64,000 bases of DNA, taken from assembly GCA_963675295.2 (NCBI GenBank), contig CAXXKJ010000002.1, positions 3,520,001 to 3,584,000 of the forward strand, written 5' to 3'. This DNA is from a bacterium. GTDB lineage: Bacteria; Electryoneota; Electryoneia; Electryoneales; Electryoneaceae. Position 1 is the first letter of the stretch. Each line of letters opens with the position of its first letter. Below are positions 1 through 64,000 of this stretch, piece after piece. Made by a program: the position numbers and the translations under genes. The notes beneath the pieces were generated by a model. That model was not told where the DNA came from and ran no database searches. It saw nothing but the letters and a program-made list of their open reading frames with translations.

Positions 1-133
1 ATCGTATCGAATTCTCACAGCGATGTACTCCATGATATGGCGTGTCTTTTTGTCTTGCTAACAAGTTGTATTTCTTGCCAGTTGGAGCTAATTTACATAG
101 GTACTTACACAATCACCCAATCAAGAGGTCGAC

Positions 134-1759
134 ATGAAACACGTATGGTCGTTGCTACTCCTCCTTTTTCTCTGCTTCCCTTCCCTTGCTCAACCACCTG
201 AGATCGCCTGGTCTGTCAACGTCGGTGTGGTCATGGAGAGTGTCCGTCCGATAGAACGGGAAGGAGTGATCTGTGCGGGCAGTGGACAACTGGTCCGTCT
301 GGACGATGACGGAAACATTCTCTGGACTCACGATCTCGCGCTATCGCGCTCACTCGACATGGAAGTCTGCATGGACGGTGGTTTCATCATCGGTGGTAGT
401 GCGATGGGTGGCGATAATGCAGGCCGGATCATCAAAACCGACCGGTTCGGAGAAGAAGAATGGCGTTATGATTATGATGGACTCTGGGGTGAATGGTTTT
501 ATGAGGTGACTCAGAATGCGAACGGTAGCATTACAGCTTTGGTAAACGGCGAAAACTCTGCTCAATATGTATTTCGACCAGACGGGACGTTGATTACCAG
601 TTATAGCACCAATAATCATTATATTAAATCTTATCAAAACTGTAATATTGTATTTAATTATTATAGAAACGATTATTATGGTGTTTACTATGATGATATT
701 TGGAAAACAAGTTTTTACGGAAACTCCTGGACACACAGTTTCTCGTTCAGCAATGATTCAAGGTGTTATTCGGCGATACAGACGTCAAATTATCACATCA
801 TTCTGGCTGTCCGCTACGATTCCGAGCAACAGCTGGTCGTGTTCAATCCATGGGGACAGGTTCTTCGCGAACATCCAATCACTGATTTTCCTGGAACCAT
901 CTTTTGGATGCATGAGACAGCCGATCACAAGCTGGTCCTCGCCGGAAGTCGGTCCTATCCCACGCCGGCGACCATGTACATGATGAAAATTGACCAGAAC
1001 TATGAGGTGGAGTGGTCGACAAATCACGTATTTCAGGCCGGGACAACTATAGTGGCCGATTTCTGTGCGACGAGTGACGGTGGGTATGTATTCACCAATG
1101 GCACATCCATTCTCAAATACAGTCCTGAGTTGACGGTCAACATTTCGCCGGAGACGAACGTCGTGCCGTCGAGTGGCGGTACAATCGTCTATGATGTCAC
1201 GTTGAACAGCCGGTTGAACGACGAGGAAACACTCGACCTGTGGCTGCGGGTGTACGGCCAGCATCGCCGAGCACATGTCAGCCATCTCGGCGAGATGACG
1301 ATTGAACCGGGCACAGTGGAAACATACACGGATTCGGTATTGATTCCCGCCTCCCTGCTGGATGGGGAGTATTTCTGTCGTTTCCACGCCGGCAGTTTTG
1401 AACCGAAGATCGTGATGGGATCGAACCGATTTGCCTTCACGAAGGGCGGGTCGGGTGTTGCTTCAGACGATCAGCTTGAGGTGAAGGTTGACCTGCCGCG
1501 TGTGATGTCAGTGGAAAGTTATCCGAACCCGTTCAATGCGATGACGACAGTGCTTGTTGACTTGGCGCGACAAACGGATTTACGTGCTGAAGTGGTCAAC
1601 GTCATGGGGCAGCGGGTGGCGGTGCTCGCGGCTGGACGGTTCGAAGCGGGCGAGTACCGGTTCGAGTTCGATGGCACCGGGCTGAGCAGCGGGATTTACC
1701 TGGTGAATGTTCAGGCCGGACGTGAACGGATACAGCAGAAGGTCATGCTGCTGCGTTGA
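134..1759 (+). CDS. Secreted beta-propeller-like protein with Ig-like domain and T9SS type-A-like C-terminal sorting domain
   Basis: Signal peptide MKHVWSLLLLLF..SLA; repeated 'KxDxxGxxxW' blades; C-terminal YPNPFN...GIYLV...KVMLLR; SD-like AGAGG upstream. Confidence 0.85.
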   Translation: MKHVWSLLLLLFLCFPSLAQPPEIAWSVNVGVVMESVRPIEREGVICAGSGQLVRLDDDGNILWTHDLALSRSLDMEVCMDGGFIIGGSAMGGDNAGRIIKTDRFGEEEWRYDYDGLWGEWFYEVTQNANGSITALVNGENSAQYVFRPDGTLITSYSTNNHYIKSYQNCNIVFNYYRNDYYGVYYDDIWKTSFYGNSWTHSFSFSNDSRCYSAIQTSNYHIILAVRYDSEQQLVVFNPWGQVLREHPITDFPGTIFWMHETADHKLVLAGSRSYPTPATMYMMKIDQNYEVEWSTNHVFQAGTTIVADFCATSDGGYVFTNGTSILKYSPELTVNISPETNVVPSSGGTIVYDVTLNSRLNDEETLDLWLRVYGQHRRAHVSHLGEMTIEPGTVETYTDSVLIPASLLDGEYFCRFHAGSFEPKIVMGSNRFAFTKGGSGVASDDQLEVKVDLPRVMSVESYPNPFNAMTTVLVDLARQTDLRAEVVNVMGQRVAVLAAGRFEAGEYRFEFDGTGLSSGIYLVNVQAGRERIQQKVMLLR

Positions 1760-1788
1760 GGTAATCCAACATCCTGCCGCTAACACAA

Positions 1789-1831
1789 ACACATCGGGGA
1801 TACCTGCATCCAGGTATCCCCGACGTGTTTT
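1789..1831. terminator. Long hairpin between convergent genes (probable terminator or REP-like element)
   Basis: acac-a-TCGGGGATACCTG-catc-CAGGTATCCCCGA-c-gtgt followed by a T run. Confidence 0.6.
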
Positions 1832-1880
1832 TCTCAAGTCTCAAATCTCATGTTTCAAGACTTAAGACTCAGGACTCAGG
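1832..1880. repeat. Degenerate 7-mer tandem array (7 units)
   Basis: tctcaag tctcaaa tctcatg tttcaag acttaag actcagg actcagg; lies just 3' of the stop of the minus-strand gene at 1888. Confidence 0.75.
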
Positions 1881-1887
1881 ACTGTTT

Positions 1888-3714
1888 TTACTGCACCAGC
1901 ATCACCTTGCGGACCTGGTTCAGCTTGCCCGGCACGGTGGCGTGGATGAAATACAGTCCGCTTGCCAGAGTCGACGCGTCAAAGCTGAGGGTGTGCGTAC
2001 CAGCGGACGTCGACCCATTCGCCAGTATCGCGACCTGTTGACCCATGGTGTTGAAGACGGTGACGGTCAGCTCAGCAGATTCCGGCAGGGTGACCTCGAT
2101 GGAGGTGGCGGCGTTGAACGGATTCGGCCACGCATTCGTGAGGGTAAACGCTTGTGGAAGATCCGGTGTGGACGCGAGATCCGGCACCTCGATCTTGCCA
2201 CCAGCCGTCCAATCCGTCACGACCGGACCGTCCGTGGCATCGGCGTGCTTCATGAACCAGAACGAGCTCGTGACATATGGGCCGGCGAAGTAGCCAGCGT
2301 ACCCGTGGAACGTGTAGTCGCCCGCGGGAGCGGTGCCTGGAATATCCTGAGTCAGGTCGGAAACGTGGAAATTCGCCCCCGCCGGCAGGTTAAACGTCTG
2401 CTGGAACAGCGGACCGATAACGTTGCCATTCGGCAACGTGATTTTGGTCCAGTAGGTTGCCCCGTAGAACGGGCGATCGAGGTTGTTGGTCAGATGCACG
2501 TCGTATTCGAGCGTGGCGCCGTACGCCGGAATCGTGACATCGTCGTCGGGAGCAAGCACGAAATCAATGGGGACAAATTCATTTGTCTGGCGGTACCAGG
2601 AAATGCCGGCGGGATTGTAGTCGTGGGCCAACAGCACATCGAATAGCCCGTCGCCATCGACGTCTGCGATATCGGTATCACCGCAGTAATCCAGTCCTGC
2701 GTCGATCACCTGCAATTGCCACAGTGAACCGGTTCCGGTGAGGTTGTCGATCCAATACAGCACACCGTCCAATGAGGATGTCACACTCAGATCGAAATCG
2801 CCATCCTGGTCAATATCCTTCACATCCATCGCGCTGGGGTGGCTGATGAAGTCAGTGATCAGGTGTTCGGTCCAGTTTGCGCCACTGCCATCATTTTCCC
2901 ACCAGATCACTTGGTCCAGGAAAGTCAGAGTGGATACGATGTCGAGATGGCTGTCACCATTCACATCAACCACTTCGATCCCGCCGAAGCTATTATACTC
3001 CTGTGTCGGATCGATCTCATGCTGGGTGAAGACAAGACCATTGCCGGAATTCTCCCACCAATAAAGCCTACTCTCTGTGATGGTGGTAAAGTCGAGGTCA
3101 TTGTCGTGATCGAAGTCGGCAATCCGGATTTGTCCCGGCATGGATGCTTGTTCCAGCACCATGTGCTGGACCCAATCCTGGCCGAGACCGTCGGTGTTCT
3201 CCATCCAGTAGATCTTGTGATCCCAGAACCAGTGCGAGATGACGGCGTCGTTGTCACCGTCGCCATCCATGTCACCGATACCAACAAAGCGACCGTTCGC
3301 TTCGCGCACCAGATCGGTGATGATCCACTGCTGCCAACTGGTACCGGTGCCATCCACGTTCTCGTACCAGGTGACCAGTAGAGTCGGGTAGTCGGACGTG
3401 GCAACCATGTCGATGTCGCCGTCCAGGTCGACGTCCACGCATTGCGTCGAGATCACATCGTCCAGCGTGCTGGTCACGACATGTTCCACCCAGTCGATCT
3501 CGTTGCCTGTCATCACCTGTTCGTACCAGGACACGGTGCCTCTGGTAGTCGTTCCACCGGCAGCGATATCCATATCACCGTCGCCGTCCACATCGGCAGT
3601 CTGGATCTGGCGTGGAACTTCAGTGAATTGGGCTACGGAATTGGCTTCCCAGGTCTGGGCAGTTACGAGGAAAGGAACAAGCAGCACAACGAGGTACATC
3701 CAGAAACGTTTCAT
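1888..3714 (-). CDS. FG-GAP/VCBS-repeat secreted protein with Ig-like domain and T9SS-like CTD
   Basis: Start moved to MKRFWMY (SD GGGAGG upstream); multiple DxDGDGDxD...W.EN repeats; WPNPFN...SGLYFI...KVMLVQ. Confidence 0.9.
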   Translation of the reverse strand: MKRFWMYLVVLLVPFLVTAQTWEANSVAQFTEVPRQIQTADVDGDGDMDIAAGGTTTRGTVSWYEQVMTGNEIDWVEHVVTSTLDDVISTQCVDVDLDGDIDMVATSDYPTLLVTWYENVDGTGTSWQQWIITDLVREANGRFVGIGDMDGDGDNDAVISHWFWDHKIYWMENTDGLGQDWVQHMVLEQASMPGQIRIADFDHDNDLDFTTITESRLYWWENSGNGLVFTQHEIDPTQEYNSFGGIEVVDVNGDSHLDIVSTLTFLDQVIWWENDGSGANWTEHLITDFISHPSAMDVKDIDQDGDFDLSVTSSLDGVLYWIDNLTGTGSLWQLQVIDAGLDYCGDTDIADVDGDGLFDVLLAHDYNPAGISWYRQTNEFVPIDFVLAPDDDVTIPAYGATLEYDVHLTNNLDRPFYGATYWTKITLPNGNVIGPLFQQTFNLPAGANFHVSDLTQDIPGTAPAGDYTFHGYAGYFAGPYVTSSFWFMKHADATDGPVVTDWTAGGKIEVPDLASTPDLPQAFTLTNAWPNPFNAATSIEVTLPESAELTVTVFNTMGQQVAILANGSTSAGTHTLSFDASTLASGLYFIHATVPGKLNQVRKVMLVQ

Positions 3715-3927
3715 GATCAAGCCTCCCGTTTGGATCTGGATACTCATGTGGTGGCACAGTGCGCCGTCCAGCCGACAAAGATCCACCCCCCAAAAACCGG
3801 AAGTTAGCACATTCCCCCGGCTAACTCAAAGCGATACCCGCAGTTTATTGACAATTTACTTGTTGCAATACCCAGAAAACCTCCGGAGACAAGATAAACC
3901 TGAAGCGACGATTTTTCCACGAGTACA

Positions 3928-3958
3928 ACGGGGAAATGCCGTGCGGACATTTCCCCGT
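3928..3958 (-). terminator. Hairpin downstream of LVIVD gene
   Basis: ACGGGGAAATG-ccgtgcgga-CATTTCCCCGT. Confidence 0.55.
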
Positions 3959-3990
3959 AAGTAAATCATATCCAGAAGTTCAGGCAATCG

Positions 3991-6174
3991 CTACCGGACG
4001 AGCGTGATCTTGTTCGTTTGGATGGCCTCGCCGCCCATGCTGGCTTGCAGGAAGTAGGTTCCGCTGGCCAGGGAGGGTGCGTTGAAGGACAAACGGTGCT
4101 GCCCGGCCTGCATGCGGTTATCCACGAGGACGGCGACCTGTTGGCCCGCGAGGTTGTAGACCGTGACCTGCACGTCCGCGGGCGTGGGCAGAAACAGGGT
4201 CGCAGTCGTGGCGGCATTGAACGGGTTGGGGTAGGCTGGGGACAGGGTGAATTCGCCTGGCACAAAGCGAGTTTCAGACTCGGCTACCGGAAGGGCAAGG
4301 CGTCCGCTGTATACATTTACCATCCATGATTCGGCGGTATAGATATAATCTCCCTGAATCGCGACACCAAGCGTGATGCCGGGTGTGGGATAGTATCCAC
4401 GCAGAATCGGACTGGTTGGATTTTGTACGTCAATAATCCGCATCCCGATATCTTCCCTTGTGTTGCAGAGAAATCCATCCTGGAATGCCAGATTGTCGGT
4501 TGAGTAACTGTGATGATATATCTCTTCGGGGTAGTACGGGTCAGTGACATCAAAGATATAGTAACCATAATGCCGGTCGGCCAGAAACAGAATGCCGTCG
4601 TTCAGAACGAGATCCTCTCCATAGTAGGGCGCGTTGTGTTCACTGACGAGGACTGGATTTGCCGGATCCTGAACATCAAATATTCGTAATCCCCAATGCG
4701 GCACAACGAAGTATATATAATTGCCCGCTGCCACAATACATCTGGGGGCGAAATAATAGGAAACGGTCGCCACTTCCATTGGATTGGCTGGATCAGAAAT
4801 ATCAACGATGCTGATCCCTTCGAGGTCGGCTGTTCCGAGGTAGGCGTGTGTTCCTTGCACGGTCACGGATCTGGCTGTTCCACGGGTACTGCAGTGTCCG
4901 ATCTGCGTGATTGAAGCCGGATCTGAAATGTCAAGGATGAGCAGGTCACCCTCCCAATCTGCCAGGAAAGCGGTATTGCCATCGATGCAGACGTCCTGCG
5001 TGTAATTTGGCGTGTCAAACGACCCGACAAAGTGTGGATTTTCTGGATTGCTGATATCCAGTACGCGTAGTCCGCCGTCGTCATCCGTAATGTACGCAAG
5101 GTCGCCCTCAACGATGATTCCATTTGCTTCACCCGGTTTCTCAAACGTACCAATCTGTTCGAATGTGTTTTGATAATTGAGATCAAAGACATGTAACGCC
5201 TTGGGAACGTTTTCGGTAAAGTATAGTTCTTCTTCATAAACACAAACATCCCCAGGGTAATATTCAGTGTAATGTGATGTAATCATAGTTGGATTATCGG
5301 GATCTGCTACGTTAATCATTAGTAGAGCGTTTTCATGGTAACCAGTGCCACTTGTTCGGACAAAAACCCTGTAGTCTGAAGTTTTTATAGATTCGGGACA
5401 ACCAGATAAGCTTATATTTCCTCTGACAAGAGGAAAGTTAGGATTTGTTACATCAACAACTTCCATTCTGTAATCTAATATATCTATTTCCCCAATATAA
5501 ACATAGTTGTCTTGCTTTGCAAGACGCAAAGGACAATATTCCAGTTCAACATATCCAACAGAGACAAGATCATAGGGATCGCTGATATCAACAACCACAA
5601 GATGTTGATTGGTAGAGTCAGTCAAATAGGCATAATCGTCATCTATGACCGCGTCATATATATTTGCATTTGTTGAATACACGCCAATAACCTGTGGGTA
5701 TTCGGGATCACTGACATCAATGATCTGCATTGCATTCTGGCCATCTGCAAAGGCAAACAAGAGGTTATCGCGGATGATGAGTTTATACACATATCCAAGT
5801 GCATAGCTGTATCCAATCTCGACAGGGTTCGCGGGATCGGAGATATCGAACACATAGATATCGCCTTCATACAAACCGACATAGGCATAGCCAGCTGATC
5901 CGGTGGCTGAATATGTGTTTCCCTGAATGGGAACATGACCAATTTCCGTGATCGCAGTGGGGTCCGAAACGTCAAGCAGATACAATCCCGATCGACCAGT
6001 TGTGAGGTATCCGATATCATCGACAACTGAAATTCTGCCCATTCTATAGAGGTAGTCGTCGTACGAACCGACTTGCCTTACCCGCAGGCTGTCCTGTGCA
6101 GAAGAAGGTGAGGTGAACGTGAGGAATACGAAGGCGAACAGAAACGCTGCTGTGGACAAGGTCAACCGATTCAT
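3991..6174 (-). CDS. LVIVD-repeat secreted protein with T9SS-like CTD
   Basis: Start MNRLTLST; many 'GLxIxDISDPxNPxxIG' repeats; YPNPFN...SGTYFL...KITLVR. Confidence 0.9.
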   Translation of the reverse strand: MNRLTLSTAAFLFAFVFLTFTSPSSAQDSLRVRQVGSYDDYLYRMGRISVVDDIGYLTTGRSGLYLLDVSDPTAITEIGHVPIQGNTYSATGSAGYAYVGLYEGDIYVFDISDPANPVEIGYSYALGYVYKLIIRDNLLFAFADGQNAMQIIDVSDPEYPQVIGVYSTNANIYDAVIDDDYAYLTDSTNQHLVVVDISDPYDLVSVGYVELEYCPLRLAKQDNYVYIGEIDILDYRMEVVDVTNPNFPLVRGNISLSGCPESIKTSDYRVFVRTSGTGYHENALLMINVADPDNPTMITSHYTEYYPGDVCVYEEELYFTENVPKALHVFDLNYQNTFEQIGTFEKPGEANGIIVEGDLAYITDDDGGLRVLDISNPENPHFVGSFDTPNYTQDVCIDGNTAFLADWEGDLLILDISDPASITQIGHCSTRGTARSVTVQGTHAYLGTADLEGISIVDISDPANPMEVATVSYYFAPRCIVAAGNYIYFVVPHWGLRIFDVQDPANPVLVSEHNAPYYGEDLVLNDGILFLADRHYGYYIFDVTDPYYPEEIYHHSYSTDNLAFQDGFLCNTREDIGMRIIDVQNPTSPILRGYYPTPGITLGVAIQGDYIYTAESWMVNVYSGRLALPVAESETRFVPGEFTLSPAYPNPFNAATTATLFLPTPADVQVTVYNLAGQQVAVLVDNRMQAGQHRLSFNAPSLASGTYFLQASMGGEAIQTNKITLVR

Positions 6175-6364
6175 GGCGAGTCCCCCTGGTGACCGGATTG
6201 ATAGATCGATGCAGATTTCAGAGTAGCAAACACTTTCTATTAACTTATCCGGCGTATCCCCGATCCGCAACTTCCGAGCGCTCCCTCCCCTTCTCCGTTG
6301 CCGGATTCGGCAGGCTTCAGTATCTTCCGGACCCATCCCACCTGCTGAATGGAGGACTGCACAA

Positions 6365-9067
6365 ATGGCTGGTACCTACAAAGACCCCTACGGCGCGAAA
6401 TCCACGCTGAGCACGAAGTCTGGTGAGTTCAAATACTGGCGTCTGGCGGCGCTGGAAGAGAAAGGGCTTGGCACAGTATCCAAGTTGCCTTATTCGATCC
6501 GTGTGCTGCTGGAAGCGGTGTTGCGCAACAACGACGATTTCATCGTCAACGACAACCACATCAAAGCGCTGGCGGCGTGGGATCCGACGTCGAAAGATCG
6601 CGGCGAGATCCCGTTCAAACCGGCCCGCGTGATTCTGCAGGACTTCACCGGCGTTCCGGCGGTGGTCGACCTCGCGGCGTTGCGTTCAGCGATGGAACGG
6701 ATGGGCGGCGACCCGAAGAAGATCAACCCGCAGGTTCCGGTCGATCTGGTGATCGACCACAGCGTGCAGGTGGATTTCTTCGGCATCGCGGACGCGTTAC
6801 AGAAGAACGAAGCGAAGGAATTCGAACGCAACAAGGAACGGTACGAGTTCCTCAAGTGGGGCGCGAGTGCATTTGATAATTTCCGCGTCGTACCGCCGGC
6901 AACCGGTATCGTGCACCAAGTCAACCTCGAGTATCTCGCGAAAGTCGTGTTCCAGTTCGAACATGATGGCGAACCGACCTTGCTGCCGGACAGCCTCGTC
7001 GGCACCGACTCGCACACCACGATGATCGACGCGCTCGGCGTGGTCGGCTGGGGTGTTGGCGGGATCGAGGCTGAAGCGGTGATGCTCGGGCAGCCGATTT
7101 ACATGCTCGCGCCGGATGTCATCGGCGTGCGCCTGAGTGGCGAACTGCAGGACGGTGTCACCGCGACCGATCTCGTGCTGCGTGTCACCGAGATGCTGCG
7201 GAAGTATGGCGTCGTCGGCAAGTTTGTCGAATTCTTCGGTCCGGGCGCGATCAACTTGAGCCTCGCCGACCGTGCGACAATCTCGAACATGTCGCCGGAA
7301 TATGGCGCGACGATGGGCTTCTTCCCCGTTGACGACGAAACGCTTCGCTACCTGCGCTTCACCGGCCGTGACGAAGAGGCGGACATCACCGAAGCCTACT
7401 GCAAGGCGAACATGCTGTTCCGCACCGACGATGCGCCGGAACCGGAATTTACCGACGTGCTCGAGCTCGACCTGAACTCGGTGGATGCGTCGTTGGCGGG
7501 CCCGAAACGTCCGGCCGACCGGATCGCGTTGCGGGACATGAAGCAGACGTTCAACGAGCAGATTGTCGCTCCGGCGGGAGTGCAGGGTGTCGGGCTCGAT
7601 CCGTCCAAGCTGGGCGACACCGGCACGTACAAGGATAACGGGCACGAGATCGATCTCAAGCACGGCAGCCTGGTGATCGCGGCAATCACGTCATGCACGA
7701 ACACCAGCAACCCGAGCGTGTTGATCGGTGCCGGCCTCGTTGCGAAGAAGGCGGTGGAAAAGGGGCTGAGCGTGCATCCGTACGTCAAGACCAGCCTCGC
7801 GCCGGGTTCGCAGGTGGTGACGGAATATTTGCGCAAAGCCGGCCTCGACAAGCCGCTGGACGCACTCAAGTTCAACCTCGTCGGGTATGGTTGCACAACC
7901 TGTATCGGCAACTCCGGCCCGTTGCCGGAACCGGTGCTCGACGCGATCAATGACGGCGACCTGGTCGCGGCGGCGGTACTCAGCGGCAACCGCAACTTCG
8001 AGGGTCGTGTCAGCCCGCACACGAAGATGAACTATCTCGCCAGTCCGCCGCTGGTGGTGGCGTACGCGTTGGCCGGACGTGTCGACATCGACTTCGAGAC
8101 CGAGCCGATCGGGCAGGATCCGAATGGACAGGATGTGTTCCTGCATGACATCTGGCCGTCAACGCAGGAAGTGAAGGATGCGGTCAAGGCGGCGATTTCG
8201 CCGGAGATGTACCGCGAGCAGTACAGCAACGTCTGGGATGGATCGGAACACTGGCAGGCGATTACGCCACCGAGCGGCGCCATTTATCAGTGGGATGCGA
8301 CGTCCACGTACGTCCAGGAACCGCCGTTCTTTGTCGATATGACGCCGGACCTGCCGCCGTTCGAGGATATCAAGGACGCGCGATGCCTCGCGTTGCTCGG
8401 CGACACGATCACCACCGACCACATCAGCCCGGCAGGTGTGATTTCACGGACCAGCCCGGCGGCGAAGTATCTCACCGATAACGGCGTCGAACCGGCGCAG
8501 TTCAACAGTTACGGCAGCCGTCGCGGGAACGACCGGGTGATGGTGCGTGGAACATTCGCGAATATCCGGCTCAAGAACCGGCTTGCGCCGGGAACCGAAG
8601 GCGGAATCACCCGTCACCAGCCCAGCGACGAAGAGATGACGATTTACGACGCGTCGCTGAAGTACAAGGCGGACAAGACGCCGCTGGTCATCTTCGCGGG
8701 CAAGGAATACGGGACCGGCTCGAGCCGTGACTGGGCGGCGAAGGGAACGTACCTGCTCGGCGTCAAGGCGGTGATCACGCAGTCGTACGAACGCATCCAC
8801 CGCAGCAACCTCGTCGGGATGGGCGTGCTGCCACTGCAGTTCAAGGACGGCGACAGCTACGAATCGCTCGGCATCACCGGCAAGGAACAGTACGATATCG
8901 TGCTGCCGGATGAGGTGACGCCGATGTGCGACGCGACGCTGGTTGTCAAGGGTGACGGCGGGACGAAGGAGGTCAAGCTGACAGTGCGTCTCGATACGCC
9001 GGTGGAAGTCGTCTATTACAAGAATGGCGGCATTCTGCACACGGTGCTAAGGCAGCTGGCGAAGTGA
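6365..9067 (+). CDS. acnA: Aconitate hydratase A
   Basis: [56 protein letters not shown]; 900 aa; SD GGAGG. Confidence 0.98.
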
Positions 9068-9074
9068 AGCCAGT

Positions 9075-9102
9075 GCTGAGTGATGAGTCGTGAGTGGTGA
9101 GT
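9075..9102 (+). repeat. 7-mer tandem array (NNTGAGT x4) after acnA stop
   Basis: gctgagt gatgagt cgtgagt ggtgagt. Confidence 0.7.
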
Positions 9103-9110
9103 AAAACAAC

Positions 9111-9140
9111 ACCCCCACAGGTGAAAACCGGTGGGGGTTT
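9111..9140. terminator. Terminator-like hairpin between convergent genes
   Basis: ACCCCCAC-a-GGT-gaaa-ACC-g-GTGGGGGT-tt. Confidence 0.7.
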
Positions 9141-9195
9141 GCTATCGGCGCAATTGAACTGTGCTTCAGGGTGCTGCAGGTGCGCGCCTGACTGC

Positions 9196-9801
9196 TCACT
9201 CTCCGTCGCTGATCGGTTCTGTCTGCGATGCGACGAGCGCCATCAGGCCCACCGACAGGGCGATCCCGGCAACGGTTGACAGGATGCGTTGATTCTTGAC
9301 CCGGGTGCCGTACCCTTCCGCGAAGCCGATCTGAAAGTCAACGCCCTGGCCCGCCGTTTCAGACCATAAGCGGTCGGGCGGCTCGGGTTTGCCCTTGACG
9401 AAGGTGCTGATCAGCGTTGTCAGCAGCAGTGTCAACGACAACGGCGCACCGAGCAGAATGATCGCGAGGGCACTAGGCAGGACCAGGGTCACGGGAACCA
9501 TGGTCAGCGTTCCCATCAGGAACCAGCCCCACGTCGGCCAGCCGATATCGCTCGCCATGCCGACGTCGTACCCCAGTGTGAACTCGTGTTCGTCCGTGAT
9601 CTGCCAATGGGTCTGAATGGTGGTCTCGGTACGGTTGGAAGTATCGAAGTTGGTCATGCCCGGTTGGCTGGAATCCGCGAGCAGGATGTCCAGCTGGACA
9701 TTGTCTTCGATCTGAATGTGGAAGGAATGGTTGTCGGCAAAGGATGCCACGGGTGTGAACAGCAGAAGCAGTGCGAGTGGTACAGACAGCGCCCGGATCA
9801 T
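9196..9801 (-). CDS. Hypothetical membrane protein
   Basis: Signal peptide MIRALSVPLALLLL..SFA; hydrophobic segments in the middle and at the C-terminus. Confidence 0.65.
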   Translation of the reverse strand: MIRALSVPLALLLLFTPVASFADNHSFHIQIEDNVQLDILLADSSQPGMTNFDTSNRTETTIQTHWQITDEHEFTLGYDVGMASDIGWPTWGWFLMGTLTMVPVTLVLPSALAIILLGAPLSLTLLLTTLISTFVKGKPEPPDRLWSETAGQGVDFQIGFAEGYGTRVKNQRILSTVAGIALSVGLMALVASQTEPISDGE

Positions 9802-10196
9802 GTTCTCCCCCACAAGTCAGCCGCGTGCTATTGATGGATATGAATAACCTAGAGCTGAACAATTGACAGAGCAAGGTGTTGCGACCACCCAGCGCATGCG
9901 ACAGCCTGGACTGGACTCCGAGGGAACAAGATCGCCGGTGGCAGACGTGAAACCAACGCGTGCAATGGCTACCAATCTCTGGTCAGCCCCAAGGTCCTCT
10001 CATTTTCAATCGCTGGAGGTTTTCCCACATCTCACTCACATTCCGTGCTAGATTGTTGGGACGACTTAACTGAAATGCCATCAACCAGCGCCAGCGTCTC
10101 CCCAGCCACGGAAGCCCTCGCGCCCACCCCTGCTTTACCAGACCCGACCTCGGCAGGTACGAGCCTGCAGACACGAAGACGACAAGGATTTAGTGG

Positions 10197-11198
10197 ATGA
10201 ACATGAAAGACCTGCAGGTTGCAGTGCGCAAATACACGCAGCCTGATGTGACAAGATCAACCTGGCAGTTGTTGAATACCGTGTTGCCGTATTTCATGTT
10301 GTGGGGAATGATGGTCGCGTCCGTGATTCTCGGCCTGCCTTTATGGGTGACGCTGCTCTTGATTCCGGTGACGACGATTTTCCATATCCGCAGTTTCATC
10401 ATTTTTCACGATTGCTGCCACCGCTCGTTCTTCAAGTCGCAGGCGGCGAATCGTTGGCTCGGCACGATCATCGGGGTGATGACGTTTACGGCCTACGACG
10501 CATGGGCGGGCGAACACCTGACACATCATTCGAGCGTGGCAGATCTCAGCCGTCGTGGCACGGGCGATATCTGGACGATGACGGTCAACGAGTACCAGGC
10601 CGCCTCGAGGTGGAAGCGGTTACTCTACCGGGCGTTCCGGAATCCGTTCGTGCTGTTCGGACTCGGCCCGATCTGGGTGTTCTTCATTTTCAATCGAACG
10701 TTCCAGAAAGGCATGAGCAAGCGGGAACGGTGGAGCATCGCCTTCACCAATATCGCGATTGTTGGCGTGGCGTTGATCCTGAGCCTGGTGATCGGGTGGC
10801 AGAACTACCTGTTAATCAAATTACCGGTGATTTACCTCTCCGGCGTCTTCGGGATCTGGCTGTTTTACGTGCAGCATCAGTTCGATCCGACGCACTGGTA
10901 TGACCCGGAGGATTGGGATTTCTTCACGGCGTCGTTGCACAGCAGCTCCTATTATAAGCTGCCGAAGGTGTTGCAATGGATCTCGGGAAATATCGGACTG
11001 CATCACGTGCATCACGTCAACGCACGCATCCCGAACTATCACCTGCAGGCTTGCCTCGACAACACGCCGGAATTGCAGACCGTGAAGCCGATGACGCTAC
11101 TCGACAGCCTGAAGACGATCCGGATGAATTTGTGGGACGAGGAAAAGCAGAAGCTGGTCAGCTTCGGGTCGCTGCGGACGGTTGGACAAGCGACCTGA
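10197..11198 (+). CDS. Membrane fatty acid desaturase (Bacillus Des-like)
   Basis: His boxes HDCCH, HLTHH, HHVHH; WLFYVQHQF; RIPNYHL. Confidence 0.92.
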   Translation: MNMKDLQVAVRKYTQPDVTRSTWQLLNTVLPYFMLWGMMVASVILGLPLWVTLLLIPVTTIFHIRSFIIFHDCCHRSFFKSQAANRWLGTIIGVMTFTAYDAWAGEHLTHHSSVADLSRRGTGDIWTMTVNEYQAASRWKRLLYRAFRNPFVLFGLGPIWVFFIFNRTFQKGMSKRERWSIAFTNIAIVGVALILSLVIGWQNYLLIKLPVIYLSGVFGIWLFYVQHQFDPTHWYDPEDWDFFTASLHSSSYYKLPKVLQWISGNIGLHHVHHVNARIPNYHLQACLDNTPELQTVKPMTLLDSLKTIRMNLWDEEKQKLVSFGSLRTVGQAT

Positions 11199-11232
11199 CA
11201 GTTCGCTGACTGTACGATTCATTCTGAGATTA

Positions 11233-11264
11233 AATGCCCGACGGCGATACGCTATCGGGCATTT
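11233..11264. terminator. Hairpin between convergent genes
   Basis: AAATGCCCGA...TCGGGCATTT. Confidence 0.6.
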
Positions 11265-11288
11265 CTGTTGATAAGTCTGGATCGCCGG

Positions 11289-14195
11289 TTACTTCATCAA
11301 CGTCACCTTGCGCACGGCGTTGAACTGGCCGGGTACGGACGCGTGAACGAAGTACAACCCGCTGGTCAGGGTAGACGCGTCGAAGGTGAGGCGATGGGTG
11401 CCAGCGGAGAAGGTGTCATGCGCCAGTGTCGCGACCTGCTGGCCGGTGATGTTGTAGACGGTGATGGTCAGGTTCGCTGTCTCCGGCAGGTCAACCGCGA
11501 CCGTGGTTTCCGGGTTGAACGGATTTGGATACGCCGCGCTGAGGTCGAATGTCACCGGTAACGAAGAGCTGCTGGTTCCAGAATGGTGTTCCTCGCCGGA
11601 TTCATCGAGCAGCGCTGTGCCGGGCACGCCGGGGTTGCCGTCGATCATGCCGGTGACCGGCCCGAGGCTGATGCTGTCGAAGCCTGGCTCGTCAATTGGG
11701 ATCGAGCTCGGGTTCTTGGTAAAGTCGAAGCTGTCTGAATTTGTCACCAGCGACGGGAAGATGCCGGTATAGACGCTGATCCGGTAGTCGCCTGCCGGCG
11801 CCACCTGCGGCACGTTCTGGTGCAGCAGGAAGTTGTGCACACCCGGTCCGGGATTGACATTGTGGAACACACGCTTGACATGCGGAACACCGCCGGTGAG
11901 GTAGGTGACGGTGATCCACGCATCAAAGCTCTCCACCGGTGAAGCGATGTCCAGCGAGGCGAAGTAGCTTAGCAACCCACCGATTGCAGGCACCTCAATC
12001 GGCGGAATCTGCAGCGGGGTGACGGTCAACGTGATCGGATCGGCCGGGATCGCGAAGGTGTTTTCCCACCACTGAATCTGCGATTCCTTGTTCGCGGAGG
12101 CGATCAGGTCGAGGCGACCGTCGCCGTTGAGGTCGGCCAGGTCGAGTCCGCGGGGCTTCTCGTAATCGCCGTGGATCAGGTGCATGGTGAAATTGCCGAA
12201 GCCGTCGTTCGCACACCAGCCAAGCGAATCCAGCTCCTCAGACGAAACGGCGAGATCCATCGTGCCGTTCCCGTCGATATCCCCCGCGACAACGTCGAAC
12301 GCGAGCGTGAAGTTCTGGATGATTTCGTGACGGGCGAAGTCCATCTGGCCGTCATTCTCGTACCACGCAATCAAGCCGCCGGCATACAACGCGCCCGCGA
12401 CATCGAGGTCGCCGTCATCGTCAATGTCAACCGGAACCGCCGAACGCATCCCATTCTGGCCAGACGCGATAATCTGCTTGCTGAACTGCTGCGCGCCATC
12501 ATTTTCGTACCAGACCAGCTCGTCCATGATCTGGCCGCAGGCGAGGATGTCGGTGTCGCCGTCCTGGTCGAGGTCGACCCCAACCGCGTCCGTCGCACGC
12601 GCGAATTCGGCGTCCACGGTGTGACGGGTGTAGCTGTTGTTGACATTCTCGTACCAGATGACGTCGTCGTCCGAGCGCGCGGTCGCAACGATGTCCATGT
12701 CGCCGTCAGAATCGATGTCGGCGGCGTGAACGGATCGGGCCTGGAAGGTGGTTTCGTCAATGATCAGCTCAGTGAATGTGAGGTCGCCGTTGTTGGTGTA
12801 GAGGCGAACATCATTCATCTCGCTGGCGGCGGTGAGGATGTCGGGGTACCCGTCCGCGTCCATGTCCTCGATCCAGAGGGCGTACACCCCCGGAAGGAAC
12901 CTGATTTCACTCTCTTCGTAGAGCTGATCGCCGGTGTTTTCGTACAGCAGCAGTCGATCGCCGGTTTTGGCTGCGCCGACGAGGTCAATATCGCCATCCA
13001 GGTCGAGGTCGCCGGCCTTCACGTCGGAGGCACCCCAAACACTGTTGTCCACGGCATGTTCGGTCCAATAGTCGTTGCGGGCACCGTACCAGACATGGAT
13101 TTCGTTCTGATCGCCGAGATTGCTCACCATCGCGAGCAGGTCCGGGACATCGTCCCCGTTCAGGTCGCCAACATCGAGCCCATAGAAACCAATCAGTGAA
13201 TCATCGACCGAATGTTCGATGTAGGCGTCATTGGCATCGTACTCATACCAGTAGATATCGTGATTGAAGCGTGACCAGCCGAAAACGTCCTCGTCGCCAT
13301 CATTGTCGATATCGATCATCAGTACGTCGTACGAACTGGGCGTGTTGTTCTCGAGGACCGTCGGGTACAGGTTACCGTTGCCATCGTTCTTGAAGATGGT
13401 GTAGGAATCATCCCCGTCAACAGCGGCGGCGATGTCGATGTCGCCATCGTTCTCGAAATCGCCGGTGGAAATGCCGCGCACATTATCGACATCCTCAGAG
13501 ATGATGTGCGTGGTGAACGGGAAGCTGCCTTCGTTCTCAAACCAGTAGAGTGTGCTGTTCTGGTTGCCAGCCGCGGCGACGTCCAGATCGCCGTCCCCAT
13601 CAAAGTCGGCGGCTTCCACATTGGTCACACCTTCGCAGGAATCGGAGATTACTTCCGCGGTGAAGATCTGATAGCCATTGTTCCAGAAATAGACGACTCG
13701 GTCGCCGTCGAACGAACCGGTGAGCACGTCAATGTCGCCGTCAAAATCGAAGTCGATGCACTGAACGCTGTAGATTTCGGACGAATTGGCGGCAATGATG
13801 TGCGTGGTAAACAGGTTGCCGCCGTCATTGTGATACCATTTGACGCGGTTGGTGCCGGAGACGGCGAGGTCGAGGGCGCCGTCACCGTCGATATCGGAGA
13901 CTTCGACATCAGTCGCGCCGATGAAGTTTCCATCAATGACCAGCGGGACATAATCTCCGAAGCCAACGTTGACCAGCAGGACGACGTTGCCGAAATCGTC
14001 ATTTCGTGAGGTGTAAACCAGGTCGAGATCGCCGTCATTGTCGATGTCGACGGTGGTCACATCGCGGCCGTCGTGGATGCCATCGACAAGCAATTGCGGT
14101 TCACCGAACCAGGTGGTGCTTGCGAAACCGGCGGGTGTCAGCGCGAGGATGGAGAGCAATGCGAGCCATCCGAGCACGTTAAGATGCCGATTCAT
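11289..14195 (-). CDS. Large FG-GAP-repeat secreted protein (about two propellers) with Ig-like domain and T9SS-like CTD
   Basis: About 14 DxDxDGDxD repeats; YPNPFNP...SGLYFV...RKVTLMK; SD GGAGG. Confidence 0.92.
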   Translation of the reverse strand: MNRHLNVLGWLALLSILALTPAGFASTTWFGEPQLLVDGIHDGRDVTTVDIDNDGDLDLVYTSRNDDFGNVVLLVNVGFGDYVPLVIDGNFIGATDVEVSDIDGDGALDLAVSGTNRVKWYHNDGGNLFTTHIIAANSSEIYSVQCIDFDFDGDIDVLTGSFDGDRVVYFWNNGYQIFTAEVISDSCEGVTNVEAADFDGDGDLDVAAAGNQNSTLYWFENEGSFPFTTHIISEDVDNVRGISTGDFENDGDIDIAAAVDGDDSYTIFKNDGNGNLYPTVLENNTPSSYDVLMIDIDNDGDEDVFGWSRFNHDIYWYEYDANDAYIEHSVDDSLIGFYGLDVGDLNGDDVPDLLAMVSNLGDQNEIHVWYGARNDYWTEHAVDNSVWGASDVKAGDLDLDGDIDLVGAAKTGDRLLLYENTGDQLYEESEIRFLPGVYALWIEDMDADGYPDILTAASEMNDVRLYTNNGDLTFTELIIDETTFQARSVHAADIDSDGDMDIVATARSDDDVIWYENVNNSYTRHTVDAEFARATDAVGVDLDQDGDTDILACGQIMDELVWYENDGAQQFSKQIIASGQNGMRSAVPVDIDDDGDLDVAGALYAGGLIAWYENDGQMDFARHEIIQNFTLAFDVVAGDIDGNGTMDLAVSSEELDSLGWCANDGFGNFTMHLIHGDYEKPRGLDLADLNGDGRLDLIASANKESQIQWWENTFAIPADPITLTVTPLQIPPIEVPAIGGLLSYFASLDIASPVESFDAWITVTYLTGGVPHVKRVFHNVNPGPGVHNFLLHQNVPQVAPAGDYRISVYTGIFPSLVTNSDSFDFTKNPSSIPIDEPGFDSISLGPVTGMIDGNPGVPGTALLDESGEEHHSGTSSSSLPVTFDLSAAYPNPFNPETTVAVDLPETANLTITVYNITGQQVATLAHDTFSAGTHRLTFDASTLTSGLYFVHASVPGQFNAVRKVTLMK

Positions 14196-14503
14196 GATTC
14201 CTCCCTATCCCTGTCATTGCGCACAGTCTGCTGATCCGGTGCATATTTGAAGCTATGTCTGCACAGTATGCACGCAGTTCTCATGCATCCAGGATCATCA
14301 CCCCCGGGCTGAAGACCGTAGCAATCCCCTGTAATAAAAGAGATTACGGTTTGCGCAATGTTATGACCACATCAGTACTGCGCAAGATCCGCGCCTGAAT
14401 TGTAGAATTCAGGATACTGCGGGTGTTGTCAGCTTGGAGTATGGCCAGAATTGCACGAGAAAACTACAACTCAATCCGTAAAAAGAGAAAAAACGCGCTC
14501 CGA

Positions 14504-14851
14504 TCAGAGCGGCAGGATGAGATCGGCTGCCAGCATGGTTTCGGTGATTTCGACCATGTTGGACGTATTCCCGACGGCAAGGTCGCCGTTGAGCTCAAAA
14601 TGGTTCAGGCAAGTGCCGCAGCAGAGCAGCTTGACCCCGCGCGCCTCGAACTCCCGCAGGATGTCGAGCACCGGCGAGTCGGCGATGCAGAGGTAGACGC
14701 CACGGTTGAAAAACACGATTGCGGCGGGATCGGGGTGGATTTCGGCAAGTACATTGACGAAGCTTGCGGCCAGACGTGCGCCCAATTCATCGTCGCCACG
14801 GCCCATTGTGTCACTGCTGAATCGAACGACCACCTGCTTGTCTGCGCTCAA
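14504..14851 (-). CDS. DsrE-like protein resembling the C-terminal domain of selenium-metabolism YedF proteins
   Basis: MGRGDDELG..L; FFNRGVYL; CCGTCLNHF; VGNTSNM. Confidence 0.8.
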   Translation of the reverse strand: MSADKQVVVRFSSDTMGRGDDELGARLAASFVNVLAEIHPDPAAIVFFNRGVYLCIADSPVLDILREFEARGVKLLCCGTCLNHFELNGDLAVGNTSNMVEITETMLAADLILPL

Positions 14852-14899
14852 CTCGACGTCCCCCCGTGCTGATGTGATTTGATGATGATCTGCTGTGGA

Positions 14900-15652
14900 T
14901 TATGTCGCAGCGGTCGCTGTTTGCGGATCGGCCAGCGAGAAAAACGCCTGCTCGAGATCTTCGGTGCCGGTCTGGCTGAGGATTTCGGCAAGTGTGCCGG
15001 TCGCCTTGATCTCGCCGTCATGCATGATCGCGATCCGGTCACAGAGGTTCTCTGCCTCGCGCAGGTAGTGCGTTGAAAACAGTAGCGTCACCCCCCCGCT
15101 GCGGCCTTCCCGGATGAATTCGGTGATGTGCCGCGCACTGATCGGATCAAGCCCGGCAGTGGGTTCGTCGAAGATCATCAGCTCCGGCTGCTGGATCACC
15201 GCCCGTGCGATGCTTGTCCGCTGGCGCTGCCCGGTTGACAGCTTGCCGATCTTGGTGTCGATGAATTCGTCAAGGCCGAAGCGTTTCGCGACCCGGTCGA
15301 TGGCAGCGAGACGGTCGACTTTGCTCAGGCCGAACAGGTTTGCGTAATAGGTCAGCATCTCACGCGGTGTGAGCCGGGTATAGAGGTTCGTATCGCCGGT
15401 GAGGTAGCCGATGTGTTCCCGGACCTTGGCGGGTTCGGCGGTGACGTCATGACCGGCGACGACGGCCGTTCCCGTGGTCGGCTGAAGGATGGTCGCGAGC
15501 ATGCGCAGGGTGGTGGTTTTGCCCGCGCCGTTGGTGCCGAGCAGGCCGAAAATCTCACCCTTGCGAACCTCGAAGCTGATGGATTTTACCGCTTCGATCT
15601 TGCCCCGTTTGCGGTCCTCGAAGGTTTTGCTCAACCCGCGCACGTCAATCAT
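14900..15652 (-). CDS. ABC transporter ATP-binding protein (NatA-like)
   Basis: GTNGAGKTT Walker A; LSTGQRQR signature; IFDEPT; STH; start MIDVRGL. Confidence 0.9.
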   Translation of the reverse strand: MIDVRGLSKTFEDRKRGKIEAVKSISFEVRKGEIFGLLGTNGAGKTTTLRMLATILQPTTGTAVVAGHDVTAEPAKVREHIGYLTGDTNLYTRLTPREMLTYYANLFGLSKVDRLAAIDRVAKRFGLDEFIDTKIGKLSTGQRQRTSIARAVIQQPELMIFDEPTAGLDPISARHITEFIREGRSGGVTLLFSTHYLREAENLCDRIAIMHDGEIKATGTLAEILSQTGTEDLEQAFFSLADPQTATAAT

Positions 15653-15660
15653 GGGAAGTC

Positions 15661-15691
15661 CGTCTCTCGTCTCTGGTCTTTGGTCTCTCGG
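15661..15691 (-). repeat. GACNARA 7-mer array directly upstream of the ABC ATPase start
   Basis: Minus strand: ccgaga gaccaaa gaccaga gacgaga gacg gacttccc ATG. Confidence 0.7.
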
Positions 15692-15722
15692 AAAACAAAC
15701 TGCGTTGTTCGCGTTACGGTAT

Positions 15723-15885
15723 GTGCCCCTGATGGCTACGCCAGCAGGGATGAACAACCTGATACAAACTGTGAAGTGCCGGAGTATCCGCGTTTGCAAG
15801 CAAACACGGGCACTTCCTCAGGTGTAGTCTACCCCTATCGGCTTGCTGGTCGGGATGATCCGCGTTTGCAAGCAAACACGGGCAC
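15723..15885. repeat. REP-like cluster (REP-A, REP-B, GTAG-foot hairpin, REP-B)
   Basis: GTGC-CCCTGATGGC-tac-GCCAGCAGGG-AT at 15723; CCGCGTTTGC-aa-GCAAACACGG-GCAC at 15788 and 15860; both types recur elsewhere in the window. Confidence 0.85.
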
Positions 15886-15908
15886 TTCAGACTTTCTTTA
15901 TCAATACC

Positions 15909-15935
15909 CTACAGCCCGCAGCCCGCAGCCCGAAA
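15909..15935 (-). repeat. GGGCTGY 7-mer array after GWxTD stop
   Basis: Minus strand: TAG tttc gggctgc gggctgc gggctgt ag. Confidence 0.65.
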
Positions 15936-17354
15936 CTACCGTGAAAACTCGATCTCGTACCAGTAGGGGTTGTTCACCTCGCCCTTCTTCGTCGAATGCA
16001 CTTGGGTGTACTCACTCAGGTTGTTGCGGTCGACGAAGACGTAGATGATGCCGCCCTCGATCTGGTGGTATTCCCACACCTGCCACGCGCCGTTGGTGGT
16101 GCCGTCGAATGGGTGGTCGTCGATGTAGTCCGGCTCACCGTGCAGCAGCAGAACGCGTCCGCGGTCGGTGCTCCAGCCTTCGCGTTGCAGGCTGCCGTAG
16201 CGATCATTCGCAATCTGGAGCCGCCGCAGGTATTCCTGGCGGAATTCGTTGATCGCGGTGGTGGTATCCGGATCGTTGGCAGACCAGAACCGGCCGAGGA
16301 AGGATCGTTTCGCACTTGGTCCTTCGAGATCCTTCATCGCCTTGCGGACACGATCATTCAGCAGATACCGGATCGCGGACAACTCCTGTTCGAGCTCTTC
16401 CTCGGTAAGAGCGTCAACATCGAAACCCGGATCAATGCGCGGCACGATGGCGATATCCTCATCCGGCCGGTAGACCCAGAAGTTACGATCAGCGGTCGCC
16501 TGCGTACCGGTCATGATGTCCGTCGCGACAATGCGCAAGGTGTAGACGCCGGTGCGCAACGTGGCCGCACTGAATGCGTCCACATCGACGACCGCCGCGC
16601 CCGGGACATTACGGACTCGGCGTTCGAAACGCCGCAGCACGGCACCTCGGTCATCCAGCAGGGCACGGTCGATCCAGTAGGTGGCAGTGTCTTCCTGGGT
16701 CAGGTTGTACACCTCGACATAATAGAATATCTGCGGGTTGGAGGTGCCGAACATGCGTTCCGCGTTCGGGAGCACCAGCAGGCCATTGTGGTTGAATTCA
16801 GCGACATCACCCTCGGCCTTCTCGATGCGTGACGCGAGCAGGATGTCGGAAATCTGGATACCGTCCGTCGGGATCGCCTCCGCACTGATCGCGTATTCCT
16901 CGACATAGTACTGGTTGTTGACTTCGTCCACGACTCGCACCGCGATGCGGTAGTCGCCCGGCTGGATCATGTATTTCACCAGTTCGGGGATTTTCTGTCC
17001 GTAGGAACGAAGGGAATCGTTCTGCGACCAGTCGGTGCGCACCCAGGAATCGCCAATCAGCAGGCTGTCGTTGTGCAGCACCTGGAACGTGATTTCGTAG
17101 CGGGCCTGCACACCGTTATCGTGGGCGGGCTCGAGGCCGAGGTAGCTGCGGTCGATCAACGCGTAGACTTCGAGCTGGAGATGCTCGTCGTCGTAGCGGA
17201 AAACCGAGTGATCGACGGTAAAGAACTTCAGGTCGCTGCGCTCGGGACCGGTCGTAGTTTCGTCGGCCATCTCGTCTTGCGCCATGACCATCGGGACTGT
17301 GACGATCAGCATCAGGATCAAAGCGGGCAATAGCAGGTTCAGCGTGCGTCTCAT
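15936..17354 (-). CDS. GWxTD domain-containing periplasmic protein
   Basis: Signal peptide; FW..NDP.T.T.INEF..EY..R...AN..Y; GWSTDRGRV...HGEPD; overlaps smc stop (ATGA). Confidence 0.9.
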   Translation of the reverse strand: MRRTLNLLLPALILMLIVTVPMVMAQDEMADETTTGPERSDLKFFTVDHSVFRYDDEHLQLEVYALIDRSYLGLEPAHDNGVQARYEITFQVLHNDSLLIGDSWVRTDWSQNDSLRSYGQKIPELVKYMIQPGDYRIAVRVVDEVNNQYYVEEYAISAEAIPTDGIQISDILLASRIEKAEGDVAEFNHNGLLVLPNAERMFGTSNPQIFYYVEVYNLTQEDTATYWIDRALLDDRGAVLRRFERRVRNVPGAAVVDVDAFSAATLRTGVYTLRIVATDIMTGTQATADRNFWVYRPDEDIAIVPRIDPGFDVDALTEEELEQELSAIRYLLNDRVRKAMKDLEGPSAKRSFLGRFWSANDPDTTTAINEFRQEYLRRLQIANDRYGSLQREGWSTDRGRVLLLHGEPDYIDDHPFDGTTNGAWQVWEYHQIEGGIIYVFVDRNNLSEYTQVHSTKKGEVNNPYWYEIEFSR

Positions 17355-20300
17355 GAGTCCACCTCTTCAGGCTCGGTTCGTCCGATTTCGACCGCCACCA
17401 GTTTGGACACACCTTCTTCTTCCATGGTGACGCCGTACAGCCGGTCGGCGCGTTCCATCGTCAATTTGTTGTGCGTGACGACGAGGAACTGGGTCCGGTC
17501 GGTAAATTCTCGGAGGAGCCGGTTGAATCGTATCACATTCACGTCATCCAACGGCGCATCGACTTCGTCGAGGAAGCAGAAGGGTGACGGTCTTTCAAGG
17601 TACAACGCGAACAGCAGCGCGATGGCAGTCATCGCTTTTTCGCCGCCGGACAGGAGGTCAATGCTCGACAGCTTCTTGCCTTTCGGACTGGCGAAAATGT
17701 GAATCCCGGCCTCGAGCGGGTCGCCTTCCGCCAATGACAATGCCGCTTCTCCCCCGCCGAAAAGACGGCTGAAGAGACCGACAAAGTGGCCTTCGACACG
17801 GCTGAAGGTTTCGAGGAAACGTTTCCGCGCGATGCTGTTGATCTCGCGAATGGTGTCCTCGAGAGCGTTGACCGCGCGTTCGAGGTCGTCGTTCTGTTCG
17901 GTCAGCTGCTTCCAGCGGCGGTCAACGACTTCGTATTCCTCGAGCGCCATCTGGTTGACCGGGCCGAAATCGCGCACCTGTTCACGCAATTCACCGAGCG
18001 GAAGCTCGAGGTACGGGTTGTCATCATCGACGGCGAGCGGCAACTCTTCCTGCTTTTTTGTCATCAGGTCGATGTCGTACGCTTCAAGGATGCGTTCCCG
18101 CACCGAACTCAGCCGGTGCAGCATGTCCTTGCGTTCGAGCTCACGGTTGTGTACACGGTCGCTGAGCCGGGTTTGTTCTTCGCGGCGTTGCGAGAGGAAG
18201 CCGTCAATCTCGGAGCGTTGCTGCTGCAGCTTTTCGTACTGCTTGCGTTGCTTCGACAGCTCGGCCCGCTGCTGCTCAACTTCCTTCTCCAGCAATTCGG
18301 CTTCGCCCTGCAGGCGGCGGAGACGGTCGAGCGCGTCTTCAAGCGCGCCACCGGCGGTGTCGCGTTCCTGGCGCAACCGTTCCAGCTGATGTTCGTATTC
18401 TTCCTGCAACGCCAGCTGACGGGACAGTTCACCACGAACTCGTGCAAGTGCGGACGACGCCTCGACCTGCTTCTCACGAAGCTGGTCGCGGGCAGTGCGC
18501 AACGCTTCGCCTTCCTGCCGCAGATCTTCGCCCTGGGCACGGATTTCAGCGTACAACGCGTTGGCGTCCTTCAATGTCGCGACAACACCGGCCAGTTCCT
18601 TACGCAATGTGGTCTGCTGCGTTTCGAGGTCCGATTTTTCCTGCTGCAGACGGGCGGTTTCTTCTTCCGCGCGTTGAACACGGGACTGGTAGTCGCGCCA
18701 CTCGGTTTCCACCTTGCGCAAGATTGATTCCTGCGCCTTGACCGCTTCCCGCAGCCGGGTGTGTTCGGTCTCGGCCTTGATGCGAGCGTCACGGGTGGCT
18801 TCGGCGTCCTGGCGTGCGACGGTAAGTTCGGCCTGCATTGCGTCGTGCGCGCGTTCGAGGTCCTGCGTCAGCCGAGTTGCATCGTCGAGCAGACCCGACG
18901 CGCCGAGGTCGTCCACACTGGCCTGACCAGCAGAAATCCGGCCATCCGGGTGCAATGCGCAGCCTTCCGGCGTGACCAGCCCAAAGCTACCGCGGGCCTG
19001 TTCCGCCAGATCGAGCAGCGTCGCGAGATCAGGTACAAGCCCGTAGCGTTGCAGGTGCGCCCGGGCGGCCTCCCCCGCCGCACCGCGAATTTCGACGTGA
19101 TCCACCAGCGGTGCGACTCGTGAATCGTCCGGCAGGTTCACCGGCCCGGGTGATGATTTCGGTGCCAGCGCCAGCGCGGCGCGGCCCTTGTCGCGGTTCT
19201 GTAGAAACTCAACGGCCTGGTTCACGCTTCCTGCCGCCACGACGATCGCGTCCGCGAAGGACTCAATTGCCGCCGCAACAGCAGCCTGGTGCTGCTTCTT
19301 CTTGACGACGACGGCGTCGCCCAGCCGACCGTGGACCTCGTCAAACCCGGCGGTCAGCAAGGCCTGCACCGCTTCCGAACGGCCGACGCCACCACGCACG
19401 ATTCCCTCGAGGAACTTGACCCGTTCGCGGGCACTGTTCAGGTCGCGCGCGAGGCCGACGGCGTTCTTCTCGGATTCGCCGAGCTCATTGCGTTTCGTCT
19501 CTTCAATTGCACGCGCGTCGCCAACTGCGGTTTCGGCACTGGCCAGCTTCTGCTGCAACGTTTCCAGGGCGGCGGTCGCGGAATCCGGCGATTCTGGCGC
19601 GTTCGGCGCTTTGGCCTGTTCGGCGGTAGCCAGCAGGTTGTTGATCGCGAGCAGACGCTGGTCCGCGCGTTTCAGGTCACCGTCCACGCGGGCCTGTTCG
19701 CGTTCCGCCTTGACCCGTTCCCGTTCGGCGTTGTCGCGACGCTGGTTGTAGTTGCGTTGCCGGCCCTGCAGATCGTCCCACGTGTCCCGCATGCCCTCGA
19801 GGCGTTGCTCGATCTCACGGGCGCGATCACCGGCGCGTTCGTCCTTCTCGGCCAAGTCACGCAGGGCTTCGCCGACATCGACCAACCGCTGGCTGAGCGT
19901 CTCTTCCTCGGTTTCCCGTTGCTCGCTGCGAGCTCGCACCGAACGGATGCGCTCGTTCAGCACCTCGATCTCGCTACGGGCGTTGGTCAGCCGGTCCTCG
20001 GCCTGGGCCTTGTCTGCGCCAAGAGATTGCAGCGTTTCTTCCTGCGCGGACAGCTTGCCATGAATTTCACGCAGCGAACGCGCTTCCTTGTCGAGCACGG
20101 TCGTCAGTTCATCCCGCCGCTTTGTGTCCTGCGCGATGGATTGCTCGAGTGGCGCGATTTTCGCCTGCAGTTCAAGGATTTCGGCGGACGAGGCTTTCAA
20201 CTCGATGACACGCAACGCCTCACGCAGGAAGCGGTACCGCCGCGCCTTGTTCACCTGGCGTTTAAGCGAGTTGCGGCGTGTGGTGACTTCATTCAGCAGG

Positions 20301-20878
20301 TCGGCGAGACGGACGAGATCGGAGCGGGTTTCGTTGAGCCGGTAACGGGTCGTTTTCAACTTCGCCTTGTACCCGGTGACCCCGGCGGCTTCCTCGAACA
20401 GGCGTCGGCGTTCATCGGTGCGGGCCGAGAGGATCGTCTCGACCATCTTCAGTTCGATGATGCTGTAGCTGTCCGGCCCGAGGCCGGTATCGGCGAAAAG
20501 ATTGCGGATGTCTTTGAGACGGCTGGGCCGGCGGTTGATGAGGTAGCCGGAATCGCCTTCACGGTCGAGACGGCGGGTGATGGCGATTTCGGTATACTCT
20601 TCCGGGAGTACGCCACGATCATTCTCGAGCACGAGGGTTACTTCCGCCCGGCCCGATTGCTTCTGCCGTAACGACCCGGAGAAGATGACGTGTTCCATCT
20701 TGTCGCTGCGGAGCACGGTGGAACGCTGTTCGCCGAGTACCCAGCGGACGGCGTCGACGATGTTCGTCTTGCCGCAGCCATTGGGACCGACGATTGCCAT
20801 AACACCGGGCGTGAAGGTCAGCTTGGTCTTATGGGGAAAGGATTTGAAACCGTGAATCTCAAGCCCGCTGAGGTGCAC
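17351..20878 (-). CDS. smc: Chromosome segregation protein SMC
   Basis: GFKSF, GPNGCGKTN, coiled coils, hinge, LSGGEKA, FCFLDEVDAPLD; GTG start with SD GAGGAGG. Confidence 0.97.
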   Translation of the reverse strand: MHLSGLEIHGFKSFPHKTKLTFTPGVMAIVGPNGCGKTNIVDAVRWVLGEQRSTVLRSDKMEHVIFSGSLRQKQSGRAEVTLVLENDRGVLPEEYTEIAITRRLDREGDSGYLINRRPSRLKDIRNLFADTGLGPDSYSIIELKMVETILSARTDERRRLFEEAAGVTGYKAKLKTTRYRLNETRSDLVRLADLLNEVTTRRNSLKRQVNKARRYRFLREALRVIELKASSAEILELQAKIAPLEQSIAQDTKRRDELTTVLDKEARSLREIHGKLSAQEETLQSLGADKAQAEDRLTNARSEIEVLNERIRSVRARSEQRETEEETLSQRLVDVGEALRDLAEKDERAGDRAREIEQRLEGMRDTWDDLQGRQRNYNQRRDNAERERVKAEREQARVDGDLKRADQRLLAINNLLATAEQAKAPNAPESPDSATAALETLQQKLASAETAVGDARAIEETKRNELGESEKNAVGLARDLNSARERVKFLEGIVRGGVGRSEAVQALLTAGFDEVHGRLGDAVVVKKKQHQAAVAAAIESFADAIVVAAGSVNQAVEFLQNRDKGRAALALAPKSSPGPVNLPDDSRVAPLVDHVEIRGAAGEAARAHLQRYGLVPDLATLLDLAEQARGSFGLVTPEGCALHPDGRISAGQASVDDLGASGLLDDATRLTQDLERAHDAMQAELTVARQDAEATRDARIKAETEHTRLREAVKAQESILRKVETEWRDYQSRVQRAEEETARLQQEKSDLETQQTTLRKELAGVVATLKDANALYAEIRAQGEDLRQEGEALRTARDQLREKQVEASSALARVRGELSRQLALQEEYEHQLERLRQERDTAGGALEDALDRLRRLQGEAELLEKEVEQQRAELSKQRKQYEKLQQQRSEIDGFLSQRREEQTRLSDRVHNRELERKDMLHRLSSVRERILEAYDIDLMTKKQEELPLAVDDDNPYLELPLGELREQVRDFGPVNQMALEEYEVVDRRWKQLTEQNDDLERAVNALEDTIREINSIARKRFLETFSRVEGHFVGLFSRLFGGGEAALSLAEGDPLEAGIHIFASPKGKKLSSIDLLSGGEKAMTAIALLFALYLERPSPFCFLDEVDAPLDDVNVIRFNRLLREFTDRTQFLVVTHNKLTMERADRLYGVTMEEEGVSKLVAVEIGRTEPEEVDS

Positions 20879-20942
20879 ACTCCTCCTCGTCCATCGGTTG
20901 GTAGGTTGAACAACGATCCCGCGCCCGTGGGAACCTCTGGTT

Positions 20943-20951
20943 TGTTAAAAT
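20943..20951 (+). promoter_or_regulatory. Extended -10 element TGnTAAAAT
   Basis: TG-T-TAAAAT, a few nt upstream of the candidate RNA rod. Confidence 0.4.
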
Positions 20952-20956
20952 AGAGT

Positions 20957-21119
20957 GTGGAGAGGACGGTATTCAACGTGGATGCGAGGGTTTGACGATC
21001 TCGCTCCCTTTTGTGTCGATGAAGTTCGCGGCTGGAGTTCCGGGAGCAGGATCGCTCCGGGAGGACACAACCAAGCTGCCGGTTTTGCATCAATAACGGG
21101 GAGAGGGTACCCTCTCGAC
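20957..21119 (+). ncRNA. Candidate rod-shaped non-coding RNA (6S-like)
   Basis: GTGGAGAGG/CCTCTCGAC closing stem; GATGC/GCATC; CGATCTCGCTCCC/GGGAGCAGGATCG inner stem; asymmetric central bubble; about 163 nt. Confidence 0.4.
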
Positions 21120-21154
21120 GACGTGTTAACCGTTAACGGAAACCGATAGAAACC

Positions 21155-21361
21155 ATGCCAACGTATACGTACGCTTGCCCGGAGTGTGGCAGCCGCTTCA
21201 ACCTGTTTCATTCGATCAGCGATGACAGCGCGAAACAGTGCCCGGAATGCGGCGCAACGGCTCAGCGTCAGATGGGCGGAGGGTCCGCCTGGAGTGGTGG
21301 CAGCAAAACCGGCTTGTCCTCCGCACCAGCGCCGTCCATCCCGCGCGGCGGCTTCACGTGA
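21155..21361 (+). CDS. FmdB-family zinc-ribbon protein
   Basis: MPTYTYACPECG..F...CPECG. Confidence 0.9.
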   Translation: MPTYTYACPECGSRFNLFHSISDDSAKQCPECGATAQRQMGGGSAWSGGSKTGLSSAPAPSIPRGGFT

Positions 21362-21430
21362 GCGGGCGGATGCTGATCCACCGGGTGTGGATCGTTTCAG
21401 AATGTCGAGCGTCTACGCGCTCAGAGCTGA

Positions 21431-21466
21431 CGGGGTGATTCGAGCATCTGGATCAACCCCGTTTTT
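21431..21466 (+). terminator. Rho-independent terminator
   Basis: CGGGGTGAT...ATCAACCCCG-TTTTT. Confidence 0.6.
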
Positions 21467-21564
21467 ACTGAGTCTCCACTGGAACCAGGATGGTTTGGGC
21501 GCATGCAAGATTGTGCGTAGGTTGTCCCAGTGGGCAGCCCGGGAGGGAAAACAACATCCGGATC

Positions 21565-21987
21565 ATGAACCAGAAACAGATCGCTTCCGTTGTGATCGCG
21601 GTTCTGCTGATGGCTGTGCTGGCCGTGTTTCCGCCGTGGAAATACGTGGACGGCACGTTCATCGGCTTCGCGCCGGTGTACGACCAGCCGGAACCGCAGC
21701 CGGATTCGCTTTTCACCGGTGAGGTTGCTCCGGAACATGTCGAGATCAAGATTGTCCCCTCCACCCTCGCACCCTCCGAGGACCGGAACACCGACATGAA
21801 CGACGAGCAGAAGAAGCTTCCCGTGGTCGACGTGCGGAAGATGCTGACCGTCGGCACGATCATCTTTCTCGCGGCGATTGTCGCGGTGTTCGCGTTCGAC
21901 GACCGCACCCGCAGCGCGTCGGAACAGCAAGCCCGTGCCGCCCTGGAACGTTCAACACAGGCGAACAAGCTGGATCGCGACAAGTAG
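21565..21987 (+). CDS. Hypothetical two-TM membrane protein
   Basis: MNQKQIASVVIAVLLMAVLAVFPPW; second TM near the C-terminus; GGGAGG upstream. Confidence 0.7.
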   Translation: MNQKQIASVVIAVLLMAVLAVFPPWKYVDGTFIGFAPVYDQPEPQPDSLFTGEVAPEHVEIKIVPSTLAPSEDRNTDMNDEQKKLPVVDVRKMLTVGTIIFLAAIVAVFAFDDRTRSASEQQARAALERSTQANKLDRDK

Positions 21988-22001
21988 TCACGCAATCCGG
22001 C

Positions 22002-23147
22002 CTACTTTTCTCGCAACCGTATCAGCGCCAGCTCGATCCGTTCAGCTGAGGTTGTGACCGCCGCTCGCACGAACCCTTCACCCGCTTCACCGAAGCCCCG
22101 GCCCGGGGTCAGGATCACACCCTTCTCCATCGCGTGTTCGACAAACGCGACATCATCATCCACACTCGCCCAGACGAAGAACGTCGCCGGGCTCGGGTAC
22201 ACCTGCTTCACTCCCGGCACATCCTTCAAACCCGTTTCGAGCAATTCTTTCCGACGGCCGTACTCATTGTGAGATTTTTGTGCGTCAGCGGGTGGGTTGA
22301 CTCCGTCGTAAGCTGCGAGTGCTTCCGCCATCGCCCGCTGGATGAACACCGGCGCGCCGCTGTCAAGTTGCGTCTTGATCTTGACCAGTGCCGCGATCGC
22401 CTCGGCCTGCCCCGCCGCGAACCCGATCCGGTAGCCGGTCACATTCATCATCTTCGACAGGCTGTGAAACTCAATCACATTCTTGCTGAACTGCAGCAGG
22501 GACGGCGGTTTCGGCGGCAGGAAGCTGAGTTCGCAGTAGGCGGCATCCATGATGACCAGGGTGTCCGGGTGAGCGTCCGCGAACGCCGCGACCTCACGGT
22601 AGAACGACTCGTCCGCCACCGCGCCGGTCGGGTTGTTCGGGTAGTTCAGGTACAGCAACCGTGCCCCCTCGGCGAGGGCCAGGTCGGGCATGAACTTGTT
22701 GTCCGGTGTCAACGGCAGCGCGCGGAAATCCGCACCGTTGAGGATTGCGCCGGCGTTGGCGTACACCGGATAGCCGGGATCGGTCGCGGCGACAACCGTG
22801 CCCGGTTCGGCATAGGCGCGCGACAGATTCGCCAGTCCCTCTTTGGATCCGCTGGTGATGCAGATTTCCGTTCCCGGATCAACAGTCACGCCGAACCGTG
22901 AGTGCATCCACCCTGCCACGGCCTTGCGCACCTCGAGATCGCCGACGCTACTCGGGTATTGATGCGCGTCCGGATCATCCAGGTGACGGATCAGGCTCTG
23001 TTTGACGATGTCCACCGGCGGCAGATCAGGATCCGCGATGCCGAGATCGATCAGGTCGACACCCTTGTGGCGTAGTTCAGCTGTCTTCGCTTCGAGGCCG
23101 GCGAACAGGTAGGATGGGAGGTTGTGGATGCGTTGCGCGAGGGGCAT
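22002..23147 (-). CDS. PLP-dependent class I/II aminotransferase (LL-DAP aminotransferase/DapC-like)
   Basis: GSKEG, DPGYPVY, LNYPNNPTG, DAAY, EFHSLSK, TGYRIG, TPGRGFG..GEGFVR. Confidence 0.9.
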   Translation of the reverse strand: MPLAQRIHNLPSYLFAGLEAKTAELRHKGVDLIDLGIADPDLPPVDIVKQSLIRHLDDPDAHQYPSSVGDLEVRKAVAGWMHSRFGVTVDPGTEICITSGSKEGLANLSRAYAEPGTVVAATDPGYPVYANAGAILNGADFRALPLTPDNKFMPDLALAEGARLLYLNYPNNPTGAVADESFYREVAAFADAHPDTLVIMDAAYCELSFLPPKPPSLLQFSKNVIEFHSLSKMMNVTGYRIGFAAGQAEAIAALVKIKTQLDSGAPVFIQRAMAEALAAYDGVNPPADAQKSHNEYGRRKELLETGLKDVPGVKQVYPSPATFFVWASVDDDVAFVEHAMEKGVILTPGRGFGEAGEGFVRAAVTTSAERIELALIRLREK

Positions 23148-23150
23148 GGG

Positions 23151-23187
23151 TTTCTCGTCTCTCGTGGTTCGTCTTTAGTCTCTCGGG
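23151..23187 (-). repeat. GACNARA 7-mer array directly upstream of the aminotransferase start
   Basis: Minus strand: ccgaga gactaaa gacgaac cacgaga gacgaga aaccc ATG. Confidence 0.7.
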
Positions 23188-23250
23188 GGCGATGTAATGT
23201 AAAAGATAGCAACTGATGCAAAAGACGCAAAGGAAGCAAAAGATAACGGC

Positions 23251-23289
23251 TAGATTCTTCACTTCGCTGCGCTACGTTCAGAATGACAC
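23251..23289. repeat. Half copy of the GTCATTCTGAA...GAAGAATCT palindromic element
   Basis: Reverse complement gtgtcattctgaacgtagcgcagcgaagtgaagaatcta matches the 33730 element. Confidence 0.7.
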
Positions 23290-23307
23290 GCGTTGTGAAC
23301 ATTATTG

Positions 23308-23398
23308 TTACTGATTACTGATTACTGATTACTGATTACTGATTACTGATTACTGATTACTGATTACCGAGTACCGAGTACCGATTACCGGCCACCGA
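23308..23398. repeat. 7-mer array: (TTACTGA)x8 plus 5 degenerate units
   Basis: Counted directly; abuts the stop of the minus-strand gene at 23401. Confidence 0.95.
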
Positions 23399-23400
23399 CC

Positions 23401-24369
23401 TCACGCATACGACCGTTTGATCAGCAGTTCACGTGCCCAGTTGACCGCGCCGTGGACAGCATCAGCTTCCGGTTCCACCAGCTGCGGGCACTCGTCGGAG
23501 GTTTCGTGCGGATCGCAACCGTACGCTTCGTGCATCGCCGGCACGATCAGATCCGCCGCACCGGTCGCAACCCCGCCGAGCAGAGCGACCTTCAGGCCGG
23601 CCAGCGGAATCTCCAGCGCCTGCGCGTTGCGGATCGCCAGGTTCGCCAACTCCCGGCCAACGCGTTGATAGATCTCACGCGCGACTTCATCCCCCTCCCG
23701 CGCGATCGTTGCATACGCTTCACCCAGCGTGATCAGCTCGTCCCGTTGCAGCTTGCCGGCATACAGCTTCGGGATCAACGCGTACACGTCATTGATGTGG
23801 AAGTGGTCGAGCAGCAGATCGGTCAGTTTTGTTGCCGGGCCGGTGCCTTCCCACTGGGCGAGGCAGGCGCGCAGGACTTCGCGTGCAATCCACCAGCCGC
23901 CGCCTTCGTCGCCGAGCATCCAGCCCCAGCCTCCGGAACGTGCTTCCCGGCCCTCGGCGTTACGGCCGTACGCGATGGTGCCGGTTCCGGCGGTGACCAT
24001 CACCCCCGGTTGTCCGGAAAAGGCACCGAAATGTGCGATGAAGGCGTCATGGTGAACAAACACGTGTTGTGTGTGGAAACGTTCGAGCAGGACGTCCCGA
24101 ACCTTCTCGCGTTCCTCGGTTGTGCCGATTCCCGCGCCACCGACGGCGATCGCCTTGACACGAATGTCGACACGGCGGTCGGGCGGAATGATCCGGTGGA
24201 TGGCGTCGTCGATGAAGTCCCGTAACTCGCGGGGTTTGTTGACACGCAGGTTAAACGCGGGCCCCTGGACCTGATCGAAGTCCTTGCGGTTGGGTGCGGA
24301 AAGCAGTGCGCGTGAACGTGTGGCGCCGGCGTCTATGCCGACAACGTAGACGGCAGCTGGATCATTCAC
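23401..24369 (-). CDS. BadF/BadG/BcrA/BcrD ATPase family protein (N-acetylglucosamine/MurNAc kinase-like)
   Basis: GIDAGAT; AGTGTIAYG; GGWGWMLGDEGGGWWIA; LLGGV. Confidence 0.88.
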   Translation of the reverse strand: MNDPAAVYVVGIDAGATRSRALLSAPNRKDFDQVQGPAFNLRVNKPRELRDFIDDAIHRIIPPDRRVDIRVKAIAVGGAGIGTTEEREKVRDVLLERFHTQHVFVHHDAFIAHFGAFSGQPGVMVTAGTGTIAYGRNAEGREARSGGWGWMLGDEGGGWWIAREVLRACLAQWEGTGPATKLTDLLLDHFHINDVYALIPKLYAGKLQRDELITLGEAYATIAREGDEVAREIYQRVGRELANLAIRNAQALEIPLAGLKVALLGGVATGAADLIVPAMHEAYGCDPHETSDECPQLVEPEADAVHGAVNWARELLIKRSYA

Positions 24370-25835
24370 GACTCATACCCGTTGATGCGTCTGCGGCGTT
24401 CAATCGCCCAGGTGCGGGCGAGGGTTTTCGCGCGGATCTTGTCTACCGGCAGGCGGAGCGCGTCGGTGTTGCCTGGATGACGGCGATAGCGGTACAACAC
24501 GTCGTGCACGCGGTCGACCTGGTACTTCTCCCCTATTTTCAACACTAGGTCGTAGTCTTCACCGTAGTTTGGGAAGTCGTTCTCGTTGAAGCCACCCATC
24601 TCGAGGATCGCGGCTTTGCTCCAGCAACGGAGCGCTCCGGCGCCATCGACTCGCAGGATGTTGTTCACGTTGTACTCGAGGTGTTTTATGATACCGAAGT
24701 CCTCGAGAGTAGTTCCGCCCTCATCCATCAGCTCGTAGTAGCTGATCGCGAGCGCACATTTCGGATGCGAATCGAGGTGGTCCACCATCGCCTGCAACGT
24801 GTGCGGCACGTATTCGTCGTCGCTGTCGAGCTGGGCGATGTAACGTCCCCGCGCGGCCTTTACGCCCATGTTCAACGCCCGTGCGATCAGGTTGACCTCA
24901 CTGACCAGCACACGCACGCGGTTGTCCCTGGCGGCGTACTCTTCGGCGACCTCGCGGCTGTTGTCGCGGGAGGCGTTGTCGATGACAATGACCTCGAAAT
25001 CCTGCAACGTATTCGCGAGAACAGAGTCCAACGCCTTGCCGAGCAACCGTCCCCGGTTATGTACCGGGATGACGACAGTCACGATCGGGTCGCCGTCGTT
25101 GACCTCGCTGCGTGGCGCGTCGTTATCCGGCAGCTCAAGGAACGCACCCCGGCGTTTCAGGCAATCGTAGAAGACACGTTCGGTTTCCGCTTCCTCGTCC
25201 TTGTCCATGAACAGGTAGCTGAACCCGCCATAGGCGCCGCCACCGGGGTAAAAGAGGACATCGGAGGCGACGTTTTCGTCGTCGTTCGGCGGGAAAATGG
25301 TGTGTGTTGGAGTCTCGATCCGAGCGACCGACCCGTGTTCCATCAACTTCAGGCGCAGATCGTAGAACGTGGTGAACTTCAGGTCGGGGTCCGCGCCACC
25401 GACGGTCGCTAGGAACGATTTCGGCAGCGCCCAGATCGCGCCGAAATCCTCGCGTTCAGTCAGATCCCCGGCGAACGGGTGAATCTCGACGTGCCGGCCC
25501 TTGAGGTTATAGTCCGACACGATCAAGGCCGCATCTGGATCCGCCACATGCTTCTCGAGGAACACCTGCATGCCGTTCGGTTCGACTTCGACTCCCGGCG
25601 GAATCCAGATGTAGAGATCAACGTCAATCTGTTCCCGGACGGTTTCCAGCATCGCGCCAAGCGTGGTCGCATCAGTCTCGATCGCGGTCACATCGGGACC
25701 GCGCGGCGGTTCGTCGTCCGGCCCGTGCAGGTAGACGATCTGCAGCTGGGTCCGGCGCAACGCCATCAGGGTGCGTACGACGGCCTCGGGCGAAGCCTGG
25801 ATACTCGTTAGAATGGAAACCGCGGAAGCAGGCAC
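24366..25835 (-). CDS. Two-domain glycosyltransferase family 2
   Basis: VIPVHNR, IDNASRDNS, QLDSDD, NYGEDY, LYRYR; N-terminal degenerate GT-A domain. Confidence 0.88.
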   Translation of the reverse strand: MPASAVSILTSIQASPEAVVRTLMALRRTQLQIVYLHGPDDEPPRGPDVTAIETDATTLGAMLETVREQIDVDLYIWIPPGVEVEPNGMQVFLEKHVADPDAALIVSDYNLKGRHVEIHPFAGDLTEREDFGAIWALPKSFLATVGGADPDLKFTTFYDLRLKLMEHGSVARIETPTHTIFPPNDDENVASDVLFYPGGGAYGGFSYLFMDKDEEAETERVFYDCLKRRGAFLELPDNDAPRSEVNDGDPIVTVVIPVHNRGRLLGKALDSVLANTLQDFEVIVIDNASRDNSREVAEEYAARDNRVRVLVSEVNLIARALNMGVKAARGRYIAQLDSDDEYVPHTLQAMVDHLDSHPKCALAISYYELMDEGGTTLEDFGIIKHLEYNVNNILRVDGAGALRCWSKAAILEMGGFNENDFPNYGEDYDLVLKIGEKYQVDRVHDVLYRYRRHPGNTDALRLPVDKIRAKTLARTWAIERRRRINGYES

Positions 25836-25909
25836 AGGAATCTCGCTGCAATCCAGTCAACATGCTGGAGAGTTGGATGATTGACGGCTACCGTACGGAA
25901 ACGGTTCGC

Positions 25910-26266
25910 TCAGATGTCGAACGAATCCTTGTCGTAATCGCTGACTTCCGGCCGTGGGATGCCGCGCCTTTCGTCGAACTTCCAGATGAGGTCGAGGACT
26001 TCCCGTCCGACGTCCGGCGTCACGCGAACATAGCGGAAGTACTTTCCGGCCCAGACCGCGACAAGCTGGCCCTGTGTCAGTGCATATTCCACTTCGACCG
26101 GAGTCGAGAGCCTGCGCGTCGCTTTGCCGACAACGTATGTTGCCGCACTGAATTCGTTGCGTTTCACGATATAGTTCGCGCCTTCGATGCGCTTGTAATC
26201 GTTGGCACGAATCCAGAGGGGCTTGTTCTTCTTACGCTTGTAGAGCTTCTTTTCTTTTTCAGGCAT
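25910..26266 (-). CDS. Hypothetical protein with basic N-terminus
   Basis: Fills the gap upstream of the GT2 operon; plausible composition; no recognised motif. Confidence 0.6.
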   Translation of the reverse strand: MPEKEKKLYKRKKNKPLWIRANDYKRIEGANYIVKRNEFSAATYVVGKATRRLSTPVEVEYALTQGQLVAVWAGKYFRYVRVTPDVGREVLDLIWKFDERRGIPRPEVSDYDKDSFDI

Positions 26267-26358
26267 CGTCGTATCCCGTTATCCTGTACGCAACGTACAC
26301 ACAAGCCGTCAACATTTCAACAGCGTCATCCCGGCGCTCGCAATCGGGGGATTTACCC

Positions 26359-27102
26359 ATGTCACGTAAAGTTCTCGTCACCGGAGCCACCTCCGGCATC
26401 GGCAAAGCCACAGCGATCCTGCTCAGCGAACGCGGCTATGAGGTCGTCGCGACAGGCCGGAATGTGGATGCATTGAACGCCCTGAAGCAAGCAGGTTACG
26501 CGAGTTCGACGGTCACCGCCGACCTCGCCGAGCCGGAGGCTGCACAAGCTGTCTACGCTGAAGCCAGCCAGGGCGGACCGCTCTCCGGCCTCGTTCACGC
26601 CGCCGGCATCATCGGTACCGGAGGAATGGACAACGAAACCGACGCCGGTTTCGATCACATGATGAACGTCAATGTGCACGCCAGCTGGCGGATCATGAAG
26701 GCTGTGTGGGACGATCTGAAGCAGACGAAGGGGTCGGCGGTGCTGGTCAGCAGCGCGACCGGCCTGCGCGCTTCCGCGAATTTGCTCACCTACTGTGTCA
26801 GCAAGGCGGCGGTGGACCACATGGTGCGTTGTGCGGCGCTTGATGGTGCTCCGTATGGCGTGCGCGTCAACGGTGTCAACCCGGGCGTGGTGGTCACTGA
26901 GCTGCACAAACGCGGCGGGATGGATGTCGATGCGTATGCGGCGTTCCTCGAGCGCAGCAAGGAAACACATCCGCTTGGACGTCCCGGCCAGCCGGAAGAG
27001 ATCGCGGAGGCGATTGAATGGCTGCTCAGCGAAAAGACCGGCTGGATTACGGGTGTGAATCTGCCGACGGATGGCGGGCGGCAGTTGACGAGTTTGAGGT
27101 AA
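26359..27102 (+). CDS. SDR family oxidoreductase
   Basis: TGATSGIG; YCVSK; VRVNGVNPG; PLGRPG.PEEIA; DGG. Confidence 0.93.
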   Translation: MSRKVLVTGATSGIGKATAILLSERGYEVVATGRNVDALNALKQAGYASSTVTADLAEPEAAQAVYAEASQGGPLSGLVHAAGIIGTGGMDNETDAGFDHMMNVNVHASWRIMKAVWDDLKQTKGSAVLVSSATGLRASANLLTYCVSKAAVDHMVRCAALDGAPYGVRVNGVNPGVVVTELHKRGGMDVDAYAAFLERSKETHPLGRPGQPEEIAEAIEWLLSEKTGWITGVNLPTDGGRQLTSLR

Positions 27103-27105
27103 AAG

Positions 27106-27195
27106 GGGCTCAGGGCTCAGGGCTCAGGGCTCAGGGCTCAGGGCTCAGGGCTCAGGGCTCAGGGCTCAGGGCTCAGGGCTCAGGGCTCAGGGCTC
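27106..27195 (+). repeat. 7-mer array (GGGCTCA)x12 + GGGCTC
   Basis: Perfect tandem array starting 3 nt after the SDR stop. Confidence 0.97.
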
Positions 27196-27280
27196 GAAAA
27201 TAAGAAAATCCAAGAGAAGTGTTGGCAAACGGCGTTTCAACGAGCGTCGACGCCAACTGCGCTGTAGCTGAAGGGAAGCC

Positions 27281-27643
27281 ATGCGCGATTACAGGAAACT
27301 GCAGGCATTCCAACTGGCGAACCAGTTGGCGTTGGCTGTCTATGCCGCAACCCGGGATTATCCCAGGGACGAGCTGTTTGGGTTGACGTCTCAAATGAGA
27401 CGGGCTGCGGTATCCATTGGGTCAAACATCGCGGAGGGAGCAGCGCGTTCAACGGAACGAGATTATCTGCGGTTCCTTGATATTGCACTGGGTTCTTCGC
27501 TGGAATTGGAATACCAGATTACGTTGTCTGCTCAACTTGGATTTTTGAACAGTGACGTTCAGGAACATAACCTGAAGGACCTGTCTGCCAGGACATCCAA
27601 GGCGCTTCACGGATTGATTCAGTCCTATCGAGCCAAACACTGA
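27281..27643 (+). CDS. Four helix bundle protein (23S rRNA-IVP family)
   Basis: MRDYRKLQAFQLA...YP.DELFGLTSQMRRAAVSIGSNIAEGAAR...RFLDIALGS..ELEYQ. Confidence 0.93.
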   Translation: MRDYRKLQAFQLANQLALAVYAATRDYPRDELFGLTSQMRRAAVSIGSNIAEGAARSTERDYLRFLDIALGSSLELEYQITLSAQLGFLNSDVQEHNLKDLSARTSKALHGLIQSYRAKH

Positions 27644-27712
27644 GACCGCAAAATCTGCGATCTCAGATCGGTGACAGGCTTATCATCCTGTTACATTTCA
27701 GGTTCATTCGCT

Positions 27713-27768
27713 GAGCCCAGAGCCCAGAGCCCAGAGCCCAGAGCCCAGAGCCCAGAGCCCAGAGCCCA
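27713..27768 (+). repeat. 7-mer array (GAGCCCA)x8, near reverse complement of the 27106 array
   Basis: Reverse complement TGGGCTC vs upstream AGGGCTC (6/7 match). Confidence 0.97.
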
Positions 27769-27770
27769 GT

Positions 27771-27819
27771 GACTAGAGACAAGAGACTAAAGACAAGAGA
27801 CTAAAGACGATAGACGAGG
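27771..27819 (+). repeat. GACNARA 7-mer array (7 units) directly upstream of xth start
   Basis: gactaga gacaaga gactaaa gacaaga gactaaa gacgata gacgagg aacacccc ATG. Confidence 0.85.
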
Positions 27820-27827
27820 AACACCCC

Positions 27828-28610
27828 ATGCGCATCGCCTCATGGAATGTGAACGGCTACCGTGCCGTGTGGAAGAAGAATTTCCAGGAGTGGTTACCGG
27901 ATGCGAAACCGGATGTCCTGTGCCTGCAGGAGACGAAATCGTGGCCGGAACAGTTGACGAAAGATCAGCTGAATCCGTTTGGCTACCACTCGGCGTTCGC
28001 GCAGGCGGAAAAGAAAGGCTACAGCGGAGTTGGAACCTTCAGCGTGGTCGAGCCGGATTCGGTGCAGGTCGGGTTCGCGGACGGATCGCGGTTTGACAGC
28101 GAGGGGCGTGTCGTCATCACCGAGCATCTCGGCGGCAAGCTGCTGGTCGCGAACATTTACTTCCCCAACGGCAAGGCGCGCAAGGAACGTCTCGATTACA
28201 AAATGGACTTCTATGCGCACACGTACGAATATTTCAACAAGCTGAAGGACGAAGGACGCAACATCATCGTCTGCGGCGACTACAACACCGCGCACAAGGA
28301 AATCGACCTCGCGAATCCGAAGCAGAACGAAAACACGTCCGGCTTCCTCCCGATCGAGCGCGAGTGGATGGATCAGTGGGTGGACGCCGGCTGGCTCGAC
28401 ACATTCCGCCTGTTCGACCCGTCCCCGGGGAAGTATTCGTGGTGGGATATGCGCACGAGAGCCCGCGAACGCGACATCGGCTGGAGAATCGATTATCATT
28501 TTGCGACGGAGGGGATGAAGCACGCGATCACCTCCGCGTCCATCAGCTCCGAGGTGATGGGGTCCGACCATTGCCCGATCTGGATCGAGGTTGACGAAAA
28601 CGCACTCTAA
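27828..28610 (+). CDS. xth: Exodeoxyribonuclease III
   Basis: SWNVNG, LCLQETK, GYSGVG, YFPNG, CGDYNTAH, YSWW, GWRIDY, GSDHCP. Confidence 0.96.
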   Translation: MRIASWNVNGYRAVWKKNFQEWLPDAKPDVLCLQETKSWPEQLTKDQLNPFGYHSAFAQAEKKGYSGVGTFSVVEPDSVQVGFADGSRFDSEGRVVITEHLGGKLLVANIYFPNGKARKERLDYKMDFYAHTYEYFNKLKDEGRNIIVCGDYNTAHKEIDLANPKQNENTSGFLPIEREWMDQWVDAGWLDTFRLFDPSPGKYSWWDMRTRARERDIGWRIDYHFATEGMKHAITSASISSEVMGSDHCPIWIEVDENAL

Positions 28611-28627
28611 ACCTACGAGATGTGACC

Positions 28628-29428
28628 ATGAAATCCCGCGCTGGTATCCTGCATCTGCTGACTATCATCGTTGCTCTGAGCTGCCTTGCCCTGCCCGCGA
28701 CCGCGCAGCCGCCACGCACCGGCTGGTTTATCGGGGGCTCGTTCAACGCGTTCGAGTTTGCCGGTAGCGGTGATATTGTGACGATTGACGGGGATGTGAC
28801 CTTCGATGTCCAGGCCCGCAGCGCGTACGGTCTGGTGACGAACTACGTCAGTACATCGTATGAGGATATCGGCTTCGCGTGGACCAACAACCAGATGCCG
28901 GGCGGGAAACTGTCGATCGGTTATCGTTCCGGCTTCCACTTCGTGACTCATCTCGACATGTTCTGGGCGTGGCCTAAGAGCGAAGAACTGCAAGGCTACA
29001 AGCCGGACGGTCTGCCCTCCGGACGCGAGTACGCCTACCTAGAGCAGCAGGCGACGCATTTTTCGATGAAGACGACTCGCCTGATGCTGGATTGGCGTCC
29101 GTTCCGGCCGTTGCCGCTGTGGTTCTTCACCGCCGGTGTGGAATATGTGGAATTCACCTCACGGCTGGAATTCCGCTGGCAGTTTGAGGATAACGACACC
29201 ACCTATCGTGAGTATGAAGCGTACGAGGATGACGGGACGGCGTTCGGCGGCGTGATCGGCACCGGCCTGCAGTTCACCGGCGAGCCGGGCTCACGGTCAG
29301 AATGGTTTGTCGTGTTCACCTACAGCTACAGTCCATTCACCGGACCGTTGTTCGCGTGGGACGGCGACTTCCTCGTCGGCGGCATGGGGCTGGAAGGCGG
29401 CTTCCGGGTGTATCTCGGGGATGAGTAA
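28628..29428 (+). CDS. Putative outer-membrane beta-barrel protein
   Basis: Signal peptide; amphipathic aromatic strands; C-terminal GLEGGFRVYL. Confidence 0.7.
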   Translation: MKSRAGILHLLTIIVALSCLALPATAQPPRTGWFIGGSFNAFEFAGSGDIVTIDGDVTFDVQARSAYGLVTNYVSTSYEDIGFAWTNNQMPGGKLSIGYRSGFHFVTHLDMFWAWPKSEELQGYKPDGLPSGREYAYLEQQATHFSMKTTRLMLDWRPFRPLPLWFFTAGVEYVEFTSRLEFRWQFEDNDTTYREYEAYEDDGTAFGGVIGTGLQFTGEPGSRSEWFVVFTYSYSPFTGPLFAWDGDFLVGGMGLEGGFRVYLGDE

Positions 29429-29430
29429 AA

Positions 29431-29483
29431 GCCGGGCTGCGGGCTGCGGACAATGTGCCCCTGATGGCTCCGCCAGCAGGGAT
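29431..29483. repeat. GGGCTGC heptamers followed by a REP-A copy
   Basis: cc gggctgc gggctgc ggacaat then GTGCCCCTGATGGCTCCGCCAGCAGGGAT at 29455. Confidence 0.8.
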
Positions 29484-29625
29484 TCGCAGCCGCCGGATAA
29501 ACCGCGGCAGCGAACAGAAGCTTCCGCGGGCATCAGTGTTGATCCGCCTCCGGGGTGGGCGTGGCCCGACTTGACGTGTTTTCTCAAGTCGGGTGTCCTG
29601 TGTGCGGACTGCGGACTGCGAGAAC

Positions 29626-31149
29626 TTACCGCACGTCAGCGGTCACATTCCACGTATCTGGTTTGATCCGCAGGGTGTAGTCGGACGGACGCGGTACGAC
29701 ACTTATGTCCGCAGGCTGCTCCTCCGCAGGCGAATCCACCACCGTCAACTCGAAATGGTGCTGAAACTGCGGGTTGGGGTAATCGCCGACTCGCACGATG
29801 TAGTTGTACCCGCCCAACGGCGCGTCCAACGGCACACCCTGGCGAACCGTCGCGGTGATGTGCCCGTTCGCCGGGATCTCGAGATCTGACCACAACGCCA
29901 GCGCGCCACTCAACGACCCGTCCGGCTTGCGCGCCTGCACCCAGACGTCGCGTGTCACCGGCGACGCGGTGTTGTTGCGCACCTCGCCGTACCAGTAAAA
30001 CACCCCCTGCCGCCGGATGAATAACGGCTGGCGGTAGGCTTCAATGTTGATTTCGACGTCGGTCGGGGGGAGAGTGAAATGCGTGACGAAGGCGGACAAC
30101 CGATTGAATAGTTCGTTTCCACATCTTCCACAGACAGCAAATGAGGAGTCGCCAGTGATTTCTACGTCTACCATTCGTTGTTGAAACACAGGTGGATTGT
30201 TGAACTCGTAGCCAAACACATTGATAAGCTGTCCAGACGCATCATACCAATAGATACTGCTGACTTCGGGGTCTGTTTTTTCCACATTTATGATGGAACC
30301 ATCACCCATTTCCAGTGATTGACCATACACCCCTTCACTCATGAACATGAATTGGCCTTCATTGTCGAATTTGACCGCACCTATTCTACTATCGTTGTTT
30401 TCGATGTATCCAGAAATTATAAACCCGCCATCAATCAAATATTCAATGTTTGCAGGACTTGGAGTATGCGCATCAGTGAATATATAATTTGTAATCCATT
30501 CCTGCCCTCCTGTATGATTAATTTTCATTATTACAAGCTCGGTTGCGAAATGTCCTGTCGCTATAATAAATCCACTATCCGCAGTAACTGCTACATCCGA
30601 ATTTGAATCGAAGAAATCTGGATACTCAATCGTGATTGACCAAACAGTTTGGCCCCATCTATCCAATAAATGCAGTTCAGGATCACTATTAGCATTAACA
30701 ATGGGCACTACGATATTATGGTCGCCTGCCGAATGAGATTCTCCAACGTATCCGTCAAAAAACCTCAGCCATTTGAATTGATAGTTTTCATCCATATATC
30801 TAACCACGCCATTACTAGTGTTCGGATTTGTCAACAAAATATAGTTCCCATTAGAATCTTCTTCTATATGCGACCCAATAGATACTGAAGAATGATTAAT
30901 ATGCGATATGTAGCCTCCATCTAGATCAAGTTTGATAGCCAAAAAACGGTAATCAAAATATCCTGAGTACTCATAGCCAACGACCGTCAATCGTTGATCA
31001 GATGTAAGTTCCAGTGAATTTGCAGAACTCACAAGGTTGAAAGAATCGTTAAATATGTACTCCCAGTCAGTTATCAATTGGGCTACAGCTGATAATGTAA
31101 ATAGTAGCAAAAGCATGGTTACTAGTAGCACAAGTCTCCGGAATTTCAT
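29626..31149 (-). CDS. Secreted beta-propeller-like protein with the shared Ig-like domain but no complete sorting domain
   Basis: Start MKFRRLVLLV (SD GGAGG); AT-rich N-terminal two thirds; GC-rich C-terminal 'DVWVQ..PDG..G...VP..AP.G.Y....G.YP'; no PNPFN. Confidence 0.8.
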   Translation of the reverse strand: MKFRRLVLLVTMLLLLFTLSAVAQLITDWEYIFNDSFNLVSSANSLELTSDQRLTVVGYEYSGYFDYRFLAIKLDLDGGYISHINHSSVSIGSHIEEDSNGNYILLTNPNTSNGVVRYMDENYQFKWLRFFDGYVGESHSAGDHNIVVPIVNANSDPELHLLDRWGQTVWSITIEYPDFFDSNSDVAVTADSGFIIATGHFATELVIMKINHTGGQEWITNYIFTDAHTPSPANIEYLIDGGFIISGYIENNDSRIGAVKFDNEGQFMFMSEGVYGQSLEMGDGSIINVEKTDPEVSSIYWYDASGQLINVFGYEFNNPPVFQQRMVDVEITGDSSFAVCGRCGNELFNRLSAFVTHFTLPPTDVEINIEAYRQPLFIRRQGVFYWYGEVRNNTASPVTRDVWVQARKPDGSLSGALALWSDLEIPANGHITATVRQGVPLDAPLGGYNYIVRVGDYPNPQFQHHFELTVVDSPAEEQPADISVVPRPSDYTLRIKPDTWNVTADVR

Positions 31150-31315
31150 ACCCGCCTCCGCGTCAAGTTTGCCTCTCAATATGATACAAAACTTGCATCC
31201 AAAAAAGTCAGATAGTACGAACAACGACTTTGTTGCGGACAGCTCTCGCCCGTGCTGGTTCGACAACGCGGGTCATCGGTTACCCGTTTCGCTTCGTCGC
31301 CAAAACCTGATCGAC

Positions 31316-31352
31316 GCAAAAAGACCACGGACACTAGTTCGTGGTCTTCTCT
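31316..31352 (-). terminator. Rho-independent terminator (possibly bidirectional)
   Basis: AAAAAGACCACGGAC-acta-GTTCGTGGTCTT. Confidence 0.65.
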
Positions 31353-31412
31353 CTGGCAATTAGCTTGTATGTTCATCAACCGGTGTTTGCCCATGGCTGC
31401 AAGGATCTGGAA

Positions 31413-31484
31413 TCAGGCCCTATACTTGCGTTTGGCGTTCGGTGTTCTGGCTTTGGTCTTGGTGTTGGTTTTTGTTTTGCTCAT
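31413..31484 (-). CDS. Possible 23-aa Lys/Thr-rich peptide MSKTKTNTKTKARTPNAKRKYRA
   Basis: ATG preceded by GAGGTG/GAGG; terminator downstream; too short to confirm. Confidence 0.3.
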   Translation of the reverse strand: MSKTKTNTKTKARTPNAKRKYRA

Positions 31485-31512
31485 GCCTCACACCTCATCC
31501 CTCACACCTGCC

Positions 31513-31776
31513 TTAATTGACCGACGGTCCCTGGGCGGCGCGGAGCCAGGCGGCGGTGACGGCTTCAGCCTGCCGGCGTGCGGTCTCCGAGCTGGACGGA
31601 CGTTGCGGGCGTGCGAGCAGTTGTTGCGGAACGGCGTCGAGGAAGCTGTCCGCCTGTCCGAGGGTCAATTGTTGGCCGTTTTCCAGCGGCAGAAAGCCAG
31701 GCGCGGGCAGGATAGTGTTGCGGCGCATGGTCCGTGGCAGGGTGCGCCGGCCAAAACGACGGTTGCGTGATCTCAT
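31513..31776 (-). CDS. Hypothetical Arg-rich small protein (87 aa)
   Basis: SD AGGAG before ATG; stop followed by GGTGTGA-type heptamers, as seen after other genes here. Confidence 0.4.
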   Translation of the reverse strand: MRSRNRRFGRRTLPRTMRRNTILPAPGFLPLENGQQLTLGQADSFLDAVPQQLLARPQRPSSSETARRQAEAVTAAWLRAAQGPSVN

Positions 31777-31965
31777 CAGTCGGGCTCCTGTCGACAGGTG
31801 AACGTCTTCGGTCGTCGGGGCGGATGATGGATTTGAGCTCGGCGGGAAGAACAGATGCTCGTTCCCAATGGGCCAGGGGAGGCGTTGGGATCGGTCACCA
31901 CGTTCGACGGGTTTCCCGCCGATGCTCTCCTCCATTCCGCACTTCTCTCATCGGCAACCTGAAGT

Positions 31966-31993
31966 GGAACTTGAGCCTTTCTTTGCTCTCCGA
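31966..31993 (+). promoter_or_regulatory. Possible ECF (sigmaE/AlgU-type) promoter
   Basis: GGAACTT-N16-TCCGA about 160 nt upstream of an outer-membrane protein gene. Confidence 0.3.
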
Positions 31994-32153
31994 GCTAATG
32001 AAACCTGAAGTAATGATGCAGACACTGGTTCTGAGGGAACCGAACATCGTGTCCCGCATGAACGAACTAGACCTGCTCGGGGGGAGCTACCGTTTCGGGC
32101 GGCGTGGTACCTAGATTGTGTCAGACGATTCGATCCTAACGTGAAGATCCGCC

Positions 32154-33677
32154 ATGTTGCACCGTACCGTACTGCTGGTTCTGTTGCTGTTGATTTTTAT
32201 CCTGCCTCCGCACGCCGCTGCTCAGGAACCTCTGCTGCAGCAATCGGTGAAGAAGCAGTTGTTCCTGTTTCCGCTGACGTACAGTCACGTTTCGCGCGAA
32301 TTCAAGTCCGAACAACGGCGATATTTTGAAGCGGAACTGATGCGTGAACTGGTTTACAACTTCCCGCGGTTCGCGTTCTACGAGATGCCCGCCGACGCCA
32401 ATCTGGACGACTTCCTCGACAACGCCAACGACTATCTGCTCGAACATGCGCAGGAGATCAAGCAGAAGCGTGTTGACACCGGCGGACGCTACGGCGAAGC
32501 GCCGATCACGCTGGACGATCTGAAGCAGATCGTGGAAAACGGGTACGCGTTTGTTCCCCGGATAACGCGTGCGAAGTTCGAGAAGAACTCGTGGGATATT
32601 GACGCCGAGCTCGACATCTATCGCACGTACGATCAGCATTTTGTCGGCACGCTGACCGGATCGACGGACAGCATGGGTGGGTTGATGTCGTTTTCGGTGC
32701 AGGATGTGATCGAGTCAATCGATGACAAGGATGACCGCAAGCCCGGCCAGAAGCTGAAACCGTCGGAGATTGCCGACCAGTTCCGGCGGCGGTCGGACGG
32801 TGTCGTGCAGGAGTTGCGGACGAATGTGAAACGGCACGACGAGTTCGCGATCAAGGCGATTGTGACCAAGCCCGGCATTAATGAATTCACGTTCAACCAG
32901 GGCAAGGATCTCGGGGTTGAGCTCGACAAGCGGTACAAGGTGTGGTCAACCAGCGATCCGACCGAAGAGGGCAGTGTGCTGCTCGCGTTCGGCAAGGTGC
33001 GTGAGATCCGGGACGGCGAGTCGGACTTGCAGGTGTTGATCGGCGGCTGGGATCTGACATACGCAGACCAGGTGGTGGAGGACGCGCGGTTCGGGATCAA
33101 CATCAAGCCGGTGTTCGGTTTCCTGCCGATCAGCCGCAGCGGGTTTGAACCGTTCAACGAGCACCAGGTCAACATCCGCGAGATCCACAACGAGGATGAG
33201 CTGCAATTCCCTGACGACGGGCGCGCTTCCGAATTCTGGTTCGGCGCGGGTCTGGAGACGGATCTCGCGCAGTGGACCGGTTTTTCTGAATTCTACGTCG
33301 TCGGCGAGGCGGGCCTGGTTGGCGGTCTGCCGCACACCTTCACCAGCCACTTTAACGTCGGTTTCGCGAAGAAATACTGGTTCCGGCGGGTGGCGTTAAC
33401 CCTGTCCGGCCGGTACGGAATGCTGCTGATCAACTTCAGCGACGTGGAAAAGATCGAAGTGGACGGGGACGACCTCAGCGTCGGCTCGGTACACGGCCTG
33501 ATGGCGATGGCCGATCTCGAGATGCTGCTCAACCCCGATTGGGCGATCCAGGCCGGTGTTGGCTACAGTATGATGCCGGAACAGACGGTGTTCTCGTCCA
33601 AGCGTGACGACGGTTACGAAGCCCGCATCGGCATGACGGGGTTGACGTTCCGGTTTGGGGTGTTGTTCAGTCTCTAG
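32154..33677 (+). CDS. Hypothetical outer-membrane protein (CsgG/FlgT-like N-terminal part plus C-terminal beta-barrel)
   Basis: Signal peptide; 'FTFNQGKDLGVELDKRYKV...GKVREI' FlgT_C-like segment; terminal GLTFRFGVLFSL. Confidence 0.7.
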   Translation: MLHRTVLLVLLLLIFILPPHAAAQEPLLQQSVKKQLFLFPLTYSHVSREFKSEQRRYFEAELMRELVYNFPRFAFYEMPADANLDDFLDNANDYLLEHAQEIKQKRVDTGGRYGEAPITLDDLKQIVENGYAFVPRITRAKFEKNSWDIDAELDIYRTYDQHFVGTLTGSTDSMGGLMSFSVQDVIESIDDKDDRKPGQKLKPSEIADQFRRRSDGVVQELRTNVKRHDEFAIKAIVTKPGINEFTFNQGKDLGVELDKRYKVWSTSDPTEEGSVLLAFGKVREIRDGESDLQVLIGGWDLTYADQVVEDARFGINIKPVFGFLPISRSGFEPFNEHQVNIREIHNEDELQFPDDGRASEFWFGAGLETDLAQWTGFSEFYVVGEAGLVGGLPHTFTSHFNVGFAKKYWFRRVALTLSGRYGMLLINFSDVEKIEVDGDDLSVGSVHGLMAMADLEMLLNPDWAIQAGVGYSMMPEQTVFSSKRDDGYEARIGMTGLTFRFGVLFSL

Positions 33678-33724
33678 GCTGCGGGCCCTCGTCTTACGTT
33701 CTGGGCTGTGGGCTGTGGGCCGCA
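33677..33724 (+). repeat. Degenerate GGGCTGT heptamers after stop
   Basis: ggctgcg ggccctc ... gggctgt gggctgt gggccgc. Confidence 0.55.
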
Positions 33725-33729
33725 GAGAT

Positions 33730-33824
33730 GTGTCATTCTGAATGGAACGCAGTGAAATGAAGAATCTCCAGATACGCGAATGGTCGGATAATCTGGAGAT
33801 CCTTCACTTCGTTCAGGATGACAC
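33730..33824. repeat. Palindromic MITE/REP-like element
   Basis: GTGTCATTCTGAA...TGAAGAATCTCCAGAT / ATCTGGAGATCCTTCA...TTCAGGATGACAC nested inverted repeats. Confidence 0.8.
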
Positions 33825-33926
33825 ACAGGTCGCAATGGTTACGGTGGACAAGTATCCCGCCACGTGAGCTGGTTGACGCAGACGCATACCTTCACGTGTG
33901 GCTGAAGCCACACGCTAACCACGCGT

Positions 33927-34120
33927 CACCGCTACACGGTGAGAACTACGCCGCGCGGTGGGTCGCATCGCGGTCACCTCAGCCATCCCTTTTACCGCTA
34001 CGTGGTGCAGTACGATGCAAAACCCCGCTTTTTCCTGCGTACGATAATCCTGACCAGCAAGCTGGTCAGGGCAAACACCCGATACCCGCTATGCGGTGAG
34101 AACTATGCTGCGCAGTGGAT
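33927..34120. repeat. Dispersed hairpin repeats CCGCTA..CGGTGAGAACTAYGCYGCGCRGTGG
   Basis: Copies at 33927-33963 and 34084-34120, partial at 33993; related sequence at about 48228. Confidence 0.7.
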
Positions 34121-34125
34121 GGTAC

Positions 34126-35079
34126 CTACGCGCTGGCTTGTGTCGTCGTCTCCTCTTCCACGCCAAACACGACCGGTGGGGCGAGCTGCTCGGGGAACCG
34201 CTTCCGCAGTTCCTTCCGTGCCTTGTAGCACAGTTCGCAGGCGTCGAGGTAATCCCCTTTCAGATCGAGGTTGTATTCCTTGACCAGTCCGGCTGGACCG
34301 CTGCGTGCAAGCGGGCCGATGATCGGATGGGCGAAGGGTTCATAGTCGGCGAGAACGTGCGCCAGCGGCTTGTTCTTCATGTTTCCGATGACGACACCCT
34401 GGCAGGTGAAGAGGTTGCCGTAGCCATCGAGGTGGACACGTCCGAGGTCGGTCCAGTTTTCGTCCGGGCATTCGCTGAACTCCATCCACGGCCGGCGTGG
34501 CAGCACCGGATCATCCGCCAGTTTTTCCGCCGCGCGTCCCCGGAAGCGTACTCCCCCACCGAGGATCGGCTCGCCCTTGATCTTGTCATGCTCAACGACG
34601 CACGGCTGATCGATGGCAATCGAGCTGACCTCGATGCCCAGGCGTGAAGCCGCCTCGCGCGCATGCTCCGCCGGACTGTCGAACCCGCCGCCGTGGTACT
34701 CGTCATCGCTGACAGATAGGCTCAGCTTGGATGCGAAGCCGGAATCGTCTTCGTCGAAGATCTGTTTCAACGGACGCAGGTATTCCTCGGCGTCCTCAAC
34801 GGAGGTGGCGAAATAGCCGTTGCTGACGAGTGCGACGTCGAGACCGTAGTCCACGGCCTCCCGCACCGCCCCGAGCAGGATCGGGTAGAACAGGAACGGT
34901 TCGCCGCCCTCAATGGCGATGTCGCTGAAGCCTCCCATCTCCGCCGCCTGACGGATGGCGGATTTGGCGAAGTCGAGCGTCATCGTGCCGCGCGCCCGTG
35001 GGGACGACTGTACGAAGCAATGATCGCATTCATAGGTGCACTGGTAGGACAGCAGCAGATGCAAACCGGTGAGGTTCAT
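34126..35079 (-). CDS. Radical SAM protein
   Basis: CTYECDHC; EGGEPFL; SNGYFA; C-terminal Cys cluster (CP..., CQG, ACELC). Confidence 0.9.
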   Translation of the reverse strand: MNLTGLHLLLSYQCTYECDHCFVQSSPRARGTMTLDFAKSAIRQAAEMGGFSDIAIEGGEPFLFYPILLGAVREAVDYGLDVALVSNGYFATSVEDAEEYLRPLKQIFDEDDSGFASKLSLSVSDDEYHGGGFDSPAEHAREAASRLGIEVSSIAIDQPCVVEHDKIKGEPILGGGVRFRGRAAEKLADDPVLPRRPWMEFSECPDENWTDLGRVHLDGYGNLFTCQGVVIGNMKNKPLAHVLADYEPFAHPIIGPLARSGPAGLVKEYNLDLKGDYLDACELCYKARKELRKRFPEQLAPPVVFGVEEETTTQASA

Positions 35080-35220
35080 CGCAAACTCCATCTGTTGGTT
35101 CACGGATGGAACTGCTTTGGTGGTTCGTTTAATGTAGCGAAGGAAAATCCTAAAGAGCCGAAACGCGCCGGAAAATAGCAAATCCGACGCGTTCCCTCCT
35201 GCAGAGGATATGCGCGACCC

Positions 35221-37269
35221 CTACTTGATCAATGTCAGTTTCCGCAGCACAGGTGCGTGTCCGGCCATATGCACGTGCGCGAAGTACATCCCGCTTGCCA
35301 GACCATTTCCGTCAATCTGGATGCGATGATGCCCGGCGGAATACGTGCCTTCGGCAAGCTGTTCGATCTCACGGCCCATCACGTCGTACAGGGTAACGGT
35401 CAGTTCGCCGGTCGCCGGTAACGACACCATCAACTCGGTGCTTGGATTGAACGGATTTGGCATCGCCTGCGATACCTCGAATCCGGTTGGAAGTTCCGAC
35501 GGATGCTCCTCACTCACGCCCGCCGTGGCCTGAACAATGACCGTCGTGCCGTCGAACGCTTCCAGTTCAACCGGCGTTTCCCCGACCTTGAGCCGGAAGA
35601 CACAGGTGCCGTCCGGATAGCTGATCGGGATCGCCTGCACCTGGTTGCCGAGGTTGTAGGCATTACCCGGGGTTAACGTAATCGGACCAAACACCTGGAG
35701 CGGGCCGAAGAACGTACCGTCCGGCCACACCATTTCGGTCCAGGCGTAGACCGTAATCGATTGGTTCAACGTGTTTTCGATGTTTGCGTTCCAGGTGAAC
35801 TCGTCACCCGGCGCAAGAATCACCGGGGTCGCGGAGGTGGTCAGGTTGACCGTCATGTTCTCCGCTTCGTCTGGGTATTCAAAGTTGACATGCACCAGCG
35901 GCTTCCCGGCGATGTCGAAGTTGAGGTACCACTGGTTGCCATCGGTGAGCATGAACGCAGGCGGCATCTCGGCGTTTTCAACGATCACCGGGTCACTTGT
36001 GTCGACCGGGATGGCGAAATCATTCATGCCGTGAATAACGACGGACACCGCGTGGTTCACGTTCAGGGCTGGCGAAACGATCGGGAATAGATTCCACCCT
36101 TCCATTACCGGACCGCTGTAGCTCCAGAACTCGCTAAAGTTACTGTTGAGATAGGTGTAGGCCTTCAATTCGACATTGTCGTAGTCGTCGAGGAAGTAGA
36201 TGTTTGCACAACTGGCGACTGCACCTTCGACGGGCGGCTTGAACATGATCGACAAGCCATTGCCGTCGGCGATTGTCTCGCTGGATTCGTACGAGCCGTC
36301 ATCGTAGCTGAGCCAGTCGCGCGGATCGACAACCTGTTGGAACAGGACAAACTCGTTGTTGGCCGGGTCGTCGGTACCATCACCAATGACGGTCATGGTG
36401 GCGGTGTAGTCACCGACCGCAGTTGGATTCCACTCGGTTGGGGTGGTGAAAGTGTAGCTCGAACCTGAGGCAAGTGTGGGTACATCAACGGTTGAGGTGA
36501 ACACGGTTGAACCGCCACTGTTCGTCACCTCGATAGTGCAGTCACCCTGCGGTGACGAGGTGGTGCCGGCGTTGAGAATCCGGCCTTGGAATGCGATGCC
36601 GTTCTCTGTCGTGACGTGGTAGCGATTCTGATCGTTCCAGGTGCGATACGCGACGAGGTCGTAGATCCCCGCGCCGTATTCCCCACCGGCTTCGATCACC
36701 CAGTCGCCTTGGCTGTCCAGTGAGAATGGACCGCCGCCGGCGCTGGACGCGACGAGGTTGGATCCGGACGATCCGTCCGTATCCTCGCAGACATTCCAAG
36801 CGAACACGTTCGCCGTGCCGACACTGATCCAGAACTCTTCGTTGGCGTCGAAAAACAGCACATCTTCACCTGGAAGCTCGAGTTCGAGCCAGACCGTCGT
36901 CGCTGTAACAACCTCCCGCGACACGGTACCATTGTAAGCCAACAGTTGGCTGCCGGGAGATCCGCCGTCATCGGCGTAGACACGAATGGTCATCGAGTTG
37001 ACTTCGGTGGTGTACTCTTCAATGAGTACGCGGGCGCCGCGCAGAATGAAATCGTCGTCCGGAATGAACCGTGTCAACGACCATTGCGGGTTGAAAACGG
37101 CTTCTGTCATCACCCCGGCGCCAGGGAAGCTGTGGTTGGCCAGTACGACGTCGAATTCATCGATCTCGTTGGTCGAAAATTCGCCGGGACCGACGTTTGC
37201 GAATGATGGAGTTAGAAGGAATAAGAACGCGATGGTGCAACTGAACACAAGGGTGGCAGGAAACTTCAT
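35221..37269 (-). CDS. Secreted multi-beta-sandwich (CARDB-like) protein with Ig-like domain and T9SS-like CTD
   Basis: Signal peptide; DD.ANN CARDB-like end; MPNPFNP...SGMYF...RKLTLIK; SD GGAGG. Confidence 0.88.
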   Translation of the reverse strand: MKFPATLVFSCTIAFLFLLTPSFANVGPGEFSTNEIDEFDVVLANHSFPGAGVMTEAVFNPQWSLTRFIPDDDFILRGARVLIEEYTTEVNSMTIRVYADDGGSPGSQLLAYNGTVSREVVTATTVWLELELPGEDVLFFDANEEFWISVGTANVFAWNVCEDTDGSSGSNLVASSAGGGPFSLDSQGDWVIEAGGEYGAGIYDLVAYRTWNDQNRYHVTTENGIAFQGRILNAGTTSSPQGDCTIEVTNSGGSTVFTSTVDVPTLASGSSYTFTTPTEWNPTAVGDYTATMTVIGDGTDDPANNEFVLFQQVVDPRDWLSYDDGSYESSETIADGNGLSIMFKPPVEGAVASCANIYFLDDYDNVELKAYTYLNSNFSEFWSYSGPVMEGWNLFPIVSPALNVNHAVSVVIHGMNDFAIPVDTSDPVIVENAEMPPAFMLTDGNQWYLNFDIAGKPLVHVNFEYPDEAENMTVNLTTSATPVILAPGDEFTWNANIENTLNQSITVYAWTEMVWPDGTFFGPLQVFGPITLTPGNAYNLGNQVQAIPISYPDGTCVFRLKVGETPVELEAFDGTTVIVQATAGVSEEHPSELPTGFEVSQAMPNPFNPSTELMVSLPATGELTVTLYDVMGREIEQLAEGTYSAGHHRIQIDGNGLASGMYFAHVHMAGHAPVLRKLTLIK

Positions 37270-37390
37270 CTTGATTCTCCTCCAGGTGAAATAATGGATT
37301 ATGGCTGGCTGATAGGTACGTCCTATCCTCCGGTTTGAACTGCAAATAGCACATCCAGAACGCGCGGATTATTTGCTCCGCAACGTTTGT

Positions 37391-39454
37391 TTACTTGATC
37401 AGGGTAACCTTCCGCAAGACCGGCGCGTGATCGTTCGCGAGCACAGTGACAAAGTAGACGCCGCTTGCGAGTTCGCGGCCATCCACGGTCACCACCAGTT
37501 CGCCCGGTGCATAGTGTCCATCAGCCAGGGTCTGGACTTGCCGGCCAAGCACGTCAAACAGCATCACCTGCAACTGAGACACCTCGCGCAGGTTGATCCG
37601 CAGTGAGGTGAGCGGGTTGAATGGATTCGGGCTCGGCTCACTGACGGTAAACGCCGACGGTTGCTCGGCGTGACTGGTTATCGTTTCGTCGACGGCCACC
37701 TCGATACGGGCGTTCACGTTGAATGCGTTGAACGTCGCTGTAACCGTCGGATAATCGCCGACATTCATCCGGAACATGTATAGCCCCTCCGGGGCGCTGG
37801 CCGGGATCAACTGGTCGGAGTGTGGCAGCTCGAAGGGCGTATTCGGCACGAGCGTTACATTATTCTGCAATTGCAATGGTTCGAAATGGTCGCCGTTCGG
37901 CCAGGTCATTTCGGTCCAGACATCAACGGTGTAGATCGTTTGCAATGAGTTGTAGATCGTTCCCGAATAGCCGAACGATTCGCCCGGCTCGATGTAGGGC
38001 TGTGTTTCATCCGGGACCAGCTCCAGATGCAGCAAGTTGTCAGCGGTTGGATGCTCATAGAGAATCTGCACCAGCGGCTTGCCCGGCAGGTCCGGATCCG
38101 GTGTCCACGTCGATCCGTCTGTGAGGAAATAGCTGAACGGCATGCGATCATTGGGGATGATCAGCGGTTCAGCGGTGTCCACCGGGACGTGCAAGCCGGA
38201 CTCGTTCTCGAGTACGACGACGATGCTGCCGGTGCTCAGTGGCGGTGAGGCGAGCGCGAACCGCATCCAGCCGCTGTCCACCGGGCCGGCATATTCCCAG
38301 AATTGGCTGAAGGTAAAGCTCTGGAAGGTGTACGCTTTCACTCGAACGGCGGGGTATGCCTGGTCAAACCAGATCCGCGCCTCGGCGGATTTTGCGGGAT
38401 GCTGGGCCGGGATCATCAACACACCGAGACTCTGTCCCAGCGGCATGTCGTAGATGTCTTCCATTGTCTCATCGTCAAAGCTGTAGTAGTCCCCGGTGTT
38501 GATCACCTGCTGATAGAGTACCGTCCGGTTGTTGCTGAAATCGACATCTCCATCGACAAGCACGATTACGGACGCCATATACTGCCCGCCAGCCGATGCC
38601 GACCAGGACTCGTCGAATACGAGTTCGTGCACACCGTTTCCGGGCAGCGGATTGAACGCCTCGGTAGTGCTGAAGATGAGCTGGCCGAGCATGTTCTCGA
38701 CCGCGAGGCTGCAGGTGCCACCGGGAGCCGGAGTGTCATTCAGGTTTTCCACTTCCACACTGAATTCGACCGTTGAACCGGCCTGCAGGTGGTATTTCCC
38801 GTTGGTGTTCCACAGTTGCGATGCGCGCAGGTCGACATTCTGCCAACTGGTTGATCCGCCCGCCGCGAGGATCCAGTCGCCGCTGCTGACAGAGTGGTTC
38901 GGGCCGCCGTTCATTCCGTCACCGGTCCAGCTGAGTCCGGCGAGGCCATTATCGTCCTGCACGACTGTCCAGTCGTTGTAATCTGGCACTTCTACGCTGA
39001 TCCAGAAGATGGAATCTTCCTGGAACACCCACCAGTAGGGTGCGCTCATCGGCACTTCCGCCCAGACCAGGTTGTCGATTTCGACGATGCGGATCACATC
39101 GTCGTTGTACGTGAACAGGAAATCGCCCGGGGTGTTGTTGCCGGAATCTTCGTAGACGTGGAAGGTCAGGGAAGAAATCTGCTGGTTGCCTTCCAGCACC
39201 AGCGCCCTGATTCCCTGCAGGTAGAAGCCTTCGGTGCAGTGGAACTGGGTCAGCACATACTGCGGAGTGTGTTCGTTTTCGGTCTGGTAGCCAGCATCGG
39301 GATAGGAATGGTAGGCGATGGTGTCGTCGAATTCCTCGAGATCATCGAGGCCACGGTGATATGCCTCTGCCTGAACCGGACCTGCCCAGACGGACAGTGC
39401 CAGCAGCAGTAGCAGAGTCAGGATCCGATTTAGAGGTCGAGACAAATGGGTCAT
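37391..39454 (-). CDS. Tandem paralog of 35221-37269
   Basis: Collinear motifs (EFD...H.S.P.AG, GDW...AGG, YDD/FDD, GKPLV, WTEM.WP.G, PNPFNP, APVLRK.TLIK); start MTHLSR. Confidence 0.88.
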   Translation of the reverse strand: MTHLSRPLNRILTLLLLLALSVWAGPVQAEAYHRGLDDLEEFDDTIAYHSYPDAGYQTENEHTPQYVLTQFHCTEGFYLQGIRALVLEGNQQISSLTFHVYEDSGNNTPGDFLFTYNDDVIRIVEIDNLVWAEVPMSAPYWWVFQEDSIFWISVEVPDYNDWTVVQDDNGLAGLSWTGDGMNGGPNHSVSSGDWILAAGGSTSWQNVDLRASQLWNTNGKYHLQAGSTVEFSVEVENLNDTPAPGGTCSLAVENMLGQLIFSTTEAFNPLPGNGVHELVFDESWSASAGGQYMASVIVLVDGDVDFSNNRTVLYQQVINTGDYYSFDDETMEDIYDMPLGQSLGVLMIPAQHPAKSAEARIWFDQAYPAVRVKAYTFQSFTFSQFWEYAGPVDSGWMRFALASPPLSTGSIVVVLENESGLHVPVDTAEPLIIPNDRMPFSYFLTDGSTWTPDPDLPGKPLVQILYEHPTADNLLHLELVPDETQPYIEPGESFGYSGTIYNSLQTIYTVDVWTEMTWPNGDHFEPLQLQNNVTLVPNTPFELPHSDQLIPASAPEGLYMFRMNVGDYPTVTATFNAFNVNARIEVAVDETITSHAEQPSAFTVSEPSPNPFNPLTSLRINLREVSQLQVMLFDVLGRQVQTLADGHYAPGELVVTVDGRELASGVYFVTVLANDHAPVLRKVTLIK

Positions 39455-39651
39455 TGACCACATCCCCTCACCGTACTCCTCCACAAGTATTCCCAACGTA
39501 CGGGAAAACAGGGCGATCCACCATGAGCACGAGCACATTGATACGAAATTTGTGCCCTCGTGCAGGCGGGATCGCGGAATACGGTGCATTGATCGCAGTT
39601 GCATAGGCTCGGACGCACTTCCCGGCTCACTGCACGAGTTTGATAGTACAC

Positions 39652-39680
39652 AAAACGGCCCGCAATCTACGGGCCGAAAA
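39652..39680 (-). terminator. Terminator after iorB
   Basis: AAAA-CGGCCCG-caatcta-CGGGCCG-AAAA. Confidence 0.65.
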
Positions 39681-39712
39681 GTTCGGAGAGCCACTTTAAA
39701 CCAAACATGTAC

Positions 39713-40321
39713 CTACGCAGCAACATCCTCGGCAACAGCTTTGCCACGTGCGAACGCCGCGAGGTTCAGCTCGATCGTCTTCGGCGGGACCATCGCGCGG
39801 ATGGTCTCATTCCAGATGTCGTCGCTGATGTCGAGGCCGGTCGAGAGGGCACCGAGCAGGATGGTGTTGGTCAACCGGGAATTGCCCAACTCCTCGGCAA
39901 TCTTCTCCGCTTCGATCGGTACCACACGTCCCTTGCAGACGCTTTTCGCGTCCTCAAGCGGCGTTTCCGGGTACTGCAATCCCTTGACCTTTTTCTTCTG
40001 CGGCCCGCGTGGCGGCGGGATTTTCTGGGTTGCGGAGAGTAGCAGTCCGCCCTCTTTCACCTCATGGGCGAAGCGCAACGCCTCGGCCGATTCGAAGCCG
40101 AGCAGAACATCCGCCTGGCCGTGCTGAATCAACGGACTGTAGACTTTTTCGCCGAAGCGGACGTGACTGGTGACGACACCACCGCGCTGGCTCATGCCGT
40201 GAATTTCGGATTTTTTTACATCGTATCCGGCGCGCAACGCCACTTCGCAGAGGATGTTCGATGCGAGCACGACGCCCTGACCACCGACTCCCACGATGAG
40301 CACATTGACGACTTCGCTCAT
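39713..40321 (-). CDS. iorB: Indolepyruvate:ferredoxin oxidoreductase beta subunit
   Basis: GVGGQG; SEIHGMSQRGG.V.SHVRFG; NTILLGAL. Confidence 0.93.
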   Translation of the reverse strand: MSEVVNVLIVGVGGQGVVLASNILCEVALRAGYDVKKSEIHGMSQRGGVVTSHVRFGEKVYSPLIQHGQADVLLGFESAEALRFAHEVKEGGLLLSATQKIPPPRGPQKKKVKGLQYPETPLEDAKSVCKGRVVPIEAEKIAEELGNSRLTNTILLGALSTGLDISDDIWNETIRAMVPPKTIELNLAAFARGKAVAEDVAA

Positions 40322-42150
40322 GCCTCCACCTCCTCTCCATGACGCTTTTTGAACTCAGTCAACGACAAAATCGCGTCATCCTTGCACACCTGTTGGCAAA
40401 GTGTGCACCCCGTGCAGGCGGTCGGGTCGATGTGAGCGATGGCCAGACCACGCTTCGTTTTCTTGCCTGATGTACTGATCGCGGGGCAGCCAATCCGGAA
40501 GCAGTTCCCGCAACCGGTGCAGTCTGCCTCGACCACCACGTACGGGTCGATCTTCCGTTTCTTCGGGAACAGTGCGCACTGTTTGCGTGCGATCAGGACG
40601 GACGGTCCGTCGTAATTGACTGCTTCCTTGAGCTGATCGACGGTTTTGTTGTAGTCGTAGGTGTCGGCGACAATCATCTTCTTGACGCCAAGGCCTTCGA
40701 CGACCTGTTCGATCGGCACCTTGACGTTGACGTTGCCCATCAGGTTCGTGCCGGAACCCGGATGCTGCTGGCCGCCGGTCATCGCGGTGATGCTGTTGTC
40801 GACGATGACGACGGTAATGTTCGCTTCGGAGGCGACGGCGTCGAGCAGGCCGGTCATGCCGCTGTGGTAGAAGGTTGAGTCCCCGATGACGGCGACTGCC
40901 GGGTGTTTGCGGTCGTTTTCGGCCAGCGCGGCACCAACGGCGCTGCCGATGGACGCGCCCATGCAGAAGCAGGTGTGCAGCGTTTCCAGCGGCGGCAGGG
41001 CGGCGAGGGTGTAGCAGCCGATATCGCCGTAGACGTCCGCGTTGATCTTGCGCAACGCCATGTAGATCCCGCGGTGCGGGCAACCGGCGCAGAGCACCGG
41101 CGGACGGGCGACGACCGGTTCGCCAACCGGCACGACCGGCGCGCTGTCGAGCAGCCCCGCTTCATGCAGGCCTTTGCCGACGGTGTCGAGGTCCAGTTCG
41201 CCTTCGCGCGGGAAGAATTCCTTGCCCTGCACGTTGATCCCGGCGATCTTCGCCTCTTCTTCCATGAACGGCTCGAGTTCTTCGATGACGAGCACGCGGT
41301 CGCAGTGTTCGGCGAGCTGGCGCGCTTTCTCCGCCGGGAACGGCCACGGCATGCCGACTTTGAGCAGGCTGGCGTCCGGCATCAGCTCCTGCACGTAGTT
41401 GGAGGCGACGCCGGCGGTGATGATCCCGATCTTCTTCGACTTCAGCTGCAGATCGTTGCCGTCCCAGTTGTTCGAGAACTCGAGCAGGTCGAGGGCCCGC
41501 TTCTCCGCGAAGGTGTGACGCGGACGGGCAAAGTTCGGCATCATCACGAAACGTTCGATCTCACGCTTCATGTGTGGTCCACGAACCGGCTCAGCCCACT
41601 CGCCGAGTTGGACAAGGCCCTTTGCGTGCGCGATGCGGGTGGTTTCGCGCATCATGACGAAGGTGTTGAACTGTTCGGAGAAATCGAACGCCATCTTCGT
41701 GAAGTCGTGCGCCTCCTGGCTGTTCGCCGGATCGAAGACAGGCACCTTCATGAACTTGGCGAGGATGCGGCTGTCCTGTTCGTTCTGGGACGAATGCATC
41801 GCCGGATCATCCGCCGCGACCAGCACAAACCCACCGACCACGCCGGTGTAGGTAAAGGTCATCAACGGGTCCATCGCGACGTTGACGCCGACGTGCTTCA
41901 TCGTGCAGAGAACACGTGTGCCGGTGAGACAGGCACCGATGCCAACCTCGACCGCGACCTTTTCGTTGGGGGCCCACTTTGCGAACACGCCGGGGAAGGT
42001 GTGGAAGATCTCGAGGATCTCGGTGGACGGTGTTCCGGGATACGCCGTCCCGAAATAACAGCCCGCCTCCCGCGCACCGTGCGCGATCGATTCGTTGCCG
42101 AATTGCAGAACCTTGTTCGGCTTCTCCTTCTGTCCGTTCGGTACGTTCAT
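40318..42150 (-). CDS. iorA: Indolepyruvate:ferredoxin oxidoreductase alpha subunit
   Basis: YPGTPSTEI; MKHVGVNVA; HSSQNEQDSR; LCAGCPH; GDIGCY; IGDSTF.HSG; two C-terminal 4Fe-4S motifs. Confidence 0.95.
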   Translation of the reverse strand: MNVPNGQKEKPNKVLQFGNESIAHGAREAGCYFGTAYPGTPSTEILEIFHTFPGVFAKWAPNEKVAVEVGIGACLTGTRVLCTMKHVGVNVAMDPLMTFTYTGVVGGFVLVAADDPAMHSSQNEQDSRILAKFMKVPVFDPANSQEAHDFTKMAFDFSEQFNTFVMMRETTRIAHAKGLVQLGEWAEPVRGPHMKREIERFVMMPNFARPRHTFAEKRALDLLEFSNNWDGNDLQLKSKKIGIITAGVASNYVQELMPDASLLKVGMPWPFPAEKARQLAEHCDRVLVIEELEPFMEEEAKIAGINVQGKEFFPREGELDLDTVGKGLHEAGLLDSAPVVPVGEPVVARPPVLCAGCPHRGIYMALRKINADVYGDIGCYTLAALPPLETLHTCFCMGASIGSAVGAALAENDRKHPAVAVIGDSTFYHSGMTGLLDAVASEANITVVIVDNSITAMTGGQQHPGSGTNLMGNVNVKVPIEQVVEGLGVKKMIVADTYDYNKTVDQLKEAVNYDGPSVLIARKQCALFPKKRKIDPYVVVEADCTGCGNCFRIGCPAISTSGKKTKRGLAIAHIDPTACTGCTLCQQVCKDDAILSLTEFKKRHGEEVEA

Positions 42151-42223
42151 ACCGTAACTTCCTTCTTCCAGTCGTTTTAAGTCCGGAACGCCGGTTCCGG
42201 AACGGTACCAGCAACCTACAGAG

Positions 42224-43279
42224 TCAGTACACCAACACCTTTTCTTCTCCGTGCAACGCGCGGAGACCGCCTTCGGCCAATGCCAGCATCTCTTCTTCGC
42301 CGGGTTGCAGGTGGACACCGCCGGGAATCCACTTGATGTAGCCTTCGAGTGTGCGGCGGAGCTTGCCGCTGTGCACGAGGCCGCCGGTGAGGATGACGCC
42401 GTTCAAGTTGCCGCTCAACGCTGCGGCCATTGCGCCGATTTCTTTCGCGATCTGGTAGATCATCGCCTCGAAGACCAGTTCGGCGAGTTCGTCACCGGCG
42501 GCGATCTTCGCCTCAATATCACGCAGGTCGGAGGTGCCGAAATAGCCGACAAATCCGCTTTCCTTGCTGAAAATGCGCTTGGCTTCGTCGTACCCCTTGT
42601 CGCGCACGAGGTCGATCACCCCTTGCAGCGGCAACGCACCGGAACGTTCCGGGCTGAACGGTCCCATGCCGAGCAGGCCGTCGTTGACGTCCTGGATGCG
42701 TCCCTCCGCCAGCGCGGCGATGGAGATGCCGCCACCAAGGTGCGCGACGACGAACCGTGATTCGTCGAACGGGATACCCAGATCTTTCGCGGTGCGGCGC
42801 GCGACGGCCTTGATGTTCAGCGCGTGTGCACGGCATTTGCGTTCGATACCCGGCACGCCGGAAATGCGCGGAATCGGGCCGAATTCGTCCGTGGTGACTG
42901 GATCGACGACGTACGCCGGAACTCCAGCTGCCGTAGCGAACCGGTTCGCCAGCATCGAGCCGAGGTTGGACGCGTGCTCGCCGAACTCGGCGTGGCCGGC
43001 GTCGTGCAGCATGCTGTCGTTGACGGCGTAAATGCCGCCTTCGAGGGGGCGCAGCAAGCCACCGCGGCCGACGACCGCGGTCCAGCCGCGCGCATCGTCC
43101 GGGATATCCTTGTCGATCAGTTCGTAGCGGTAGTCGAGTTGTCCGGCGACGGTGCCGAACGAGTGCAGGGTGGCGGCGTCATGGCCGATGGATTCCTGCC
43201 AGAGACAGTCGGTGCCGTCGAAGACGGCGACTTTGGTGCTTGTGGTGCCTGGGTTGAGCACGAGAATGCGCTCGCTCAC
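42224..43279 (-). CDS. buk: Butyrate kinase
   Basis: LNPGTTSTK; GRGGLL; HASNLG; HALN.KAVA; HLGGGIS; GPFSPERSG; PGEEEM.ALA; GTG start. Confidence 0.95.
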   Translation of the reverse strand: MSERILVLNPGTTSTKVAVFDGTDCLWQESIGHDAATLHSFGTVAGQLDYRYELIDKDIPDDARGWTAVVGRGGLLRPLEGGIYAVNDSMLHDAGHAEFGEHASNLGSMLANRFATAAGVPAYVVDPVTTDEFGPIPRISGVPGIERKCRAHALNIKAVARRTAKDLGIPFDESRFVVAHLGGGISIAALAEGRIQDVNDGLLGMGPFSPERSGALPLQGVIDLVRDKGYDEAKRIFSKESGFVGYFGTSDLRDIEAKIAAGDELAELVFEAMIYQIAKEIGAMAAALSGNLNGVILTGGLVHSGKLRRTLEGYIKWIPGGVHLQPGEEEMLALAEGGLRALHGEEKVLVY

Positions 43280-43467
43280 AGCCCCTCCGCAGTGAAGCGA
43301 TTGTTGGAATTCGTGTTTTACTCTTGGATTGGGACGACTGCGCAGAGCCGTCCCTCCCGCACTTGAGCTCGGGAAGAGCAAAATAGCGGCCTGCGTTCTG
43401 TGGGCAAAACGCACCAGAGACGCCTAACATTTCCGCAAGCTCTGCAAAACCAGAAGAGTGACTGCCT

Positions 43468-44847
43468 CTACAGCTTGATCGTGATGACGCCGGAGCGGTC
43501 GGAAATCTGCGCGTTGAGCAGACGGATTTCGCCTTGATTCCAGCGAACGATCAGCGTGTCACCGTGCTCGCTGACATCGGGTGGCGATCCCATGCCGGCG
43601 ATCTCGAAGCGGGAGATGCCACTGAAGAGCGGATGTTCGCCCGCCGGAGAGGTCAGCATCCACTGATTGCGTGCTTCAATCGTTCCGCGATTGTTGGTCA
43701 ACCGGAGCCACTTTTCGTGCAGCAGTCGATTGTCCTCGAGACGCAGGATATGGTACAGGTCGAAGCCGGTGGCGATCATCGGGAGGTCGCTGAGGTCGAC
43801 GTTGAGGTGATACCCCTGAGCGTGACTCCACTCATGCGCCAGGGTGCGGCGGCGGGTATTGAAGGAGCGGATTCGTCCGCCGGCACGTTGGTCGTATTCA
43901 CGGATCAGGCCTTCCGGCAGCGGATCGTCCAGCAGACCGCGGCGGTTGACTACCGACCGCAGCAGATCGTTGAGGTCGGCATTGGTGTTCGCCCGGCGGT
44001 TGAGGATCGTTTTCCAGTCGGGGAAGAATTCGTCCAGCAGATACGCCCTCGCGGCGCCGGACACCTGTGCGCGACGTCGGATCTCGTTGGCGTTGGCATA
44101 CATTGAGTTCATGTACAGCATGGCGGGCTCAAGCTGCCGGGCACGCATGTCAATGTACCAGGGCAGCCCTTCCTGCAGCTCGATCATGCGCACGTATTCG
44201 CTGGCGATTGGCGGCGCTTCCGCATCGAAGTTCAAACGCGACTTGACAGCGTGCGCAATCCAGGTCACCGCGTCATCCAACTCTTCTTCTTCCACCGCTT
44301 TCAGCGCTTCCTGCAGGCCCTCGCTCTCGATCATCTGCCACTTGAGCAGGGACTTGTCGTTGTATGGATAGAAGAACAGCTCCTCGTCGTTGGCGGTCCA
44401 GGTGTAGTAGTGTTCGCGGATGAAGTCGTCGAAATCTTCGTGCAGCGCGCGTGCGGCGTACCCGTTGATGGAATCGTGGTCCGCGCTGTCGATGTAGACG
44501 ACGGACGTTGGAATCTCGTTGATCAGCAATGTCCCGTCGTCAGCCACACCGAATGGATTCCCCGGAGCGGTGATGGCTGTGTCCCAGCCGTCAACCGGAG
44601 ACCAGCCGTCCGGCGGGTTGGGATGGCTCATCAGCCACGATTCGGTGCGTTCGATCAGCAGGATCGGACGTCCGGTTGGATCGAACCCGGGCCAGTAGTC
44701 CTCGGCGGTGGCGAGGCTGTCATGAACCTGTTGGACCCGGACACCGTCTGGTGGAACAAGCGGGTCCAGATTGAGCGAACAGTTGAAGACGATGATCGCG
44801 GATACGGCGATGATGATGAGGGGAGCAATGGCGCGTGGACGGATCAC
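43468..44847 (-). CDS. Hypothetical lipoprotein-like protein
   Basis: Lipobox-like IVFNC; 'LHEDFD...EGL..Y' degenerate zincin-like pattern. Confidence 0.7.
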   Translation of the reverse strand: MIRPRAIAPLIIIAVSAIIVFNCSLNLDPLVPPDGVRVQQVHDSLATAEDYWPGFDPTGRPILLIERTESWLMSHPNPPDGWSPVDGWDTAITAPGNPFGVADDGTLLINEIPTSVVYIDSADHDSINGYAARALHEDFDDFIREHYYTWTANDEELFFYPYNDKSLLKWQMIESEGLQEALKAVEEEELDDAVTWIAHAVKSRLNFDAEAPPIASEYVRMIELQEGLPWYIDMRARQLEPAMLYMNSMYANANEIRRRAQVSGAARAYLLDEFFPDWKTILNRRANTNADLNDLLRSVVNRRGLLDDPLPEGLIREYDQRAGGRIRSFNTRRRTLAHEWSHAQGYHLNVDLSDLPMIATGFDLYHILRLEDNRLLHEKWLRLTNNRGTIEARNQWMLTSPAGEHPLFSGISRFEIAGMGSPPDVSEHGDTLIVRWNQGEIRLLNAQISDRSGVITIKL

Positions 44848-45407
44848 GGTTCCTCATCCTCCGTTTGATCAGCGGTATTTTTCTGAGGGCGGCTGGCTTC
44901 ATCGATTTGCGTAAACACCAGGGATACCGGATCCCAGGCGAAGGCGAATTCGCGGACGATCACGGGCGGATCGGCGATCGCGCGGTCTGCGTCCGGGAGC
45001 ACCCGGATCTCGTGCTTGCCGAAGGGGACGTGCAGCACGTCATCGGTGCGGCCAACCTCTTCCCCATCAACGACCACTGTTCCCTGACCGCCGTCCAGAT
45101 GCACAATCACGCTCGGTCCCATCACCCGCGTCGCGAGGAATACGACCATCGCGAGGAAAGCGAAGATGGCTCCGAGTACCGTAGATTGTTTCCGCAGGCG
45201 GGCGCGTCGTGCAGCTTGAACCTCATCATCGCTTAGCCAGTTCGGGATGCGGGGTTTCCGTTCCTCCGGCTTCGCATGGAGAGAGGCACTGCGCACCCAC
45301 GGGTCGCCTCCGGTAACCTGGATCCGTTGTCTCCCGGGCTCGGATCCCGACTCCGAGTGTTCGTGTGGAACATCGTGAGAAGGCGAATTTTGTCTCGGGT
45401 CGCTCAT
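44844..45407 (-). CDS. Hypothetical single-TM protein with PEGA-like domain
   Basis: TM followed by 'VVVDGEEVGRT...VPFGKHEIRV'; stop overlaps the next start. Confidence 0.65.
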   Translation of the reverse strand: MSDPRQNSPSHDVPHEHSESGSEPGRQRIQVTGGDPWVRSASLHAKPEERKPRIPNWLSDDEVQAARRARLRKQSTVLGAIFAFLAMVVFLATRVMGPSVIVHLDGGQGTVVVDGEEVGRTDDVLHVPFGKHEIRVLPDADRAIADPPVIVREFAFAWDPVSLVFTQIDEASRPQKNTADQTEDEEP

Positions 45408-45631
45408 CTGGCAAACCATTTGCATGATGAACAGCAGACACTGGCACGCGGACCGGGTAAAGCCGCACCAGCACAAGCGATCAGGATGTCTACCCCAAGT
45501 TGGAGTTGTGGGCTGAACGTCACAGGTGTGATAGCAGCCCCGACACTACGGGCACAGGAAAGCGGCTTCAACGCTTCCGCCTGATCGACAACCAAGGTAA
45601 GTAAAGTAAGCACGTTGAGGGGGTTCAACCG

Positions 45632-46846
45632 ATGAAACGGATACAACAGTCACTGATCTGGGTGCTCGCGATCGTGTTCATCGCCGGCGGGTTCGGAAAG
45701 GTTCTCGCCCAGGTGGAGATGCTTGACGAGCGCACGGCAATCGTCACCGCGCGCGGTGTCGCCGAAGGCATGAAGAAGAAGAAGGATCGTGAAGCGGTCG
45801 CATTCGAACGTGCGATGGACAACGCGGTAATCATGGTCGTTAACGACATGCTGCGTGAGTCGGACGAGCGGAAACGGTTCGAAGAGATTCAGGACCAGTT
45901 CCTCGTCAAGCGTGACGAAGTGATCCAGAACTTCAGCTACATCAGCAAGAACAACTACGACAAGCCGCATTACAAGACCACGATCACGCTGGAAGTCCGC
46001 TTGAATCGTGACCGTCTGCGGCAGATGCTGATCGACTGGAACATTATCAAGGCGGCGGACGATGTCCGCGAAGAGCTGGATCGTTTCAGCATCATGCCGT
46101 ACATCGACACGGCGAATTCCGATCCGGAAGCGCTCGAGTACAAGGATTTGTTCTACACCCGCGTGCGCGTCTTCTTCGAGGATCAGAACATTCCGACCAT
46201 CGGTCTGGATGAAGCGACCGCGCTGGAGGCGGACGAACAGTTTGTCGCGTTGCAGAAGAGCAGCACGGGCGAGGAAGGGGTCGAGGATGCGATCCTGACG
46301 ATCTCGCGCGCGACTCCGGCGGACATTTTCGTCAAGATTACCCCGCGCATCGAAACCGGCAAGTACGGTGGTGCGACGACCAAGAAGGTGATCTTAAGTG
46401 TCGGTGCGTACAGCGCGATGACCGGCGAGTTCATTGGCTCAAACCAGGGCTTCAGCGAACCTCTGGCGATGAGCAGCGATGGCGCAAGTGTTGGCGCGGC
46501 GATTGACCAGGCGATGAATGCCGCGATGCCGCGTGTGATGGACGTGATCACCTCCTTCTGGCGCGATTATGCGAAGAACGGCCGTCCGGTCAAGCTGATC
46601 TTCACCGATTTCAGCTTTGACGACATCCGGAATGTGCGTTCCGCGCTGCAGGACATGACCAACGACCAGAAGCGCCTGAAAGCCGCCGGGAATGTCACTG
46701 AGTACATGGTTTGGTACGATGGCGACGTTGAAGAGCTGATGTACGATCTGTATGATGCACTGCGAGCGTACAACATCCCGTTGTCGGAGGATCCGGCGAT
46801 GGTTGCAAACAGCATCCGTTTCTATCGCGACACGATGTCGCAATAA
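45632..46846 (+). CDS. Secreted FlgT-N/LPP20-like protein
   Basis: Signal peptide; 'VTARG...A...AM.NAV' N-terminal domain. Confidence 0.7.
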   Translation: MKRIQQSLIWVLAIVFIAGGFGKVLAQVEMLDERTAIVTARGVAEGMKKKKDREAVAFERAMDNAVIMVVNDMLRESDERKRFEEIQDQFLVKRDEVIQNFSYISKNNYDKPHYKTTITLEVRLNRDRLRQMLIDWNIIKAADDVREELDRFSIMPYIDTANSDPEALEYKDLFYTRVRVFFEDQNIPTIGLDEATALEADEQFVALQKSSTGEEGVEDAILTISRATPADIFVKITPRIETGKYGGATTKKVILSVGAYSAMTGEFIGSNQGFSEPLAMSSDGASVGAAIDQAMNAAMPRVMDVITSFWRDYAKNGRPVKLIFTDFSFDDIRNVRSALQDMTNDQKRLKAAGNVTEYMVWYDGDVEELMYDLYDALRAYNIPLSEDPAMVANSIRFYRDTMSQ

Positions 46847-46862
46847 AGGGGAGTGTCTGACG

Positions 46863-47969
46863 ATGAAGAGTGGACGAATCGCGATCCTGCTGATCCTGGT
46901 GATCTCGTTCCTGCCGGTCCTCGCGGCACATGCGGTTGAAGTCACGGCTGTCGGATTCGGCAACGACAGGACGACAGCGATTGTGGACGCGAAGCGGAAC
47001 GCGATCGCGCGTGTTGTCGGCGAATATGTCGACAGCCGGACCCTGGTCGAGAATTTTGCCCTGGTTTCGGATAAGATCCTCAGCAGCTCCAGCGGCTACG
47101 TCAAATCGTACGAACTGCTGAACACGGAAACGTTCCCGACCGGCGAAGTGAAGGTGGAAATCCGTGCCGATGTCACTCGTGACATGCTGACCGAGGACAT
47201 AGACCGGATCCAGGTGCTGTCCGCCAAACGTGGCGACCCCCGTTTCGTGGTCATCCCCGACCCGCAACTGAAGACCAGTGGCATCGACCCGGCAGTGATC
47301 GAAGCAACCGGCAACGGCATCAAGAACTACCTCAGCGAAAACGGGTACAGCACGGTGCATGCGCCGTTTCACAACATCACACGCAACCTGGACGATCCAG
47401 CGGTGCTGCAGGACCTGAGCCAGTGGGCGGCGGGTGTCGGCGCGGAATTCGTGATCTACTTCGACGTGGTGCAGGTGGAAGAACCAGCTGGGCGCGTCTT
47501 CCAGCGGGCGAGCGCATTGGCGAACGTGACCGTGGTGCATACCGGCAGCTACCGGATCATCGCGAACACGGACGCGCGCGGCTCCAGCGGCGACCAGTAC
47601 TCGGAATTCGCGTTCCGGGAAGCGTGCAAGGTTGCTGGCAGCAACGTTGCCCACAAGGCGATGGGCATGGTGCTGTCCGACTGGAACCGTAGCGGTTCAG
47701 TACAGGGCAACCGTCTCATGCTCGAGATTGAGAACATGCCCGCCGACGCGAATGTCGCGTTCGAACAGAAACTGGGCAGCACCGGCGCGGTCAAGCAGGT
47801 GCAACTGAGCTCGAAAGCCGACGATCTGACGGTCTATCAAGTTACCGTGGACGGCAGCACGCACGACCTCAGCTCCGCGATGATGCAGGTCGCGTCCGAT
47901 CTGAACTGGCAGGTTTGGCTGACCGAAGCGTCCCGCACGCGGATGAAGTACGCGCTGGTGTTCGACTGA
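46863..47969 (+). CDS. Secreted FlgT-N-like protein (paralogous architecture)
   Basis: 'VTAVGFG.DRTTAIVDAKRNAI..VVG.YVDS.T.VENF...D.I...SSGYVKSY'; SD GGGGAG. Confidence 0.75.
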   Translation: MKSGRIAILLILVISFLPVLAAHAVEVTAVGFGNDRTTAIVDAKRNAIARVVGEYVDSRTLVENFALVSDKILSSSSGYVKSYELLNTETFPTGEVKVEIRADVTRDMLTEDIDRIQVLSAKRGDPRFVVIPDPQLKTSGIDPAVIEATGNGIKNYLSENGYSTVHAPFHNITRNLDDPAVLQDLSQWAAGVGAEFVIYFDVVQVEEPAGRVFQRASALANVTVVHTGSYRIIANTDARGSSGDQYSEFAFREACKVAGSNVAHKAMGMVLSDWNRSGSVQGNRLMLEIENMPADANVAFEQKLGSTGAVKQVQLSSKADDLTVYQVTVDGSTHDLSSAMMQVASDLNWQVWLTEASRTRMKYALVFD

Positions 47970-48317
47970 GCGGGCGCGGTCGGAACCTGCGGAAGTGGTG
48001 TAGGAGAACGCAGGATCTACCATCATCACGCGGGTGTTGTGGTTGTAACCGTGCGGATTGCCTGACAGAACGCGTCTTCGTCGAATCGGTGGCTTGGTTG
48101 TTATGGCGGATCAGATGCAGGATCGGGGTTGTATCCGTTTGGGTTTCGAGGTTGAAAGCGTAGGTCAGTGAGAGCTAGTGTGATTACTGTCACTAGTTAG
48201 TAGCAGAATTTTTACTATTATGCATGTGCGGTTGCATGCCGCACAGTGGGTTGTTTCGCAGGTCGAATCGCCTGTGAAGCTAACCCCCTCCAAGGTTGCG
48301 CCCATGGGAAACCCGGT

Positions 48318-48406
48318 CCTGTGGGCGCTTCTATGCTCTGTGGGCTATGGGTTATGGGCTGTAGGCTGTGGTCTGCGGGCGACGGGTTGTGAGCTCGGGG
48401 CTCGGG
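48318..48406 (+). repeat. Degenerate TGGGCTN heptamer array
   Basis: tgggcta tgggtta tgggctg taggctg tggtctg cgggcga cgggttg tgagctc ggggctc. Confidence 0.75.
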
Positions 48407-48415
48407 AAGGAAGAT

Positions 48416-48600
48416 GTGCCCCTGCGGACTTGGTCAGCAGGGGTCATCCGCTGGTGGATCATCCCTGCTGGCGGAGCCATCAGGGGCACATCAACAGACC
48501 GTGCCCGGGTTTGCTTGCAAACGCGGACACTCCACCCACGGAACAAACCCCACTCGTTTTACCTGCTACCAATCCCTGCTGGCGGAGCCATCAGGGGCAC
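48416..48600. repeat. REP doublets: (REP-A' + inverted REP-A) and (REP-B + inverted REP-A)
   Basis: GTGC...GCAC units at 48416-48489 and 48501-48600. Confidence 0.85.
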
Positions 48601-48613
48601 AAAACCTGCCGAT

Positions 48614-48646
48614 AAAAAAAAGCCGCTCCCGGAACCGGAAGCGGCC
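48614..48646 (-). terminator. Rho-independent terminator of the tectonin-like gene
   Basis: Minus strand GCCGCTTCCGG-tt-CCGGGAGCGGC-TTTTTTTT. Confidence 0.85.
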
Positions 48647-48692
48647 AAATGATCTTTGTCAGAAATCTACCGTCAGGCAGATACCTTGTGTG

Positions 48693-49424
48693 TTACTTGC
48701 GGAGGCGGAAGATCTTGCCATCATCGCCCTTGGTGACCCAGGCCTGTCCATCCGGACCGGCGGCGATGTTGCGGAAGTCGTCGCTCGGGAGCTTGGTCCA
48801 CGCGCCATCATCCCAGCGATAGGCGTTGTTGCCCTTGCTCGCGCTGCCGATGATGAACAGGGTGCCGTCCGGGCCGACGGCGATGTCTGTCGCCGCGCCA
48901 GCGAGTTCCTGCCACGTATCGTTACGCCAACGGTAGATCTTGTAGTCCTGGCTCACGACGTACGGGTTGCCATCGGGACCAACCGCGACACGCTTGTAGT
49001 TCGATCCGGGGAAATCAGCCCATGCGCCGTCATCCCACTTGTAGATGCGATGGCCCTTGGATTCCGACCCGATGATGAATACGGAGCCGTCGGCACCGAC
49101 GGCAATGTCGGTCGCCGCGCCGGCCAGTTCCTGCCAGTCGTTGTTGCGCCAGCGGAAGATCTTGTAGTCGCGGTCAATGGCGTATGCGTCGCCATCTTTG
49201 CCGCAGGCAATGCGGCGCCAGCCTTCACGCGGGGCCTTGACCCACGCACCATCATCCCAGCGGAACGCGAGGAAACCGCGCGATTCCGATCCAACGATCC
49301 ATACTGTGCCGTCCGCGCCGACCGCGATGTCGTTGGCAATGCCCGGAATTTCCGCCCAATCCTGTGCTACCGCGAAGCCCGCGGTTAGTGCCAGAGCCAT
49401 GATCGCAAAGACGATCTTCTTCAT
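48693..49424 (-). CDS. Tectonin-like six-bladed beta-propeller lectin
   Basis: Signal peptide; six 'W.E..G.A.DIAVG.DG..' repeats arranged as three 2-blade units; SD AAGGAG. Confidence 0.8.
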   Translation of the reverse strand: MKKIVFAIMALALTAGFAVAQDWAEIPGIANDIAVGADGTVWIVGSESRGFLAFRWDDGAWVKAPREGWRRIACGKDGDAYAIDRDYKIFRWRNNDWQELAGAATDIAVGADGSVFIIGSESKGHRIYKWDDGAWADFPGSNYKRVAVGPDGNPYVVSQDYKIYRWRNDTWQELAGAATDIAVGPDGTLFIIGSASKGNNAYRWDDGAWTKLPSDDFRNIAAGPDGQAWVTKGDDGKIFRLRK

Positions 49425-49670
49425 CTCAACTCTCCTTCGTTTTGAAATCCGGAGATTTCAGCGGAGGATTGCTCCCCCCTTGTTCACACAGCTTTTGTGG
49501 TGTATTGCACGCTTGCGAACGCGCCCGGTTGCAAGGTGCATCGGTTTCTCTTCTTGACCCGCCGAAAAATGCCGTTACCACAAGGCTAAACGCAATCCTG
49601 CCTCCCCGATGTCGTCACGCGGAGAGGCGTACGCCCTGCCAGTGCAGATACCGGGTGCGCGACTGTACGG

Positions 49671-51884
49671 TTATCTCCCCAAGGGTGACCGTGCCAGCTT
49701 CATGCGGAACGCTTCGATCGAATTGGGTTCACCCCGCGTATCCATGCCGATGCCGTAGTAGTTGGTGTTTGATAGCATCATCCGTTCCCCCGGATCGGGC
49801 ACAAGCAGTGTGCGATCATCGTTGAAGCGTGGGTCGGAATGCCGATCCGCCAGATCGTCCTCGGTCTGGTAGGTATCGTAGCCGTCCGTATCGAGGAAGA
49901 CCGCGACCTGGTTGCTGTACAAGTGTGGAAATGCACCCGGCGGCGGCGGATTGTACTGCTGGTAGTTGTTCCAGCCGTAGTTTCGGCCTTTGCGGGTGAC
50001 ATAGGCATCGCGCCCGCCGGTATCGACAAAGAACACTTGCGACATGTTGATCGCGTAGCCGAGTCCATCCCCCATGACACGGTAAAGGTCGTCCCCGCTG
50101 CGGTTGTAATTGAGCGCAACGCTGTAATCGTGTCCGAACGCGATCCCGTAGGCTTTCTCGTCCCAGAGATGGATTTCGTCGTCGCCGCCATCGTCAATCA
50201 TTGCCCCGATGGCGAAATGGGCTCCGGCTCCGGCGGCCCAGGCAGACGCGCGGTAGTAATCGTCACCTTCGCCATCGTAAAGGAATCCCATGCCGTACCA
50301 GTAGCCACAACCGAGCGACCAGTTGGCTGAGGTGTAGCGATCATTGCCGTAAAGGTCGATCAGCACACCCATGCCGCCGGCCCAGGAATGCCCGTCCGTG
50401 ATGTCACCGCGCCGTCCTACTCCGCAGCCCTGCGCGTACGAATAGTTGAGGTAGCTCTTGTGCGAATGGTAGTCGGGCCGGAAGACGGAATCGGAGACCA
50501 CTGGCTCGGCGTAGTATTCATCCCAGCCGGAACGGTTCAGTAACGCGCCGACGCCGCCGACGCCGCCGTAGCCCTGCCCGTCGCCGTGGATGCTGTACTT
50601 ATCGTCCCCACCGCCGTCCAGCGCGACACCGAGGCCGAAGTAGGACGCTCCCTGGCCGGAAGTCCAGAGGTGGTAGGTATCGTCGCCATCGTAGTCGGCG
50701 AGGACGCCGTAGCCCAGCATCGACGCGCCCTGTGCCAGCCGTTTCGCGGAATAGGTGTCGTTGCCCTCCATGTCGATCAACACACCAGCGCCGAGGATCG
50801 CGGCACCCTGTGACGGGAGATACTCTTCGTCGTTCTCGTAGCGGTCATGGCCGGACAAATCGATGGCGAGGCTGACGGGAATGTCCAGCGAGGGCGTCGC
50901 GCCAGCAGCACCTTTCCACGTGTCGTTGCCACCGAGATCGACCACGAGGCAGGCGTCGCTGTAGTCGTGAACGTTGTCGAACGCGTCACCGATTACGATC
51001 CGGCCGATCGGAGTCTGCAGGTTGAGAGTCTGCCGGTACGGGTCGACACGGTCGGCCTCGATCAGTGCTGCGAGCGAATCCGCCAGCTTCCAACCGCTCT
51101 GCAGCAGCTTGGACCCGGCGTAATAGATGGAATTCCTGTCGATGTTCTGCGCGCAATCCTCGAGCTCGGGATAGTATTCAAGGCCGTCGAATTGCGTTTC
51201 ACCGAGACGTCGGATGCGCCAGACCGCCTGCATGTCGGCCGGATCGATGTTTCGCCGCCCGGTTTCCGCATACTGGTAGGCATGGAGCAGGTGCAGCACG
51301 GTCTCAGCCATCAATCCGCGTACCTTGAGGTCGAGGCGATCCACCTGACGCAGCACGTCCGCTTCGTTCAGCGGAAAATCGGACGCTTCCCCCATCGCGT
51401 TGTAGCGCCAGGTGCGTCCGGTCGCCTTGTAAATTTCCCGGATCGCCGCCATCAACGGCTGGCCGGGCTCCGGTTCAGCCCAGAGAGAGGCACTATAAGC
51501 CCGCATCTGGCCGGTGGACTGCCGCACGCCGACGTAATAGACCGCACGCAGCAGCGCCTGTTCATCGTTGGCGAGCGCATCGGGGTGGAGATACTGGTCG
51601 GCGGCAACGGCCATCACCGAGGTGAAGTCATACAGTTTCAAGGGTTCGGCGAACAGATCGGTAAACGCGAGATTGATATACGGGATGTCATCCGGATCTG
51701 GAAACCGGGTCCAGTATCCTTTCGGCTCGAATCCGAGGTCCATCTCTTCCAATCCCGTCTGCTGCAGGATGGCGAGCAGGAGATCGTCCTCGGGTTGAAC
51801 GGGTTGAGCGAGCGGAATCGAGGTCAGGATGAGCAGGGCAAGCAAGTTCAGACAAAGGTGGCGAAAAACTCGCGATATGTTCAT
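49671..51884 (-). CDS. Secreted Gly/Asp-rich repeat protein ('G.L.D..G.D.Y....SQG' repeats)
   Basis: Signal peptide; about 10 repeats in the C-terminal half. Confidence 0.8.
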   Translation of the reverse strand: MNISRVFRHLCLNLLALLILTSIPLAQPVQPEDDLLLAILQQTGLEEMDLGFEPKGYWTRFPDPDDIPYINLAFTDLFAEPLKLYDFTSVMAVAADQYLHPDALANDEQALLRAVYYVGVRQSTGQMRAYSASLWAEPEPGQPLMAAIREIYKATGRTWRYNAMGEASDFPLNEADVLRQVDRLDLKVRGLMAETVLHLLHAYQYAETGRRNIDPADMQAVWRIRRLGETQFDGLEYYPELEDCAQNIDRNSIYYAGSKLLQSGWKLADSLAALIEADRVDPYRQTLNLQTPIGRIVIGDAFDNVHDYSDACLVVDLGGNDTWKGAAGATPSLDIPVSLAIDLSGHDRYENDEEYLPSQGAAILGAGVLIDMEGNDTYSAKRLAQGASMLGYGVLADYDGDDTYHLWTSGQGASYFGLGVALDGGGDDKYSIHGDGQGYGGVGGVGALLNRSGWDEYYAEPVVSDSVFRPDYHSHKSYLNYSYAQGCGVGRRGDITDGHSWAGGMGVLIDLYGNDRYTSANWSLGCGYWYGMGFLYDGEGDDYYRASAWAAGAGAHFAIGAMIDDGGDDEIHLWDEKAYGIAFGHDYSVALNYNRSGDDLYRVMGDGLGYAINMSQVFFVDTGGRDAYVTRKGRNYGWNNYQQYNPPPPGAFPHLYSNQVAVFLDTDGYDTYQTEDDLADRHSDPRFNDDRTLLVPDPGERMMLSNTNYYGIGMDTRGEPNSIEAFRMKLARSPLGR

Positions 51885-52096
51885 TCGCGATCCGTCCTCA
51901 GGTTGAATGTGAGAAGAAACTCACTCTAAAAGTCTAGCTTAATAAAGCTATTGTAAGATAAGCAGGGAAGCGTGAGGGGTAAAACATTTTGGAGTCGGAG
52001 GAAGAAATGTAACTATTTGAAGTTGCTCAAGTTACAGGAGGACGACGAGAGAGAGCTCGCCGTAGCGCACGGTTATCGCTGGCTTTCCGTGGCGGG

Positions 52097-52393
52097 CTAG
52101 AATTCGTACAAGCTGTCGGACGAGTCAAAATCGGCCGTGTCGAAATCGGACAGGTCCGGTTCGTTGTAGATACCGGCGACTCCTGCCCCCGACCGAATCA
52201 TCTTGCGTGCGCGCTGCAGATCATGCGGGCGCACCATGATGCGGATCACAGTGTTGTCACGTCCTGACTTCATTCCCCGCGGACGTTCCTGTTCCAGTTC
52301 AGCGTCGATGTCCGCGTCAAACAGTGCGGATTGCACCATCTGCGCTTCCAGATCATCACCATACTCAGCGAGGACCACGAATTCCTGATTCAT
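52097..52393 (-). CDS. DUF2007-like putative signal-transducing protein
   Basis: 'EAQMVQSAL..ADI...I.V...DL.RA..I'; SD GGGAGG. Confidence 0.75.
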   Translation of the reverse strand: MNQEFVVLAEYGDDLEAQMVQSALFDADIDAELEQERPRGMKSGRDNTVIRIMVRPHDLQRARKMIRSGAGVAGIYNEPDLSDFDTADFDSSDSLYEF

Positions 52394-53347
52394 GGGGACC
52401 TCCCTTCAACTGGGTTCGACTTCACCCCCTTGTCGACGCCCAACTATCCCTCGAAAGTGAGTTTACGCACAGGCTAAGAAGCAAGGCAAGAGGAATTGTC
52501 AAAATGATAAAAATTAGTCATGCGATGGACTCCACCTCGTTGGGACAGCAGCGGTCCTCCCTGCCTCCGGTCGAGTTGCATACGTAAGACGCTTTAGTTA
52601 TTTTTGGAATATTCTGATATTTCGGTTCTAATAATTGATGAGAAATATCGGCTTCACCTGTCAGTACGATGTTGGAATCCGAAGAGGACGGAATGAGTGA
52701 ACGGGAGCACTTGGGGTGTCGCGAAGCGAACCTGTTGAAACGTAAGAATTTGCATTAGACTAATACGTTTCGCCTCTGGGAGCGCGAATTCCCGAATATC
52801 AAAAATTGAATTGCATTGACGCAACTGGATCGTTATCCTTTTTGTCCCGAGTAAGGGGAACCTTATTTTTTGAGTGGCTGTTGTCAGCGGCGAACAGAGT
52901 TGAACGCGTACAAGGGGTTCCACACACCACCTTCCAAACCAGCCGCTGAAAGATGTCAGCCGATACGTGAGGACCAGCCAAACTGGATTGTTGCCACCAC
53001 ATGACGAGAAGCTCTCACGGAATTCGAGAGCAGTAGATCAAGCCCGAACATTTTCTTGCTTTTCTTAAACATTTCAAACGATTTAGCAGTTACGAGCGTT
53101 TTGGCATGAGCTTTGATTTTTCGATAGACGTGGAGGAATAAACATCGTTCACGAACGAAAAACCTCCGGAGCAGGGTAACGAGTTTTGTTGGAACGTTGA
53201 GTTCTGGTTGAGGGTACCCGGAACGAAGATGCTCCGGTTTTCATTCCCGGGACACGAGACCAGGTAACAGTAGTTCGGTTTAAGCCTGTAGGGTTAAACC
53301 CGATCAAGTAGCCAGTCAAGGTAGTTAGATCCAGGAGAGAACAAGAG

Positions 53348-55594
53348 ATGAAAAACCATTGGTTGTTGCTTTTCTGCCTTCTGTTCGTCGTTGGTACCGC
53401 CTTCGCGCAGACTCCGCCGCGCGCGTTGCTCGGTTCGTTTGACGATCAGACCGGCGCAGTCGATCTGATGTGGTCGGTTCCGACCAGTGAATCCGAATGG
53501 ATGGAAGATTTTGAAGATGGTACCGCGGATGATTTCTCTTACGACAACGCTGCGAACTGGATGGTTTCCGGTGGCATGCTGTCGGGTACCTTCACCCCGG
53601 CCTCCTCGGCTGACCAGTGGGAAGCTGCTTCCTACTCGGGCATGACCTGGGGCGACGGCATCTTCGAAGCCGAAATGACCCGTTCGCAGGGTACGGACAC
53701 GTTCTCGCTGGGTACCTTCGTTCATGGTACTGGCGCGTACGATGCGACCTACAGCGGTTACATGTTCAACATCGCTCCGTCGGCGAGCCTCGGTGGTGCG
53801 ATCTTCGTCGCCCAGATTAACTCTGGCGTGGTTGGCACTGTTTACGCGTCCTGGGTGGATGCCGACATGAACCTCGGCGTTGGCGCGACCAACAACGTGG
53901 CGATTGTTGCTGATGGTAGCGATTACTACATGTTCATCAATGGTGCTGAAGTCTTTGCGTTCACCGACTTCATGTACACCACGGGTGAATTCGGCGTTGG
54001 TTTCGCGGAAGATATCGCGGTAACCGGTGCTGTCGATTACGAATACATGGCGTATGATGGTGGCATGACTGTCGCGACCAACATGGTTCCGCAGGAAGGT
54101 GGCATCATTGGTATGGCTGACGCGATGCGTCTGCCGGAAGGTTTCCGTGGCCAGCAGACGAAGTCGCAGGTCAAGGGCCTCCTGTATGCCAACGGCGTGT
54201 TCCAGGGTCAGAGCCAGAACGTGACGGACGACTTCATCGAGTTCCGTGTTTATCGTGATGGTACGTTCCTCGACGCCACGACCAACACCAACTACAGCAC
54301 CAACCTTCCGGGCTTTGGTGCGTTCGACTTCACCGTGACCGCGTTCTTCGATGAAGGCGAATCCGATGCGATTGGTCCGTACTCGGTGAACTGGCTGGAT
54401 CCGTCGTTTGTCCGTCTGAGCGAGAACTTCGACGACGGTCTCCCGGGCGACTGGATGGTTGAAACCACGATCGCTTCCGGTACCTGGCAGCTTGATGATG
54501 GTACCCTTCCGAACAGCCGCGGCATCTTCGCGACGCCGTACATGCTGGTTGACTCCGACTATCCGGGCAGTGGCGTCCACCTGATGGAACGTCTGATCAC
54601 GCCGGAAGTCAACGTCGACAACTCGACCTACAAAGAGTTCAGCTACCGTTACTATTTCGAAGAATACGAAATGGAACAGATGGACGTTCAGTGGTCCATC
54701 GACGGTGGTTCGAACTGGAATACGATTGTCACGTACGATGCGACCAGCGGCCCGGCGGTTGAGACGTTCGACGTTTCCGCTCCGCTTGATGGTCAGCCGT
54801 CCGTGTGGTTCTCGTGGTACTATGATGACCTCGGTAGCTGGGGTTGGTACGCCGCGGTTGATGATGTCCAGGTTTACTGCGAAGGCGAAGCTGGTCCTGT
54901 GACCCTCGACCTGATGCCGACGAACGTCGACATCCCGGTTGGCGGTGGCGATGTGGTTTATGATGCCAGCGTTGTCAGCACCATCGGTGCTTCGATGATG
55001 GGTCTGCGTTACCAGACCTTCGTGACCATCCCGAACCAGCAGGTCTTTGGTCCGCTGTCGAACATCCCGTGGAACCTGACTCCGTTCATGGATGTTACGG
55101 TTACCGGTCTGACGCAGTCGATCCCGGCCAACGCTCCGGCTGGCGACTATGTCTTCACCGGCATTGCCGGCGTCCCGAACAACCCGAACCTTCAGATCTC
55201 CGACAGCTTCAACTTCAACAAGGCTGGCGCTGCGGCTGATGGTACGTTCGAATTCAACCCGGAAGACTGGGCTGCCACCGGTTCGTTCATTATTGCTGAC
55301 GATGCGGCGCAGACGGTTGAGCTGCCGAAGGAATTCGCTCTGCAGCAGGCGTATCCGAACCCGTTCAACCCGACGACCAACGTCGCGGTTGCCCTGCCGG
55401 AAACGGCTGACCTCAAGGTCACCGTCTTCAACGTGATGGGCCAGCAGGTTGCGACCCTCGCGAACGGCCAGATGAACGCCGGTACGCACAGCTTCGTGTT
55501 CGACGCTTCGCACCTCGCCAGTGGCCTGTATTTCATCCAGGCGCAGGTCCCGGGTCAGCTGAACGCGATCCAGAAGGTCACCCTGATGAAGTAA
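53348..55594 (+). CDS. Secreted multi-domain surface protein (FN3/lectin/MAM-like) with Ig-like domain and T9SS-like CTD; likely highly expressed
   Basis: SD AGGAG; signal peptide; FRVYRDG...GES FN3-like; ENFD...W MAM/cleaved-adhesin-like; YPNPFNP...KVTLMK; strong GGT/CGT/TTC/AAC codon bias. Confidence 0.9.
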   Translation: MKNHWLLLFCLLFVVGTAFAQTPPRALLGSFDDQTGAVDLMWSVPTSESEWMEDFEDGTADDFSYDNAANWMVSGGMLSGTFTPASSADQWEAASYSGMTWGDGIFEAEMTRSQGTDTFSLGTFVHGTGAYDATYSGYMFNIAPSASLGGAIFVAQINSGVVGTVYASWVDADMNLGVGATNNVAIVADGSDYYMFINGAEVFAFTDFMYTTGEFGVGFAEDIAVTGAVDYEYMAYDGGMTVATNMVPQEGGIIGMADAMRLPEGFRGQQTKSQVKGLLYANGVFQGQSQNVTDDFIEFRVYRDGTFLDATTNTNYSTNLPGFGAFDFTVTAFFDEGESDAIGPYSVNWLDPSFVRLSENFDDGLPGDWMVETTIASGTWQLDDGTLPNSRGIFATPYMLVDSDYPGSGVHLMERLITPEVNVDNSTYKEFSYRYYFEEYEMEQMDVQWSIDGGSNWNTIVTYDATSGPAVETFDVSAPLDGQPSVWFSWYYDDLGSWGWYAAVDDVQVYCEGEAGPVTLDLMPTNVDIPVGGGDVVYDASVVSTIGASMMGLRYQTFVTIPNQQVFGPLSNIPWNLTPFMDVTVTGLTQSIPANAPAGDYVFTGIAGVPNNPNLQISDSFNFNKAGAAADGTFEFNPEDWAATGSFIIADDAAQTVELPKEFALQQAYPNPFNPTTNVAVALPETADLKVTVFNVMGQQVATLANGQMNAGTHSFVFDASHLASGLYFIQAQVPGQLNAIQKVTLMK

Positions 55595-55617
55595 GCTTCA
55601 TCATCAGATGATCATTC

Positions 55618-55653
55618 AACGGGATCCCGCATGTGCGGGGTCCCGTTTTTTCT
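55618..55653 (+). terminator. Rho-independent terminator
   Basis: ACGGGATCCCGC-atgt-GCGGGGTCCCGT-TTTTT. Confidence 0.85.
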
Positions 55654-55890
55654 TGCCCGGGCAGAATCTGCCTGCTTCCCTCGACTTCCACGACTTGCTC
55701 TCAGTTGTACGTAAACACCCATTTCTTCCGAACAATCCACCAAACTCATTACTATTACAGCGGTTAGACCGTTACCCTGAGACATCATCGCAATCCGGGC
55801 TCTGAATTCCTCGCCAACTGGGCATTGGAACAGGAGTTGCTCACGTTTCAGTGGATCATAGTCTCGGAATACGAAGCGAACTGGAGAATC

Positions 55891-57927
55891 ATGCTTCGCG
55901 CGATTGTTCATCTGCACCGGGCGTCGCACTTGCCGCATGCGATTCCGCTGCTGCACGTGCTGCGCCAAGCGAAAAACTGGCAGTTGGTGGTAACGCGTTC
56001 GGCGTACGACGCTGCGGAGAAGGTTGGCCTGCCGCCGTTGTACGAGGAGCGCCTGCACCGGCTGGGGCTGCGTGTGCTGCCGCTCGACGAAGCCGGGCCG
56101 GCGGATATCTGTTTCACGTTCGAACCGGTGCGTGAGCTCGTCGGCTGCGCGGACAAGATCGTACAGCTCCCGGCAAGTTTGATCGGGAAAGGGCTGCGTT
56201 ACGGTGGCGGCAGCACGGTCGCCCGTGACAACCTCGCCGACCTGCAGATCGTGCCGGGCCGGTGGCACGCCGACCGGATGCAACGCAGTGGTGGAGTCTT
56301 CGTGCCGGTGATCGCGGCTGGTTTGCCGGCTCTTGACCCGATCCTCGGCGGGTGGGTCGCGCAACGGGAAGTATTGCGCCAGCAGCTGCGGATCGAACCG
56401 CACCAAAAGGCAATCCTCTACGCGCCGACGTGGAATCCGGAACTGTCCTCCGCCCCGCTATTGTGGACACGGGTTCGCGCCTTGGCGACACCTGAGCGGG
56501 TGCTGATACTGCGGCCGCATCCGTATCTGCCGGACGAATATCAGCAGGCGTGTGCCGACCTCGAGAAGGGCGACGCGAACATCCGTGTCGCGCGCGAGCC
56601 GGACCTGCAGCCGTACCTGCACGTGGCGGATGTGGTCATCTCGGACCTCTCCTCGGTGGCGTGGGAAGCGGCGGTGCTGGACAAGCCGGTGGTGCGTTTC
56701 GACACGCCGAACCATCGTGAATACACACAGTTCGACGACAGCGACCCCGAGTACAAGCTGACGGACATCGGACCGGTGGCGCGTACGCTGGACGAGCTGC
56801 GCGCGGCGGTGGATCAGGCGCTGGCGGAACCGCTGCGTGGAGCGGAACAGCGCAGAGCGGTGCGCGACCAACTGCTCGCGGACACGCAGGGAACAGCCTG
56901 CGCGCGCATCTTGCAGGCGGCAGGTGAGCTGGTGCAGCAGGATGCGTCGTCAGCCGCGACAAATCAGGCAACGGTCAATGTGCTGGTCGATGCGCGGGGA
57001 GCGTCGCTGAACGCTGTCGATGGCACGATTGAGGCGGTGCTCGATCGTGGCCGGGAACCGGCTGCGGTTCATCTGCTTGGCGTGGCGAATTTCTCGCCGG
57101 ATGTCATCTCCGGGTGGGAGACTCGTTGGCCGGGACGAGTACGCACCGATCAACTGCCAAAACAACTGGCGGCGGACCCCAAGGCGCACCTGTTGCTGCT
57201 GAAAGCGGGTACGGTCGGGACGCACGGCTGGCTGTTCCGTCTCGTGAACCATGTGCGGCGTCATGCGGGGTTGGATGCGGTCGCGCCGCTGGCGGTCGGT
57301 GGACGGCCGGTGCAGGAACCGGACGTCCGCATTCAACAGGGTGATGGGATTGATCCGGCGTATGAGTCGCTTGACGCTCGTCTCCAGTTTCACCAGGCAG
57401 GCGAGCTGCTTGAGCCGACGCAGGCGCCTGCGCCGGACGCCATTCTGCTGCGTACCGGATCGCCGCTGACCACCGCGTTATTGCCTCGTTGGCGCAAACG
57501 CGAGTGGCCGGACACAGCGGAAAAGATCCCAGTCGGCATTGCGCCGGATGTGGTGCTCGAGTTCAGCGGACGGCGAGTGGATGTGACCCGCGTAGCAACA
57601 TCGCTAAACGAGGATGATCGTGCCCGTGCGGAAGAACGGGTGCGTGAGTTGAGCCAGTGGATTCAACGTGGCATGCCGCAGCGGATTCGGAACGTGAAGG
57701 CGGATGCGATTGCACAACCCGCCGCAGTGACACTTGATCCCGCAACTCTGCCCGGCCCGTTACGGCTGGCGCATCACTACATCGAGCAGGGCAAGCTGGA
57801 CCGTGCCGGGAAATTGCTCGAACGCGTATTGCATGAGTCCCCCGGCGATCCGGCGGCGATACAATTCGCACGGCAGGCGGGGATTTCGGTCAACGGATTC
57901 GTTTCGGCGACGGGAGGCCGGTCATGA
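55891..57927 (+). CDS. CDP-glycerol glycerophosphotransferase (TagB/TagF) family protein fused to a degenerate GT2-like domain and TPR
   Basis: ILYAPTWN; LRPHP; ADVVISDLSSV..EA..LDKPV; C-terminal TPR-like helix pair. Confidence 0.8.
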   Translation: MLRAIVHLHRASHLPHAIPLLHVLRQAKNWQLVVTRSAYDAAEKVGLPPLYEERLHRLGLRVLPLDEAGPADICFTFEPVRELVGCADKIVQLPASLIGKGLRYGGGSTVARDNLADLQIVPGRWHADRMQRSGGVFVPVIAAGLPALDPILGGWVAQREVLRQQLRIEPHQKAILYAPTWNPELSSAPLLWTRVRALATPERVLILRPHPYLPDEYQQACADLEKGDANIRVAREPDLQPYLHVADVVISDLSSVAWEAAVLDKPVVRFDTPNHREYTQFDDSDPEYKLTDIGPVARTLDELRAAVDQALAEPLRGAEQRRAVRDQLLADTQGTACARILQAAGELVQQDASSAATNQATVNVLVDARGASLNAVDGTIEAVLDRGREPAAVHLLGVANFSPDVISGWETRWPGRVRTDQLPKQLAADPKAHLLLLKAGTVGTHGWLFRLVNHVRRHAGLDAVAPLAVGGRPVQEPDVRIQQGDGIDPAYESLDARLQFHQAGELLEPTQAPAPDAILLRTGSPLTTALLPRWRKREWPDTAEKIPVGIAPDVVLEFSGRRVDVTRVATSLNEDDRARAEERVRELSQWIQRGMPQRIRNVKADAIAQPAAVTLDPATLPGPLRLAHHYIEQGKLDRAGKLLERVLHESPGDPAAIQFARQAGISVNGFVSATGGRS

Positions 57928-59045
57928 AAAGCGCGCCGCGCATTCTGTTTTATATCAAGCGCAACCTGCACCTGCCGCATGTCGAACCGATCCTGCGCTG
58001 GATGGAGACACAAACGCCCGAGGTCCAGGTGCGGGTTTCCGCGCCGCCGTGGATTGCGCCCACCGAGGGCCTGCCCGGCACCGGCCTGACCGCGACCGAA
58101 ATCGAGGCGGTCAAGGCGAAAGGGCTGGAATGGTTGCCATACGACGAGATCGCGGACTGGTCGCCGGACGCGACGATCATGGCGGACGCTGATTACGCCG
58201 GGCTGCATTGGCCGGGCAAGCTGGTCAATGTCAACCACGGCCTGATCTCGAAGGGCTGGTATTACACGAACAAGCCCGGTGTGCAACGCGAGAACCAGGG
58301 CGATCTGATCTGTGTGCCGGGTCCGTACCACGCCGAAGTTTTGACCCCGATGCTGAGCAAGCCGGTGGTCGCGACGGGGCTGGTCAAATTCGATCCGGTC
58401 GGGCGCGGTGAGCTCACGCAGCAGTCCGCGCGGACGATGCTCGGTCTGCCGCTCGCGGCGGAGGTGGTGCTGCTCGCGCCGACGTTCAACATGGAGCTGT
58501 CCGCGGTGCCCGTGCTGGCCGACCGTGCGCGGGAGCTGGTGCATGCGGCGGCGGGACGGGGGGAACGTCACCTGCTGATCAAGCTGCACGGCATGGCGCC
58601 GCCGGTGTGGCAGGAGATGTACCGGCTGCTGGCGGCGTTGGAGCAGCGAATTCACTACGTCGACAGCCCGGACCTGACGCCGTCCCTGATGGCGGCGAGT
58701 GTGGTCATCTCGGACGTGTCGAGCGCGTACATGGAGGCGATCGCGTTGGATCGGCCGGTGGTGCTGGTCGACAACCCGTTGCAGACACGCTACTTCAACT
58801 ACGATCCCAACGACATCGAGTACCGTTGGCGGGATGTCGGCATACGGGCGAAGACGGCGGACGATGTCCTCGCGGCGGTGGACCACTGCTTCGCGCATCC
58901 GGAGGAAAAGGTCGATGCGCGGCGTACCTACGGCCGGAAACTGGTTGGCGCGATTGACGGGCGGGCGTCAGAACGGGCCGCGCTGGCGATTCTGACACTG
59001 CTGGAACGGGAAGAACTGGTGATGAAGGCCGCGGCGAACGGCTGA
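57924..59045 (+). CDS. CDP-glycerol glycerophosphotransferase (TagB/TagF) family protein
   Basis: NHGL..KG; TGLVKFD; LLAPTFN; IKLHG; ISDVSS..EA..LDRPV; DGRASER; ATGA overlap. Confidence 0.85.
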   Translation: MKSAPRILFYIKRNLHLPHVEPILRWMETQTPEVQVRVSAPPWIAPTEGLPGTGLTATEIEAVKAKGLEWLPYDEIADWSPDATIMADADYAGLHWPGKLVNVNHGLISKGWYYTNKPGVQRENQGDLICVPGPYHAEVLTPMLSKPVVATGLVKFDPVGRGELTQQSARTMLGLPLAAEVVLLAPTFNMELSAVPVLADRARELVHAAAGRGERHLLIKLHGMAPPVWQEMYRLLAALEQRIHYVDSPDLTPSLMAASVVISDVSSAYMEAIALDRPVVLVDNPLQTRYFNYDPNDIEYRWRDVGIRAKTADDVLAAVDHCFAHPEEKVDARRTYGRKLVGAIDGRASERAALAILTLLEREELVMKAAANG

Positions 59046-59058
59046 ACGGCGACTCAAC

Positions 59059-59330
59059 CACGGAATACACGGAATAAACGGAACTGACTAACTGACGACG
59101 GGTGGCCCGGGGCTTTAGCCTCGGGTCTCACATCCGTTCGAGCTGTGAGCCGTGAGCGATGAGCAGTGAGCAAACCAACAGGGGACATCTGGCGGTACTT
59201 GCGGACGGTGGATCGGTGCGTTGAGGTTGGATCGCTATCCGACGTGGATTCAACGTGACTACAGGTTCTGTGCCGACAGGTGTCCCCGGAATCTTCAGAC
59301 AAGCCTTGCTGGCGGAGCCATCAGGGGCAC
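59059..59330. repeat. Composite repeat zone: 9-mer CACGGAATA x2-3, GAGCNGT heptamers, inverted REP-C pair, REP-A
   Basis: cacggaata cacggaata aacggaact; gagctgt gagccgt gagcgat gagcagt; ggggacatctggcggtac / gtgccgacaggtgtcccc; REP-A ending GCAC at 59330. Confidence 0.75.
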
Positions 59331-60504
59331 ATTTTTCAAGATGCCCGCAGGAGCTTCAGTTGGCTACCGCGGCTTACGGACGGTTGACCCCTACGAACCG
59401 CCGAAACAGACCGTCGGGTCACACGGACATGAGCGGACAGATTCACTCCTTGCTGAAGCTGAGGCTATCGCCGGGGACGAACCCATACCCTCCCGCTGCG
59501 GCACGGACAGTCATCCGGTAGTCGCCGACGGGTAGTCCGCCGGGAACGGTCAATCCGAGATCGGGCCAGGTCAGCCACTCGCCGTTGGTGACCGTCATGC
59601 GACGGTGCCAGACACGGGCGCGGTTGCCGTTCGGGCCGGTGACGTCGGCCCACAGATGGCCGTTAATCGGCTGCGGGAACTGGTTGTAGACCATGCCGTC
59701 GAAGACGACCTCGCCGCCGGCGGACGGAACCGTCGTATGACGAGGAACCAAACGGATGATGAATTGCGGCGGGTCATTGGACGGGTTTTCGTACCAGTAG
59801 ATGTGTTCGTTGAACAGGTCGATGTCGCCGTCGTTGTCGGTGTCGGCTTTCTCGAGGATCTCGAAATCGTAGGGATCGTCGGGTTCGAATTGCTGCTGGA
59901 CGAAGGTCTCGTCATCGCCTTGATTGACGAAGAAGATCCCGCCAACTGCTACGTCCATATCGCTGTCGCCATCGATGTCGAGCATACGAAGGGGCCGTGA
60001 GGCATTCATTTCTTCATGGTCAATTGGATACAGTATTGTGTGGCGTGAAAATGCCATGCCGCCTTGATTTTCCCACCAGGCAATCTCACCAAACCAAAGT
60101 GTTGTAAATGCATAACGTTGTGTGACGAAATCAAGGTCGCCGTCCCCGTCAAAATCGTCGATATCGTAGTAATCGAAGAAAAACGCGAATCCGCCGGGAA
60201 GTGGATCGAGTTCGATCGAAGTCCACCCATTGGCGGAACCGAAGTGAGCTTCCAGACCGTCCTCGGTAGCCATCAGGAAATCAAGCCAGCCATTCCCATC
60301 GAAATCGACGAGCTCTGAGGGACGGGTACCGCCAAGACTTGTGTTTACCTCAATCTCGAAGGTGCCGTCTGGTTGTTGCAGCCAGAGGTGAATCGCACCA
60401 ATCAGATCTGGATCAGGACCAAACCGGGTCAAGAAATCGATATCTCCGTCGTTGTCAAGATCGCCGGGGTGGATCGTGCCAATGTTTTCAACATGTGTAA
60501 TGAA

Positions 60505-61048
60505 ATAAACTACCCCGCAGCAAGCTACGGGGTATCGACTACTCACAGCTCAAGTCGACTTTGATGTAGCGGCTGGTAGTTAGCTTCTGTACCTTGGTTC
60601 ATAACGTATTTTCTGATTGTATTTTCGTCACCGTGCGGACCTACGGTGGATATATAATAACCTTTTGTCCAAAATTCCCCACCCCAGAGCTGCTTTTTAA
60701 CTTTGGGTTGTCGGATAAACATCTCTCGTGCTGTTATGCTCTTTATAGTTCGTACTAATTTTGTAGCACTCATGGTTGGCACGGATTGCACTAAGAAATG
60801 CACATGATCTCTATCTATTCCAATTTCTATAAATTCTATTTCATAACGTTTTTGGATTTCAAAGCAGATATCCTTTAATGTTAAATCTATCTCAGGTTCA
60901 TCAAATACAACACGACGGTATTTCGCTACACATACAAGATGGTATAGCAATATCGATACGTTGTGTTGTTTTCGGATCAGCTCAGACATTCCACAAGAAA
61001 CCAACTGCAGCTGGCCGAAGCAAGCTTCGGGGCATCAACCGCACTGGA
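60505..61048 (-). mobile_element. IS200/IS605-family element (TnpA only)
   Basis: Low GC; subterminal hairpins CCGAAGC-tt-GCTTCGG (left) and ACCCCGTAGC-tt-GCTGCGGGGT (right); no target duplication; left boundary 61048 or 61033. Confidence 0.88.
60543..60989 (-). CDS. tnpA: IS200 Y1 transposase
   Basis: YHLV.V.KYRR; DHVH (HUH); KSITARE; LWGGEFW..GYY..TVG; KYV.NQ. Confidence 0.95.
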   Translation of the reverse strand: MSELIRKQHNVSILLYHLVCVAKYRRVVFDEPEIDLTLKDICFEIQKRYEIEFIEIGIDRDHVHFLVQSVPTMSATKLVRTIKSITAREMFIRQPKVKKQLWGGEFWTKGYYISTVGPHGDENTIRKYVMNQGTEANYQPLHQSRLEL

Positions 61049-61505
61049 GTGAATTCGATACTCGGGATAGCCAAGATTTTCCAACCAACCGACTGAAATC
61101 ACATCTGGAGTCGAACCAAGGATCCAGCCATTGAAGATGTAATCCTGGTCGCCGTCTGAGTCTAAATCAGTCATTGCCGACCGGTAAAAATAGGCGGAAT
61201 CCGAGATCTCGTCGTCGTGGTGAAGAACCCAGTCTTCCGGTAACGTGTTCTCCACGATACGGAAATGGGAGCGAAGTATGATGGGATCAAGGTCGCCATC
61301 GAAGTCGACGTCATCCATCCCAAGATAGCCGCCGCTGGCACTCATAGCACCAGTCGGCAACTCATGTCGCTCCCACTGGGCATGGGATGGCAGGGACAGC
61401 AACAGTGTGATCAGCAGGATGAGGGGAAGTGTGAGCAGAAAGCGTGTCATTGTGGACCTCAATGGAACCGTGATGGGTCAATATACGACGGGAGAGTGGG
61501 CGCTG

Positions 61506-61836
61506 GTGCCCGTGATTGTCCGTCACGTGTGTTTGTGACGGCTATCGCGGGTCATCCGAGGGTGGATCAACCCGTCCATCAGAGGCACGTGAGAGCTTCG
61601 GATCAGCCCTGTGAACCGCGCGCACAGACGCGCGAGTCACAGGGGCATTCACTTGCGGATGATCCGCGGTAGCGAACAGAAGCTCCCGCGGTCATTGGTG
61701 CTGCACACGGTCATTCAACGGTTGATGATCCACGACATGAATGTCGTGGGCATCAGGCGGGGACACTTTGGGGACAATGTGTCCCCCGTATTTATCCAGC
61801 TCCCGTTCGTCCGCGTTTGCAAGCAAACACGGGCAC
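61506..61836. repeat. REP-like hairpin zone
   Basis: GTGC...GCAC unit 61506-61588 with GGGTCATCC..GGTGGATCA.CCC spacer shared with the 48416 unit; REP-B at 61811-61836. Confidence 0.7.
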
Positions 61837-61843
61837 TTCTTTT

Positions 61844-61881
61844 CCTCACACCTCACACCTCAAACCTCACACCTCATACCT
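61844..61881 (-). repeat. GGTGTGA-type heptamer array after SRPBCC stop
   Basis: Plus strand cctcaca cctcaca cctcaaa cctcaca cctcata. Confidence 0.8.
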
Positions 61882-61882
61882 G

Positions 61883-62461
61883 TCAATCATCCAGGCTCCC
61901 TTCCATGTACGGTTTGAGGCGTTCGTGGAGGAAGTGATGCCAGACGCCGTCGACGATACCGGCCAGCTCTTCGTCGATCTGGCCGACGATGTGTGCCTCG
62001 ACGGTGACGCGTGTGCTGTCCGATGTCGCGTCGCCGGACGCTCCGGGCTCGACCTCTTCCCCATCGGCGCTGACCGAAGTGAAGGTGATTGTGCTGACCA
62101 TATCCACCGCGAGGCCGCTGAGGCCGAACGGGCCGTGCAGGCGCAGCAGTTTGCCGGGCATGGCCATGATGACGCGGGCGTGTTCAACGGTCCCCTGCCC
62201 GTTGGACATTTTCTCGTAGAATTGGCCGCCGGCGTACGGGTCAATGCGGAGCACGTCCGGGTTTTCCGACATCGAATGGTCCCACCAGGGGCGGATGTCG
62301 CCGGTGAAGGTGGTGAACGCGTCCATCGGGGTGCCCGGGACGGTCACGGTTTGCGTGATGGTGAAGCCGTTGATCTCGAACGTTTCGGTTTTGGCGTAAG
62401 CGGTGGTAACGGCGGCGATTGCCAGCAGGACAAGGACGACGGCGGAACGTTTGTTTTTCAC
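61883..62461 (-). CDS. Secreted SRPBCC/AHSA1-like protein
   Basis: GTG start with GAGGAG; signal peptide; 'P..AF..FT.DI..WW...IDP.AGG.FYE...V....PG..L.L.G'. Confidence 0.8.
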   Translation of the reverse strand: MKNKRSAVVLVLLAIAAVTTAYAKTETFEINGFTITQTVTVPGTPMDAFTTFTGDIRPWWDHSMSENPDVLRIDPYAGGQFYEKMSNGQGTVEHARVIMAMPGKLLRLHGPFGLSGLAVDMVSTITFTSVSADGEEVEPGASGDATSDSTRVTVEAHIVGQIDEELAGIVDGVWHHFLHERLKPYMEGSLDD

Positions 62462-62677
62462 GGGGATCTCCTCTCGTGGTCGAGTTGAAGGGAAAATAGG
62501 GGGTGAACCGGAGCATCGCGAGATGTAGTTTCATGCCTCGTGGAAAAAATCGTGCAGTGACCCCTGTCACTGGTTTTTCAGACTTTCGGTCTTTACTTCC
62601 CTCTTCCGATCCATCAATTTTTCACGGGAAGAGGCATGCAACCCTTTGCGATAGACACTGTACTTCGGATAGCCGCT

Positions 62678-63580
62678 ATGACAGGCACAAATCCTGATCC
62701 CCAGGTACAAGAGAACATCGATATCAACCCGGCGTGCGAGGTGTCGTTAAACACGCTCGCCGATTTGTTCACCCGCAGTTATACGAACTATTTCGTGCCG
62801 ATCGAAATGGACGCCAGCAGCCTGTCGTGGTTGCTGTCGACGCAGACCATCGACCTCGCGTCCAGCGTGGTGCTGGATGTGGACGGCGTGCTCGCCGGGT
62901 TCACCTTCATCTCGGTGCGCGGGCTGAGCCAGCGTGTCGCGGCGATGGGCGTGCTGCCCGAATTTCGCGGCCGCGGCTTCGGACAGAAGATGCTGAAGCA
63001 ATGCATCGAAAACGCGCGTGAGGTGGGTGTTCACAAGATCGTGCTCGAGGTGATTGACCAGAACGCGCACGCGTTGGCGATCTATCGTCAGCTTGGGTTT
63101 GAGGTCCGGCGGCAGTTGGTTGGTTATCAGCACGCTCCGGCGACGGCTGACCGCAGCTTCGACGATGAGCTGCACGAAATCGACCCGCGCGAAGTGGCGA
63201 AAGCGGCGGTGCATGAGGGAGTTGGCAAGTTGCCGTGGCAGATTTCGGCGGAAAGCTGGTATGCCACACGTCCCCCGAGCCGCGCGTACACGTTGGAACG
63301 GTCGGTTTACGCGATTGTCAGCCAGGTTACGGAAACGTCCGCTCGCCTGAATGCGATACTTGTGCCTCGCACGAAACGCCGGAAGGGTTGGGGCCGTCGT
63401 ATGCTTAGCGCGCTGTACCGCGAGTATCCGAATCGCGAGTGGTTGATTCCGGCGGTGATTCCGGAAGATGTCGGCAGCGATTTCTTCCTCGCGAACGGGT
63501 TCCAGCGCCACGAGATCCGCCAATACGAAATGGTGCTCCGGCTGGATGAAGCCAGTACACGATACCCCTACGAAGCCTGA
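62678..63580 (+). CDS. Tandem-domain GNAT N-acetyltransferase
   Basis: MGVLPEFRGRGFG; LEVI.QN..A..IY..LGF; second V...RRKGWG motif; alternative start 62636. Confidence 0.88.
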   Translation: MTGTNPDPQVQENIDINPACEVSLNTLADLFTRSYTNYFVPIEMDASSLSWLLSTQTIDLASSVVLDVDGVLAGFTFISVRGLSQRVAAMGVLPEFRGRGFGQKMLKQCIENAREVGVHKIVLEVIDQNAHALAIYRQLGFEVRRQLVGYQHAPATADRSFDDELHEIDPREVAKAAVHEGVGKLPWQISAESWYATRPPSRAYTLERSVYAIVSQVTETSARLNAILVPRTKRRKGWGRRMLSALYREYPNREWLIPAVIPEDVGSDFFLANGFQRHEIRQYEMVLRLDEASTRYPYEA

Positions 63581-64000
63581 CGGCACGTTGCCGTTGTTAC
63601 GAGTCCGCAACCTCGTCCGTCGCTACTCCAGTGGCGCGAACGAGGTTGTTGCGCTCAGTGAGCTCACGGTCGATCTGCATCGCGGCCACAGTCTGGCACT
63701 GGTCGGACGGTCCGGTTCGGGCAAATCCACGTTGCTAAACCTGCTCGCAGGGTTGGACCGTCCCAGCTCCGGTTCGATTGAAGTCAATGGACGCGACCTC
63801 GCCAGTCTCAACCGTAAGGAGCTGGCGGCGTACCGGGCGTCCGAGGTCGGGATCATTTTCCAGGCGTTTCAGCTGATTCCGCACCGGACGGCGTTGCAGA
63901 ATGTCGAACTCGGGCTGGCGTTTCTCGGCAACGGCCGTTCGGAACGAACCGACCGTGCGAAAGCGGTGCTGGACCGTGTCGGCCTCGGCGACCGCATCCA
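63546..64000 (+). CDS. ABC transporter ATP-binding protein (LolD/MacB-like), truncated by window end
   Basis: Translated by hand: GRSGSGKSTLLNLLAGLDRPSSG...GIIFQAFQLIP..TALQNVEL; start 63546 or TTG 63588. Confidence 0.88.
   Translation, partial: MKPVHDTPTKPDGTLPLLRVRNLVRRYSSGANEVVALSELTVDLHRGHSLALVGRSGSGKSTLLNLLAGLDRPSSGSIEVNGRDLASLNRKELAAYRASEVGIIFQAFQLIPHRTALQNVELGLAFLGNGRSERTDRAKAVLDRVGLGDRI

Follow-up and report, generated by a model that had tools for sequence, protein, structure and literature searches.

The junction between two host genes, one for a short-chain dehydrogenase/reductase (SDR) and one for exodeoxyribonuclease III (xth), raises the question of why a small gene for a four-helix-bundle (4HB) protein should be found there enclosed by two arrays of 7-nt repeats that are nearly complementary to each other. 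The junction lies in a 64-kb stretch of DNA that was analysed as a whole and is termed the window here. In our best reading, positions 27103–27770 of the window are one copy of a widespread small insertion cassette, which consists of a G-rich array, a leader, a PF05635 gene, a trailer and a complementary C-rich array (Table 1).

Table 1. Features of the SDR–xth junction, with positions in the window
Feature	Position	Strand	Evidence
SDR (short-chain dehydrogenase/reductase), upstream host gene	26359..27102	+	PF13561 E 5.8e-49; PF00106 E 6.6e-40
5′ arm, (GGGCTCA) x 12.9, perfect tandem array	27106..27195	+	TRF period 7, 100% matches, score 180
Leader of the 4HB gene, 85 nt, GC 0.506	27196..27280	+	sequence
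4HB protein gene, 120 aa, 23S rRNA intervening-sequence protein / S23p family	27281..27643	+	PF05635, TIGR02436
Trailer, 4HB stop codon to 3′ arm, 69 nt, GC 0.464	27644..27712	+	sequence
3′ arm, (GAGCCCA) x 8.1	27713..27769	+	TRF period 7, 100% matches, score 114
Degenerate (GACNARA) x ~7 array, directly 5′ of the xth start	27771..27808/27815	+	TRF (GACNAGA)
xth (exodeoxyribonuclease III), downstream host gene	27828..28610	+	TIGR00633 E 3e-89; TIGR00195 E 1.1e-86

The original prediction had described a stop codon, a (GGGCTCA) array, a 4HB gene of lower GC than its neighbours, a (GAGCCCA) array and an ATG, with neither a transposase nor a target duplication, and all of this is borne out at the locus. 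The three genes are on the same strand, and the TAA stop codon of SDR ends 3 nt 5′ of the GGGCTCA arm. An exact count gives 12 full GGGCTCA units and one GGGCTC in the 5′ arm and eight GAGCCCA units in the 3′ arm, the former being longer by about five copies. Both arms are outside open reading frames and, by TRF, are head-to-tail 7-nt units in non-coding DNA, as in STRR-like repeats. The arm heptamers and their complements are found 2, 1, 0 and 1 times elsewhere in the window. The GC content of the 4HB gene is 0.515 (GC3 0.562), compared with 0.624 (0.734) for SDR and 0.579 (0.797) for xth. The 4HB gene is the sole open reading frame of the cassette, and a Shine-Dalgarno-like GAAGGGA is present in its leader 5 nt upstream of the ATG. 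No sigma-70-like promoter was found in the leader, and a promoter and terminator scan of positions 26200–28800 gave none within the cassette, with overall counts like those of shuffled sequence. Nowhere in the window does an Rfam family, rRNA included, reach its gathering threshold, and a tRNA scan of the window found none. Direct repeats that might represent a target duplication were not seen flanking the arms in the window, nor at two filled/empty junctions of cyanobacterial plasmids described below. The flanking unique sequence runs on into intact genes on both sides.

Heptamer arrays are also present elsewhere in the window. With crude gene calls (a longest-ORF heuristic), seven of the 35 other intergenic gaps carry one. 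G-rich GGGCTGN arrays are found directly 3′ of several other stop codons, and therefore the 5′ arm alone would be unremarkable. The two arms share GGGCTC/GAGCCC and are distinct from these GGGCTG arrays. What is special at the SDR–xth junction is the pair of complementary arms and not the presence of an array. The (GACNARA)x7 array had been placed inside the element, and here the original prediction is to be amended. Near-identical GAGACNAAGAC... arrays are found directly 5′ of the ATG at 23147 (-) and of the ATG near 15648 (-), so that heptamer arrays directly precede three start codons in the window. Because the motif is shared with two other starts, the array belongs to the xth leader; it is a recurrent 5′-leader motif of this genome and was rejected as a part of the cassette. 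A G-quadruplex was also rejected as a unifying feature, as the unit in the window has GGG and most other units (AGGCTGN etc.) have GG alone.

The protein was said to be a PF05635 four-helix bundle that shares a fold with Avd, and both assignments hold. It scores 107 bits with PF05635 (cut-off 33.8; E 7.3e-31) and 107.1 bits with TIGR02436 (cut-off 24; E 5e-31), and its gene is the sole reading frame of this type in the window. The family takes its name from the reading frames carried by 23S rRNA intervening sequences in Leptospira, Coxiella and others. An AlphaFold2 model (pLDDT 95) predicts four helices, at residues 4–23, 35–54, 59–85 and 92–118, in a four-helix-bundle fold with TM 0.90 to 2gsc (Xcc0516) and 0.82 to 2rld (BT_0352). 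The 120-aa protein matches 2gsc by phmmer with E 5.6e-21; the 2gsc entry has five chains and has been called a homopentamer (PMC4990558). The conserved motif of the S23p family is GxxRxxxSxxxNxxE (PMC3936711). R41, S45, N49 and E52 are present and are invariant or nearly so in the alignment (A1), and the first position of the motif is Q38 and not G. The predicted pI is 9.05, i.e. the protein is basic. One protein relative (P0001) is 93% identical. PF05635 proteins run into the thousands, as one length-limited search gave 4,310 matches at E <= 1e-5.

The stem that the two arms can form had been predicted as about 56 bp with an A·A mismatch at every seventh position, and modelling agrees. The 3′ arm unit is the reverse complement of the 5′ arm unit save one base, which gives the A·A. 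The best ungapped pairing of the arms is 57 nt in length, with 50 Watson-Crick pairs and seven A·A, and forms eight helices of 6 bp. The RNA minimum free energy (MFE) fold of positions 27095–27830 holds exactly this stem around the 4HB gene, and the stem is also in the centroid fold. The MFE of -317.8 kcal/mol compares with -250.4 +/- 7.0 for 20 shuffles (z -9.65), none of which was as good. Both arms are tandem repeats, and therefore the stem can form in several registers. A repeat search of the window with a 9-nt seed missed the arm pair, whose exact complementary runs are never longer than 6 nt and thus escape such a seed; the search found no other array hairpin. RNAduplex with 250-nt flanks gave medians of -144.8 for same-locus and -126.8 for cross-locus pairs (p 7e-6), and in the window the reverse-complemented flank did better (-223.2 vs -184.9). 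This measure was judged too noisy, and thus unit-based and ungapped pairing tests were used instead.

Is the arrangement found elsewhere? Eighty loci were picked by protein similarity only (42–59% identity) out of at least 601 matching genome stretches; among the matches listed there is no genome locus above 59% protein identity, and neither this genome nor the 93%-identical P0001 is among them. The sample includes Planctomycetota, Hydrogenedentota, Verrucomicrobiota, Acidobacteriota, Nitrospirota, Desulfobacterota, Bacteroidota and others. Gap statistics cover these loci plus the window, with gene calls by the same crude longest-ORF heuristic. Within 250 bp of a 4HB gene (39.4 kb in all) TRF gives 116 period-7 rows, and in the remaining 1,154.5 kb it gives 203. 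A period-7 array is present in 80 of 147 gaps that adjoin a 4HB gene compared with 60 of 596 other gaps (odds ratio 10.7, Fisher p 2.5e-29).

The arms of a locus also vary together. TRF arrays are found on both sides of the 4HB gene in 26 of 77 usable sources, and the distance between the reverse complement of the upstream unit and the downstream unit, at the best rotation, is 0 in eight of these, 1 in 15, 2 in two and 3 in one. Thus the arm units differ by no more than one mismatch in 23 of the 26, although the unit varies from locus to locus. Cross-locus pairs of units come this close in 7.5% of cases, and the observed mean was matched by none of 10,000 permutations. By a separate inverted-repeat score, 44 of 77 sources exceed the 95th percentile of cross-locus controls and 33 do not. 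Two-sided arrays that are complementary to within one mismatch are thus present in 23 of the 77 sources, and 51 of the 77 lack a TRF array on one side or on both. The notion of a repeat-bracketed cassette itself is well founded, as the layout recurs across phyla with covarying arms, and we have little doubt that a recurrent array-bracketed cassette exists. In one locus (L024) four 4HB genes stand in tandem, and every one has a complementary pair of arms built from a different unit; multi-copy, tandem and pseudogenised copies are seen. The same architecture is present in isolate genomes, e.g. Rubripirellula obstinata and Stieleria sedimenti.

Inverted array pairs without a gene are found in the same genomes, 25 compared with 32 gene-bearing pairs, and one gene-less array hairpin is nested inside the 4HB reading frame of locus L091. 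The G-rich arm comes first in 21 of 24 gene-bearing pairs and in 21 of 25 gene-less hairpins. It should be pointed out that a G-rich-first inverted repeat reads alike on both strands; the layout is therefore an intrinsic asymmetry with no information on gene orientation, and a polarity relative to the gene, with the G-rich arm upstream and the C-rich arm downstream, was rejected. In 55 of 68 loci the upstream neighbour points the same way as the 4HB gene; the background is 529 of 837 (p 0.0013). Some copies are antisense to their host operon, as at nrdAB in L083 and in tRNA clusters, and expression by read-through is therefore not general.

Comparisons between plasmids of cyanobacteria bear on mobility. 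A junction next to an integrase gene is filled in Calothrix brevissima (two plasmids) and Nostoc punctiforme, and is empty in Tolypothrix PCC 7601, Aulosira laxa and Nostoc carneum, where the integrase stop codon is followed by 2–3 nt and the next ATG. Nostoc edaphicum has the cassette between nrdB and nrdA in a 497-nt spacer; the spacer in Calothrix NIES-4105 is 40 nt. In these two comparisons the arms and gene come or go together as a block of about 0.5 kb, in junctions of a few to 40 nt, and the arrays are missing from the empty site in both. Their joint absence from otherwise collinear relatives is the outcome expected of a mobile insert. Six plasmid loci were inspected: three have clear inverted arrays, one (L081) has arrays in direct orientation, and in two (L082, L084) the arrays are weak or non-inverted. 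Complete plasmid records from cultured cyanobacteria show the architecture.

One close parallel is with the 23S rRNA intervening sequences that carry an open reading frame. One such element, 428 nt long, is closed by a terminal stem of 28 bp that RNase III cuts, and has an S23p reading frame in the loop; tandem heptamers lie upstream of this frame, and their number varies between strains (PMC4990558). The cassette likewise has a PF05635 protein gene in the loop of a long terminal inverted-repeat stem, is of similar size (about 0.4–0.7 kb) and would lie inside a longer transcript. Differences are that its host is an mRNA or intergenic junction and not helix 25 or 45 of 23S rRNA, there being no rRNA in the window, and that its whole stem consists of two tandem heptamer arrays. 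RNase III cutting has been shown for the rRNA elements and, by analogy, may apply to the cassette.

The arms also resemble published intergenic heptamer repeats, the STRR of Calothrix and Nostoc, the GGGAATC arrays of Xanthomonas, with 70–75 convergent inverted pairs, and the TAACTGA repeats of Beggiatoaceae (PMC4692102; PMC4679880). All are tandem 7-mers near an upstream stop codon or before a start, often G-rich and variable in copy number. The cassette arms differ in that they enclose a 4HB gene and behave with it as one insertion unit. Both papers treat the repeats as G-quadruplex-forming or regulatory; the main text of PMC4692102 makes no mention of XCC0516, and that of PMC4679880 makes none of four helix, S23 or intervening sequence.

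Avd, which serves diversity-generating retroelements as an accessory protein, is related to the 4HB family at the family level (PMC10053308). The protein of the cassette is similarly small and basic, and its predicted fold has TM 0.79 to 4dwl and 0.79–0.85 across 4dwl and 8ub7/8ub8. In contrast to this likeness, identity is 11–12%, and the score with NF033474, the Avd equivalog model, is 23.1 bits against a cut-off of 80. No reverse transcriptase is encoded among the 43 window reading frames scanned against Pfam, and no template or variable repeat was seen. Like MITEs and REPINs, miniature inverted-repeat elements that a transposase serves in trans, the cassettes are short intergenic inverted-repeat elements with gene-less beside gene-bearing copies, presence/absence variation and nested insertion. 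Unlike these, the sole gene encodes a 4HB protein without a known catalytic fold, and the arms consist of tandem arrays whose units vary from copy to copy. A DDE-type transposon or its MITE would also differ in having a transposase and a target-site duplication. The REP/RAYT system differs in having short palindromic REP pairs with a cognate RAYT gene, and not tandem arrays. The window does encode an IS200/IS605-family TnpA, 33 kb from the cassette, with no sign that it takes part; this Y1 transposase scores 127 bits with the IS200 model and 34 bits with the RAYT model, below the cut-off of 80.

Taken as a whole, the reading favoured on balance is that the cassette is mobile and resembles an intervening sequence, its arms pairing into a stem once transcribed. 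The SDR–xth copy was probably acquired as a unit; it would have been inserted in the same orientation as both host genes and be transcribed with them. The arms would zip in the transcript into a stem of about 56 bp, with 6-bp helices split by A·A and in several registers. ORF-bearing 23S rRNA intervening sequences have this architecture. RNase III cuts their terminal stems, and by analogy we tentatively suggest that the stem in the cassette may form and be processed in the same way. Cutting would free the 4HB mRNA and part the SDR message from that of xth, and the host could then tolerate the insert. Movement probably also depends on the arms as cis sites and would proceed without leaving an obvious target duplication. 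As for the basic, Avd-like protein, it may be the factor of the element that binds nucleic acid, and by analogy with the rRNA elements it is conceivable, if doubtful, that it acts on its own arms.

An unlikely alternative that nevertheless deserves weight is that the arms work at the DNA level only, as terminal inverted repeats or as hairpin- or cruciform-forming ends moved by a host or trans-acting enzyme; the RNA stem would be a by-product, and RNase III would have no role. Arm complementarity would be kept by descent and by templated correction between arms. This alternative and the mobile-cassette explanation are compatible with each other. Correction of quasi-palindromes by template switching is well known as a mutational process. 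The 44 stems have 40 G·U-type and 33 A·C-type mismatches (p 0.48), and with no excess of G·U over A·C they show no RNA-specific signature. Folding as single-stranded DNA gives the identical arm stem (z -9.76). The gain and loss of arms and gene as a unit, the gene-less hairpin inserted in the coding sequence of L091 and the copies antisense to host transcripts all suit movement of DNA, and a fixed G-rich-arm-first layout, with or without the gene, is as expected of oriented element ends. Yet there is no transposase or recombinase in or beside the cassettes and no target duplication is seen. Arm units vary widely between copies, even within one locus, which is awkward for a sequence-specific enzyme. 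The preferential co-orientation of the upstream neighbour also argues against a role in DNA alone, as does the demonstrable processing of the homologous rRNA elements as RNA (PMC4990558).

It is improbable that the cassette is a regulatory module of benefit to the host, in which heptamer arrays are general post-transcriptional signals and the 4HB protein a trans-acting array binder whose own gene merely carries two. Arrays directly 5′ of three starts and 3′ of several stops in the window are consistent with such a module, as are the basic pI and the predicted fold of the RNA-associated Avd; translational regulation by heptamer repeats has been proposed and CspB binds them (PMC4679880), and in Xanthomonas they occupy conserved intergenic positions (PMC4692102). 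Close relatives differ in whether they have the cassette, in junctions that function without it, and this argues to the contrary, together with the low GC of the 4HB gene, the multi-copy, tandem and pseudogenised copies and an arm unit that is specific to the copy and not common to a genome. A coincidence, with a 4HB gene lying by chance between ordinary slippage-generated repeats of a heptamer-rich genome, is very improbable and largely refuted: the arrays in other gaps and after other stop codons of the window, and the over-representation of heptamer repeats in bacteria (PMC4692102), would allow it, but the arms have a sequence of their own, arrays are enriched next to 4HB genes, permutation does not reproduce the complementarity and the empty sites have no arrays. 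Least probable of all is an assembly artefact. Perfect arrays of 90 and 57 nt are hard for assemblers and could be collapsed or chimeric short-read repeats, but a typical read pair is longer than either of them, unique sequence on the flanks runs unbroken into intact genes, and complete plasmid records and isolate genomes have the same architecture.

The mobile cassette may be part of something larger. The 4HB gene and heptamer arms could represent a new class of mobile element in its autonomous form, with gene-less hairpins as non-autonomous derivatives, a protein that recognises the stem, and the rRNA intervening sequences as the same element; all of this jointly is rather unlikely. Many solo arrays would then perhaps be derivatives too, among them the STRR of cyanobacteria, the Xanthomonas GGGAATC pairs and the inter-tRNA hairpins of Pirellulales. 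The Avd-like pentamer would recognise a register-tolerant ‘zipper’ stem, whether of RNA or of single-stranded DNA, and bring in host enzymes by which it is copied or moved. If true, three long-unexplained features of bacterial genomes would have a single origin.

PF05635 proteins have been described as functionally uncharacterised (PMC4990558), and intergenic heptamers have been noted in cyanobacteria, Xanthomonas and Beggiatoaceae without an agreed function (PMC4692102; PMC4679880). In the literature searched, no paper was found that links the PF05635 gene family to inverted heptamer arrays. The covarying inverted arrays, gained and lost with the gene as one unit, tie the two together, and the cassette looks like a little-known kind of mobile insert. 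This raises the questions of whether these inserts are self-excising mRNA ‘introns without splicing’, how movement proceeds without a recognisable transposase, and what an Avd-like protein does outside a diversity-generating retroelement. Cultured, non-pathogenic carriers make these questions approachable: Nostoc punctiforme PCC 73102, Calothrix brevissima NIES-22 and Rubripirellula obstinata. Genes for PF05635 proteins are dispersed among operons, cas loci, tRNA clusters and rRNA genes.

The window cassette is a real member of an architecture that recurs across phyla, and for which no published description was found in the texts searched; there is good support for its being a cassette and for its recurrence. 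The original prediction of an array-gene-array locus between the short-chain dehydrogenase (SDR) and exodeoxyribonuclease III (xth) genes proved accurate, as judged by sequence, Tandem Repeats Finder (TRF) output, profile matches, GC content and pairing. Both arms show 100% matches by TRF, and a script count gives 12 GGGCTCA units plus GGGCTC in the 5′ arm and eight GAGCCCA units in the 3′ arm. The enclosed gene, the sole open reading frame of the four-helix-bundle (4HB) family in the 64-kb window, has profile matches to PF05635 (E 7.3e-31) and to the ‘four helix bundle protein’ model TIGR02436 (E 5e-31). Its GC and GC3 values (0.515 and 0.562) are below those of SDR (0.624/0.734) and xth (0.579/0.797). 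GGGCTCA has TGAGCCC as its reverse complement, and in the same register the 3′ arm reads AGAGCCC; therefore pairing is in 6-bp blocks split by A.A, with 50 Watson-Crick pairs and seven A.A over 57 nt. This stem, closing around the gene, is present in both the minimum-free-energy and the centroid RNA structures of 27095-27830 (-317.8 kcal/mol, compared with -250.4 +/- 7.0 for 20 shuffles; z -9.65), and the single-stranded DNA fold shows the same stem (z -9.76). A scan with the sigma-70 consensus only found no promoter-like or terminator-like sites inside the cassette.

Features of the window locus and of other repeats and genes in the window
Feature	Position	Strand	Basis or remark
SDR gene	26359-27102	+	sequence and ORF list
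5′ arm, perfect tandem (GGGCTCA) x 12.9	27106-27195	+	TRF; 3 bases after SDR gene
4HB leader, 85 nt	between 5′ arm and ORF	+	
4HB ORF, 120 codons	27281-27643	+	PF05635, TIGR02436
4HB trailer, 69 nt	between ORF and 3′ arm	+	
3′ arm, perfect (GAGCCCA) x 8.1	27713-27769	+	TRF
Degenerate array, ~7 GACNARA units (GAGACNAAGAC... array)	27771-27815	+	ahead of xth
xth start codon ATG	27828	+	
GAGACNAAGAC... array	23153-23185	-	before aminotransferase gene (start 23147)
GAGACNAAGAC... array	15661-15690	-	before ABC ATPase gene (start near 15648)
G-rich GGGCTGN arrays	29433-29449; 33702-33720; 15912-15932 (-); 48330-48406		directly after stops
(TTACTGA) x 11.6	23302-23390		grades into TTACCGA-type units
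26-nt palindromic intergenic repeat, 4 copies	15788-15813, 15860-15885, 48501-48526, 61811-61836		
31-nt intergenic repeat, 5 copies	15721-15751, 29453-29483, 48461-48491, 48572-48602, 59302-59332		
IS200/IS605-family Y1 (HUH) transposase gene	60546-61004	-	NF033573, E 4.8e-37
26-nt repeat copy and (CCTCACA) x 5	61811-61881		~0.8 kb from Y1 transposase gene
20-bp hairpin, 95% complementary	1787-1830		between two convergent genes
Large ORFs with type IX secretion sorting domain (Por_Secre_tail), n=7	134-1756, 1891-3810, 3994-6336, 11292-14195, 35224-37269, 37394-39694, 53348-55591		37394-39694 just below cut-off (26.8 vs 27 bits)

The GACNARA array had also been counted as part of the element, but it belongs instead to the xth leader. 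GAGACNA-type, near-identical arrays directly precede two other start codons in the window and are a recurrent 5′-leader motif there; TAACTGA repeats of Beggiatoaceae likewise lie upstream of start codons (PMC4679880). GGGCTGN-type arrays directly follow the stop codons of genes ending at 29428, 33677 and, on the minus strand, 15936. They have no complementary partner nearby and are solo arms. TRF and a period scan place heptamer arrays at a dozen further intergenic sites of the window, and crude gene calls put them in seven of 35 other intergenic gaps. Given this recurrence at starts and stops, a G-rich array behind a stop codon is nothing exceptional here. The cassette stands out by its C-rich partner array and by the GGGCTC/GAGCCC that both arms share, unlike the GGGCTG found elsewhere.

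A length-limited search returned 4,310 relatives of the window protein at E <= 1e-5. The closest, P0001, is 93% identical, and all others are at most 70% identical. From species-representative genomes other than that of the window, 80 loci with 10-kb flanks were picked by protein similarity alone among the matches listed (42-59% identity); they are from Planctomycetota, Hydrogenedentota, Verrucomicrobiota, Acidobacteriota, Nitrospirota, Desulfobacterota, Bacteroidota and other phyla. In these loci plus the window, TRF reports 116 rows of period 7 for the 39.4 kb lying no more than 250 bp from the gene, compared with 203 for the other 1,154.5 kb. Among gaps delimited by crude gene calls, a period-7 array is present in 80 of the 147 next to a 4HB gene and in 60 of the 596 others (odds ratio 10.7, p 2.5e-29).

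Arm pairs were compared in the 77 sources whose flanks measure 100 nt or more on each side, an array being a TRF period-7 row of at least 2.5 copies. Arrays flank the gene on both sides in 26. At the best rotation, the reverse-complemented upstream unit has a distance from the downstream unit of 0 in eight, 1 in 15, 2 in two and 3 in one, so that the commonest state, as in the window, is one mismatch per unit. Only 7.5% of cross-locus unit pairs have a distance of at most 1, and none of 10,000 permutations reached the observed mean. The units themselves vary by locus (AGGCTGT/CCTACAG, CTTGAGG/CCTCAAG, GGGCTTC/AAGCCCG, AGGCGTC/CGCCTGA, GAGATTT/TCTCAAA, TGGGGAG/CCCACTC and others); the arms are complementary despite these differences, and thus covary. 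One locus (L024, 7150-10650) has four tandem 4HB genes, each with its own complementary arms and a different unit each time. In 44 of the 77, the ungapped inverted-repeat score lies above the 95th percentile of the cross-locus controls; the direct-repeat score does so in 11. It should be pointed out that TRF arrays on both sides are absent in 51 of the 77 and the inverted-repeat control is not exceeded in 33, which counts against generality. Some loci (L052, L061) have period-8 arms. At another (L031), the gene lies between two whole copies of one array hairpin (9886-9977 and 10362-10457), ~90% alike including a 40-nt loop, so that what flanks the gene is a direct repeat of the entire hairpin.

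A tblastn search of PLSDB plasmids with the window protein gave 22 records, nearly all cyanobacterial, of which six were read in detail. Clear inverted heptamer arms are present in three: (AGTAGGG)n/(CCCTACT)n in Nostoc edaphicum pNe_5, (GGGTGTA)n/(TACACCC)n in Calothrix brevissima plasmid 1, and arms of period ~6-7 in a Geminocystis plasmid. Two have weak or non-inverted arrays. At the Pseudanabaena galeata locus (L081, 1280-1970), cas6 and cas4 are the neighbours of the gene. This locus breaks the inverted-arm rule: its arrays, (AAAAGCT) x 14 on the upstream side and (AAAAGCC) x 9 on the downstream side, are in direct orientation, with (AGCTTTT)n further upstream.

For the two best plasmid loci, the same collection contains collinear relatives without the 4HB gene. 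In Tolypothrix PCC 7601, Aulosira laxa and Nostoc carneum, an integrase gene is followed by 2-3 nt and the next ATG. C. brevissima (two plasmids) and N. punctiforme have ~0.5 kb at this junction, consisting of 5′ arm, leader, 4HB gene, trailer and 3′ arm in that order; at the empty sites the arrays are missing as well and ~10 nt are replaced. The insert provides the integrase stop codon (GAATAAAAGGGTATAGGG), and the window at the corresponding place has GGTAAAAGGGGCTCAGGG. Three of 25 records listed for this locus are annotated with a 4HB or S23 feature in the matched region. Independently, the nrdB-nrdA spacer is 40 nt and without arrays in Calothrix NIES-4105 vs 497 nt in N. edaphicum, where the cassette is antisense to nrdAB. 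The cassette is thus present or absent as a unit in both cases. No target duplication is visible at either junction, but at the 85-91% identity of the records any short duplication could have been lost to decay. In N. punctiforme pNPUN01 (L091, about 1560-1750), a ~190-nt gene-less hairpin interrupts the 4HB reading frame. Its arms, GGGTGTN/NACACCC, are those of the enclosing cassette; this is a nested insertion, with no obvious target duplication. Sequence comparison of these homologous cases, rather than of the window copy, supports mobility of the cassette.

Across the 80 loci and the window, a 4HB gene lies inside 32 distinct inverted period-7 pairs, and 12 pairs are direct; a further 25 inverted pairs, with gaps of at most 150 nt, enclose none. 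In L028 (975-1516), complementary arrays (GAAGACC / CTTCTGT) surround a 4HB gene that is divergent and frameshifted and had escaped the profile search. The G-richer arm comes first in 21 of 24 pairs with a gene and 21 of 25 without. This was rejected as a polarity relative to the gene, as an inverted repeat has the same order whichever strand is read; the asymmetry is intrinsic to the hairpin. A C-rich arm placed first in a transcript would stay unpaired long enough to load Rho, which is a possible reason for the G-rich-first order. The upstream neighbour is co-oriented with the 4HB gene in 55 of 68 cases (background 529 of 837 adjacent pairs, p 0.0013); for the gene downstream, no orientation preference is seen (45/68, p 0.35). 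In six Pirellulales-type loci (L024, L005, L007, L010, L016, L022), cassettes are antisense within large tRNA gene clusters, four of these loci holding 13-24 tRNA genes each. The four tandem cassettes of L024 lie between tRNA genes, and gene-less heptamer hairpins fill the inter-tRNA spacers of L007.

The architecture equals that of rRNA intervening sequences that bear an open reading frame. One of these has a 28-bp terminal stem cut by RNase III, an S23p reading frame in the loop, and tandem heptamers upstream of it whose copy number varies between strains; earlier authors cited there hypothesised that such sequences are transposition remnants, or mobile elements whose reading frame provides mobility (PMC4990558). 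The window cassette is filed as an intervening-sequence-like selfish cassette outside rRNA, with arms of tandem heptamers. Family members are also described in rRNA insertions of CPR bacteria (10.1101/2024.02.27.582315, preprint), and 18 genes lie inside cas loci, e.g. between cmr3 and cmr2 (PMC3936711). For Xanthomonas, GGGAATC arrays, 70-75 convergent pairs and G-quadruplex formation are described; the authors state that a detailed literature on heptameric repeats did not exist, and their main text does not contain the term XCC0516 (PMC4692102). The terms ‘four helix’, ‘S23’ and ‘intervening sequence’ are absent from PMC4679880. Searches of main texts in the openly accessible literature found no link between the 4HB family and inverted heptamer arrays, and a prior description may exist.

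The AlphaFold2 model of the protein, from an alignment of the window protein and 43 relatives, has four helices (pLDDT 95). Foldseek TM scores are 0.90 to Xcc0516 (2gsc), 0.82 to BT_0352 (2rld), and 0.79-0.85, at 11-12% identity, to Avd alone and in the DGR ribonucleoprotein (4dwl, 8ub7, 8ub8); PF05635 is said elsewhere to resemble Avd (PMC10053308). The score against the Avd equivalog model is far under cut-off (23.1 vs 80 bits), and there is no reverse transcriptase among the 43 window reading frames scanned. Because 22 columns are invariant across the 44 sequences at ~60% identity, conservation argues for a functional protein.

The window cassette probably entered the SDR-xth junction as one unit and would be transcribed together with the operon, its arms zipping into a long imperfect stem. 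With two tandem arrays the stem could nucleate in any register, and this tolerance may explain the use of arrays for closing a 500-nt loop. By analogy, RNase III would cut the stem; RNA processing and a role for the 4HB protein are put forward as hypotheses. Complementarity could also persist without selection, through template switching between the arms of a quasi-palindrome. Mismatches counted across 44 stems carry no RNA-specific signal (G.U 40 vs A.C 33). A recombinase is absent from the cassette, target duplications are not visible, and the arms vary too much in sequence to suit a single sequence-specific enzyme. The preferred speculation is movement by a structure-specific route, with a hairpin in RNA or single-stranded DNA and the Avd-like protein as cofactor.

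Other repeats are present in the window. The TTACTGA array lies between the stop codon of a BadF/BcrA-type ATPase gene and the aminotransferase leader; its unit is one base from the TAACTGA repeat of Beggiatoaceae, cyanobacteria and Bacteroidetes. Two dispersed families, of 26 and 31 nt, look REP-like; they are not expected by chance (0 in shuffles) and often adjoin each other and heptamer arrays. The Y1 transposase does not reach the cut-off set for the REP-associated transposase model. Following the hairpin at 1787-1830, a degenerate heptamer array pair (TCTCAAG... / ...AAGACTC) in the same stretch (1787-1883) may form a second hairpin. Several of the seven Por_Secre_tail reading frames also have FG-GAP or LVIVD repeats, and these reading frames hint at the lineage of the organism.
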